A stretch of DNA of 64,000 bases from Azolla caroliniana (Eukaryota; Plantae; Polypodiophyta), in assembly GCA_043228905.1 (NCBI GenBank), contig JBHGNT010000009.1, positions 5,518,001-5,582,000 on the forward strand, in the 5' to 3' direction. Numbering within the stretch: the first letter of the stretch is position 1; each line of letters starts with the position of its first letter. This document shows, in pieces, positions 1 to 64,000 of the stretch. The notes beneath the pieces are model-generated. The model saw only the letters and a program-made list of their open reading frames with translations. It was not told the DNA's origin and did no database searches. A program made the translations under genes and the position numbers.

Positions 1-1695
1 AAGCCCTCATCTCTGCAAATGAAAAGCTCCGTCACTCCACCCATGAAAAGAATCTGGTTAGCCGATTCAGCTACAACGACTACATGGCATATCACTATGC
101 CTTTATGTTGAAGGTGGCGACAGTACGCGAGCCAGAAACATTTTCCAAAGCAGCCAAGGATCCGCGATGGATCGAAGCCATGAACGAGGAGATGCAGGCA
201 CTATGCAAGAACGAGACGTGGGATCTCGTTCCCACCTCACCACACAAAAAGGCGATTGGATGAAGATGGGTTTACAAAGTGAAGTACAACGTCAACGGTT
301 CCATCAACCGCTACAAAGCGCGACTCATAGTGAAAGGCTACGCATAAACGCACGGAGTTGACTACGAAGAGACCTTTGCCCCGGTGGCAAAGATGACGAT
401 GGTACGGACAGTAATTGCGCTTGCCGAGGCAAAAGGGTGGCACCTCCGTCAAATGGACGTCAAGAACGTTTTTCTACAAGGCGAATTAGAAGAGGAGGTG
501 TACATGATACAACCATCCGGTTCAACTTGAGCACCCATCCGAAAGCTCTATGCCGACTCAAGAAGCCACTCTACAACCTGAAGCTAGCACCGCGTGCTTG
601 GCATTCGAAGATAACGCAATATCTTCCTCATATCAACTTTCGTATTTCAAAATCGGATAACTCCCTCTACATATGAAGCGATTCCGCAAGTCCGATTGTC
701 ATCATCTTATATGTGGATGACCTAGTCATTGGAGGTGAGCACCTCATCCAAATCAATAAGGTCAAATCCCTCCTTTCCGACAAGTTCGAGATGACGGACA
801 TGAAAGAGCTACACTACTTCCTCGGCATCGAGGTAATTCGGACTCCGGCCGGAATCATGATATCTCAACGGCACTACATCCTCAACTTGTTATACAAGTT
901 CAGAATGGCTGACTGCAAATCCGCGGCAACCCCGCTTGATCGCAATCTCAAACTAGATGCAAACTCCGGCACCAAAGCGTGTGAGCCGACTAAGTATCGG
1001 CAACTCATTCAGAGTCTCATCTACCTCACGATCACACGACCCGATCTCAATTATCCAGTCGGTCTCCTTAACCAATTCATGCAAACATCGCGTGATACTC
1101 ACTTGGATTGCGCTAAGTGAGTTCTACGATACGTGAGTGGCACAATGGATTGCGGCATCCTCTACAAGACCGTGATGCCAATACGACTTGAGGGGTACAC
1201 AGACGCTGATTGGGCCGGCTACAAAGCTGATAGAAGATCAACCTCCGGATTTGTTTTTTCCCTCGGCAGCGGAGCAATATCCTGGAGCAGGAAAAAGCAA
1301 CCAATCGTTGCTCTTTCGAGCACAGAGGTGGAATACAGGGGCGCAACAATGGCCGCATGTGAAGCCGTATGGCTCAAAAGGATACTCAAGGATCTGGGCG
1401 TACCCATCAAGGATCTGACTTCCCTTTACTGCGACAATATGTGGAACGTCTATCTGGCTCAGATCCGGTGTTCCATGCGTGGACAAAGCACATCAAAGTG
1501 CACTATCACTTCATTCGAGAGCGCATTCTAGCTGGTGATGTCGACCTACAACACATTAGCACCAATCTTCAAACGACTGACATCTTCACTAAAGCCTTAG
1601 GAGCCGACAAGCTATGGCAATTCATGACCGATCTCGGATTGACGATCCCTGACCTGCCAAGCTTGAGGGGGAGTACTGAAGACACTACGCAATAA
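1..1695 (+). pseudogene. Copia pol (RT-RNase H) with stops and frameshifts
   Basis: ORF fragments 437-676, 713-1120, 1133-1531 and 1369-1695 are collinear with the more intact copy at 39280-40977. Confidence 0.9.
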
Positions 1696-1924
1696 TGCGT
1701 GGATTCGACAACCACGCAACGAAGCCGTGAAGAGCTGATCTACCGCGCAAAGCTGCGAAGAAAGACGCAAGCCGAAGCACAGACTTCGCAACTACGCACA
1801 ACGCAAGATGGAGCACGGATTCCACAACTCCGCATAAATGCGAGTCGACGCGGACACCGGAACACGAGTCGAAGCGAATTTCGGATATCGTCTGAAACCG
1901 ACCCGACTTGAGCTTGAGGGGGCG

Positions 1925-2321
1925 TGTTAAGAATCAAGCTCAACTTGGTCTAGTGTGTGAACTCTCACCTTGAGAGTGAATAGACACTCCAACGTTCAAG
2001 AGTCACCATTATGTCACCACTTTGTATTCTAGCATTTAGTATGAGTCATAGAATCATTTTCTATGACACATAACTTATGATCTTTCACATTCCCCATGCT
2101 CCATGAGTCTTGTAGTTAATGAAGAGAGAGGGTGACTATATAAAGCATCCTCCTCCCACCTTGTATAATGTTGAGTCTTTCTCCTTTGTTAATATACTTT
2201 ACCTTGCGTATTCTCTATGTCTTACTCCTTGTCTCCCTCCCTCACTCACTCTCTCTCTCTCTCATACACACATAGTTCATAGCTATTCCGCTGCATAGAA
2301 TCCATCTCTTGATTATTTACA
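1925..2321 (+). repeat. 3' LTR of copia C1 (~397 bp)
   Basis: TGTTAA...TTTACA termini. Aligns end to end with 41192-41543. TATA box (CTATATAAAG) at ~2136. Confidence 0.85.
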
Positions 2322-3927
2322 TTATCCATGTTGGTCACTTTGATCCGACTATGCGTTATAACGAAACGATCATAGCCACAATGATGTTGAGAGTGTAGGG
2401 CTTGACCCACTTCAAGTGAGGTCGCTCCTATGACACACACATCCAACATCCCTCCCTCGTTGCATGGTTACGATGCCACCATGAGATCATCATTACGAAA
2501 GGCATTTGTAATGATGTAACCATGTGATGGGCCACATGGGCCTACTACGAAAAGAGGGCTCGTGTGGCCTGACCATTAGGTTGCTCTTTGGGGATGTGAT
2601 AGAAGAACCCATTCCACCTTACCACCCCTGAGCTATGATCTAGAGATAGCCAACCTACCACCGACGTCCCATACCGTTGGATATTAGGATGACTAATACC
2701 TTGGAAGAGATAAACAAGATCATCGAGACGAAAGCCAAGCCTGCACCACCGATGTCTAAGACAACAGCCTTCCAACGTAATGTCCTTATGAGGGTAGCTA
2801 AGCCTCATATTTATACCTTTTCCTAGGCCCCTTCAATAGATGTGCCTTTCTAAAAGGGTCTCCATTCATTGGTTGCTCAAATCATGATAGTGCATGCACA
2901 TATCATTCCTTCTATCCAATCACATTAGCCCCTTTTTTAACATTAGTGAACATACCCTTCACTAATGTAAATATTAATGACCTACCCTTACCAACGTTAT
3001 GTGTACAACAACAAAACCAAAGTTGCAAACCATAAAGGTTTGATTCCTGATGTCCTTGATGTCTATACTTATCATTTAAGTAATTGTATATGTTCTTTGC
3101 CTCACTATGTATTGGGGCCCAATGATTTACTATGTGCAAACGGGTATATCAATGGATCTCCCGTACAATTCTTATTTGATTTGGGAAGCTCACACAACAT
3201 TGTGAATGATCATTTGGTTCACATATGGGGAATCCAACCCACCGTAAGTGATCATACCTAAAAGCTGCACTTGGCTTATGGAAGTGTACAATACATCAAC
3301 GTGCCGATTCATTCATTAGAAATTTCTATTGATACTTATATATAGAGGAAGTAGACTTCCATGTAATGAATCTTTGTACCACAAATGTAATACTGGGGGT
3401 CCTTGGTTTTATAATAAAAACTCTTCTCTTTATCTATTGATTGGGTTCACCATTCCATTACCTTTGTACTAAACGATTGTACTCATGTAAAATAACAATC
3501 TCTTTCCATTGTTTTCTCGACATCAATATCTGAGTTGTCTTGTTCTTCTTTATTTTATTGTGTAGTTGATCCGAACATTCACGTTTATAATATCGATAGT
3601 GTCTCGAGTCGTTTACCATATTTTGAACAAAAACAACTCAATGAAATCTTAAATGATTTTCGTTATGTTTTCCCAAGTGAACTACCACATGGGTTACCTC
3701 CTAAACGTAATATAGACCATCGTATAGATATTGTACCTGTCGTTGCACCAATAAGTATACCTCCGCGCTTAAGTCGATCCGAAGAGGATGAGGTATCTTA
3801 GCAACTCAAGGTTCGACTATTTACGAATGGGTTATATACATTATAGTAAATCTCCATTGGGTTCACCTATTCTCTTGGTAAAAACGAAAGAAGGCACATG
3901 GCATATGTGTATTAATTATCAACGTGT

Positions 3928-4567
3928 TGTCGCATAATTACACGTGCGTGGGTGAAATAAGGCGGGACCGCGGGGGCCCTGAACCGAGGAGCAAGAGAGA
4001 CAAAAGGAAGTGAGGAGTGTGACAGTGCGAGGGCTGCTAGACCTATCAGCAGCCGGCGACGCTTACCGACTGATTGGACCACCAACGCTTATACCGATTC
4101 AACGAAAGAGCACACTCGAGAGAGATGAAAGAAGACACTCCTGGAAACACAAATAATGCAGATGACACAAATAACACAGAAACAAGAGATTCAATTACAA
4201 CGATTGTGGTAATTACAACGATGGCAACCCTGCAGAGAATGATGGTAGAGGAAGAGAGAGCTCAGTTCCCAGTCTGACAACACCTCCTTCTTTTCCCAAA
4301 ACGTGATCCCTTTCTTCCTCTTCTCTTCTCTCTTTTATAAGTCGCCGAGGAGGCCGTTACATCAAAACACGTCAACTTAATTCTCTGTCCTTTCAGACAG
4401 AGATACGCATCGATTTCCTAATTAATAAATGTGTCCTACCTAGTATCTTTACGTCAGCCGTCCTATTCCTAGTTATATACAATGAATCAATTCACACACA
4501 CTCGCGAACGGGCGGGTTCACGCCTTTAATTCCTTGATTCCTCTTAGGGCTGGTTTTCTTCACAACA
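3928..4567 (-). repeat. 3' LTR of P1 (640 bp)
   Basis: Direct repeat of 9858-10496; adjacent to the PPT. Confidence 0.92.
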
Positions 4568-4641
4568 TCCACCCCCACCAAACTGCGCATCCACCGGTAT
4601 GTGCCAAACACGAGCAATTGCCGGAGAAGACCGGTCTGTAA

Positions 4642-7600
4642 TCATCCGTCACTTCCCGAATCCTCGTCTGCTTCGAACCGGTCGTCGTCGTCAGTCACGC
4701 ATCCCGGATCCGGCTCGTCCTCATGCCGATTTTTGGACGCCTTGACCCATTTCCCGGCTATCGGCATTGTTAATCGCGTCCCCTCGAGCTCCGCAAGATG
4801 ATACGTCTCGTTGTCATTCACCTCGTTACGACGTAGGGCCTGAACCACTTCCTCGTGAATTTGCGCGTAGCCTTGTGCTGGTTGTCGAGGTTGCGGTCAT
4901 GCACCAACACCCAATCGCCTTCCTCGATCTTCTTTGGCCACAGCCGGTGTGTCCAGTCGAACCGGCCTTTGTTCCTTTCCCTCATTGTTTGCAGCTTCGT
5001 CTTTGCCCTCTCCACGTCCTCTAGTCTTCGCTCGAGCTGTCGAATCGGCGCCACCAAAAGCTCTTCCCGGCTCATCTCGTTCCTCCAATCTATCACCGCC
5101 CACGAGGAAATCGTTCGGTCCACCAGCATGATAGGCTTCTGCCCGTACATCAGCTCCGCTAGCATGAACCCGGTTACCGAACTATGCGTCGTCCGGTCTG
5201 CCCATAGTGCGTAGGGTAGGAGCCGCGGCCAATTCCCGACCTGGCCTCCGCAGGCTCGTACCAACGCCTTTACGATTGGCCCATGTCCGCGCTCCACCTT
5301 CCTGTTTGCCTCCACTTGAAATGGACAGTCGGCGGGTAGGTCGAGTGTGGACTGCAATTGATAGCTTTCGCACGTCGTCACGAACTGGTACACATCCCAA
5401 TATAGCCCCGGCCACCAATACTTCTCTTTCAGTTTCTCGAACGTGGCCCATGTCCCGTAGTGTCCGGCCTAAGGACTCTCGTGGTACGCCGTTAACAACC
5501 TGTCCTGCTCGTCGTTTCTCGCCACTACACGGAGCGGAACACTGCCTCGCTTCTTTGGGGGCTTCCATATACTTCCGTCCCGTAGGAAGAATCAGTACGC
5601 TTTCTTCCGGATCCGGTTAGCCTCCTCTCTGGTCCATGCCACGTCCGACGTCATTGTCCTTAGGAACCTTCCAATCTGGAGCCACTCCCCGTCGTACTCG
5701 CTCTCGCTGAACTCGTTAAGCGACGGAGTGCTCCCTGCCCTTGTCGCTACACGAGCCGACTCGAAGAATTCTACGCCGACTTCTTCGTCCTTCGAAACCA
5801 TGTCGTTCTCGTCGTCAAACCGCGCTCTAGAAAGCATTTTGGCCATTGTGTTGTCCTTTCCGAAGATGTGTCATATCTCCGGATCCAGGGACTTAATGTA
5901 TGCGATCCACCTAAGCATCGCCAGGTCCGGAGTTGCGCATCCGGAAACTATACCAAGGATTGGCAGGCAGTCTGTCTCAATGATTACTTCTGTCCCTATT
6001 AGGTATTCTTTATCGGTCTTGACTGCCGAAACGATACCACATAATTTGCGCTTAACTTGGGTGTATCCTCGTTGTCGCTCACTGAGAACCTTTGCCCCAA
6101 ACCGGATGGGGAACCGCGTGCCGCCAATAAGCGCCTCCTTCAGTCTCCGGATCGACTCCGTATGCTCCTCGCCCCATTCGAATTTATGCCCCTTTTTCAG
6201 CAGCCCATAGAGTGGTTCCGCGACGTGTGCGTAGTGCGGAATCCAGATGTGATAGAACACACACGCCCCCAAGAACCTTCGGACCTCCGTTATAGACCTG
6301 TATTCATCCTTCATTGCGGAGATGGCCTCCACCTTCGCCGAAGATGGTTTCCGGCCGTAAGGGCCGCACAAGTGCCCGAATACCAGGATCTCTGACTGCC
6401 CGAAAGCTAACTTCTCTTCAGAGAAGGTGAGCCACGCGTTCTCAAGCCTCTGTAGCACCTTCTCGCAATCTTCAATATGGTCCCCAACAAACCTTCGGTA
6501 ACCGTCTGGCTCAACCGAATCATCCTTATCTTCCACTGAACATCCCTTTATCGGTATGTCGTCCAAAAACGGCATGGTGATGTCTGGGATGTAGTCCCTT
6601 AGCACCTTGTTCATAGCGTTCACCATGTGGGCCACCGAGTTGGTCCCTCCCTGCAGCAAGGTGCACATCCGCACCAGGCCGAGAGGAGTCTGCATCGTCG
6701 TAATATCCCTCCTCTCCACGGTTAGTTGGAACTGGTCGTACCCTGAGTATAGATCCCCGACCAAATAGATCGACCTTCCGGCGAAGGCCTCCGCGAACTC
6801 CTCAATGGTTAGTCCGATCCCTACGTTCCAAATGGTCACCTTGTTGACAGGTTGCAGGTCCTGAATAAAGCGCAACGTACCGTTCTTCTTAGGCACAGTG
6901 AACCACCGATTCGAGTATGGGGCACTCGACAGTTTGAGGATGCCCATCTCCACCTTCTGCTTCAGCAGCTCCATCAGCTTCGGGATGTGAGCTCTGGGTA
7001 CTGGAATTGGTTTGAGATTCCACGGCACATGCGGTACCGTAAAGATAACCATCGGCTCCACAATCTTCATGTTCACACACCCGATATCTTCCGGTGAGAA
7101 TGCAAAGGCTTTCCTATGCCTCCTGAGCATTCCCCGAAACCGTTCCTCCTCCGCCGGTAGTAGAAAGCCACCCCCACCAACCTTGAGCTCCTGTAGCGTT
7201 ATGTCGGTGAACCAGTGTCCTATGCCGGCCAGATGCCATAAACTTGGGTCCCACGCGACCCCTTTTATTCGTTCCTCGCTGCCCTCCGACAAGGGTGCCG
7301 CAACTGGCCTCACCTTCCGGTCCACAGTCTTGTACCTTGTATCCACGCAGGCCGTCCGATCCGACCTAACCCTTCCCCCGAAGTCGGCGATGACTTTGTA
7401 CATTCCCACCGAGTTAACCCGAATCATCCGGTCTCCACTGAGGCCTTCCTCGATCACCTTCCCGATTTCCCCGAGGGTGTCGTCGAAAGAGATCGCCTCC
7501 ACGGCGCCACTAGTTTCCTCATCGGGGTCGAGGACTCCGCATGTCTTGAGCTGTTCCTCTACCGGCTTCTTCTCCCGGCCAACGATGCCGGCTATCGTAC

Positions 7601-9840
7601 AACATCCGCTATCGGAGAACCAAAACTTCCTACCTATGGTACAGGTGTGGGGTTCCCCGGGGGTGCCCGAACTATCGCGGCCCCACGCCTTGATAGCCCT
7701 CTCAAAAAATCCCCTCGGCTATCGCCGCCGTGGGTTTCGCGGTTCCGCTCATGGTTCGGTCGCACGTTCAAGAATTGGACGGAGTGTCGTCCATCTTGGC
7801 TCTTTACGCGCGCGTACCCTGAACCGTTATCTAGCACCCTTGTCTCCATACGTGCCGCTGTAATGTACGGCTCGCCGAGTATCACCAGGTGCGACGATGT
7901 CTATTGCACAAAGAAGTGTTGATCTATCTTGATGTCGCCGACCTTTACGCGTACATTCGGGCACGCACCATGCAGCTCCTCCGTAGCGCACGTCGCCGCG
8001 CGAATCTTCCACCTGTGTTTGGTGTTGATTGGCCATTTCCCTTTCCTGTAGAAGTCCATGGACATCATGTTTATGTCCGAACCATTGTCTATCAATGCAA
8101 CCACCAGGTCCTGCACGTCCCCAATCCGGACAGGGGTTTCCGTGGTGGCCCTGGCCCAATGTAAACTCGAGTAGTGGCTATCCGTCAACTTGTCTTCTAG
8201 GGCCGCATCCTCCAAGTGCGTCGTCTGCACCTCCACCGGCTTCTCCGGTTCCGGCTATGTAGAGAGCCACTTGCGCTTTACTAAATCTACGATGGAATCG
8301 TGGAATTCCTTCTTCGCGATCCCAAGCACTTCCCGCAATGATAACTTGACCTTGTTGTCGAGGATCCGTTCTTCTAGAACCTTCCACAGGTCCGTCCTCC
8401 TTTCAATCACAATGCTTAGCTGGTAACTGGCCCGCTTCGTTTTGTCCGGTGCGCCGGGGTTACCGGCATTGTCCAGGTCTTGTACCGCTGTGAGGGCTTG
8501 GCACCTCCAGCCTTTCCCGCACGCTTGTCTTCTACCAGAACCTCGTAGTTCCGGCACGCGGCTTCCATGAGACCGGTCTTCTCCTCAATCGGATCGCCCC
8601 ATCTGGTGACCTCCCGGACCCGCCGTCCTGCGCAACTCACTTCCTCCTTCTTCAGTTGTGCACCGGAGAGGCCTTCTAGCACCGAGGGCCAGAAGTCAGC
8701 GTCCTTCGTTTTCCGATCTTCGTCACCTCCCACCCGGATCCTGACCGATGCTGAATAATGGACGGCCTCCACATGGCGCACCTCCACTTCTTCCATTAGC
8801 CGCTGCATCCCGCCACGCCCGAAATTCGTCTCCACCTCTCTCCGAGTATCACCAGCATGCACCCATCCGTTCCATAAGTACACCACATTACCCCTAAGGG
8901 CTTCGGCAAACTCCACTCAATCTCGCCGGCTGTGTCCGACCGTGTCGCACCACATACACCGTTGTCCAGTCGGTCGCCTTCGGTCGCGTGGCTACCCTCC
9001 ACTATCTCTCCGGGCCTGCGCGATCTTCAGGTCGCGCACCATTTGTGTCAGCTCCTCAAGAGACGCTCTCCTGGATTAGCCCTTGACTGCTCCGGTCGAC
9101 GCTGGGCCAGTTTCACTCCAACCCCAGGTTTCCTCCCTTCGTGTCGGCAAAGGCTCATCGAACTTCCTTGCCGGGGTGGGTCCCATCGCCGATGACTTCT
9201 CGTCGCCCCACTCTCGCCGTTTGTCGAAGCGGCCGTAGACCCCTTTGACCATGGTCCAGTCAGTCGTCAGCCCATCATTTGTCTCCAGCAGGAGACCCAC
9301 CTGGCCCCTATCCCGCACGTCCACCGATTTGACAAACAACAGGGCACAGCTCGTGTCTAGCACGGTACTGTCTAGCATCGAGAGCCGTGTGAAGCGCTCC
9401 TTGAACTCCCGGAGGAGCGTCGACGCATTCCTCCCCTTTCCGAGGGTTTCCACCCACTCCATGAAGTCCCGCTTCGATAACCGAAGCGCGTCATCAAGCC
9501 CGTACCTTTCGAGGAGCCGTGCTTTGAATTCTCCCCAGGTCCAACATCCAACCTGTACCTCGAGCACCTCTGCGTGGATGCGCGGTGTCGCCACCTGAGG
9601 GAACCCGGCCGGACACCTATCCTCCGGGATGTCTCTCATTACGATCTCGGCTCAGTAAGCCACCAAATAGCTCGTGGCATCCTTCCCACCGAATCGGCCT
9701 ATCGTGCCGACAATTGCTTCAATGGCCCTGTCGAGGGTGCCAGTGCCCTCGCAAGCACTTACTATTCGATCGACCGTTGCTACCATGGCTTCGGTGAGCT
9801 CCGATCCCCTCATCTTCACTCCTCTATCGCCTTGTTTCAC
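4642..9840 (-). pseudogene. P1 gag-pol, frameshifted and internally deleted
   Basis: gag fragments 9652-9840, 9076-9639, 8416-8916; protease ALIDNGSDIN (7901-8236); RT 5871-7502 (DLYSGYDQF, FLDD); integrase remnants 4818-5393. Confidence 0.88.
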
Positions 9841-9853
9841 ATCGGGTTCACCA
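9836..9853 (-). other. Primer binding site complementary to the tRNA-Trp 3' end
   Basis: TGGTGAACCCGATGTGAA on the - strand, 4 nt from the LTR. 17/18 match to the plant tRNA-Trp 3' end (TTCACGTCGGGTTCACCA) as recalled. Confidence 0.85.
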
Positions 9854-9857
9854 AATA

Positions 9858-10496
9858 TGTCACGTAATTATGCGTGCGTGGGTGAAATAAGGTGGAACCG
9901 CAGGGACCCTGAACCGAGGAGCAAGACAAAAGGAAGTGAGGAGCGCGACAGCGCGAGGGCTGCTAGACCTATCAGCAACCAACGACGCTTACTGGCTGAT
10001 TGGACCACCAACGCGTATACCAATTCAATCAAAGAGCACACTCGAGAGAGATGAAAGAAGATACTCCCGGAAACACAAATAACGCAGATGACACAAAATA
10101 ACACAGAAGCAAGAGATTCAATTACAACGACCGTGGTAATTACAATGATGGAAACCTTGCAGAGAATGATGGTAGAGGAAGAGAGAGCTCGGTTCCCAGT
10201 CCGACAACACCTCCTTTTCCCAAAACGTGATCCCTTTCTTTCTCTTCTCTTCTCTTCTCTCTTTTATAAGTCGCTGAGGAGGCTGTTACATCAAAACACG
10301 TCAACTTAATTCTCTATCCTTTTGGATAGAGATATACGCATCGATTTCCTAATTAATAAATGTGTCCTACCTAGTATCTTTACATCAGTCGTCCTATTCC
10401 TAGTTATATACAATGAATCAATTCACACAGTCGTGAAAGGGCGGGTTCATGCCTTTAATTCCTTGATTCCTCTTAGGGCCAGTTTTCTTCACGACA
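9858..10496 (-). repeat. 5' LTR of P1 (639 bp)
   Basis: Direct repeat of 3928-4567; adjacent to the PBS. Confidence 0.92.
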
Positions 10497-10910
10497 GCGT
10501 GAATAAAGTGACCATCAAGAATTCATATCCATTGCCCCGGGTTGACGATCTGATTGACCACCCCCAGGGAGCTCGATATTTTATGAAACTTGATCTTCGT
10601 ACGAGCTACCATCAAATTCGTATAAGTGAGGAAGATGTTCCTCAAATGGCATTTCATACACACTATGGCCATTATGAGTTTTTGTTTATGCTTTCAGTTT
10701 GACCAATGCTCTTGGCACATTTCAACAAGAAATTAATGACATTTTCTGAGAACAACTTGGAAAATTTGTCGTTATTTTCTTGGATGATATTCTAGTTTAT
10801 AGTTGTACATTAGAAGAACATGTTGAACATGTCCGTTTTGTTTTACCAACATTGCGCGACAAGCAATTCTATGCGAAGATCTGAAAATGTGAGTTCTTCA
10901 AGAAATCAAT

Positions 10911-11407
10911 TGTCATGGACACACCAAGCGCGGACTAGGATGGAGCACAGATGATGGGGCTACGAGCGACAGATGAACTTGGAGCTAGATGTGACGAGGC
11001 TAGGAACTCTAGATGTTGTGAGCGACATGAGACCATGAAGACAAAAATAAAGATCAAGGAGACAGATGAGGCGAAACAAGAATACTAGATTGATGTGTTA
11101 ATGACTTGTGTTGAATCCCTTGAAAGGGACCAAGGATGTTACAAGTATTTATACAATTTCCAAGAATGAATATCTCTAGAATATACTCGAGAAATATCTC
11201 GAGAATATACCTGTTTAGAATATACCACAGAATAATTCTAGAATATACTAATGACTAGAATATTCTTGAATGTACTATATTGTAGACTCTATAATATATA
11301 CAAGTTCACAATCGAATGTGGACAGTTCACAAGAGTTTCCATATAGTTAGCACAACACAATGTATTGTGTGTGTTAAAAGTCAGAGGTTCGAGTCTAGAG
11401 TGTGATA
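10911..11407 (-). repeat. 3' LTR of N1 (497 bp)
   Basis: 11111-11407 is directly repeated at 12504-12800; 10911-10956 is repeated in inverted orientation at 12455-12500. Confidence 0.88.
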
Positions 11408-11539
11408 TTATCCCCCCTCTTACGCCGCCTTCCCAAACCGGTCATTGGCTTAAGGGGATATTGCTAATGAAAATCTTAGACCACCTCCAAAGTATTTTGT
11501 AAATCCTAGACAAGGAGTAACCCTTCTAGAAGTCGAGGT

Positions 11540-12252
11540 ATTGAACACCAACGGGCATGAGCGACCATGTGCGGTCCTTGCCCAAGACTGGAACACGAAT
11601 ACCAACAGGCGTGAGCAACCATGTGTGGTCCTCATGGGGAGCATGAACACCAACGAGCATGAGCGACCATGTGCGGTCCTCGTTGGGAACTGGAACACGA
11701 ATACCAACAGGCGTGAGCGACCATGTGTGGTCCTCATGGGGAGCATGAACACCAACGGGCATGAGTGACCATGTGTGGTTCTCATTGGGAATTGGAACAC
11801 GAATACCAATGGGCGTGAGCGACCATGTGTGGTCCTCACCGGGAACTGGAACATGAACAATAGCAGGCATGAGCAACCATGTCGGTCCTCGTCGGGATTT
11901 GGAACACGAACAATAATTGGAGTGAGCAACCATGTGCGGTCCTCATCGGAGACTGGAACATGAATACCAACGGGTGTGAGTGACCATGTGCGGTCCTCAC
12001 GGGGAACATGAACACCAACAGGCATGAGAGACCATGTCGGTCCTCGCCAAGAGTTGGAACACGAACACCAATGGGTGTGAGCAACCATGCGGCCCTCACC
12101 AAGAACTAGAACATGAACGGACGTGAGTGACCATGCGGCCCTCACTGAGAACAAAACACAAACGGGCGTGAGCGACCATGCGGCCCTCACCGAGAACTGG
12201 AACACGAACGGACGTGAGCGATCATGCGACCCTCACCGAGAACTGGAACAAC
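11540..12252. repeat. Tandem array of ~15 units (54, 48 and 46 bp) with core GAGCGACCATG(TG)CGGTCCTC
   Basis: Units are directly visible. They alternate 54/48 bp on the left and are 46 bp on the right, and give rise to the repetitive ORFs at 11450-12205 and 11526-11933. Confidence 0.92.
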
Positions 12253-15200
12253 AATGGGTGAAGGAGTGCAAGTGAAGTGGTTGCTGACTTCTATTATGAG
12301 AGGGTAAATAGTCAAGGTTGACCCAAGACACAGCACAAACGGTAGTGCTAGCGAGAAACTCACGTGATCCCCACCAGGAAAGTGAGCGGTTGTGACCCCC
12401 ACTGAAACTAGAAGGTGAGCGATTGAAATCGGTCCTTGCCAACAGAAAGTGGCGCATCATTTGTGCTCCATCCTAGTCTGCGCTTGGTGTGTCCATGACA
12501 GTTTTAAATCCCTTGAAAGGGACCAAAGATGTTACAAGTATTTGTACAATTTTCGAGAATGAATATCTCTAGAATATACTTGAGAAATATCTCAAGAATA
12601 TACCCGTTTAGAATATACCACAGAATAATTCTAGAATATACTAATGACTAGAATATTCTTGAATGTACTATATATTAGACTCTACAATATATACAAGTTC
12701 ACAATCGAATGTGGACAGTTCACAAGAGTTTCCATATGGTTAACACAACACAATGTATTGTGTGTGTTAAAAGTCAGAGGTTTGGGTCTAGAGTGTGACA
12801 TCAATTACTTATCTCAGACATCTCATAACCGAACGAGGAGTTGAAATTGATCCTTCTCGCATTGAGAAAGTCAACTTTGGCCCACTCTTCAGAATATTCG
12901 AGAAGTTCGGTCGTTCCTTGGGTTTGTCGGCTTTTTGCAAAAATCTCTTCGCAATTATTCCCAATGGACGACGCCATTTACTGATCTTTTAAAATGTCAA
13001 ACGCATAAGTCTACAAAACCTATTGTATGGAATGCTACACTACACCTCACCTTTAAGGAACTGAAGGACTTGGTGTACAAGGCTCCTTCTCATCTTTTAC
13101 CAGATCCCTCAAAACCTTTTCAAGTTGAAACCGACACAAGTGATTATGTTATAGGTGTCATCTTATATCAAGATGGTAAACCAATAGCATTTGAGAGTAA
13201 GAAACTGGATTATGCTAAGTGTCGGTATACTGTGCAAGAAAATGAATTATTTGCAGTTATTCATGCGCTAAATTCATAGTGCCATTATCTTTATGAAATC
13301 GTTTTGTGGTAACTATGGACCATGAGTCCTTGAAATATTTTGTGACCAACAAGACCTTAAAGGTCGTAAGGCACGATGGACAAATCTCATGCAGGACTTT
13401 GATTTTTCCATACGACACTATGTGACAAAATGTCACTAGTGTCAAGTTAACAAAGTCGAGCGACTTAAAGTCGCTAGACTTTTACATCTCTTGGAAATTC
13501 CCAACAATAGGTGGGAAAATATATCCATGGATTTTATTGTTAGCCTTCCTCGCACCCAAAAAGGTCATGATGCCATGTCAGTTGTGGTTGATAGACTAAC
13601 TAAAATGGCTAAATTTATTGCTACAAAAAGCACAGTAACAACTCCTGAATTGGCTTACCAATTCGTTGATGAGTTATTTCGTTTTTATGGGTTACTGATG
13701 GATATCGTGAGTGATTAAGATCCAAATTTTATTAGCGACTTTTGGATGCAAGTCTTTAAGATGTTAGAAACTACATTGAGCATGAGCTCCACGGATCATC
13801 CTCAATCCGATGGACAGACATAACGAGTAAATCAAATTATTAAGGACATGCTTCGAGCATACGTTGGTGCAAAACCAACAAAATGGTAATGTTATCTCCC
13901 AATTTTGGAGTTTGCTTATAATAGCTCCAAGCATACGTCGACGAGATATAGTCCTTTTATGTTGATGTACGGTTTTCAGCCAAGAATCCCGATTGATGTT
14001 AATATACATCATGATGAGTTGTGAAGTACGCAAAACTTTCTTCGGGATATGGAAGATATGTTGCATATTGCACGAGACAATATAAAAATAGCTCAAGATA
14101 GAGCACGTTTTTATGCTGATCATAATAGGCAACCTCGTGTATTAAACCCTAGACAAAAGGTATTTTTACGTGTACCTCACAATCTAAGACATTGTCTACG
14201 GGTAAGTGCGCTAAGTTAGCCCCATGGTTTTGTGGACCTTTTACAGTCCTCAAACACATTGGTTCATCAGCCTATCCTGATGGCGTTGAAATCCATCCAA
14301 TTTTTCATGTAAGTCGTCTAAAAGAACTTCTTGGTTCTACTGACAAAACAATTACAACTGAAACTCTGGTTACTTCTGAAGAATTATCTTCTAAACCACA
14401 TGTACCAGAAAGAATTCTCGATGTTAAAACAAAACATTTGCGTTCTAAACTAATCCGAGAATTTTAAATTGAAATTAAATAGTCTGTCTCAATCCCTTCA
14501 CTTGGGGGTGGTCGGGTGGATCGGCACCCTTTTTTTCTCTCTCCTCTCTTATTTTTCTATCTATATTATCCTTATCATATGCTTACATTAGTAGCTAGCT
14601 CTAACAATCCAAGAATTGAGTTGTTTTGATGTTGCAACATGTGCACTTGAGCGTAGGTTTTTGGCAAGCAACCATGTTGATGATTTTCCATGTCATCAAA
14701 ATCTCTTTAAGAAAATTGAAGAGCACATATATAGTAACCTACCATCATTTAGCTATAAAGCGTATGTGCACATAGCCATGACCTACAAAGAAACCAAACT
14801 CGAAGTTGAAAAAAATTATTGATCTCAAATACAATTTTGATGTCAAGTTTGTGTATCGAACATGGAATCTAAAAACACAACCAATAACTTGGCCCAACAA
14901 TGTATTCATCCAAGAAGAGACGATGCAGAGAGTTAGGAACTTCTAGTTCAAGTGAGACCTTGGGAATGAGTGTGGGTACCTTTGAAGAAACATTTACATT
15001 TGAAGGTATGTACCGCAATGAATGTGGGAAGGACATTAAGTGTAAGAAAGGGTGTTATTTCTCAAGCCAATGTAGAGCAAAAGCGAAATGCCAGGAGCCA
15101 TATCACATTGAGCAACTAGCCAACATGAAGTTCATTGAAGGTAGCAAGTATACCATATGTCATACGAACAAATTCTATCTTTTTAATAAATCTTAAATGT

Positions 15201-18200
15201 ATTTTTATATTCTAGAGTTGCCACCAATGACTTGTCAATGTGTAGAAGTTCTATTTTACTCTACAAAATGAGGTAAAATACATTAAATTCTTCAAGAGGA
15301 TAACATCATTGCACAATAAAGAAATGTCACAATAGTTTTAGATGTATGATGTCTTCTCTTTTGAAAGCAAGATCATAAACAAATGTCATAACTAGAAAGA
15401 AATAAGTTTATAGGAAAAAGTGGGTATGTTATATCACTAAGAAACATGTCGTGACTCGTTATTGCTTGTACACATTCAATGCATTGTAGATGATATTGAA
15501 ACCAACGTAATGGTGTACCAAAACTTTAGGAACATCCACTTGTACAATGGTAGTATTTTCATCTCCATAATGACCATATTATATCTACTTCTCGCACTAA
15601 TCATGGATACTTATTTAATTACTTGATTACAACTCAAATATTTACAAGTTTTTAATGAATTATTTTGATTATCCCACAAGGAAATATGTAGTTCTAAATA
15701 CTAATGAGTGTTATATTTATGGAAGAGGTATTTGTTACCAAATGATTGTTTTTTACTAGCATATATATAGTGATGTTTTCTCGTTAAACAATAGCATAAA
15801 GACAATCATTTAACAAAGATAATCTTTTGGTCATATTTGACTACGCTAAAAGCATGACATTTCTTCCTCTCTTGGATCACAATGTTATTTTTTGTGCAAA
15901 GAGCACCGGTAACGACCTTAGTGCACTCTCTATATTTTTCTTAGTGGGACCACGGATCATAAAAAATATCAAACAAACAACTAGTGAGAGTTAATACATT
16001 TTACCTTTCGCGAAAACATAAACGAAAAGGCTGCTTTGCAAGAGAGTGCCCCTAAAGAAGTTTGTATATCTACTCTATGAATGAGGTTGCCTTCTCGCAC
16101 TAGGATCAAAGGTAGTCAATATAGCAAATCTATTGGAAAACCTAATATTATGTTCATTATTCATGATGCATTGGCTTTTCGCAAAACATTGGGCTACGAG
16201 GATAAGGGCATGAATATCAAAGATATTTAGGAATGGAATTCAAGAATATAAATACCTGTCCACATTGCCCCAATAACTTCTTGCTTAAAATGTAATATTT
16301 TACGACTTGGAGTTATAGTGGCTTATGGCTTGATATGCACTATATAAATTCATTGCATGTGTAGCTATTGAGCCTATTAATTTGGTTGACATGGCAACAA
16401 ATTTACCTACATGTATGGATTGACATTCATAAAGTTTGATTGAGCTATATCGGCTTTGATTATTCACCATTGAAACCATCACAATTGAGCCCTTGGAAGT
16501 AAAAGAGGCACCATGAGGTCAAAGGTGGAAATCCCAATTAAAACATGCAAGTAAATATGCATAATTTTCAGCAGGTGCGTATATTTTGAGTCACTCATTG
16601 CTAAGTTGATCCCATTAGTATTGCCCCTTCCATAGGCTTTCATTGTAACCCATTCAAAAGCACAATATCCCATAAAAAGACTAACATTATAGTAAAGGAA
16701 GGCTTTGTTCAAGGGTTGATGTAAGACAATTGCCCCAATTCAAGCATGGACCAACAATCACCTCCTCATAAGAAGTTGCCCTAGTCTTTTATCAATGCTC
16801 ATCAAAGAGCAAGGGAAAATGATGCTTTAAGGCCAACACAACTTATGTAGTGTGCTAGAATTAAGGACCAACAATGGATCCTACCTTTTTGTTTTATTTG
16901 AATTGTTATTAAATATCATGATATCAAAAGACATTTGTTCCAAATAGAAGGAAAATGACAACATGCCGCTCGTACGAAAGGGCATTGGTCAATGCCTTAA
17001 TATTGTGAGTAAAACTACAAGCACACATACTAGCATCACTAAAGACCCCCCATCGTGGAATATCTTCTCACACAAACACAAAGTTTCACTCTTGCTTCCT
17101 CTATCTACATAGAATACTAACTGTTGATAGTGCTCTTAAATACATCTAAGGCTAAGGCTCTATGGTGTTAGATAGAATGCATTCTCTAATTAAATCCTGC
17201 TTGCTCTCCTATAGATATGTACTTACTTTTTTTATTCCTCATCATATCCTATCTCACTTACTTATGTTTGTCATCCATGTCCAATTCCTTGGCATTGATT
17301 CCCTTGATCCTTGCAACATGCTAATAAGGACCTTTCAGATCTAGGGATTGAGGTTTTGAGGCCACAAGAATTGTCAAGAACATGCCACCAATCCCAAGTT
17401 CGTCTATGCTTAAGGTTGGACAACAATCCATAGGTTAGGCAATTGCCTAGTGGTATGCAAATTTTAGATACTATGTATATATATATATATATATAATATA
17501 ATCACATAAGGTGATGTTCTATTATGCTTTGCATTTCCCATGGATTGCAAGGGCACCATGCCCCCAAATGTTATCCAATAGTGATGGGATTGTGAATAGA
17601 CCCCTACCAATTGGCAAATCACAAGCCTTCACTTTAATGCGAGTGCTAAGGACCATTGATTGATGTTATGACAATCCTCACTCCACTTTCATTGCTTCTC
17701 CTCATTAGTGCATGCATTAATTCACATGTATCCTTAATATTTCCCTCCTCGAGGTTCACGCTTGTTGCGTGAACTGTTCTCTTAGTTTCTTAGTGCTTGT
17801 TCCTCTAGTGTTGTGGCGTCCGATGTGCAATAACATCCATAAAGCTTTTAGAAAATGCTTTGAGCACCACAAAGCAAAGCAATCAATTTCAAGATTTAAC
17901 GTTTCCATATTCACAACTAAATCAAATGACATAATCTCATGATTCAAACTACGAAATAATTTAAATTCAATGACCATAAAATCCTCTCAAATTGGAAATA
18001 AACATTCACTATACAATTAGAAATATGAAAGATGGAATTTGGAGTTTTTTATAATCTTCGAATTGTGAGCTTTAAAAAGTACTCTAATAGATATTGCTTG
18101 GCACTCAATCTATCACTCAATGATGGTCATCTAATCTCTCCCAAAGTCAAGTCTTCTTGTAGAAGACATGCACTTGCACCTTTATTTGTTTAGAAATGTT

Positions 18201-19524
18201 ATTACTCTATAAATCAATACGCAACTTCAAGAAATTTACTCAACTCAAAAAACTTGAAAATCAAGTCTATTGTAAACTTAATAATGATGAATAGATTATC
18301 AAAGATAAGTTACCCTATCTTTGAAATAATTAGATTCATAATCCCCTATTAAATTATCACATTGAATAGTTTTGTGATTTTGGGAATTTGATGAACTTTG
18401 ATGGCATTTTAGGAATCATACTATGCCCAAGGTGCATTTTAAAGAATTATGGTAAATTAGAATTTTTTGATAAATTGCTCAAAATTGAAAGCTCTACCTA
18501 ATATATACGTTACATGAATTTGAGCCATCTCGACTCTATGGATATGCGAAGCAAAATGTGATGCTCATGCTTACAAATGCAATGAGCAATTAACGTTTAG
18601 AAACCTATTATAAATATTATGAGAGTCGTACATATCATGTGATCTCCACAAATAAAAAATAGCATCGTTTGGAACAACCACCTTTTCGTTAGGCTTGGAC
18701 TACAACATCTTTACTATTTGGAGAGACAATGGTAATAGTGTAAATTGATCCATCAATTGTACCTGTTATTGTGGTTATTTAAACTGTTATAATATTGCTC
18801 GGTAGTTCAATAGATAGAAATCGATCATAAACAGTTTCATCTGCTAATGGGTTTGTAAAGGTACCTTTCCCATTCCACGAAAAACGTGGACTTCAAGCGA
18901 GATGCCGAAGAACGTTTTCGAGGACGTAGGGACAGGTGAATCGCAGACAAAAACATTTCTTTTACTTGGAAAACGACATTATTTTAGAAAGAGTGGGTGA
19001 ATATCGAATACTAACATATTACTACGAGCAACTCCCATTTTTGTTATCAAGGAGTTGTTGCAAAATCAATTGTACGCAAATCAAACAACACGGAATCAAG
19101 GTTGCTTTTGGCCTAAGCACATTAGTATGTAACATTTACCGTGTCCTCTACTTATTTTGTTTTGTTTTCTGGTGCTCCGCATGCCCTCGCGACTTCGTGT
19201 GTACATTTTTGCGAGAAGTTCAAGAATCAATCAATCACCGAGAGCAAGAATCAATCAATCACCGAGAGCGGACGGTGTGGATGGGGAGTTTTGATTTTGG
19301 ATGGTGGAGATTTGCCGTTGCCTTGAACTTAGCGGCCTGCAAGAACTTTGGAGAGCAGAGCAACAAAAGGTGAAGAAAAAAAAAAATGGACGGCATCGGA
19401 TAAGCGAGTCTTTGGGGATGCGCAGCTGGGCGGACGGTGGAGATCTGCAAGCGCCCCTTCCTTCGATAAAAGACAGTTGGGCCATGGCGTTAACGGCGAT
19501 AAATTGGCGGGAATAGACGGCCCC

Positions 19525-19790
19525 GGTGCCACGTTGGCACCTCCTCGCCGATGACGGTGGCGTGAGGTCGGAGGCGTAGGCTTACCTGACGTGGCAGCAT
19601 CAATCCGACACGGCAGCCTCAATTGATCGCACGTGGCGAGGCGTCGGGCATCCGACGTGGAAATCAAGCGTTGATACCGACCCCACCTGGCAAGATTGAG
19701 CTGACGTGGCTGCCGAAAAAATGACGGCAATGAACGTAAGGCACGCTCGCTTGGGTTTGGCCATCGTTTTCCGTGTTCACACGTGGGGGC
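19525..19790. promoter_or_regulatory. Cluster of ABRE/G-box elements (ACGTGG) upstream of the + strand gene
   Basis: GCCACGT 19528, GACGTGGC 19588, CACGTGGC 19630, GACGTGGA 19654, GACGTGGC 19703 and CACGTGG 19780, followed by CT-rich tracts typical of a plant core promoter or 5' UTR. Confidence 0.6.
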
Positions 19791-19904
19791 AGGTATTTTT
19801 GTCCGGACGTTTTTAACGGCAACGTCTCTTCTCTCGGAAAGAAAAAGGATTTCTTTCTTTCTCTCTCTCTCTCTCTCTCTCTGTTGCTAAAAGAAAATCT
19901 ATCT

Positions 19905-21625
19905 TTGCCTCACCTGCATTTCGCCATAGCTCACAGCTTCAATTTCTTCTTCCTCTCGCAGCTTTCTTTGAAAAAATACAGGAAATCAATTGCGCACCTG
20001 CATTTCGCCATAGATTGTATCCTTCAATTTCCTTTCTCTTCTTCCTCGGCTTCGTTAATATCTAGTAAGATATACATATATATATATATACATTACATAC
20101 ACACACACACACGCACACATTATCAGCTAACTGCACACCTGAATTTCGCGGCCATAGGTCGAAGCTTCAATTTCTTCTTCTTCTTCTTCTTCTTCTTCTT
20201 CAAAATATCCCTTCAAACGTAATGAAAAGCGATTGTTTTTCCGTTTCGCCATAGCTCCGAGCTTCAATTGGTCCGCTTCTGACGCCGACTTTCCGTGTAA
20301 AAGGTCAAGAGAAGCAACTCCCGGTTTTCCTTTATTTCTCTTTTGCTGATCAGAGGTTCAATTTCTTTCTTCTCTATAACTTCTTCTCCCGATCATTCTC
20401 TGGCAAGATAATGAACGCAATTGTATATGCATTTCGCCATGAGATCAGAGCTTCGCTTTCTTCATCTTCTTGGTCTCCATCTTTCTTTGATCTTCTTCTG
20501 GAAAGATAAAGAAATGCAGGCCTGCATTTCGCTATAGATCAGACACTTCAATGTCCTTATCTTCTTGGAGCTCTTTTGCCTAATTTGTGATCTGTAAAAT
20601 CTAAATAAAAACATCTCTAATCTTTCATCCTGCTTCTTCTTCCACTTCTTTCACCGGTTTTTTCTGTCAAAGACAAAGAAGCAGAAACTCATAAATCTCC
20701 ACAGCTCAAAGCTTTAGTTTCCGCCTAGATGGTCAGTTTGTCGTGCAAATTAGAGAAGCGTTTCCACCTGCCTTTGCTCGTGTATTCGTGGATAAGTAAG
20801 GTTTACCTTAGGAACTCTTTTTGCTTCTTGTATTTCTTCATAGCTAAAAACGTCATATTCTGTACCAATAAAAGCATCTACAATTGCGCTTATCTAAAAG
20901 ATTCATTTTCATTTGCCTTCACCATAGATTCAAAGGTTCCTGATCCATTTGTCGTCTTGAGTTTCTCTGAACCGACAAAAAAAGTAACCTGGCGTTTCTT
21001 CATAAAGTTACAGCTCCATTTTCAGTATCATCATCGTCTTCTTTGTATTCGTAAAGAGAAACACCATAGCTCAAACTTTCATTTTGATTGTCACCAGCCT
21101 TCGCCATCACAAATCTAAGCTTCAAATTTCCTTTCCTTTTTGGATTTCTTTGCCCAGATAAATAAGATAGTCTACTTTTTTTCAGAATTCTTTTTCTTTC
21201 TCGACTTTCTTTGTACAGGTAAAGGAAAGAACTTACAATTCTTGATCATCGTTCAATGCACCAATTTCTTATTCATCCTAAATTATAGAGAAAAACACCT
21301 ATCCTCACATTCCTCCAAATTTGGAAGCTCCATTCTCATAATTAATTCTGATTTTGTAATGATGAAGAAAATCATATGCATCTATATTCTCACTAGCATC
21401 TTCTTCTTTAAAGATAACGAAAAACATCTCTTTTGACATATTTCCGTACCTCATTGCTGTGTTTCCATATTCTTCTTTGTAACGATCAAAGGGAATCACG
21501 TGCAACTATCTATATCTTTAGCGAAAATCCTTAATTTCATCATATCATCTTCTTCTTTCGAAAGTGAAAGTAATCATGTGGACCTGCATTTCTCCGTAGC
21601 TAAGGAGGCTTTAAAGCTTCACTTA
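19905..21625. repeat. Degenerate tandem array (~12 units, ~80-130 bp spacing) with core CACCTGCATTTCGCCATAG..AGCTTCAATTTC
   Basis: Recognisable cores at ~19911, 19996, 20136, 20243, 20428, 20521, 20915, 21062 and 21582, decaying rightwards. Confidence 0.75.
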
Positions 21626-21710
21626 GTTTCTAAAGATAAAGAGAAGCATCTGCATTAATTCTTCACGATAATATTAGATCTAACTTCATCCTTCTCTGTT
21701 TTTTTCAGCC

Positions 21711-24700
21711 ATGTCTTCTATATCTCGTCGGGAAAGCTTATACAGCAACACTGGCGAGCAACCATTGAGAATTTCTCCTCAAAGACAACAAATGCATGAA
21801 ATTTCTCCACGTCGCTATATTAATCACACCTCCACCTCCACCTCCAGACCCTGTACAAATTACAGCCACAGATTGTCTGGTTCTTCATCTAGCGCTCCAG
21901 CGAGACACAACCTTTCGCAATCTTATGATTCCTTCGATAAGCTTCCATTAAAGAAGCCTCCTAATTTATCTGCAGGAAAAGTGAACTCACGTTTAACAAA
22001 TATTCGACCAGCTGCAAGCTCCAATTATTCAAGGTATGGCTCCCCTACATTATCTCAGTCACCTAGTTGGATCAACCAAACTGTGTTAGATGATGCTGCT
22101 TGGATGTCCGAAAAGATCTACAATCTTCAAAAGAATGGTTTCTTCCGTTATCCTGCTGTCTCAAAGTCGTTTGATAGAGATGAAATTCATCATAATTCTC
22201 AACCTGTCACTCCTCAGAGTGATGTATATAGTATACGAACTCCATGGTCTTCTGATCAATCTTCAGATCATGATTACAATGCTCAAGAAGAATACTCAGG
22301 TGACCTTTGTAGAGCTCATGATGTTTTTGCATTGGAATAATTCTTTCATTTCAATCTCACGTACGTTGGTATCCTAGTTTTGTTTGAATCTTGCTTAATA
22401 CATATTCTATTTCGGATTACAGAACCTGCTCGAAACGATGAGCTTTTATCCGCCTTCAAACTCTCAGAGATTTCTCTAACAGGCGATGATGATTTCCTCT
22501 CGGACATATCACCATCTGCTGAGCGTAATATCCCAGTCGGAAAGAAAACAATTACATCTTCATCATTGAATAGTGGTCTGCCATCTTCCACATTTATACT
22601 AAATGGTGATGGGAGCGAAAGCAGTAGATCTTTCAGTAGTGTTAATGAACAAGGGAATTCATTAATATCTTCGTCTGCTGAGTGCAATATATCAAGAAAT
22701 AGCAGTAACCTCGTACGTAGTGATTTGCTTTCAAGGCTGGAGGCTTTGCAATATCGCGCAGGTCTTGCAGATCAAGACAGGAATGAATCTGGTGCTGAGC
22801 ATGCATCAAACACTCACTCTAAATCTTCAGATGTAGTCGAAGAAAATCAATCAAGCCTCACGTTTCCAGATCAAGAAAAACAGGTCACACATCAGACTGG
22901 CAGAATGACGCTTTCAAATTCACTTGATCACAATTTCAAGTCCATTTCTTTGCAGAATTCAACCGAATGTCAAAGGAGTCTGAATAATGGAGGTGTCTCA
23001 GTAAACCTTAACCTCTACTCTTCAAGTAGGATAAATAATAGAGAGGAATATTACTTACCACTATCTTCTGAAGAGATTGAACCTGTCTTAAATCTTGAAG
23101 CTAGATCACATCAGAAAGTTTCATTGCCCAATAAGCTAGCAACTAAGCTTTCTCCACGAGCAACAGTATCTCCTTTGCGACGTCAATTTAGACCTCAAAT
23201 GCCATTATCAGAAGAAGAAACAAGATCTCACTTAAAACCTGACAGAGCTATAATGTCTAAAGAACAGCTATCGCCAAGCTACAAGAACAGGAGAGATTCA
23301 ATTCATCGAATGAATATAAAGGCTGATAGTGTATCTAGTATTCATTCCCCACATAGTCCAAGTGCAATTTATCTTCGAACTCCAGATTATGGCATCAGGA
23401 CTAGTGAACCGCAGAATAGAACTAGAGCATCACCCCTTAGTCCTGGCTTAAAAATAGATAGGGAATTTGTCCACAAGACTATAAAAAAGATGAGCAATGT
23501 TGTGCAATCCCAGGATATTACCAATGGAAATTACAGCCAGATTGAAGGTGAAGTAAATAATTCTGAATGCAAACCTGAATTTCAAGATGAAAACAGTTGG
23601 ATTTCTGAAGAAAATGTCGAGGGTTTCTTATCTAGTCGCTCATTTGGAGCGAAAGAAGACTATCCTTCGAATATCTTCAAAGAAGACAGTTCTTTCTTTT
23701 CCAAAGAACAAAGTCTTTTGAAAACTACGACAAATCAGAATATATCTGATTCAGAATATTATAACAGACTGAATAATAAATCGGAGGAATTCTCTGAGAG
23801 CAGACCATCAGGAAGGTTGACAAAGTGTCAGCGAGATAAATCCGAAGAGAAGACATTACAAAATGAAGATCGAATAAGATACGAGATTTCTAAGCCAGCA
23901 GTAAACAGTCCAGATCTAGTCAAACGTGTCATACCTTTGGAGGATGGACAAAATCCAGACGGAAATTATCATTACAACTCTAACGATGAAACTGACTTAA
24001 TATTAGTTGGAAATGAACTGATGCAACTGATCGGAACCAGTCCTGAAAATGCAGTTGATAGATCCATGATTCATTCACAAAATCTCTTACTCGAGGAAGA
24101 AAGTTTTGATCTGAAAATAAAGCCAAGAATTGTTCGTTCCTTGTCATTTGGAGAAGAAGAGATGAAGAAAACCCCAGAATTGGAAGATGAAAACCTGAAG
24201 GTGTCCTTACAACTAAATCGACTTAATGAAGAGCCTCTAGATAACATACATCAAGGCAACAGGATGCAAGATGAGTTCAAAATATGCAATTCGGCCATAA
24301 CTGATGTAAACACTGGAGAGAGTCCAAAAATGGAAAATAAGAAAGATTCAGACAACAGAAAAAGTATAGAAAATATCAATGGAAGTACGGTTCTAGAAGA
24401 CAGCAGAAAACTTACAAATAATACATATAATTTGACATCAGGTAACTCCGTTATAGAGCTATCTGATTCGATCGAACAGAGTAAAGATTTCACCGTTGAT
24501 GAAGATGTTCTAGTAGTCCATGACAGCTTAAGTCAAACAGAAACTCAACAGAATGAGGACGAAAATATTTTCCTCACTTCTTCGTCTTTAATGCATCTAA
24601 GAAGCAATAGGAGTACCAATTCAAGCTCGAACAGTCATCCTGAGGTTGAAAGCTCATTTCAGGAAGAGCTCCTTCAGAATATAGAAGGTTATGAACGAAA

Positions 24701-27700
24701 ATCCAATACAATTAGAAGCTGGGCACAAAATGAATCCTACCATTCAAGTTTGCTGAATGAAAAACCCATCAATGTTAGTTCATTTGAAAATAATGCGGGT
24801 ATGAAACAGAAAAAGTCGGAAACTGTGTTGTCAATTTATAAGAATCCTCTTTGGATGGATGACACTGGTCCAGATGATTCGATTCAGAGCTCTGAAACTC
24901 AGAAGATATTGAATCTATTAAACATAAACGAAGAAGAATTCCTTACATTAGATAGAAATAATATTAGCTTGCCAAAGAAATCTCTTGATAATATATGGAG
25001 TACATATGAATGTGTAGGTGGATTATCAAGCCCAGTCATCTACTCTCCTATACATGAAATTGATTCTGTTGATAAAGCATTGCTAAATCCCTGTGATTCA
25101 TATAATCATGAGAGCAGTGCGATGAAGAAACTAAGAGAGATAGATGAAGAGATTCAAGATTTAAGTCTCTCTATTTTGAGATCCTCAGCATCTAAACGCC
25201 TAATGCAACAATCAGAAAGCAATGAAGATCCTGAGCAAGGGAAGAAATATATTGCTTCTGAAGATCTTGATAGCCCAATAAATGGTTTACCTTCACCACC
25301 ATTTGCAACAATCGAAGTGAATGTTAAAGGGCAAATAAAAGAAATTGCTGTCTCATGCTTGGAGAGTACTGTCAACTCAAAAAAGTCAGGAGAGAAGAGC
25401 AAATCTATTAATGGGGCTTTTCATTGTAATAAAACCTTCGATGGCAGTATTGCATCGTCCGATCAAGCTCCCAATAGTGAACTCATGGCCAACATCGATG
25501 AAGTGCTCCAAGAAAACCATGAAAAGATGACTACTAACCTAGATCAAACTAAATCTGTCGCAGTTATGCTCAATAATAGAATTGATTCTGGAGGGGATGA
25601 GTCAGGTAAAGTTATTGCATTTGGAAATAAATTTACAAATTAAATATTATGAAGAAACTGAATAGAAACTGCTAAATACTGATGTGTAACGTGTTTTCTT
25701 CAGATCCTCCACATTCGGATTTGAAGCTGAGTTACTCATTTCCTTCTCGTCAACCATTGAATAGTAAATCATCCGACATGTGTAACCACGTAAGTTCTTT
25801 GAGCTTGAAAAACAATCTGATTTAGGTATTCCAACACTCTGGATCAATATTTGAATATTAACGCGTGAGACTAAAGTAATCTTAAATAACAGATTATGTT
25901 TTAAGTTTAACCATACCAAGTGAAGTGATAAGTAGGTGTGGCGTAACGTAAGCGCTCACACTACGAGAACAATCTAATTCATGTATTCAACGCCTTCCGA
26001 TCAATATTTAAATATGCATATATAAACTTAACCAAGCTAAAAATATGTATGTCTGAAGGCAAAACAAACTAAATAATATTTGTTTATACCAAACCAAAAC
26101 TAAATCACATTAATGTAAGAATCCCAACCAGGCCAAAATAATACGTATGTGTGAGTTTCAGGACAAACCAAGCTAAATTAATGAATGTATTAATAATTCA
26201 AACCAAGACAAAAGGCTATTTATTTGTTAGTGGCTGTATGAGTGTGACGCCAAACTGAATTAAATAATGGGTGTAGGTACACCAAGTTCACAATCCAAAT
26301 GATGCAAACGATATTAGGGAAGAGGTGAAACAAGTGACATTCATCTTTTCAGAGTCAAAAGGAGCAAAAGAGATTCTAAAAAATGTAGAGCCATCATCAT
26401 TACCTGAAGGTCATGCAGGTTTGATGTCAAGTAATTGGGTCTGGTCTTTCTTCTCCAATGCAAGAAAACTTGGATGTAGTTGTGATCAGAAGAATTATGA
26501 CACAAAGCTGCAAGAGGATACAACAAAGCTGAAGAAGATAGAAAAAAGGGTTGAAGAATTGGAAGCAGAAGTTACCAAGTGTAAGCAAGAGAATAGTAGC
26601 TTACAGAAACTCCTGAAGGTAAGAAAAAACGTTAAGAATTGATTGTTGCCAAATAAGTATAAAGAGGTATAGTTTGTAAGCATTGCTTTCATTAGACTTG
26701 AGTATTAATGTTTAACTATTGAATATTACGTACTCTAATAGCATTTACCCTGCCGAGAATAATAACTTAAAGAAACGACTGAAAATAAGAACAAAACTCT
26801 TTTTAAATTAGTCGTGTACTTCAAGTTCAGTATAATCAATCAAGTATAGCCGTCTTCATCGATTAAACGCAATCCTAATGAGGTACATAGTTAACATTGA
26901 GCAAGAAGTATTGAACCTTCATAAGGATAGTCATCAAGTATTGAGTATTTACTTACGTATTAAGCATTTAATACAGGAGAACAGTAATTTAAGGAAACGA
27001 GGTAAAGTAGGAAAAACATTTAAGAATTTAGTTGCGTACTTGGAATAATAAACTACTAAGTATTAAGCATTTGAATATTAAGGAAGTTCCACTTTCATGA
27101 GATTTAAGTGTAAGTATCTAAATATTAAGGATTTTAAAGATCATTAAATGCATACCAACTAAGTGTAACGTGCCAGTGCTTGACCAGGAAAACGAAACAA
27201 TTGCAGCACGGTTTGCAAGTGAGCAAGCACGGTTTCAAGTTTTCGTTATGCAGAAAGATGAACAGGTTTTCTTTCTCTCTTACTCAGCACATACTTATAA
27301 TGGTTGCATATAAGGGAACAAGATAATATGCAAATTGTCAGTTAGGGAGATTCGCCCTTTCGTCTTCCCCGCCTAACTAGGGTCACTGCCCTCTCCTGTT
27401 AAATCGTCTTAAATGGACTAAGCCAATGGAGACAAACACAAGGTAACGTTGAATAGGTTACTGCCCTCTTCTTTTAAATCGTCTTAAATAGACTACGGTC
27501 TACGCCAATGGAGACAAACACCAGGTAATGTTGAATGTGGCCTGCCCGTATTATTTGGGTACTAGATGAGAACTCCCTTAGTATTGTAGAATGTTTTTTT
27601 TTCCAAACAAAAAACTCCTTCCATTAGTTATAAAATTTTACAGATGAGTGTTATATACAAATCCATGTAGAGATGCGATAGTTCCATCTAATGTGGATGC

Positions 27701-28150
27701 CCACTCACTCAAGAAAGGGAGAAGACGACCATTGTTGGATGAAGGCTAGTTGTTGTCTTTCAACTCCATCGGAGCCGCCCTTGAGGCCATCATATTGGCT
27801 CTTTAGAGTGGCTACAACTTCACTCCATATCTCTTGCATTAACATTATTGGATGCGTGGTTAAGATTCAATACTACTACTCTCTCTCTCTCTCTATATAT
27901 ATATAAATATAATATAATGCAAATTGTTAGTTAATTAGATTCGCCCTTTCGTCTCCCATGCCTCACTAGGACTAATGCCCTCTTCTTTTAATGCGCATTA
28001 AATGGACTAAGCCAATGGAGATAAACACTAAGGAAGTTGGCTAATGTGGAATAGGTTAAAGATCACTAAAATGTGTCTTGCTCCTATCCATTGGGTATTG
28101 GATGAGAACTCTCTTGGTATTGGACCGTGTTAGATGCCTTTATATGAATT

Positions 28151-28200
<50 letters not shown>

Positions 28201-29313
28201 TATATATATATATAGATATATAGCTATATAGGGGACTTTAGGTGGTCTATATGATATGATTGGTTATAGACTCAGAAGCAACTTATTGGCTAGATACGAT
28301 AGTGTATTAGTAATGCTTACTAAAATGCAAATATATACGAAATATGATTTTATATTGGTAATGCTTGTGCTTTAATGTGAAGGTGGTTTCATCTCTTAGA
28401 GAAATAGGTTTGATGACATATTTATTATTTAAAAGCTGCCATAATATGGTTTCAGTGGATTGATCTTAAACTGCATTTTTTCCCACAACACAAGAATTAT
28501 AAGACAAAAGGCAATATTAACAAATGCAGATGAAACAGTAGGTTTTGGCATCATCGCTTAATTTATCATCATATCAAAATGAAACTACAGTTATTAAAAA
28601 CACTGGTTTTTTTAGTGTTGGCACTATAGCTATAAGTATGTAAAACCTTGGCAATTTCATTGATGTTGGTATGTGCATAAGTGTGCCTGAGCAAGTAGAA
28701 TCCTATTGATGTATGACCTCTTGGTCGGATTGTGTTTTTTTGTCGTTTGAATCGATTTACTTCATTAACAATTTGCCAATTATGCCTCTAAGACACTTTA
28801 TGGATATTCATATGACCTTTTTCTGCACAGACGTCCCATAAACAAGAGTTTCAAATATTTAATCCTTTCCAATATTTTGATTACAGATTGGAGATCTCCA
28901 AAGAGTGATAGAGGATCTAAGCAATTATATGAAGGAGCTACAAGTTAAGGTGTGCCTTATTATTTTATAAATTTGGAACTGATTGCGAGGTGTCCCACTG
29001 GAATATATATATATATATGCTGACCCTTTGAAGAGTCCATAATCTTTGAAGTATAACATTTTCAGTGTTGAAAATGGGGCAGGTAGAATTAAACAGTAGA
29101 GACACGTATATTCCAAAAATAGAACAGAAAGAAGACCAAACGCAACGAAAGGGTGGAAGAAAGTTATGGCAACCTCAATCTCCTAACGGGCAAGCAAGCC
29201 ATATGGATCAAGAAAAGTTACAGAGGGATTTCTCAAAAAACAAAAACAGGGTTACAAAACTGCATGGTGGCATAACAGGTTCTCCAGGGCATCTACAAAT
29301 GAAAACAAGGTAA
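21711..29313 (+). CDS. Seven-exon gene for a ~1523-aa Ser/Asn/Glu-rich, probably disordered protein with a C-terminal coiled coil; function unknown
   Basis: Predicted exons 21711-22299, 22423-25605, 25704-25789, 26277-26618, 27188-27265, 28887-28949 and 29083-29313. All introns are GT-AG with consistent phases (1,1,0,0,0,0); total 4572 nt with no internal stop. Includes a 3.2-kb open exon and the heptad segment LKKIEKRVEELEAEVTKCKQENSSLQKLLK. Confidence 0.78.
27322..28130. repeat. Intronic degenerate direct repeats (GGACTAAGCCAATGGAGA core)
   Basis: 27322-27460, 27460-27585 and 27915-28125 share blocks such as TGCAAATTGT.AGTTA..AGATTCGCCCTTTCGTC and GCCAATGGAGA.AAACAC. Confidence 0.75.
27592..27860 (-). 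mobile_element. 5'-truncated LINE 3' end in an intron
   Basis: The - strand reads MQEIWSEVVATLKSQYDGLKGGSDGVERQQLAFIQQW...IRWNY, then a short UTR and an A-tail. ~190 bp is an inverted copy of 36065-36255. Confidence 0.7.
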
Positions 29314-30688
29314 TATATAGAGACACAAGAAAGAGGATCAAGAATTGAGAATCAATATGGAATGAATGAGAGTAAGTTACGCAAGAGGTCCCATTGTATA
29401 TACATTGATCGTCTTCTTTTCAACTGCGGAGACATCAGTCGCAAGGAAATCTGGATCGGCTCCTGAGTCTTGCTTTTGATGGCAGCCTTCAACCAGAAAA
29501 ATCAGAGTAATTATTATCATGCAATATATTCTCTACCAAGTGCATCTTGACCCTAATCAACCCCAATGAGAAATGTGTAAACTGATGAGAGCGTACACTT
29601 ATATTGCTGCAAAATTTTCATCACCAAATACTGATGTAGTAGATTGCTTGATCAATATGGTACATATTGCGAGGTGATTGCAACCAATTATATGCCATCA
29701 ACATTGATTAGTGCATTATACTCATAACCGGTGCCCTGTCTTGATACCGTCATGATTCAGTGTTAAATTTTAATAGTTGATTTCAAAGTTAAAGAAAAGC
29801 AGTTAATACTGAGGAAAGATCTTTGATGACTGATTCAATTCAATTTAAAGAAAGATGTTCAAAGGTTGATCTTATAGAATTTCAAAAGAACGTTCCCATT
29901 ATCATCAACAATACATACCTCCCAAATTGTACTTCTAATCACACCCTTCATAAGCAAGGTCTCACATTCATGTATCCAAATTTGTTACACATACCTTTTC
30001 AAAACTTTAAAACAATATACAGGACATCCTAGTACATTTGCTCCCTTTTCAAGTTACAAGGCAATGGAAGATTGATAATAGTGTAACCTTTGTAGCCATC
30101 TGAGTTCCTTGAGATTTGATTATTCATTAGATCAAGGTAGCAAAATGGAGGCAATATTCAATTATAGCATGACATCTGCTATCAAATTTCAACTTCCAAT
30201 TTAATAACACATTCAATTTTCATCTCCCAATTTACATCTGCTCATTTCAGCTATTGTGGTCATATTTCCATTTTTTCTTCATACTATAAATGTACAGAAT
30301 TGTGACATTTTACCACTTTACCTACTTTCCAAATTTCGAACTTTCACCTGCACCCTCTTATAGCATATATATCCATTTACTAGATTCAGCTCCTGTAGTC
30401 GCTTGAGTCCACTTGAAACTACTGTCAGCTGAATAAACTTTACCAAGAAACTACTGTCCACTGAATAAAAATTTCATTCAACATAAGAATATTGGTTCCA
30501 CTTGAGTATATGTGTAACTTACTCTTCACTAGATACTATATAAACATTGTTATATTCGGTGCCATAGAGTTGTCTCAACATTGAAAAGGAATGCATATTC
30601 CAGGAATGCTATAGCAGTTAGAAAGATATGCTTATATAATTTACCAGATCAATTAAGTTCTTGATACAATTTAGTTATTAATAGCCCA

Positions 30689-33064
30689 TTATTTGCCCTT
30701 GGGGAATTCATTCGGAGAGAAAGGGTTGGAGGATGGCTTCCTTCTAGGTATATGCCTGAAAGACTGAAGAGGAGTGTCCATTTCTATCCTACCATATGAG
30801 TTACCAGTAAATGTTGGTGAATTTAATGGATCGATATCCTGTTTTCAAAAGATACAACATTGTGAATAATCAGCATACAGTCACTGTGTGTTTTAGATGA
30901 TTGCAGCTGTGTAAATAATGATTAAAAAAAACTTTAACATCAGCTCGGATGATAATTGATGTGAACAAATCTTGTCAACAGACTATATAAAAGACTTTTG
31001 ACATGCTTATTCAATTGTTTTCTCATTTTCAGTCTCTTCCTTTGGATGTAATATATGCATTGCTGTAACATATACATTTTTTTTCCTAAGGATTCCTATA
31101 CTCACATAGCCATTTTCATTCTGGGGACAAAAGCTTGTTATAGCATGGGAACATTATCACACCACATACTTCACTGCTAGGACTTTGTGGACAAGAACCT
31201 ACAATGGACTGAGCAATTGCTCGATTATTCAAGAAGATACAAAAGGGCAAGGGCTCGACAAGGTCAATCATCCTATGAATATAAGAGAAAAACAATCATA
31301 AGTGGTAGCATGGAACGCATCTCCCCGACAAACCCAGTGTGAATGCTGGGTATGAAATCGTGTTGATGATTCATACCAAAGTGCTTTTTTCGAGTAGAAC
31401 TAGAAGTTCAATCCTTGTTCCTATAGTTATTCTCTCAAGCCACTTTTTAGTGAAGTTTGTTCACAGCATCAATAATAGCTTCGAGTCTAGGTGGACAACG
31501 CAGCATATGATCGACCATAAGTAGGTTTAGTTGTATGAGAAGCCATCCTGACAGATAAGTTTCAAGAATAATTGGTAGATCACCCGGACCTTCGAACTAC
31601 AACCATAGCTTATTTCCGCAACTGGCAATCCAAAGCCATTTCTATAACTCAACTTATATAATATCACACACTAACCAGATCAAACCCACAAACATCTTTT
31701 CAAGATAAAGTATTTGAAGAACCTCAGAAAGATCTAGAAGATATAAATATCTACCTGGTCATTCATCCTATGGAGGCCAAAACTAGACACGTTAATCCAA
31801 CTCCAACTACACCAGAATTCACCAAATAGAAATCGACGAAAAATTCTTTATCTACTTGATTCATAACATAAAAAACCACATCTTCAACATATCTTCTAGT
31901 CTAGATAAAGCCTATAACAAGAAGAACCTTGAAAGATATATCTACAAGTGCAGTCAATGTTCCAAAGATGAACAAGTTCTATCTTGACATTCACCCATGG
32001 GCAATTTTGTGGAAGCCACATCCTATGGTGGCCAAATACATGTTGTTCTACCTACAATTTTGAACAGATTTCACCAGGTGGAAACCCAAGCCGAACAGTT
32101 CATTTAGTATACTTATAACATCAAAATCACATAAAAATATCACTTTTGATGAAGGCTTTATCCAGAAAACTGGAATGTTCTAGAAGACACAAAGTTTCTA
32201 CCTGAACATCCATCCCATGCCTGCCAAAGTCAAAATTCTGCTAAAGCAAAGATCCACTAATGGAGATGCTCACTTTATATTTCCCTGACTGGAAATCGGA
32301 GGACGATTCATACACTCAACTTATGAGTTGGATCCAAAAACACGCCAAGTCCATCATTTTCTCTAAGTATGAGACTCTATCCAGATGAGCCTAAGAAAAG
32401 GTCTTTGGATGTCTTAAGAATCTTAAAGAGACTTGCAAGAATAAACTTCTATATGTTTTACTAACATCAAAACCATCAATTTTAAAGATGAAGTGAAGAA
32501 ACACCTTGAAAAGATCTACCAACAGGTTTTTTGAGTACTCTAGAAGATACAGAATTGAACTACCTGGTCATTAATGCCATGACGATGTCCAGATGCAACC
32601 TTTGGCGAATAATCATATTCTTCTTCCTCCTCTTCTTCCAGAGATTCGAACCGTTCAGGTCCATCTTTCTCAGTCCAAAGGTCTTCAGCACCTTCTTTCT
32701 GGAACCTTGCAGCGAGTTTAGTAACCTGCTCATCGGCAGAGACATAGTTGGGAGGCCTAACTCTGGACATCTTCTGCCATGGCATCTCAAGAACAGGGGA
32801 AGCAGCAAGGAGCTCAGCTCTTCTTCTCGCTTCATAGACATGCTTTTCTCTCATCAGGCGAGCTTTCTCGATCTGTTTAGCTTTCTTCAGCTGCATACGC
32901 TTCCACTGCCATTTTGAGACACCGCCGGGGTAAGTACGGGGTCCGCCTCCCATGAAATGAACAGGGCCATGGCCATGGCCGTGGGGGTGGGGGTGGAAGC
33001 TCCCATGGCGACCATGGAGGAGAGAAATCTCTAGAAGTGGTGGCTGAGTAGAGGCGATGGACAT
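30689..33064 (-). CDS. ~216-aa probably organelle-targeted protein with the MGGGPRTxPGGVSKWQWKRM domain (shared with the N-terminus of plant DEAD-box RH33/RH48-type proteins; stand-alone form, no helicase core)
   Basis: Exon 1 33064-32564 contains MGGGPRTYPGGVSKWQWKRMQLKKAKQ...VSADEQVTKLAARFQKEGAEDLWTEKDGP and ends at a CAG|GTAGTT donor (phase 0). Putative exon 2 is 30838-30689 (AACAG acceptor, DIDPLNS...FPKGK*). Exon 1 is firm; exon 2 is tentative. Confidence 0.78.
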
Positions 33065-35121
33065 GGTTACAAACAAAAACCAGTGATATTATGATTAAAG
33101 AAAGAGAAGAAAGATATACATACATATTAACTTCTTCTTCTTCTAAGACCAAATTTGGTCCATGAGACAAATTTGATCATAGTACGTAAAATTCGTGTTC
33201 GTCTAGTATAACATTCGTTTTCCTAAGTTGGAAAACGAATGCGAATGTTATCCAAACATTCTTGTTTTTTTTCCCATTTTTTAAATATATTTTTTTACAT
33301 TTTTAGGCTTATCTACCTCATAATAAAAATAGTTAATCCAAAAGTATGGTATTTATCATTCTTTGAGGATGTTTTTCTTTCGCGAATGATTGAACCATTC
33401 ACGAATGTGAATGCACGTATGGTGTGTATGGTTCATACTATGAATTTGATTATCATTACACTAATGGGGTGTGGATATGTGCATTGTGTACCCCAATTGC
33501 CCAAAAATAAAAAATAAACAAGTCAATATAAATAGATGAATTTTGAGCATGATACAAAAGATGTTATGCAGTGTAGCATGTTTTTGTAAAGGAAATGGCT
33601 ATGTGCTGAGACTAATTTCATTTTCTATCCAAGTCTCTCGAAAAGAAGGGGGGGATTGAATGGTTTTGATGCGATTGTGGGCTGTGAGAAATAGATAGAT
33701 AGATAGATTCTATTATTGTCTTCGGAGTGGGGGGGGGGGGGGGGGGGGAGGGTGTCTTAGCATGTAATTTAGTGAGTATTTTGTAACATGAAAGGTAAGG
33801 ACTTCATTGCATATGGTTGACATATAGTCACCATGTTGTAAGAGTGATTGTGTGAGATTGCTCTCATGGAGGGAGGCATCCTTCTCTACACAACTCCATT
33901 GTACCCATGTGTTATGAGGGAGAGAGATTTGTGCAAGCTTGACAAACGTTGCATGCCCATATAAGTATGTATATTGGCCATCCTAGAGAGTGTGCACAAA
34001 TATGGATGGTTTAACATTTGATAATGTGCTTATTCTGACATGGTTGATAAGGTTTTTTTATTTGTCTATGAGTGTGCTACTATTAAGTACATACTTGTCA
34101 TACGCTTCCAACAACCATCGGTTTCACATTGGTGCATGAGAGATAAGTCTACATACAATGAAAGAGAAAAAGATACATTAACCTTGAATATAGTACCCTT
34201 TGTGGCCATCCTAGAGTAACATGGCCCTGTTAGTCTATTAGGTAATTTCGTTTGATTTTTAGTTATGTTCTTTATGTGACAAGTGCGTTGAAAGAATCTT
34301 ATTCTCACATATCTATCCGTGACACTTACACGCATTTCACACACATCTACCCCTCAAATTCCATCACAAACTTTTGAGGGGGGTTACAAGGAATATGAGG
34401 AAATTAGTATCAAATTGTGGACCACGTACTTTGATTTGTATAGGTTTGTATACTTTGATTTATATTTGTTTATTTGTTAGCACAAGAGCACATCAACACA
34501 TTCGTGTTAATGTGTGCGTGTGAAATGTTTTATGTGTGCAAAGGGGTAATGTAGCTATGTGTGTCTAGTTTCAAAACATGAAGTTCTCTCCCTCCCTTAG
34601 GTTGTTGATAGAGTTCCTTTTTTGGGTGGAGGGTGGGGGTAGGAACAACAATTTGAGTAGATGTGAAGCACATGCCTAGTGTTAAGCCTAGGCTTGTCGA
34701 TCAACTATTTGAGCTACAACAACAATTGTTGTTGCATCGATGGGGAGTGGCCTTGTTGGCTCCTCCTCCTCCTCCTCCTTCCTTTAGTGCTCCTCAATAA
34801 ACAACAATTTGTTGCTCATTGACTTTAGGAGCCTTTCCTTGAGTGCAAGCATTATTCTTGGGTTTAAGGTTTAGGTGGAGGATTAACTCTAGAGTTGATC
34901 CTAGAACTGATTTGGGTTTGTCTTGAGTATGAAAAGGAGAGCTAAGGATTATTTACATGTCCCTATGTTTGATTAAGGAACTTAAGGACAATTTAGGGGT
35001 CCTTAGGGCCAATGAAGGAACCATAGGGATGATTTGGGTTTCCTAGTTTCAAATTTGGGGACTCTGGGATGATTCAGAGGTTAGAATCCCTTTTCCAAGC
35101 CAAAATTCTTTTCTAACCCTT

Positions 35122-35184
35122 GTGGGAGTGGCTCGGTGTTAGAGCATCAATCACTTGGAAGTGTGGGTTTGAATCCTACCTCCT
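35122..35184 (+). pseudogene. tRNA-derived sequence (SINE head or tRNA pseudogene)
   Basis: A-box-like TGGCTCGGTGTT, T-arm GTGGG-TTTGAAT-CCTAC with a 5-bp stem, and GGAG/CTCC acceptor pairing. The anticodon arm is shortened. Confidence 0.55.
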
Positions 35185-35759
35185 AGAGAATCATCATTTG
35201 GCATTCTTGAACCTTGTCACAGGTTTCGCTCTTGAGCATTTCAATGCGGCTTCTCATTACTTAGAATAATAACAATGTATGTGGACCTATTATCTATGGT
35301 AGCTTCTAAAGTTCGCATCTAGGTAGTTAGTTGACCTTAGTGAATATCAATACAAATAGATTTCAAGAGTGGGAATAGCCAAACTTAAATAAAATAGTAT
35401 CCAAGGATATTCCAATGACTCACCCACAATAGTCACCAATGGAACCCACCCTACAAGCCCATCTGATTAATGTTGAGAGCAATCACATTCAAGAAGTAAA
35501 TGTAGCTCTCTTGCAACAATTATTAAACTTAAGAATAATGATAAAACTCAAGGAAATGTGAAGGACAACATGTTCCATAGAACTCAAATGACAAGGGGTA
35601 CATCACATTTTATCAAGACCCATTGAAATGTCAAGGATTACATCACATTTTACCAAAACCAATTGAAATCTCTTTCCTAAAGCACTAAGGTTAGACCATA
35701 AAACTTGGTATGACATACAAATGTTATCTCCTTAATTTCTCTCTCTCTCTCTCTCGTCA

Positions 35760-36365
35760 TAATTAGCTTATCCTAGTGGTAAGTCAAGCACTACATCTTG
35801 GGTTCGATACCCAAATTTCTCACCTCTATTATATACTTCATACATGTCTCTCAATTCACTAGATGCCATTGTGTAATGTAGGAGTTGAACCCATGACCAC
35901 CTTGTCACCATTGGGAAACCTTACCAATTTTCTCTCTCTCTCTTTTATTGTAATTAGATTTTACCCTAGTGGTAAGTTGTTACACTACAAGCACTATGTC
36001 CAAGGTTCGAAACCCAATTTTCTCACCTCTCTATTACATACTTTATATATCTTAATTCAATATTATGGCCTCAAGGGCGGCTCCGATGGAGTTGAAAGAC
36101 AACGAATAGCCTTCATCCAACAATGGTCGTCCTCTCCCTTTCTTGAGTCAGTGGGCATCCACATAAGATGGAACTATCGCGTCCCTACAGGGATTTGTAC
36201 ATAATCATCTCATTTGTAAAATTTTATAACTAATGGAAGGAGTTTTTTTTTGGAAAAATAAAATAAAATCTTAATTCACTAGATGCCATTGTGGAATGTA
36301 GGGGCCCATGACTTCCCGGTCTCCATTGGGCAACCTTACGAACTGAGCTACATCCATCTGGGCTC
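35760..36365. mobile_element. Duplicated pair of convergent tRNA-derived (SINE-like) cassettes
   Basis: + strand CCTAGTGGTAAG...GGTTCGA(T/A)ACCC at ~35770-35812 and ~35964-36015. - strand TAGCTCAGTTCGTAAGG / GGTCATGGGTTCAACTCC at ~36272-36365 and ~35856-35928. Confidence 0.55.
36060..36267 (+). mobile_element. 5'-truncated LINE 3' end with an 11-bp TSD
   Basis: A-rich tail; TSD ATCTTAATTCA at 36049-36059 and 36268-36278. Same family as 27592-27860. Confidence 0.8.
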
Positions 36366-36389
36366 TCACCCACTCACACTCTCTCTCCC

Positions 36390-37165
36390 TCTTTTGATAA
36401 AAGCAAATAACTATATTAATTGTATGTAAAATCCACTTAGTTACAACGGTTCGTAGTCTCCTCTACCTATCATATGCCTATGTAGGGAGAGGGACATTAT
36501 GTAATGCTATTAAAAAACCTGAATATGCATTTGAGGGAATGATCCCCACATGCTCTAACATCCAAAAATTCCACATGAGAATACCTTTCAGCGTCTTTAT
36601 ATAGGCTTTCACCCCATGTCTATTATCAAACATTAAAGCATTACGCATATTCCAACTGTGTTGTAGACCCCAATAACGTAAAAATTGGAACAATATCTCC
36701 ATGTCATCATTTGAACCATTTTGAACATATTGAGAAAAAACCCATTGTTCAGGTCTCAAACAACAACGGGTTAAAACTTGCCAAATGTCCGATAAGTACT
36801 TCCAAATGGTACACACTATAGGACATTTAATGAACCTATGTGTACTATCCTTCAATGGAATAGTGCAAAAGAAACAAGTGCCATACCCTAGTCCTCGTCT
36901 CTTTAAGGCCGAACCTAATGGGAGCCCACCAATCATGACTCTCCATATGAATACCTTTGCACGAAATGGTAGATGGGAATGTCAACCACGTTGTAATAAT
37001 TTCCACCACCTTGCATCTGACTTACATACATTCCACAACTTCACTACTTTAGGAGATAGCCAAGATAGTGATGCCATCGCGTAATGATACAATATATTTG
37101 TAGTGACCTGTAACAAGCGTGTATCATCTTGTAACCGTCAATCCACCCAAGGTGCAAAATTTGAT
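36390..37165 (-). mobile_element. L1/Tx1-like LINE ORF2 3' fragment (zf-RVT)
   Basis: ORF 36478-36936 contains GLPLG...CFFC...DSTHRFIKC...IW and the W..RN motif. The UTR ends with TTTTATCAAAA on the - strand. Confidence 0.82.
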
Positions 37166-37514
37166 TTCAATGGTCTCTCTCTCTCTCTCTCTCTCTCCTT
37201 AAGCTAAACCTCTCTAATACATATGCTATCTCCTTAAGCCAAACCTCTCTAATTAATACATGTGTTATTTCCTTAATTTCTCTCATTAGCTCATTATAGT
37301 CTCTTAAGGCTTACTTGATCTTTGTAATTTCTGCATGATCTTGAGTGGATGTGTATATGTTAGCAGTTGCATATGCAAGATTTGGTTGATAATATTTCTC
37401 GTATGATTTCTTGATGTTTTCTTTGTATGTTTGATTTTGAAGTGATTACACATCGAAGTTAAATTGTTAAGGTTAAGGTTAAGAGTTATTAAGATAGTTT
37501 GCTATTAACACTGG

Positions 37515-38414
37515 TGTCATGCCTTTTGGCTCCGGATCGTTGCGTGAGTCGGGTGGGAACTGCTGGGGTTTTGGACTAGGAAGAGGAAGAATTTGAGACG
37601 AGTTTGGTTATGAATAGATAGAAAGATAGGTAAGTTATGAATCTCGTGAATCCCACGAGTTTAGTGTATTTAATCAATATTTAGATAGTAAGAGACAATT
37701 TTGATCACAAATTTGTGAATCCCACGAATATATTATATTAATTGGTGTTTTAGGAAATATATCCAATTTCCAAATATTCCACCCCCCCCCCCATTACATT
37801 GTGCTCCTCATCCTTATATAGTGATGAGAGAGTCTTCCCAATACATGCTTTTTCTCTAACTATAGACTATATGCTTTATCTAACATGCTTTTTCTAACTT
37901 TAGTTTTCACGCACACTGCATGTGCATGATTAGCTTTCTATCCCATCTTTTCTTTTAACTCGAGTGTGTATGCATGAATAACTTTTTGTACCATGCATAT
38001 CTAGAATATTTGCATGGGATAAAGTTTAGTATAACTTTACAATTCACAATATGCTAGTATAGTAGTAAGGCTTAAAATTTGTTAACATGGAGGTATAGGG
38101 TTCGAATCTTGCCCTATGCATATAATATATATTCGTATACTTTCCTCTATTTACAAATATGTCTCTTTATCCGGTTCTCACCGGGTCTGCTTCATCCGGT
38201 TCTCACCGGTTTTCTTTATCTGGTTCTTACCGAGTCCTCCTTACCGGTCCTCTTCGTCCGTTACTCACCGACTCTCACCGGCCTTCTTCATCCGGCTCTT
38301 GCCTTCATCTGGTTCTAATCGGTCCTCCTTACCGGTTCTTCCTTGCCGATTTCTCCTTCATCCGTAGGAACGAAAATGCAATTTTTCACGTAGTATATGA
38401 AATACACTACGACA
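37515..38414 (-). mobile_element. Single Phygy-like LTR (900 bp) without a matching TSD, probably recombinant
   Basis: TGTCATGCC...CTACGACA; homologous to the LTRs at 42811, 45587 and 59120. Flanks CTGG and ACGG differ. Contains a CCGGTTCT-type mini-satellite at 38170-38365. Confidence 0.88.
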
Positions 38415-38430
38415 ACGGCAAAAGAGCGAA

Positions 38431-40977
38431 GTGTTCGGAGACTTCCAAAAATTCAAGAATGAAGTCGAGAAAGCCACGGGCCGACATGTACAATGTCTCC
38501 GATCGGATGGCGGCAAGGAGTACTTCTTGGACGATTTCACGGTGTATCTCCGAAAGGAAGGAATTCGGCGAGAATTCACTTGTCGACACACTCCACAACA
38601 AAACGGAGTAGCCGAGCGCAAAAATCGGCACATCCTCGAAGTAGCGCGGGCCATGATGAACGAGAAGCATATGCCCAAGTCATATTGGGCTGAAGCTGCA
38701 AATATGGCCGTCTACCTAATGAACCGATGCACAACATCTGGAGTGCATGAGGTCACTTCGCACGAAAAATACTTCGGAAAGAAGCCGGACTTATCGCACA
38801 CCCGGATATTCGGCGCGATAGTATACGTGCACATACCCAACGAAAAGCTGCAAAAGCTAGATCCAAAGTTGGAGAAATGTATCCTCGTAGGATACTCACT
38901 AGAGCAAAAGGGGTACAAGTGCTACAACCCCTCAACTCGAAAATCTCGAGTAAGTCGAGATGTCGTTTTTGACGAGTCCGCATCCTGGTACGCACCAGAG
39001 ACAACTTCGACTCCGATTCCGCTCGACCCGGAATCCGCCGAACAAGAGATAGAGGATGAAGATCGCCTTACGCGAATGTTTGAAGAAAGTCCGATCATGA
39101 CCCGACTGAGCGAACCACAAGAGCCTTTGAGCGATCAAAGCACATCACGACCTAGCTTGAAGATGGACAAAGGCAAGGCGAAAATGTCGGAATACGAAGA
39201 CGATCGCTTCGACGATGATGAGTCGACTCACTCACTTGACAGTGAGTTCGACGGTTTCGATGTACCAATCGGAGCTAAGAAAGCCCTCATCTCTACAAAT
39301 GAAAAGCTTCATCGCTCCACCCGTGAAAAGAATTCGGTCAGCCGATTCGGCTACAATGACTACATGGCATATCACTATGCCTTTATGATGAAGGTGGCGA
39401 TAGTACGTGAGCCGGAAACATTTTCTGAAGCAGCCAAGGATCTGCGATGGATCGATGCCATGAACGAGGAGATGCAGGCACTACGCAAGAACAAGACATG
39501 GGATCTCGTTCCCACCTCAACACACAAAAAGGTGATCGGATGCAGATGGATTTACAAAGTGAAGTACAACGCCGACGGTTCCATCAACCACTACAAAGCG
39601 CGACTCGTAGCGAAATGCTACGCACAAACGCACGAAGTTGACTACGAAGAGACCTTTGCCCCGATGGCAAAGATGACGACGGTACGGACCGTAATTGCGC
39701 TTGCCGCGGCGAAAGGGTGGCACCTCCATCAAATGGACATCAAGAACGCCTTTCTACAAGGCGACTTAGAAGAGGAGGTGTACATGATACAACCACCTGA
39801 CTTCAACTCGAGCACCTATCCGAAAGCTGTTTGCCGACTCAAGAAGCCACTATACGGACTCAAGCAAGCACCGCGTGCTTGGCATTCGAAGATAATGCAA
39901 TATCTTCATCAAATCGGCTTCCGTATGTCAAAATCGGACAACTCCCTCTCCATACAAAGCGATTCCGCAAGTCCGATCGTCATCATCTTATATGTGGATG
40001 ACCTAGTCATTGGAGGTGAGCATCTCATCGAAATCAATAAGGTCAAATCCCTCCTTTCCGACAAGTTCGAGATGATGGACATGAAGGAGCTCCACTACTT
40101 CCTCGGCATCGAGGTAATTTAGACTCCGGCCGGAATCATGATCTCTCAACGACACTACATCCTCAACTTGTTATACAAGTTTGGTATGGCTGGGTGCAAA
40201 TCCACGGGAACCCCGCTCGATCGCAATCTCAAACTAAATTCGAACTCCGGCACCAAAGCGTGTGAGCCGACTCAGTATCGACAACTCATCGGGAGTCTCA
40301 TCTACGTCACGATCACTCAACCCGATCTTAGTTATCTGGTCGGTCTCCTTAGCCAATTCATGCAAGCACCGCGTGATACTCACTTGGATTGCGCTAAGCA
40401 AGCTCTACGATACGTTAGCGGCACAATGGATTGCGAAATCCTCTACAAGATCGCGATGCCAATACGACTCGAGGGGTACACAGATGCCGATTGGGCCGGT
40501 TACAAAGCCGATAGAAGATCAACCTCCGGATTTGTTTTCTCCCTCGGTAGCGGAGCAATATCGTGCAGCAGCAAAAAGCAACCAACCGTCACTCTTTCGA
40601 GCACAGAGACGGAATACATGGGTGCGTCAGTGGCCGCATGTGAAGCCGTATGGCTCAAAAGGATACTCAGGGATCTGGGCGTACCCATCAAGGATCCGAC
40701 TTCCCTTTACTGCGACAACATGAGCAATATCTATCTGGCTCGGAACCCGGTGTTCCACGCGTGGACAAAGCACATCGAAGTGCACTATCACTTCATCCGA
40801 GAGCGCGTTCTAGCTCGCGATGTCGACCTACAACACATTAGCACAAATCTTCAAACGACCGACATCTTCACTAAAGCCTTAGGAGCCGACAAGCTATGGC
40901 AATTCATGACCGATCTCAGATTGACGGTCCCTAACCTGCCAAGCTTGAGGGGGAGTACTGAAGACACTACGCAATAA
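38431..40977 (+). pseudogene. C2 pol (INT-RT-RH) with one in-frame stop at 40120-40122
   Basis: Two in-frame ORFs are separated by a TAG where C1 has CGG. Confidence 0.9.
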
Positions 40978-41191
40978 CGCGTGGATTCCGCAAACTGCGC
41001 AACGAAGCCGTGAAGAGCCGATCTACCGTGCAAAGCCACAAAGAAAGACGCAAGCTGAAGCATAGACTTCGCAACTACGCATAATGCAAGTTGGAGCACG
41101 GATTCCACAAGTCGACACGGACTCCGGAACGCGAGTCGAAGCGGATTTCGGATACTGTCTGAAACCGACCCGACTTGAGCTTGAGGGTGCG

Positions 41192-41543
41192 TGTTGAGAA
41201 TCAAGCTCAACTTGGTCTAGTGTGTGAACTCACCTTGAGAGTGAATAGACACTCCAATGGTCAAGAGTCACCATTATGTCACCACTTTGTATTCTAGCAT
41301 TTAGTATGAGTCATAGAATTATATTCTATGACACATAACTTATGAGCTTTCACATTCCCCATGCTCCATGAGTCTTGTAGTTAATGAAGAGAGAGGGTGA
41401 CTATATAAAGCACCCTCCTCCAACCTTGTATAATGTTGAGTCTTTCTCCTTTGTTAATATACTTTACTTTGCGTATTCTCTGTGTCTTACTCCTCGTCTC
41501 TCTCACTCTCTCTCTACACAAGAATCATACCCGATTCTTTACA
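41192..41543 (+). repeat. 3' LTR of copia C2
   Basis: TGTTGAGAATC...TTCTTTACA; homologous to 1925-2321. Confidence 0.87.
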
Positions 41544-42125
41544 CCATCGAATTTATCTGGCAAGCTAATATTGGGTTCTGTCGTAGAAAGGTCAATAATC
41601 GGGTGAGGTATGACCGTTGTGGCTGCTTGAAGTGCTTGGACGGAGTTTTGCAAGTTGGCATTCTCATGTTGGAGTTGTTGCAAGACCACCAAAATTTGCT
41701 CAAGTTTACTAGATGATTCTAACATGATAGTGTATTGAGAACGAAGAAGAAGAAGGAAGGAAATCAATTTGTCATGAATGAACAATTGGAAGATAAAGAG
41801 ATGGGGAAGTTGATGACAATGAGTAAGAATATCTATTCCATGACTGTTGTTGATTTCCTTGATGTTAACAAGGGAGATCAACCCTTTTTATACATGTAGT
41901 GAAGCATGATAAGCATGCTCATGCCAAGTCATACATACTATAATATCAAGCATACTAATTCTTACATGCCAAGTCTTACATACTGAGTCTTACATACCGA
42001 GTCTTATATACCACTCTTTATACAAAGATTTAAAATCTAAAGTTTGTTTAGGAGAAATATATATATATATATATATATATACACATGAACCTAAGGCTAA
42101 AATTCAAGTCGATGTTCATGAGACA
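41544..42125 (-). mobile_element. Tcn1-like gypsy GB: 5' LTR (41770-42125), self-priming PBS and start of gag; inserted in the GA RT-RNase H linker
   Basis: LTR TGTC...GACA. PBS 41757-41767 is complementary to 41850-41860. gag MLESSSKLEQIL...EPNISLPDKFDG is cut by C2. The host resumes with AFTSAPILAH(V). Confidence 0.82.
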
Positions 42126-43425
42126 ACATGAGCTAGAATAGGAGCTGATGTAAATGCCTTCTTAAGACTCTCAAAAGCCATGTAATACTATGCTTCTTTA
42201 GACCAAACGAACAATTGTCCCTTCATAGTAAGCCGTGTGAGAGGCAGAACAAGCTTTGAGTAATCCTGTATAAACTTTCGGTAGAAATTAGCAAAGCCTA
42301 AAAAGCATTGCACATCTCGCAACAAACGCGGAGTTTGCCACTCTACCACCGTTTTGACCTTAGCTAGATCCATGGAGATGACTTTCGAGGAAATGACATA
42401 GCCTAGAAATTCTACCTGGTTGCCCCCGAAACTACATTTTTCTAGCTTTGCATAAAGACCATGTTCTCGAAGTCATTTTAGTGCTAACAGTACATGTGAA
42501 TCATGGTCTTCTTGGGTCTTCGAATAAACCAATAGACCATCCAAATAGATGATCAAACAAACATCCAAGAGATCTCAGAATATATCATTTGCCATGTGTT
42601 GGAAGACTGTTGGCGCATTAGTGAGGCCGAATGGCATGACCGTATACTCGAAGTGCCCATATCTGGTGCAAAACGTGGTCTTCCATTCATCTCTTGGTCG
42701 GATCCGTACAAGGTTATATGCTCCTCATAAGTCGATCTTTGTGAAGAACCTTGCGCCATTGACCCGCTCTAAAAGACTTGAGATAAGGGGAAGTGCACAC
42801 CTATTCCCGATGTTGTGCCTTTCGGCTCCGGATCGTTGCGTGAGTCGGGTGGGAACCACTGGGGTTTTGGACTAGGAGAAAGAAGAATATGAGATGAGGC
42901 TAGTAATGAATAGATTATTAGAAAGAGAGATAGAAATTTCGTGAATCCCACGAGTGTATTTTATTCGATTAATCAATATTTAGATAAGAATATGTATTTA
43001 GATTGAAAGAAAGATATAAGAAACTTGTGAATCCCACAAGTATAGATTATATTATTTTCGTGAATCCCACGATTATATTAATCGGTTGGTGTTTTCGGAA
43101 ATATATCCAATTTCCAAATATTTCACACGCCTATTACATTGTGCTCCCCATCCTTATGTAGTGATGGGAGAGACTAAGCATAGCTACATGCTTTTTTTCT
43201 AATATGTTCATGCACACTAAATGTGCATGTGATGCTTTTCTAATCCTTGCTTTTATTTGCTAAATATAGTGCTCATGCACGCTAGATGTGCATGAGTCAC
43301 TTTTTAGTTGCTTGCGTTTTTCTATAAAATATTCACGCACTCTAAAAATGCATGGTTTACCTTTTAATAAAGGTAGGCGCAAATAAAGCACTTATAGTTA
43401 TTAAATCTATTTATAAAACACTAAA

Positions 43426-43497
43426 GATAAGGTAGCATAATGGTAAAGTTGAGGTTTGGCTACGTGGAGGTACAGGGTTCGAATCCTGCTCTATGCA
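43426..43497 (+). promoter_or_regulatory. tRNA-like Pol III A-box/B-box cassette within the P2 LTR (also at ~46202-46273)
   Basis: TAGCATAATGGTAAAG at 43433 and GGTTCGAATCC at 43476-43486, with tRNA-gene spacing. Confidence 0.65.
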
Positions 43498-43550
43498 TGT
43501 GATAAATATCTTGATATATTATTTTATTTATTTATATGTAATTAAATCGG

Positions 43551-45548
43551 TTATATTATTTTTACTTTTTCACGTAGTGTACGAAATACACTACGACACT
43601 CGCCCCCTCCGAACCCGCACATCCTCCGGTATGTGCCGAAGTTGCCGATGCTCGTTGTCTCCCCTTCATCCTCCGTTTGTCCCGCTATGTCAACTTTGTC
43701 TCTCCATTTTGAGTAGACCCATTCTTTCCACCCGAACCATTGTTGCCATCCGATCCACCATATTCTTTGTTCTCTCTCGTCATATTCTTGGCCCTTGTCA
43801 TTCGTGGTAGTGTCTTTTACTGGCCTCTTTGTTGTCTTCATCAACCTTGACTTTTTTCCAGATCGCTCTCGTCCGATCGACTTTCGGTTTGATCGGCTTC
43901 CGATCGGATTCGTATTCGGCCGAATCGGAATCGGTTGTTCGGTTTCGATTGAGTCGGTCCCCTTCCGGCCCGGTTTCGATCTATCGGTTTTGGTTTCGGT
44001 TGGCTTTCTTTTCCTCGTTTTCACCAGCCTTGACCGGTCCAACCTCCGATTGAGTCGGATTAGCTTCTGTCCGATCGGCTTTCGGCTAGGTCGGCTTCCA
44101 TCCATATTCGCGTTCAGCCAAGTCAGACTCAGCCGATCGGTTTTGACCAAGTCGACCCCTTTTCGGGTCGGCTTTCTTTCGGGTCGTCTTTCGGCCGAAT
44201 CCTCATTCGCCCGATTCAGCTTTCGTTTGTGTCGTCTTTTGGCCGAATTCTCTTCCTTTCGGTTCGGCTTTCTTTCGGATCGGAATCCCGTCCGGATCAC
44301 CTTCCATCCTAACTGGCTTCCGACTTTACCTTTCTTGCCGCCACCTCCCGTCTCTCCGGTCTCACGTTGCTTCTTAGACACAACCGCCGAAGTCTCTAGG
44401 ATTAGTGGACAGGAATCCTCGGTATTATCATCTTCCATTGTTTCACCCATAGCCATATTCTCGGCTATCTCTCCGTCGTATGCATCGACTTCGACCTTTG
44501 TTTTCTCTCCGCCACCTTCCGTCTCTTCGGTCTCACGTTGCCTTTCGAACGCAACCGCCGGAGTCTCTAGAATCAGTGGTGGGGAAGTCTCGATATGGCC
44601 ATCCGTCGTTGATTCGTCCATAGCCACCTTCGATTCGATGTCATCTTTTGTGGCGACCTCCTCAATCAAGTCCTCTTTGCTCTCTTTCACTGCATCAATT
44701 ATGCTTACCCCTTTTTCACCCGATGTTTCGGACACTTGTATTCTGAAATCTTCTTCTATACTTGGGTTATCGGCCTTATCCTTCGTCGTTGTTCTTTCGC
44801 AAGACAAGAGGGTAGCTTGCTTTACACCCTCTTCCGTCGCACCATCATGTTGTATTTCGGCCTTCATATCGGCTCCATCGTTTGTCTTCAATCGACCATC
44901 CTTCATCGGCCATGTCGTTGACAAGATTCTCATCTTCCTCTCATCATGTCTCCGGCATACCCTTTGGACTTCGGCCCAATTTTCGGTAAGACCATTCGTA
45001 CCGTCATCGTCTTCGAGTTCGATCCCGATGTCCATCCTTTCTTTTCGATCGATCGATTTTACGAACATTAGGACTTTATCCTCTCCCACCAACCGTTGTT
45101 CTCGCTCCGAGAGTCGAGCAAAACGATTCTCGAACTCTAGGAATGCTTGTGTTGCACTTCGGTGGGTCTTCTCCGATGCCACCCATTCGTCGAATTTTCG
45201 CCGATCTTGTCCCTTTGATCTCTTGTAATCATATGCCTCTCGTAAAGCTTCTTCGAATGACCCCCATGTCGAGTTTTGTTGCCGTATCTTGTGGATTCTC
45301 TCTTGTAGCTCATCCGTGGCCACCCGATTGAAGGATGTCACTTGCAATCCTTCCGGTATCCCACATCGTATCATCTCCGCCTTGTAGTCACGTAGATAGC
45401 GTGACACATCATTTCCGTTGAATTGTCCGTTTCGTTGTACGAGCCGCTTTACTGCCCCCGTGATCTCCGACATCACTCGTTGTTCTTGTAGCATCCGCTC
45501 GAACATCATCATCATCGTTATGCTCATTGCCTCTTGTTGATTCTCCAT
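43551..45548 (-). CDS. gag: Intact ~665-aa Gag-derived protein (Gag N-terminal half plus acidic, basic and Trp-rich extension)
   Basis: ATG (MENQQEAM) 17 nt after the PBS. The N-terminus closely matches P3 gag (FNGxDVSRYLRDYKAEMxRCGIxEGLQVTSFN). The frame stays open through the PPT into the 3' LTR. Confidence 0.8.
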   Translation of the reverse strand: MENQQEAMSITMMMMFERMLQEQRVMSEITGAVKRLVQRNGQFNGNDVSRYLRDYKAEMIRCGIPEGLQVTSFNRVATDELQERIHKIRQQNSTWGSFEEALREAYDYKRSKGQDRRKFDEWVASEKTHRSATQAFLEFENRFARLSEREQRLVGEDKVLMFVKSIDRKERMDIGIELEDDDGTNGLTENWAEVQRVCRRHDERKMRILSTTWPMKDGRLKTNDGADMKAEIQHDGATEEGVKQATLLSCERTTTKDKADNPSIEEDFRIQVSETSGEKGVSIIDAVKESKEDLIEEVATKDDIESKVAMDESTTDGHIETSPPLILETPAVAFERQRETEETEGGGEKTKVEVDAYDGEIAENMAMGETMEDDNTEDSCPLILETSAVVSKKQRETGETGGGGKKGKVGSQLGWKVIRTGFRSERKPNRKEENSAKRRHKRKLNRANEDSAERRPERKPTRKGVDLVKTDRLSLTWLNANMDGSRPSRKPIGQKLIRLNRRLDRSRLVKTRKRKPTETKTDRSKPGRKGTDSIETEQPIPIRPNTNPIGSRSNRKSIGRERSGKKSRLMKTTKRPVKDTTTNDKGQEYDEREQRIWWIGWQQWFGWKEWVYSKWRDKVDIAGQTEDEGETTSIGNFGTYRRMCGFGGGECRSVFRTLREKVKII

Positions 45549-45564
45549 CTCCTTGCCACCCGCC

Positions 45565-45582
45565 TTCACGTCGGGTTCACCA
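45565..45582 (-). other. tRNA-Trp primer binding site of P2
   Basis: TGGTGAACCCGACGTGAA, 4 nt from the LTR end. Confidence 0.88.
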
Positions 45583-48565
45583 ACTGTGTTGTGCCTTTCG
45601 GCTCCGGATCGTTGTGTGAGTCGGGTGGGAACCACTGGGGTTTTGGACTAGGAGAAAGAAGAATATGAGATGAGGCTAGTAATGAATAGATTATTAGAAA
45701 GAGAGATAGAAATTTCGTGAATCCCACGAGTGTATTTTATTCGATTAATCAATATTTAGATAAGAATATGTATTTAGATTGAAAGAAAGATATAAGAAAC
45801 TTGTGAATCCCACAAGTATAGATTATATTATTTTCGTGAATCCCACGATTATATTAATCAGTTGGTGTTTTCGGAAATATATCCAATTTCCAAATATTTC
45901 ACACGCCTATTACATTGTGCTCCCCATCCTTATGTAGTGATGGGAGAGACTAAGCATAGCTACATGCTTTTTTTCTAATATGTTCATGCACACTAAATGT
46001 GCATGTGATGCTTTTCTAATCCTTGCTTTTATTTGCTAAATATAGTGCTCATGCACGCTAGATGTGCATGAGTCACTTTTTAGTTGCTTGCGTTTTTCTA
46101 TAAAATATTCACGCACTCTAAAAATGCATGGTTTACCTTTTAATAAAGGTAGGCGCAAATAAAGCACTTATAGTTATTAAATCTATTTATAGAACACTAA
46201 AGATAAGGTAGCATAATGGTAAAGTTGAGGTTTGGCTACGTGGAGGTACAGGGTTCGAATCTTGCCCTATGCACGTGATAAATATCTTGATATATTATTT
46301 TATTTATTTATATGTAATTAAATCGGTTATAGTATTTTTACTTTTTCACGTAGTGTACGAAATACACTACGACACCGATGATGACCCTATTCAAGCCACG
46401 ATAATCTACAACGAGACGAAGTGATCCATCTTTTTTCTTGACGAAGAAAATCGGTGCGCCGGTTGGAGATTTCGAATGTCGAATGAAACCATTTGCCAAA
46501 TTCTCCTCTATATAGGCTTGAAGGACTTCTAGCTCGGTTGGTGACAAATTGTAGATCGGTCCCCATGGTGGCTCTTTTCCAGGTTGTAAATCGATGGGGA
46601 AATCATACGGTCGATGGTGAGGAAGCGTATTGGCTTGTACTTTATCGAACACATCGGCATAATGACGATACTTCTCTAGAAGTTGAACGGTGGACTCCTC
46701 TTTAGTGGTGTTGGAGGATTTTACTGATACTGCGAAGAGAAACATTTCTTCCTTGTGTCCTTCCTCACGCAACTGATGTAGCGAAATGGTTGCAATCTTA
46801 TGAGTAGATCCTCGAGTTTGTTGATACCGGATTTCTCTTGTTCTCCAATCTATGTCTGGGTTATGTAATTCGAACCATGGTAATCCCAAAACAATGGGAT
46901 GTTTTGGGATATTAATTATATTAAATGATACTACACACGCAAAATTATCTAGGACAATATTAACGGGCTCTGACTCTTCTATGATATTTCCAAAAGCAAT
47001 GGAACGACCATAAATGACTACTATAGAGACTGGACACGGGAGTTTTCTTAGGGAAATCTGATGAGCTTGGGCAAAATTCCTATCCATGGAGCAAGAATTA
47101 GCTATGGAATCTAGGAGTGCTGAGACATGTACTGGAGAGGTACTTTTAGTACTAATTGTACTTGGGGTAAGAACACATTGCTAAATTGCTTAGAGGGAAT
47201 GGAACCACTAATGGGTTGCATAGATCTAGGGCTGTCCAACCAAACGGTTCCTATTTTGGCTGGACTTAGTCGTTTAACTCTTCTTCTAACTGACTAAGGA
47301 CATCAAATTTATTTGATAGATTTGGGCTATTGGTACTATTAGGACTATCAGATATTCCTACTGAAATAGACTCGGGTTTAGTACAATTAGAACTAGCAAC
47401 TATTTGGTTTACCTATCTTCTTGGCCTATGGGGATAGTTCATTGCAATATGTCATGGTCCACCGCAATAAAGACATAGTCAATTTGCTCGGCGTCACTAC
47501 TTTTCTTCTTCTGATAATGGTCCGCGACGACGTGTAGTGTCAATTTCCATTGGAGTTGGAGTATTCACTAGAGACGCATTATATGACTCCCTTGGAAAAG
47601 GTTTTGCTACCATTGAGGCGTAAGTGGGCTCTGATCTTGCCCTTGGCATCTAGAATTGACATTCCGAACGTCAATCGAAAAGACGGTTGTTGCATCTCAT
47701 CGCACAACTGATTGCTTCTATCAATGACTTTGGTTCTTTGGGGAAGGTCAAGAGTAAATCCTTGACATCGTTTCGTAGACCATAACGAAATTGCTCCATT
47801 AGTGCTTGGTCATCCCAGGGGATATCGGAGGTGAGTAGGCGGAAATCTGAAGCGTATGCGGAGGCTAGACGATCACCTTGACGTAATCGTCGGATTTTGT
47901 TGATTGTTGTCCTTATGATGTCAGTGTCTCCAAAACAAGCTTTAAACTCACTTAAAAACTCTTCAAAATTGTTTAGTAAAGAAGATTCCTTTTGTAACAA
48001 CGGAGCGAACCATGCCAAAGTTGAGGCACTTAACAACGTGCCTATTAAACTCACTCGTGATGCATCGGTGGGATATCGGGAAGGATGCATTTGAATGACT
48101 AATCATACCTGATTAAGGAATCCTCTAAACTACGATCGCGTTCCATCGAATTTCATGGGAAGGCCGATCTTGGGTTCTTTATGAATCCCTTGCATATTGG
48201 GTCCTTGTTGTTGCATCGTTTTTATGGTTGCTTCGAGTTGTTGCCCACGTAATGCTAGTCCCCCTAATTGTTGTTGTGTCTTCTACTTTTCTAAGGAGAT
48301 TTGTTGAAGATCCCCCAACAACCGTTGATTTTCTTGCTCCAAAGTAAGGAACTTCTCTTTCAAGCATTGTAGCTCTGAGAAAACGGATTGATATTCTTGA
48401 GCGCTAACAGTGACCATAGGATGAGAGGAAAAAGGAATAAGATATTAGTATGAAGGGAGGGAAACGTAAGAAGATAAAAGGAATAGGATGAAAGAGGTGA
48501 AAAATCGGTCCAAACTATCAGGAATAGTACCGAGATAGAGAGGAAATTAGTACTAAGAGGAAAAG

Positions 48566-49175
48566 TGTTGGGAATATGTCCCTCCAGTGGGAGGAGGAAC
48601 CAACTGTCCAAAAGTTGCTGATAGTCAATGACTACGAGGAGGCGACTGATCAAACCAAGGAGTGTCGACAGTCGAAGACAGGGAAGATCCGACTATTCGG
48701 AAAGCCGACAGTCGAAGAGTCGAAAACAGTGAGTCGACTGTTTGATAATTCGACTATTATTATTATAGCAATAATAATAATGACACGTAGCAGAGGCTAC
48801 ATTTGTAAATAGCCCATACAATGGATAACTATAAATACACTTAGGGCAGAACAGAGAGTGAATAGAAGGGATAGAAGTAGCGCGAGAACGTGAGAGACAG
48901 AGAGTGTGAGTGTGAGCGGCGCCATAGGTGTGTGCGTAACAGCAGACATCAAGAGCCCTGTGTGGCTAATACACTCGAAGGAGTGTTGTAACATTTTGTG
49001 TTGTATATCCACTATACATAGTGAAGTTCTATTCCTGTGGTTTTCTCCCGTTTTTTAGGGTTTCCACGTTAAACCTCTGTGCACCATTGTTTGTCCTTTC
49101 CTTTTCTGGCATATCTGTGATTTATATATTCAACACAATTCATTTATTGTGATTTGACCGAACGATTTCTCAACA
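48566..49175 (+). repeat. 5' LTR of C3 (610 bp)
   Basis: TGTTGGG...CTCAACA, followed by the PBS. Confidence 0.93.
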
Positions 49176-49203
49176 AATTGGTATTAGAGCTTGAGGTGCA
49201 AGC

Positions 49204-52200
49204 ATGGAAGGAGGTGTGAGTGGTTTACCAGGTATGATAGTTCTAAACTCACAGAACTATGCAGATAGCGGGACGATAGCCGGACAGAGACGAAGAGTGA
49301 CGGAGACTACAACCGAAATGCACAACCAGGGCAACGACAACGGCCAAACGATGGGACATCGACACCGAAAAGCGACAAAGACGATGACAAGGACGGACAA
49401 CAAGTCGATGGGCGCAGGAAGAAACAACACGAAATGACACAGAAGAAGGAACTAGAACACACAGAGAAGAAAGTGCAGAGTATAGAAGACAAGGAATAGA
49501 CCAGAAAATGGAAAGAAACGAGAAATGCAGAAAAAGACAAATTCTGGAAAGGAACGGAAGAAGAACTACAAAAGAAAACAAGAAGAACCAAATGAGAAGA
49601 AGAGGAAAAAGAACCAAAGGAGGAGAAGAAGATGCAAGAAAGTGCAGAAGAAGAAGAAGAAGAAAAAGAACCCTAAAATAAATTTGAAAAGAGAGGGAAA
49701 AAGAGGAAAAACAAAAGGGGCACGTAACAAATATTGAAATCCTGAGGGTACTGAATGAAATTGTAAAACCTCGAGGGTACATAATTAAAATGTTAAAAAC
49801 CAAAGGGCACCTACGGAATTTCGAAAACTCATGAACCTAAAACAAATGGATGCGATCCACACATAACTCACAAAATCAACAAAAGGAAGATATACATACA
49901 CACAACGTTTTTAAGGACCCGAAAGAGGATACCAAAGTTTGTAAGTCGACAGAACGAGTATGTTCTTGTCGCAGAAGATTCGCTGACCGACGGAGATGTT
50001 TGAGTCAAGCGCTCCGATCGAGGGAGTCGATCATTGAGAGGACCGATGGAAGTTTTGGTCGAAGAAAGATTATGATCAAGGCATGTGGGATCGACGTGCA
50101 AGGCACTCTCCCATGGGCGTGCCATATTGTGTTACTGTACGAGATGTACGGGTGATTGATAAGTGAGGGTGAAAGATGTAATGTATGTGTGATCTTATAC
50201 GATTATGAGTGTGAATTTAAGTGTGAGTGTGGTGGATACAAAGAGGTGTGAGTGAGTGACTAGGTGTGAATGACCAAGGGGCTTGCATCCTTGTGTATCT
50301 ACCCTTTTGTACCTATTTAACCCCTTATGGGGAATGAATAAATGAATAACCATTTCTCTCTCAATTTCTCTCTCTCTTGTCATCTCTTTCTCCCTCTCTC
50401 TCTCCCCTTTAACGTTGAACCCCTTGGGAGGGGGGTGGAGCCAGTCTAGGCACCACCCCCCACCCCACAATGCTTCTCTACATGACCTCTCTCACCATCA
50501 TACTCTCCATCACCATGTCTATCTTCATTAATCTACCATGATTGTTAACCCTATTCCTATCTTTATCATTATCATCATTAACCCTAACCCTAAAACATAC
50601 AACACCTTTTGGCGACCACTAAGGCAACCCCCTTTTGGAGATGAAGTCGAAGACTAATATGCAACAGAGACATGGCAACAATGAAATGCAGCAAAACGCT
50701 ACGATTATGTGCGAAAGAAATCAGAAATGGAAGATTGATTGCCATACAATTCTACAACAAATTAATCTCTATATATGTGTGTTTTATTTGGTCTGTTTTT
50801 GTCATAAATGTCCGAGAAATGTTGCCAAAAATGTACGAGACGCATTGTGAATGGCAACAACATATGTGCAAATTTGCAGTTAGCAATGGGTGTGTGCAAG
50901 ACAGCATGGTGTGAGAGAACACCAGAAAGACGGAGACAAGTAACTAGAAAGACGGCCAGACGGACAACAGAGCAAGAACCAACACAAAAACACTGGTTAG
51001 AAGGGAGCCGGTGCCATCACTACCGGAAAGAGATGCCCGCTAGGAGACTGCGGAGGAAGACGCAATGTGTGGAGCGGAGGCCGGCAGGACCGGAATCGGA
51101 AGTGTTCGCAGTGTCCAAAAGAAGCATCGTGGAGAGAGTCGGAACTAGAACCAGAGTTGGTTAGCACCGAAGTGGCCGTAATGGCCGGACGGCAGCCGGA
51201 AAGCCTGTTGGAGTAGATGACCGAAACAACGACAGTGACGCTGAAAAGTGATGGACGGAGAGAAAACCGTCAGACATCAACGACAGAACGACAATCGGAT
51301 GATGACTGAACAAAGCAGCCAAGCGACGAACCTTGGCCAAAACAGACGGCCAACTGCAGACTGGCCGAATAGGGTTGACAAAGCCGACGACAATGACAAA
51401 TGGAGACGGTGATGACCGGACAGGGCCAGATAGACAGAGACGCCGGACAATGACGACAGCCGACAACAACGGCGGGGCCGGAAAGACACACACAACAACG
51501 GACGAAGCGATAGAGATGGAGACAGTAATGGAGACGGATGGAAACCAATAGAGACGATCACGGAGTCGGCGACACAAAATGACCGGACAGAGACAGAGAA
51601 GGAGGGGCAGAGATGACTGGAGATGGAGATGGAGCCGGTGGACAGGGCCGGACAAATACGGAACGACAGCCAAACATCGGCCGAAGAGTGGAAGGAACAA
51701 CCGGAATGTTTGGAAACTGGCCGGAATAGCTGGACAATGGATGGAGCAGCCGGAGCGATCAAGGGCAAGACAAGGCCGAAAAAACAAATAGAAGGTCGGG
51801 ACGATGAACCAAACGCACGGTCGGAAGATGATGACGACGACCGGACACCGACAAAGACGAAGGAGAGGCCGGAGAGCGACCTAAGAGCGGTCGTAGTGGC
51901 CGAACGGTGCCGAAACGGAGGAGGCCGGACTGGACGCTGCCGGACAACGACGAAGACAGCGGGACGATAGCCGGACAGAGACGAAGAGCGACGGAGACTA
52001 CAGCCGAAATGCACAGCCAGGGCAACGACAGCGGCCAGATGATGGGACATCGACACCGAAAAGCGATAGAGACGATGACAAGGACGGACAGCATGTCGAC
52101 GGGCGCAGGAAGAAACAACACGAAATGACACAGAAGAAGGAACTAGAACACACAGAGAAGAAAGTGCAGAGTATAGAAGACAAGGAATAGACCAGAAAAT

Positions 52201-55200
52201 GGAAAGAAACGAGAAATGCAGAAAAAGACAAATTCTGGAAAGGAACGGAAGAAGAACTACAGAAGAAAACAAGAAGAACCAAATGAGAAGAAGAGGAAAA
52301 AGAACCAAAGGAGGAGAAGAAGATGTAAGAAAGTGCAGAAGAAGAAGAAAAAGAAAAAGAACCCTAAAATAAATTTGAAAAGAGAGGGAAAAAGAGGAAA
52401 AACAAAAGGGGCACGTAACAAATATTGAAATCCTGAGGGTACTGAATGAAATTGTAAAACCTCGAGGGTACATAATTAAAATGTTAAAAACCAAAGGGCA
52501 CCTACGGAATTTCGAAAACTCATGAACCTAAAACAAATGGATGCGATCCACACACAACTCACAAAATCAACAAAAGGAAGATATACATACACACAACGTT
52601 TTTAAGGACCCGAAAGAGGATACCAAAGTTCGTAAGTCGACAGAACGAGTATGTTCTTGTCGCAGAAGATTCGCTGACCGACGGAGATGTTTGAGTCAAG
52701 CGCTCCGATCGAGGGAGTCGATCATTGAGAGGACTGATGGAAGTTTCGGTCGAAGAAAGATTATGATCAAGGCATGTGGGATCGACGTGCAAGGCACTCT
52801 CCCACGGGCGTGCCATATTGTGTTACTGTACGAGATGTACGGGTGATTGATATGTGAGGGTGAAAGATGTAATGTATGTGTAATCTTATACGATTATGAG
52901 TGTGAATTTAAGTGTGAGTGTGGTGGATACAAAGAGGTGTGAGTGAGTGACTAGGTGTGAATGACCAAGGGGTTTGCACCCTTGTGTATCTACCCTTTTG
53001 TACCTATTTAACCCCTTATGGGGAATGAATAAATGAATAACCATTTCTCTCTCAATCTCTCTCTCTCTTGTCATCTCTTTCTCCCTCTCTCTCTCCCCTT
53101 TAATGTTGAACCCCTTGGGAGGGGGGTGGAGCCAGTCTAGGCACCACCCCCCACCCCGCAATGCTTCTCTACATGATCTCTCTCACCATCATACTCTCCA
53201 TCACCATGTCTATCTTCATTAATCTACCATGATTGTTAACCCTATTCCTATCTTTATCATTATCATCATTAACCCTAACCCTAAAACATACAACAGATGG
53301 AAGACCTCCTCATCGTGAAAGACTTGTACGAGCCAATCGACAAAGCAGAAATACCCAGGGAGGTATTGGAGTCGGACTAGAAGATTCTGAATAGAAAGGG
53401 GGTGTCCACTATTTGACAATGCATCAATGTAAGTGTCCTTTAGCATGTGGCGAACGACACAAATGCTCACGAGATGTGGCAGAAGCTGTTGGGTTTGTAT
53501 GAAATAAAACCTCGTTGATGAGAAAAATCGTACGGCTGAAATATAGAGATGGGGAGAGCATCGTCGAACACATCAGCACATTCATGGGGTATGTAAATCA
53601 ACTTGTTGCGACCAAGTTTCCCTTGGATGATGCAGTGTAGGCCATCCTGCTAATGTGCACACTGTCGGACAGTTGGGAGAACCTGGTGGTTACTCTCAAC
53701 ACTTCATGTCAAGAAGAGAAATTGTCTTTATAGACAGTGAAGACAAGCATCCTAAATGAGGAGGCAAGGAGGAAAGACAAAGAAGTCCTATCCCAATCGG
53801 AGTCGAATCTGACTCAACACATGGATAGAGGAAGAGACCGGCGAAGAAGAAGTCCGCAACAAACGGACAAATCCCATGCCAGATCGAAGTCCAGAGGTAA
53901 GCCCGTGTGCTTTTATTGTGGAAAGCCTGGACACTGCCAAAAGGACTATCAACACTTAAAGAAAGATAAGAGTGTCGGAAATAATGTCAAACCCAAGAAG
54001 ATTCCTGATGAGAAGAACACTTCAGCCATTGCTACGAGCAATGAAGAACTCCTGTTCATTTGTGAACAAACGAGTGCAAATCTTTCAAGTGAAGATTGCA
54101 CGTGGGTGATTGATTCGGGGGCATCGTTCCACATAACTCCATCGAGAGAGTATTTCTCGACTTACATAGCCGGGGATCATGGCTATGTAAAGATGGGTGA
54201 TAATGGAGAGTGCAGGGTAACCGGAGTCGGAAGTGTTTGCTTAACAACGTTGACAAGGTGTCGACTGACACTGAAGGATGCTCGACATGTCCCCGATATC
54301 AGATTCAATCTGATATCGACTGGAAGGTTAGATGATGAAGGCTATAGTGGTAGCCTTCGAAATGGCAAGTGGAAGTTCTGTTGAGGAAATCTTATAGTGG
54401 CCCGGGCACAGAAAGAAGGCACATTGTACATGATGCATGCCCGACTATGCAAATCGGAAGTAAATGTGGCAGCCGACTCGGTAGGTGAGATATGGCATAA
54501 GAGGCTAGGCCATATGAGTGAGAAGGGAATGCACCTGTTAGTTGACCAAAAACTTCTAGCAGAAGTCAAGGGAGTGCACCTGGAGAAGTGTGTTGACTGC
54601 TTAGTCGAAAAGCAGAATAGAGCAGCATTCCACACAAGACCACCGAGGAGAAGACAAGTGCCACTGGAACTGGTACACACGGATGTGTGCTATGTGGATG
54701 CTCCATCTCATCGAGATGGACAATACTTTGTGACGTTCATTGACGACTATAGTCAGAGGACATGGGCCTTCGTACTGAAGTCGAAAGATCAAGTACTGTC
54801 AGTTTTCAAGGAGTTCCAGGCAAGAGCCGAAAGACAGTCGGGTCGGAAGTTGAAGTTTGTCTGAACCGACAATGGTAGCGAGTACAAAGGGCAGTTTGAG
54901 GAATATTGCAAGAGCCAAGGTATTCAGATCGAATACATAGTGCCAAAGACCCCAGAGTTGAACGAGCTTGCAGAGAGGATGAATCGAACGATCATGGAGA
55001 GAGTAAGGAGCATGCTCTCTCATGCGAAACTACCGAAATCATATTGCGCTGAGGCGATGTACACAACTGTTTATCTGATCAATAGGTCTCCCTTAGTACC
55101 ATTGAAGGGTGATGTCCCACAGAGGGTGTGGACAGGGAAGGATGTCTCCTACCAACATCTAAGGGTGTTCGGATGTCTGGTGTACATGCATGTACCAAAA

Positions 55201-57244
55201 GATCAGAGGTCAAAGCTCGACAACAAGTCGAAAGCATGCATATTCATGGGATACTCAGAAGATGAATTCGGCTACAGGCTATGTGACCTAGTCGACAAGA
55301 AGGTAGTGAGAAGTCGGGATGTAGTCTTTCTAGAAGACAAGACGATTGAAGACTGGAAGCAACAGAAGTCGGAATCGACTCCCCAGTCAACCCTGACTAC
55401 CATTGACTTAAGGCCAAGTGAGTTGTCATCGACAACTGTAAGGAGACAGCTGGCCGACAAAGCGGAATTCGAGTCGGTCGACTCGGAGAGACCGACTGAC
55501 TATGAGTCAGAGTCGGCAGAGTTGCAAAGGTCAATTGATGAATATGAGTTGGAATTACCCAACCAGGAGAGGACAATTGACGAGCAGAATCCCGAGCGGA
55601 GAGAAGAGTTGGCAGAGACATCCGAAAGAGAGCCAACAACGAGTGGAAGAAGATACCCACCCAGGGAGAGCTAATCACCGACTACATATGACAGTCAATA
55701 CATCCTCTTGATTGACGAAGGTGAACTGGAGTGCTACGAAGAAGCCATTGCCGATGAACACAGAGAGAAATGGCTGAGCGCGATGCAAGATGAGATGGAA
55801 TCCTTGCACGAGAACTACACCTACGACCTAGTAGAGCTGTTGAAAGGTAAGAGAGCACTCAAGAATAAGTGGATCTACAAGGTGAAGACTAGAGAATCCG
55901 ACAATGAGCCCAGGTATAAAGCCCGTATAGTGGTGAAAGGTTTCCAACAGAAGAAGGGCGACGACTTTGACGAAATATTCGCACCAGTCATTAAGATGAC
56001 ATCCATCCGAACTGTTCTGAGCATAGCGGGCAATATGGATCTGGAGAACGAACAGTTGGATGTCAAAACTGCATTTCTGCACGGGGAGCTAGAAGAAGAA
56101 ATCTATATGCAACAACTCGAAGGCTTTGAGGAGAAAGGAAAAGAGAATCTGGGGTGTCGACTGAAGAAAAGCTTGTACGGTCTGAAACAAGCTCCATGCC
56201 AATGGTACAAGAAGTTCGAGTCCTTCATGATGGAACACCGATTCCAGAAAACACAGGCCGATCACTGTGTGTTCGTCAAAAGGTACGAAGAAGGAGACTT
56301 CTTGATTCTCTTGCTATATGTCGATGACATGTTGATAGTCGGTCAAGATACAAGGAAGATTGGAAGCTTGAAGAAAGCTCTCGGCAAATCATTTGCCATG
56401 AAAGACCTTGGACCAATTAAACAGATCTTAGAAATGTAGAACTCAAAAGGTGCTATGGTTGTCACAACAGAAGTATGTGACGAAGATCCTAGAGAGATTT
56501 AACATGTCAGTTGCAAAGCTGGTCGGCTCAGTGTTGCCGAAAAGTTGCAGGTTGAATGCGAAGTTGTGCCCGAAAGGGGAGAAGGAAAAGGCCGAGATGA
56601 GGAAGGTACCATATGCCTCGATCGTCGGCAGTCTAATGTATGCTATGGTCTGTACGAGACCGGACATAACATTTGTTGTAGGAGCAATAAGCCGATATAT
56701 GAGTAATCCAGGAAGAGAACACTGGGCAACGGTGAAGTGGATACTTAGGTACTTAAAAGGCACCTCAGAGGTGTGCCTAAGGTATGGTGTCGGAAAACCT
56801 ATGCTGGAAGGTTTTACCGACTTGGACATGTCGGGAGATGTCGACTCGAGCCAATCGACGTCAAGGTACGTGATGACCTATGAAGGGGGAGTAGTGTCGT
56901 GGCAGTCACAACTACAGAAGTCTGTAGCTTTGTTGAGTACAAAAGCAGAGTATATGGTAGCGGTAGAGGCCGGCAAAGAGATGATCTGGATGAGAAGTTT
57001 TCTCACCGAATTAGGGATGAAGCAAAAGGAGTTCTTGCTTCACCGTGACAGCCAGAGTGCCATACATCTTGCCAAGAATGCTGCATACCACTCCTGGACC
57101 AAGCATATACAGAGAAGGTATCACCGGTTGCGCGAGAGAGTCGAAGAAGGAGAATTTTCCTTGGTGAAGATCCATACAGACGACAATGGATCTGACATGC
57201 TGACGAAGAACCTACCTATGGACAGACTCAGAGTCTGTCGATAG
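49204..57244 (+). pseudogene. C3 gag-pol, interrupted at 49267-53295 and carrying several stops
   Basis: MEGGVSGLPGMIVLNSQNYAD (49204-49266) resumes as MEDLLIVKDLYEPID (53297). Then CFYCGKPGH knuckle, protease WVIDSGASFH, GAG-pre-integrase WHKRLGHMSEKG, RT LLLYVDDMLI and RNase H. Confidence 0.9.
49267..53295 (+). mobile_element. Non-coding LTR element N2 with very long LTRs and a tRNA-Arg-type PBS, inserted in C3 gag; left end deleted
   Basis: Near-identical 1338-bp direct repeats 49267-50604 and 51958-53295 both end in ...CATACAACA. The first copy is followed by CCTTT-TGGCGACCAC (PBS). No retroelement protein motifs lie between them. Confidence 0.78.
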
Positions 57245-57289
57245 AAGACAGACTGCCTGACTTCCTCCCACAGAAGTGAAGGGGCAGTT

Positions 57290-57888
57290 TGTTGGGAATA
57301 TGTCCCTCCAGTGGGAGGAGGAACCGACTGTCCAGAAGTTGTTGACAGTCAATGACTACGAGGAGCCGACTGATTGGATCAAGGAGTGCCGACATTCGAA
57401 GATAGGGAAGATCCGACTGTTCGGAAAGCCGATAGTCGAAAATAGTGAGTTGACTGTTTGATAGTTCGACTATTATTATTATAGCAATAATAATAATGAC
57501 ACGTAGTAGAGGCTACATTTGTAAATAGCCCATACAGTGGATAAATATAAATACACTTAGGGCATAACAAAGAGTGAATAGAAGAGACAGAAGTAGCACG
57601 AGAGCGTGAGAGACAAAGAGTGAGTGTGAGCGGCGCCATAGTTGTGTGCGTAACAACAGACGTCAAGAGCCCTACGTACCTAATACACTCGAAGGAGTGT
57701 TGTAACATTCTGTGTTGTATATCCACTATACATAGTGAAGTTCTGTTCCCGTGGTTTTCTCCCGTTTTTTAGGGTTTCCACGTTAAACCTCTGTGCACCA
57801 TTGTTTGTCCTTTCCTTTTCTGGCATATCTGTGATTGTACTTTCAGCATAGTTCATTTATTGCGATTTGACCGAACGATTTCTCAACA
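57290..57888 (+). repeat. 3' LTR of C3 (599 bp)
   Basis: Direct repeat of 48566-49175, preceded by the PPT. Confidence 0.93.
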
Positions 57889-57929
57889 AAAAGATGGTGT
57901 AGAACACTTGAGAGAAGGAGAGAGGGCGA

Positions 57930-57961
<32 letters not shown>

Positions 57962-58181
57962 ATGATGATGACAACTATATATTATGTGAAAAGAATATAC
58001 AAGGATGGCTAGGAGGCTTAAGAATGGCGTTGAACCGATTTGGTTCGAAATAATGCCTTGTGCTGCCTTTTATAGTGTTCTCAGGAATACTCCTGAAGTT
58101 TCTAGAATGTTGCAGAGAAATCCAGAATATACATCAATTTTCTATAGTAAAACTTAAATGAAAATAATCTTTTTTGTATTA

Positions 58182-58250
58182 CAACATATAGTTTAATGGT
58201 CAAGAGCTCGATCCATGTAACATAAGGTCATGGGTTAGAGTCTTGCCATA
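58182..58250 (+). promoter_or_regulatory. tRNA-like A-box/B-box cassette at the U3 tip of the GA LTR
   Basis: TAGTTTAATGGTCAAG at 58189 and AAGGTCATGGGTTAGAGTC ending at 58242; T8-to-G53 spacing is 45 nt. Confidence 0.55.
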
Positions 58251-58258
58251 TCATGACA

Positions 58259-59119
58259 AAGTCCTGAGAAAACATGACTCATGGTTTCAACTTGCCTTTA
58301 GAACAGGGGATGTGTTGGACCTCTAAGATCGCATTTTGTAAAGAAATAAAGGGTCAAAAATCAAAGAAGGCTAAGCTCGACCCACAGGTCGAAATGAAAT
58401 CTAAGTCACGTAAGAGTGACTTTGTAATTGAAGAGTTAGCCGAAGATATGAAGCTACTTCCTTGCCGGTCACTGTAAGGAATTAAGGATGAAAGATTATT
58501 GAGATCTATATTCTCAAGAGTGGCCACCAAGGAGTTTATCCTTCACGAAATGGTCACAGAGTTTCAAAGTGAGTCATCTATGTGCATGTATCATTTTGAT
58601 TTGATTGTTGTGTTGATTTGTTCTTTATTCTAATTTTAGTTTCTTTTGGTTTTTAACCATAAGGTGTATATAAAGATTCAAGAGCTGATGATGAAAAAAT
58701 TGTCCCTGCCTACGTGGGAAGAAATGGAGCAATCTTGCCCAAAAATATCATCTTACAAGGCTCTTGAAGAATTCTTTATCGTGTTTAGAGAACGGGTATG
58801 CATGTTCTACAAATATTAATTGATTTTTGGATAATGGCTTTCTTCTTATAAAATTTATAATTACAGAAACCACCTCGTTCAAAGAAGAATAGTGACAACA
58901 ATGAAGGCATAACTAGCGCCTTCATCACCCATTTGGAATGAGCTAAATACGAGAAACAGATGACAAAAGGAAAGGAGCTCGATCTGTTTGAGGACTCAGA
59001 TACCGTTGTGGTAATCCACGCGCACAACAATGACTCAACACATGCCTCTTATGTACAGGACACGGAAAGAAGAAACACACCCGACACCAACAGAGACACA
59101 GATATGCACAACCTGACGT
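58259..59119 (+). pseudogene. Spliced coding fragment of unknown origin (target of the GA and P3 insertions)
   Basis: Coding-like blocks (VIEELAEDMKLLPCRSL*GIKDERLLRSIFSRV.., IQELMMKKLSLPTWEEMEQSC..) are separated by T-rich GT-AG segments at ~58569-58663 and ~58796-58866. Confidence 0.45.
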
Positions 59120-62100
59120 TGTCATAGTGTAATTTGCACACTATATGAAATATGTAAAAAATATATCCGATTTAAGTACGCATAAATAAATAAAAGAAAA
59201 TCTTTAAAATGTTGTTACATGCATAGGCCAAGATTCAAACCTTGTACCTCCATGTAAACAAACCCAAACTTTACCATTGTACTAGCTTATCATAAGTGAT
59301 CTAAATATAGATTTAATACATATAAGAGTTATATTTATGCCTATTTTTACAAAAAAAAGTAAATCATGCACTTTTAGAGTGCTTGAAAACTTTATTTGGA
59401 AGAAAAACGCAAGCCAATTACTCATGCCCATCTAGCGTGCATGAGCGTTATATTTAGGAAATAAAAAAGCATGGTTCAAAAAGGCAACTCATGCACATCT
59501 AGAGTGCATGAACACTTTAGGAAAAAGCATGATGCTATGATTAGCCTCTTCCATCACTATATAAGGAAGAGAGAAAGATGTATATGGTTGTTGATTTTTT
59601 AAAGGGTTGATTAATATAAAATATTAGTAGGATTCACAATTTTGCCATCTATTTCTCTCTTACAATCTAAGTACCAATTAATACACTATACTCGCGGAAT
59701 TCACGAGTTTTATATCTTCATCTTGCAATCTATTCGTAACAAACATTATCTCATATTCTTCTTTCTCCTAGTCCAAAACCCCAGCGATTCCCACCCGACT
59801 CACGCAACGATCCGACACCGAAAGGCCCGACACAAGCGGTGAACCCGACGTGAAGACGGGTGGCAAGGAGATGGAGAATCAACAACTGGAAACTAACAAC
59901 ATGATGACGATGTTCGAGCGCATGCTACAAGAACAACGCCCAATATCAGAGATTGCGGCGGCAGTAGAGTGGCTCGTGCAACGGAGCGGGCAATTCAACG
60001 GGAAGGATGTGTCGCGATATTTGCGGGATTACAAGGCGGAAATGCTACGTTGCGGAATATCAGAAGGATTGCAGGTGACATCCTTCAATTGGGTGGCTAC
60101 GGACGGGCTTCAAGGGAGTATCTACGGGATACGACAACAAAATCCGATGTGGGAAACATTTGAAGAAGCGATGAAGACCACGTTCGCCATTGAGGACTCC
60201 TCCAAGGCAACACGGAGGGGATTTGAAGATTGGGTGGAAACCCCAGACAAGGGGCTGAAGGTCCTCGATGTGTTTTCGGCATTCAAAAGTCGGTTCGGGA
60301 GGTTGTCCGAGAGAGATCAAGCTGTCCTCGCACCGGACAAAGTGATCATGTCCTTACAAACCGTGGATGTCCGGGACCAGAAAGATCTTGGAATGCTTCT
60401 AAAGGACACCACTACTGAGAATGGCCTCACCAATACATGGGAAAACGTGCAAGATATCGTCCCGCGATACACAAAGAGGAGGCAATGGCTTGGTAGTGAA
60501 GAAAAGAGGGTTTTGGAACCAATTCCGAAACCAAGATCCAGATTGGAAGACCATGAACCGTGGGCTCGGGAGACTACGACCGAGAAGGGAATCAATGCAA
60601 CCATGGTGGAGCAATTGGTGAAGGAGATGGAGAATTTGAAAATTGCGATGGTGAAGAAGTTGGATGACCTTCCCACAAGCTCCAAGTATATGGACCGTCG
60701 ATGCATATGGTGTGACAACACCGAACATGATCAGAGGGATTGCTACGAGCACAAGGAGGCACTACGACGGGACCTTATCTATTACGAGGGAAATCGGATT
60801 CATTCGATGGACTCTCGGAAGCCACTCCGACCGAACTTCCAAAAAGGCGGCATGAAGAAGGTCCTAGAGGAGGAAATAGCGTCGGAAAGCAATTATGCGA
60901 CAACCGCGGGGATATGTGTGGGTGAGTCATTTGGAGCAAAGGCATCTTTTTGGCCGGAAGTGCTAGAAAACCCTAAGAAAACTGACTCTAATGAGATTTG
61001 AAGCACCACGGAAGGCATCCGAGAAGCTACGGGATGGGAGTGCCCCATCGATAAGAATAGCGTGTATGCCCTATGCCAATTACATGAGGTGTATGTAGAT
61101 GAGAAATGACGGTGCACGGATGATGTGGCCGGGCCATCAAAGACGCTGAAGAGTTAGAACTCCGAAGGGAAGGGGAAAGGAAAAACAATTCCGGCATTCA
61201 AACTCGCTTCGAACATCGAGGAACAAACGGACTTAATAAAGGTGTTCGAGGAGAGAATCCTTGATAGCCGAGTAGATTTTTCTCTTTGAGAATTACTCGA
61301 AATAGTGAAGAAGTAGTTCCACGCTCTTCTTGTGGATCTCATGAAGAGAAAAAGACAAAATACGGAGGAAAATGCTCCAAGGGTGAATGCAAATACCGTT
61401 CTAGTGATTGACACCGAAGTGGAGGATGAAATTCCGAACTCCCACTACACAAGGCCACACTGGGCACACGCAACTACGGAAACTCTGGTCCGAATCGAAA
61501 ATATCAAGGAGCTTGTACTAGCATTGATTGATCACGAATCAGAGATCAATTTGATGTCCAAGGAGTTCTACTAAAAGGGGAAGTGGCCTATTAACAATAA
61601 TCATGGATGGAAGATCCGGGCAGCCACTAAAACAACAGAAGATTTATTTGCGGCTTGTCCGGATGTGACGGTGAAGGTTGAAGATGTGGAGATTGATCAA
61701 AATTTCTTCGTGCAAGATGAGGTCTCACACTCTGTGATCCTCGGGCAACCCTTTATCACGGCTTCATGGATGGAGACAAAGGTGCTCAATAGCGGAGCGG
61801 CTTTTGCACGAATTCGAAGCCAAAGCGGAGGGAAAACTGTCCAATTCCTAACTGTGCCATCAAATCACGAAAGGAACAAGAGAGAGCTCTTGTCCCAAAC
61901 AAAAATGGATTTTTAAAGCAGACAGTTGAAGAGTGGGGAAGTGATAGTCCGAGAAGCCCTGATACCCCACACAGGAAGAAACCTCTCGGAGCAAAACAAG
62001 TACGAATTGGTCCGGATGGGGCATCTACGTACACGACCGTAACCGAAGTAATGAAGAAAGAAATCCGAAAGGTGCAAGATGAGTTACGGTCTGCATCAAT

Positions 62101-64000
62101 AATAAAAGAGGACGAAGAAATTGTGGGAGTAGTTGAAGAAGTGTTCTATGGGAGCACGCTACAACGGCTTGAAGATCTTGCAAAAGAGAATAACCAGGGA
62201 GACCGGGTAGTTCCGGTGGAATCAGTCGAGATGTATGAGATCATTGCGAAAATGGGGCCGGATGTGCTCCGCAGAGAAGAAGCAATGGTATGTACGAAAT
62301 ATAAGACTGTGGAAAAGAAGGTGAAACCGGTCGCGAGACCGCTGCCCGCCGATAGTGAACAAAAGAGGAAAGGAGTCTCGGGAGATCCGAAACTTCGAAA
62401 GTCCGTGGATATCGGACATGCCTTCACAGATGAGACCCAGAAGAAACTTCGGATCGGTGGAGGTGGTTTCCTCTCACAAAATGAAGAAGAACGGTTTCGT
62501 GAGATGTTGGAGCAGCATGGAAGAGCATTTGCATTCACATCGAAAGAGATAGGGTGTGTTGACCCGAAGATAATGGAGCTGATGGTGATCTTCACGATTG
62601 ATCATGTGTCATGCAACCTGAAGCCGATTCCGGTGCCACGGCTGCATATTCCGAAAATCATTGACTTGCTCAAGGAGAAGGTGGCGATGGGGATTCTAGA
62701 GCCATCCAATGCTTCGTACTCAAATTGATGGTTTACGGTTCCGAAGAAGAATGGGTCACTCTGATTTATTCAAGATTTGCAACCGGTGAACAAGGTCACA
62801 ATCTGAAACTCTGGAGTCGGTTCGATAGTGGACGAATTTGCGGAAGCGCTTGCAGGTCGCACGATATACTCCATCGGAGACCTATACTCCGGGTATGACC
62901 AATTCCAACTAACCGTGGAGAGCCGAGACATCACTACCATGCGAACACCGATAGGATTAGTCCGGATGTGCACGCTACCACAAGGCGCGACAAACTCGGT
63001 TGCACCCTACGGCCGAAGACCATCGCCAGTCAAGATCGATGCGATTGAAGCTATGAAAGAAATATGTGAGTAACAATCTGAAGTCTGAAGATTTCTTGGG
63101 GCATGTGCATTCTATCACATATGGATTCTGCACTATGCACACATTGCGGACCCACTCTATCACTTGTTGCGGAAGGGGAAGAATTTCGAATGGAAACCGG
63201 AACATACCAAAGCCGTGAAGAAGCTCAAGAAATCACTACAGAGGGCAGAAGCAATTAAGAAGCCGAACTATGACTGACCGATTATAGTAACGGTTGATAC
63301 AAGTCCAACTGGGATCGGATGGGTCATCAATCAAGCCGATTCAGATGGTTCACGATATCTGATCTGATTCGGAGCAATGGTTCTCAACGAAAGGAAACGC
63401 GGATATGCAAAAGTTAAAAGAGAATTATGGGCAGTCGTGTCGGCGATAAAATCAGATTGAGATTACTTGATTGGAGCCGAAGTAGTGATCGAAATGGGTT
63501 GTCTTCCGATACTCGGGATGATGCGGTGTTGTAGGATACCAGATGTGGCTATGCTAAGATGGATTGCATATGTAAAGTTGCTTAATCTGGAGATACGACA
63601 CATCTCTGGAAAAGACAACGCAGTAGTAGATATGCTATCAAGGGCACGGTTTGGAGACGACATAGCCGAATCTGATAATGAAAGTGTTTCTGAAAACTAC
63701 TTTACTTCAGAGCACATATGTTGGGTGAATGTAATCCGAGAATTCCGGGAAGACGAATACGAGGGAGAAAGTTTGTTGATCGGGAAAGTGCTACAAGAAA
63801 TCGAGGAATCATTGGACAATAAAGAAAAGAGATCCGAGATCCGAGATCCGAAGTAAGAAGCGGCAAATACAACAGTTTTCTTGAACAATGGATTAATCTG
63901 GAGGGAGCCGAAAAGACCGAATGGTATACCACTACGAGTAATCGGAACAAAAGAGCAACAAAACCGGATAATGTCCGAATTTCACGAATCCGATTGGGCT
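59120..64000 (+). mobile_element. Phygy-like Ty3/gypsy element P3 (5' LTR, PBS-Trp, gag, PR, RT, RH, start of INT); continues past the window
   Basis: 5' LTR 59120-59832 is homologous to the P2 LTR (reverse complement). PBS (C)GGTGAACCCGACGTGAA 59837-59854. gag from 59871; pol collinear with P1, with many TGA/TAA stops. Confidence 0.92.
59871..64000 (+). pseudogene. P3 gag-pol pseudogene
   Basis: ORF pieces 59850-61001 (C-x2-C-x4-H-x4-C knuckle CIWCDNTEHDQRDC), 61332-61916, 62051-62728, 62828-63073 and 63467-63856. Confidence 0.9.

What the first reader, a model, noticed from the sequence alone, without database searches (positions are those of the whole stretch)
43426..43497. tRNA-gene mimics (Pol III A+B boxes) conserved antisense in the U3 of Phygy-like LTRs
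Seen: each copy of this LTR family has an A-box and a B-box at tRNA spacing (T8 to G53 of 44-45 nt), on the strand opposite to the element transcript. Copies: TAGCATAATGGTAAAG/GGTTCGAATCC (43433/43476; again at ~46209/46252), TAGTATAGTAGTAAG/GGTTCGAATC (38055/38099) and, on the - strand in P3, TAGTACAATGGTAAAG/GGTTTGAATC (59284/59242). The three subfamily LTRs differ in length (900, 788, 713 bp) and are clearly diverged, yet box motifs and spacing persist while cloverleaf pairing does not. Established: A/B boxes bind TFIIIC; tDNAs and B-boxes act as chromatin barriers in yeasts and animals; Cassandra TRIMs carry 5S-type Pol III promoters in their LTRs. Inference: these elements carry a built-in tDNA-type promoter that may shield the Pol II promoter from heterochromatin spreading, produce an antisense small RNA, or mark nested-insertion sites. 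I do not know of a description of this for these lineages.
Basis: partly seen in the sequence, partly recalled or inferred. Interest (0 to 1): 0.8.

Follow-up and report, generated by a model that had tools for sequence, protein, structure and literature searches.

The report
tRNA promoter boxes inside fern LTRs
Several families of fern jumping genes carry a back-to-front relic of a tRNA gene's promoter just upstream of their own promoter, which likely serves as a docking site for the tRNA transcription factor TFIIIC rather than making a tRNA, although most related families lack it and binding is untested.

Summary
Four LTR copies carry a tRNA-type A-box/B-box pair (T8-G53 44-45 nt), antisense in U3. 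Five window sites score at least 15/16, against 0-1 in each of 8 controls. The elements meet the Phygy marks (tRNA-Trp PBS, NCGN target site), and the host is a fern.

The module also sits antisense in U3 in four other LTR groups. Between some families it is the only shared internal segment. But 25 of 31 complete related LTRs lack it, as does a Phygy-type element in this window. There is no cloverleaf and no conserved terminator. Boxes beat the flanking U3 only weakly (window trio p=0.04, not significant within three other groups), and the B-box C56T change is common (18-26% of depth).

Best reading: a captured tRNA/SINE-head cassette, likely kept as a TFIIIC site beside an RY-rich Pol II promoter (0.45). 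Passive hitch-hiking remains serious (0.3).

Prior art: Helenus TRIMs carry tRNA boxes in LTRs, but sense and in tiny elements. This scan noted similar boxes in two other, reportedly fungal, genomes.

The parts
43426..43498 (+). tRNA-like module in LTR A: A box from T8 43433 (G18-G19 at 43442-43443), B box G53-C61 43477-43485; 16/16 box positions
46202..46274 (+). tRNA-like module in LTR B (T8 46209, G53 46253); 16/16
38048..38121 (+). tRNA-like module in LTR C (T8 38055, G53 38100; spacing 45); 15/16
59219..59291 (-). tRNA-like module in LTR D (T8 59284, G53 59240); 15/16, B box with C56T
43469..43497 (+). Candidate 8-bp stem (43469-43476 with 43490-43497) enclosing the B box in a 13-nt loop; seen by eye, partial covariation
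42811..43598 (-). 3' LTR (A, 788 bp) of a 3.56-kb element without pol; target site duplication CCGA at 42807-42810
45587..46374 (-). 5' LTR (B, 788 bp), 7 differences from A; CCGA at 46375-46378
45565..45582 (-). Primer binding site TGGTGAACCCGACGTGAA; read as tRNA-Trp type (match to tRNA-Trp recalled, fits the Phygy table)
43599..43620 (-). G-rich polypurine-tract-like stretch before the 3' LTR
43551..45647 (-). Open frame: N-terminal gag part (56% identical to element D gag over about 237 aa) fused to non-gag sequence; no pol
43153..43354 (-). Predicted Pol II core: TATA-like box (43153-43161) and five CATGCA/TGCATG (RY) motifs at 43209-43354 between TATA and module
   Evidence: function inferred
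37515..38414 (-). LTR C (900 bp), no PBS after it; CCGG-rich array between module and LTR 5' end
59120..59832 (+). LTR D (713 bp), 5' LTR of a gag-pol element; flank ACGT (NCGN)
59772..64000 (+). Decayed gag-pol of element D (RT and RNase H Pfam hits, stops read as X), running off the window
3928..10496 (-). Internal control: another Phygy-type gag-pol element (same PBS type, flanks GTGT/GCGT) whose 640-bp LTRs have no box pair scoring 14 or more

Best explanation
This is a tRNA-derived A-box/B-box cassette that sits antisense in U3 of several fern Phygy-type LTR families, and it is likely kept as a DNA docking site for TFIIIC that would help hold the neighbouring RY-rich Pol II promoter open, rather than to make a tRNA. 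Shown: the boxes, their spacing, position and orientation, loss of the cloverleaf, recurrence in five LTR groups, absence from most related LTRs. Inferred: capture from a tRNA gene or SINE head (probably more than once), spread between families by LTR recombination, selection on the boxes. Untested: TFIIIC binding and any effect on chromatin or LTR transcription.
For: (1) Of 11 sites scoring 15 or more of 16 in 213 kb of fetched loci, 9 lie in Phygy-type LTRs (8 antisense in U3), 1 is a real tRNA gene and 1 is unexplained. (2) Five LTR groups carry it antisense in U3: window group, L002/L062, L029/L040/L065, L067/L074, L078. (3) For L002-L065, L002-L040 and L040-window B, a 69-72 nt stretch over the module is the only non-microsatellite internal BLAST match between the LTRs. 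(4) L029/L065 and L074 share a U3 core (72-78% of aligned columns) and have the module at the same place, with 14/16 box positions identical but 6-7/18 in between (p=0.002-0.004). (5) Spacing is 44 in 12 of 14 modules and 45 in 2. (6) Window trio: 12/16 box columns invariant vs 143/289 in U3 flanks, p=0.04. (7) No cloverleaf and no fixed terminator favour a DNA-level role over an RNA product. (8) All 8 module LTRs have 5 or more CATG upstream of TATA against 1 of 19 without (rows not independent). TFIIIC sites act as barriers in yeast (established; seen here only as reference titles in PMC13578239).
Against: 25 of 31 complete related LTRs and a Phygy-type element in this window lack it. The box excess vanishes with L010 (8/16, p=0.22) and is not significant within L029/L040/L065, L002/L062 or L067/L074 (p=0.30-0.39). 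Across three organisms, 4 of 16 box positions vary against 8 of 19 between the boxes (four runs, p=0.24). C56T makes up 18-26% of depth in all four runs, more than a neighbouring CpG (4-10%), and G10T 47% in organism C. L040 carries C56T and L065 C61T; L010 and L062 are degenerate. Point (4) is also what separate captures of different tRNA-derived pieces would give.
Confidence: 0.45

Rival explanations
1. Passive hitch-hiker: heads of tRNA-derived SINEs or tRNA pseudogenes fell into U3, were fixed by LTR copying and moved with U3 blocks by recombination; the boxes do nothing for the element.
For: Absent from 25 of 31 complete LTRs. No clustering on the gag tree (4 changes, 177 of 500 shuffles as low). 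Frequent C56T. Degenerate copies L010 and L062. Within-family tests mostly not significant. Weaker tRNA-like pieces occur outside LTRs in this window (35122 with Rfam tRNA 34.7 bits, 35890, 36005, 58234). One fern is reported with over 7,500 tRNA genes (PMC13578239 passages).
Against: The module is an island of similarity between otherwise unalignable LTRs. Same orientation and region in 5 of 5 groups. Boxes kept and middle replaced at a homologous site. Strong modules outside LTRs are rare, 2 of 11 hits in the loci.
Confidence: 0.3
2. Active Pol III gene: TFIIIC and TFIIIB recruit Pol III, which makes a short antisense RNA with a hairpin round the B box; the RNA or its transcription tunes the LTR, as with Pol III cassettes in foamy virus U3.
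For: 16/16 boxes in the young element A/B, AT-rich upstream DNA and T4 at +97. An 8-bp stem pairs in 80% of cells with double changes at 4 of 8 pairs in 10 modules; 0 of 500 shuffles match it and slid controls reach 34-54%. Precedent PMC3993851 (passages).
Against: First T4 ranges from +67 to +272. The stem was picked by eye on related rows; RNAalifold does not recover it. It is absent in L074 and L078, and mismatches do not favour either strand (7 GU vs 5 AC). Window copies fold no better than shuffles (z -1.05 to 0.29).
Confidence: 0.17
3. Landing pad: the boxes attract Pol III-targeting retroelements, so nested insertions collect just upstream of the module.
For: Known for Ty3 at Pol III start sites (PMC6673722, search listing only). 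An unchecked AI note reports it for LTR boxes in another genome (e1-10420520).
Against: In the aligned module LTRs the DNA between module and TATA is continuous. Six truncated LTRs of module families lose similarity about 60 to over 500 nt away from the module start, at no fixed distance.
Confidence: 0.05

Closest known systems
Helenus / TRIMp3 (Kojima 2024, PMC10886601; parts 1-4 of 6 read, supplement passage seen)
   Same: tRNA-derived sequence in the LTR, A and B boxes conserved, cloverleaf mostly lost, proposed origin by SINE insertion into an LTR, patchy and repeated origins; one plant family (Selaginella).
   Different: Helenus are 311-1,263 bp TRIMs, and in the entries seen in the supplement the boxes read in the sense of the element, so Pol III is thought to transcribe the element. 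Here the boxes are antisense, in 600-1,200 bp LTRs that keep a TATA box, in elements of 3.6 kb and more that encode gag or gag-pol. The paper notes that 'not a few LTRs' in Repbase hold tRNA-like parts but studied only TRIMs.
Cassandra TRIM (review PMC10946416, passages)
   Same: Pol III internal promoter carried in plant LTRs, reported also from ferns.
   Different: 5S-type promoter driving the element's own transcript; non-coding TRIM.
Foamy virus U3 Pol III miRNA cassettes (PMC3993851, passages)
   Same: A/B-box Pol III units in U3 of a Pol II LTR; deletable in culture.
   Different: They have defined terminators and hairpins giving miRNAs, shown by experiment; here the terminator is not conserved and no RNA is shown.
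Phygy lineage of non-chromovirus Ty3/gypsy (Neumann 2019, PMC6317226; passages and one supplement row)
   Same: tRNA-Trp PBS, 4-bp NCGN target site duplication.
   Different: Described from Physcomitrella; these are in a fern. No LTR A/B-box module is mentioned in the passages seen.
tDNA and TFIIIC-site chromatin barriers of yeasts and animals (own knowledge; titles in the reference list of PMC13578239)
   Same: Box pair next to a Pol II promoter, no tRNA product needed.
   Different: Host loci with tested function; not shown in plants or here.

Membership tests
Phygy (non-chromovirus Ty3/gypsy) | 4-bp target site duplication NCGN | tested here: met
   CCGA on both sides of element A/B; ACGT before LTR D; table row
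Phygy (non-chromovirus Ty3/gypsy) | tRNA-Trp-type PBS | tested here: met
   PBS at 45565-45582; its match to tRNA-Trp is recalled, not compared with a tRNA-Trp gene
Phygy (non-chromovirus Ty3/gypsy) | RT/RH/INT phylogeny groups with Phygy references; no chromodomain | not tested
   No reference set fetched; element D runs off the window; only Pfam RT/RNase H hits
Helenus / TRIMp3 | tRNA-derived A and B boxes inside the LTR | tested here: met
Helenus / TRIMp3 | Short non-coding TRIM (under about 1.3 kb) | tested here: not met
   Element A/B is 3,564 bp with a gag part; D encodes gag-pol
Helenus / TRIMp3 | Boxes in the sense of the element so that Pol III can make the genomic RNA | tested here: not met
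   Antisense in U3 in 5 of 5 groups; L067/L074 has one extra sense module downstream of TATA; Helenus sense
tRNA gene | Cloverleaf pairing | tested here: not met
   ARAGORN 0, no Rfam tRNA hit, 7-16 of 21 pairs vs 20 of 21 in real genes
Type 2 Pol III promoter | A box and B box consensus at tRNA spacing | tested here: met
   16,16,15,15 of 16 in the window; spacing 44-45
Type 2 Pol III promoter | Nearby conserved T-run terminator | tested here: inconclusive
   T4 at +97 in A/B but +67 to +272 across 15 modules
Type 2 Pol III promoter | TFIIIC or Pol III occupancy, transcript | not testable with these tools
   No chromatin data; only contigs could be laid
tRNA-derived SINE (inserted) | Body, tail and target site duplication; free copies elsewhere | tested here: inconclusive
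   Shared similarity spans only about 70 nt; no tail seen; no free copy of this module at strong score in 213 kb of loci; no whole genome held

The most novel reading that the evidence does not exclude
Protein-coding fern LTR retrotransposons have repeatedly recruited tRNA-gene promoter boxes, from different tRNA parents, into the same antisense slot of U3 and swap them between families as a portable TFIIIC insulator that shields their RY-driven Pol II promoter from silencing: a transposon-borne chromatin barrier in plants.
Probability: 0.3. Interest if true: 0.78.

Novelty: new variant of a known kind. Interest (0 to 1): 0.5.

Why it matters
Known Pol III promoters in LTRs (Cassandra, Helenus, Ajax) are read as driving a tiny element's own RNA. 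An antisense box pair in a TATA-bearing LTR of a coding element cannot do that, so if it is selected it must act through TFIIIC on chromatin or through an antisense RNA. That would be an anti-silencing device carried by the transposon. It would also give a natural, high-copy test of whether TFIIIC sites act as barriers in plants: sister families with intact, broken and missing boxes sit in the same genomes. If neutral, it is an example of modular LTR exchange and a source of false tRNA-like calls.

Tried and rejected
Whole genome: none held, so no genome-wide copy set. Viral contigs: 0 matches to the LTR-end pattern. Expression: no RNA holder listed; the one run guessed as RNA that was laid (X19) was marked 'probably DNA' and is contigs only, so nothing is concluded on transcription.

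Real tRNA: rejected. My cloverleaf string crossed a gap column and misplaced the D arm, so I recounted per sequence. Moss host, my first guess: rejected, the host exon's best named hits are ferns. My early idea that strong tRNA-like modules are common outside LTRs: not borne out at score 15 or more, only for weaker pieces.

Gag tree: 52 rows, only 5 module and 15 non-module rows labelled, many fragments under half filled; L002, L029, L065, L067, L074 and L078 had no usable gag. It shows scatter but cannot count gains. One 14/16 antisense hit in L026 had no HMM support and was treated as chance. Dropped before counting: 11 loci judged not Phygy-like by their LTR end, loci with under 500 nt upstream, and 26 of 57 without a definable LTR 5' end. 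RNAalifold gave only a weak other structure. Insertion near real tRNA genes as a capture route: seen at L044 and L025 only, not tested for enrichment. PMC6786969 (passages) and PMC13570524 (passages) added nothing on this module.

Full report
Observation. They score 16, 16, 15 and 15 of 16 consensus positions (consensus recalled). Five window sites reach 15, against 0-1 in each of 8 Markov controls. ARAGORN finds no gene and Rfam no tRNA at these sites. Cloverleaf pairing is 9-13 of 21, against 20 of 21 for two real tRNA genes in fetched loci.

The elements. A and B are the 788-bp LTRs (7 differences) of one 3,564-bp element on the minus strand, flanked by CCGA on both sides. It has a PBS at 45565-45582, a G-rich tract before the 3' LTR and a gag part without pol. 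C is a 900-bp LTR with no PBS after it. D opens a decayed gag-pol element. A 4-bp NCGN duplication and a tRNA-Trp PBS define Phygy in Neumann 2019 (PMC6317226, passages and one supplement row); I did not build an RT tree. A host exon at 32666-33061 has ferns as best named hits, 72-75% identity over 93-100% of the query, while the many angiosperm hits score far lower, so the host is a fern. In LTR A the order from the 5' end is: 33-nt terminus, antisense module, RY-rich block (five CATGCA/TGCATG motifs), TATA-like box at 43153-43161, then R/U5. The module cannot drive the element's genomic RNA, since it points outward.

How widespread. Of 57 Phygy-like loci with 500 nt or more upstream, 31 had a definable LTR 5' end. 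Six of the 31 carry the module antisense in U3 (L002, L040, L067, L074; degenerate in L010 and L062) and 25 do not; many of the 25 belong to a few families. Three more modules lie in incomplete LTRs (L029, L065, L078). A Phygy-type gag-pol element at 3928-10496 in this window also lacks it. Of 11 sites scoring 15 or more in 213 kb of loci, 9 are in these LTRs (8 antisense in U3, 1 sense behind the TATA of L074), 1 is a real tRNA gene and 1 is unexplained. The window family itself is abundant in runs of organisms A to D. On a gag tree the 5 module rows that could be placed need 4 changes, no better than shuffles (177 of 500), but many rows are fragments. All 8 module LTRs have 5 or more CATG upstream of TATA, against 1 of 19 without (not independent).

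Is it selected? For. Between L002 and L065, L002 and L040, and L040 and window B, the module (69-72 nt) is the only non-microsatellite internal similarity. L029/L065 and L074 share a U3 core and hold the module at the same place, with 14/16 box positions identical but 6-7/18 between the boxes (p=0.002-0.004). Spacing is 44 in 12 of 14 modules and 45 in 2. In the window trio 12/16 box columns are invariant against 143/289 in U3 flanks (p=0.04). The parents may differ: L029/L040 have CTCTTAA at positions 32-38 (anticodon CTT), while L067/L074 keep a 5/5 stem, one base out of register, round CTTGGTA or CTTCATA. That would mean separate captures into one slot; this is inference, as no host tRNA set was available.

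Against. With L010 the window group gives 8/16 (p=0.22). Within L029/L040/L065, L002/L062 and L067/L074 there is no significant excess (p=0.30-0.39). In four runs, 4 of 16 box positions vary at 4% or more against 8 of 19 between the boxes (p=0.24; p=0.058 counting only consensus-breaking changes). C56T makes up 18-26% of depth in every run, above a neighbouring CpG (4-10%), and G10T 47% in organism C; contig depth is a rough weight. This fits heavy methylation of old copies or amplification of box-broken lineages. So selection is likely but not shown.

What is selected, if anything. The first T4 lies at +97 in A/B but from +67 to +272 across 15 modules, so no RNA of fixed length is implied. 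An 8-bp stem round the B box pairs in 80% of cells in 10 modules, with double changes at 4 of 8 pairs; 0 of 500 shuffles match it and slid controls give 34-54%. It was chosen by eye on related rows, RNAalifold does not recover it, it is missing in L074 and L078, and it favours neither strand. It is a hint only. No nested insertions sit just upstream of the modules, and truncated LTRs break at scattered distances.

Mechanism. Most likely (0.45): a tRNA- or SINE-derived box pair, captured into U3 and moved by LTR recombination, binds TFIIIC and helps keep the adjacent RY/TATA promoter free of silencing that spreads from the LTR end; in C, L029, L040 and L065 a CCGG-rich array lies on that side. 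Capture, binding and barrier action are inferred. Rivals: passive hitch-hiking (0.3), an antisense Pol III RNA (0.17), landing pad (0.05).

Known systems. Helenus TRIMs (PMC10886601, parts 1-4 of 6 read; supplement passage) already show tRNA A/B boxes conserved in LTRs without cloverleaf. They are under 1.3 kb, non-coding and, in the entries seen, sense; two defining features fail here, so this is not a Helenus. Cassandra carries a 5S promoter (PMC10946416, passages). Foamy viruses carry A/B-box miRNA genes in U3 (PMC3993851, passages). Nine full-text searches returned no description of antisense tRNA boxes in Phygy or fern LTRs. The library lacks most subscription papers, and Repbase entries that Kojima mentions but did not analyse may include such cases.

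Verdict. A real, non-random feature and a new variant of Pol III promoter capture by LTR elements: antisense, in coding elements, optional, function untested. Interest 0.5.

Noticed in passing
window 35735-36065 and 35122-35187: Cluster of weaker tRNA-like box pairs outside LTRs: two direct copies about 200 bp apart on +, one convergent copy on - (B box near 35890), and an Rfam tRNA hit of 34.7 bits at 35122. Possibly a SINE- or MITE-like repeat; part is shared in inverted form with 27594-27797.
   Followed up: partly
window 58185-58251 (+): Strong box pair (15/16, spacing 45) outside any LTR that I mapped, between a copia element and element D.
   Followed up: no
L074 LTR position 619 and L067 position 582 (counted from the LTR 5' end): This family has two tandem antisense modules in U3 and a third, sense module (16/16 in L074) downstream of the TATA box; L043 and L032 have weaker sense remnants in the same region.
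   Followed up: partly
L044 1150-1224; L025 upstream region: A real tRNA-Arg(CCG) gene about 210 bp upstream of a Phygy-type LTR, pointing away from it; a tandem array of tRNA-like genes upstream of L025.
   Followed up: no
window 43567-43598 and all four LTR 5' ends: The LTR terminus holds an inverted repeat (GTAGTGTA ... TACACTAC) kept in all window copies.
   Followed up: no
L005, L014, L015, L016, L037, L040, L043, L049, L055, L057, L062: Eleven LTRs are preceded by a polypurine tract and followed by a PBS, as in tandem elements sharing an LTR (or collapsed assembly).
   Followed up: no
window 46338-48560 (-): Element A/B is nested in the gag-pol frame of another decayed Ty3 element of a different lineage.
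   Followed up: no
window 32543-33088 (-): Host exon similar to the N-terminus of DEAD-box RNA helicase 33/48; best named hits are ferns.
   Followed up: partly
window 21684-25643 (+): Host-like open frames of 218 and 1,100 aa, serine-rich, with no Pfam hit.
   Followed up: no
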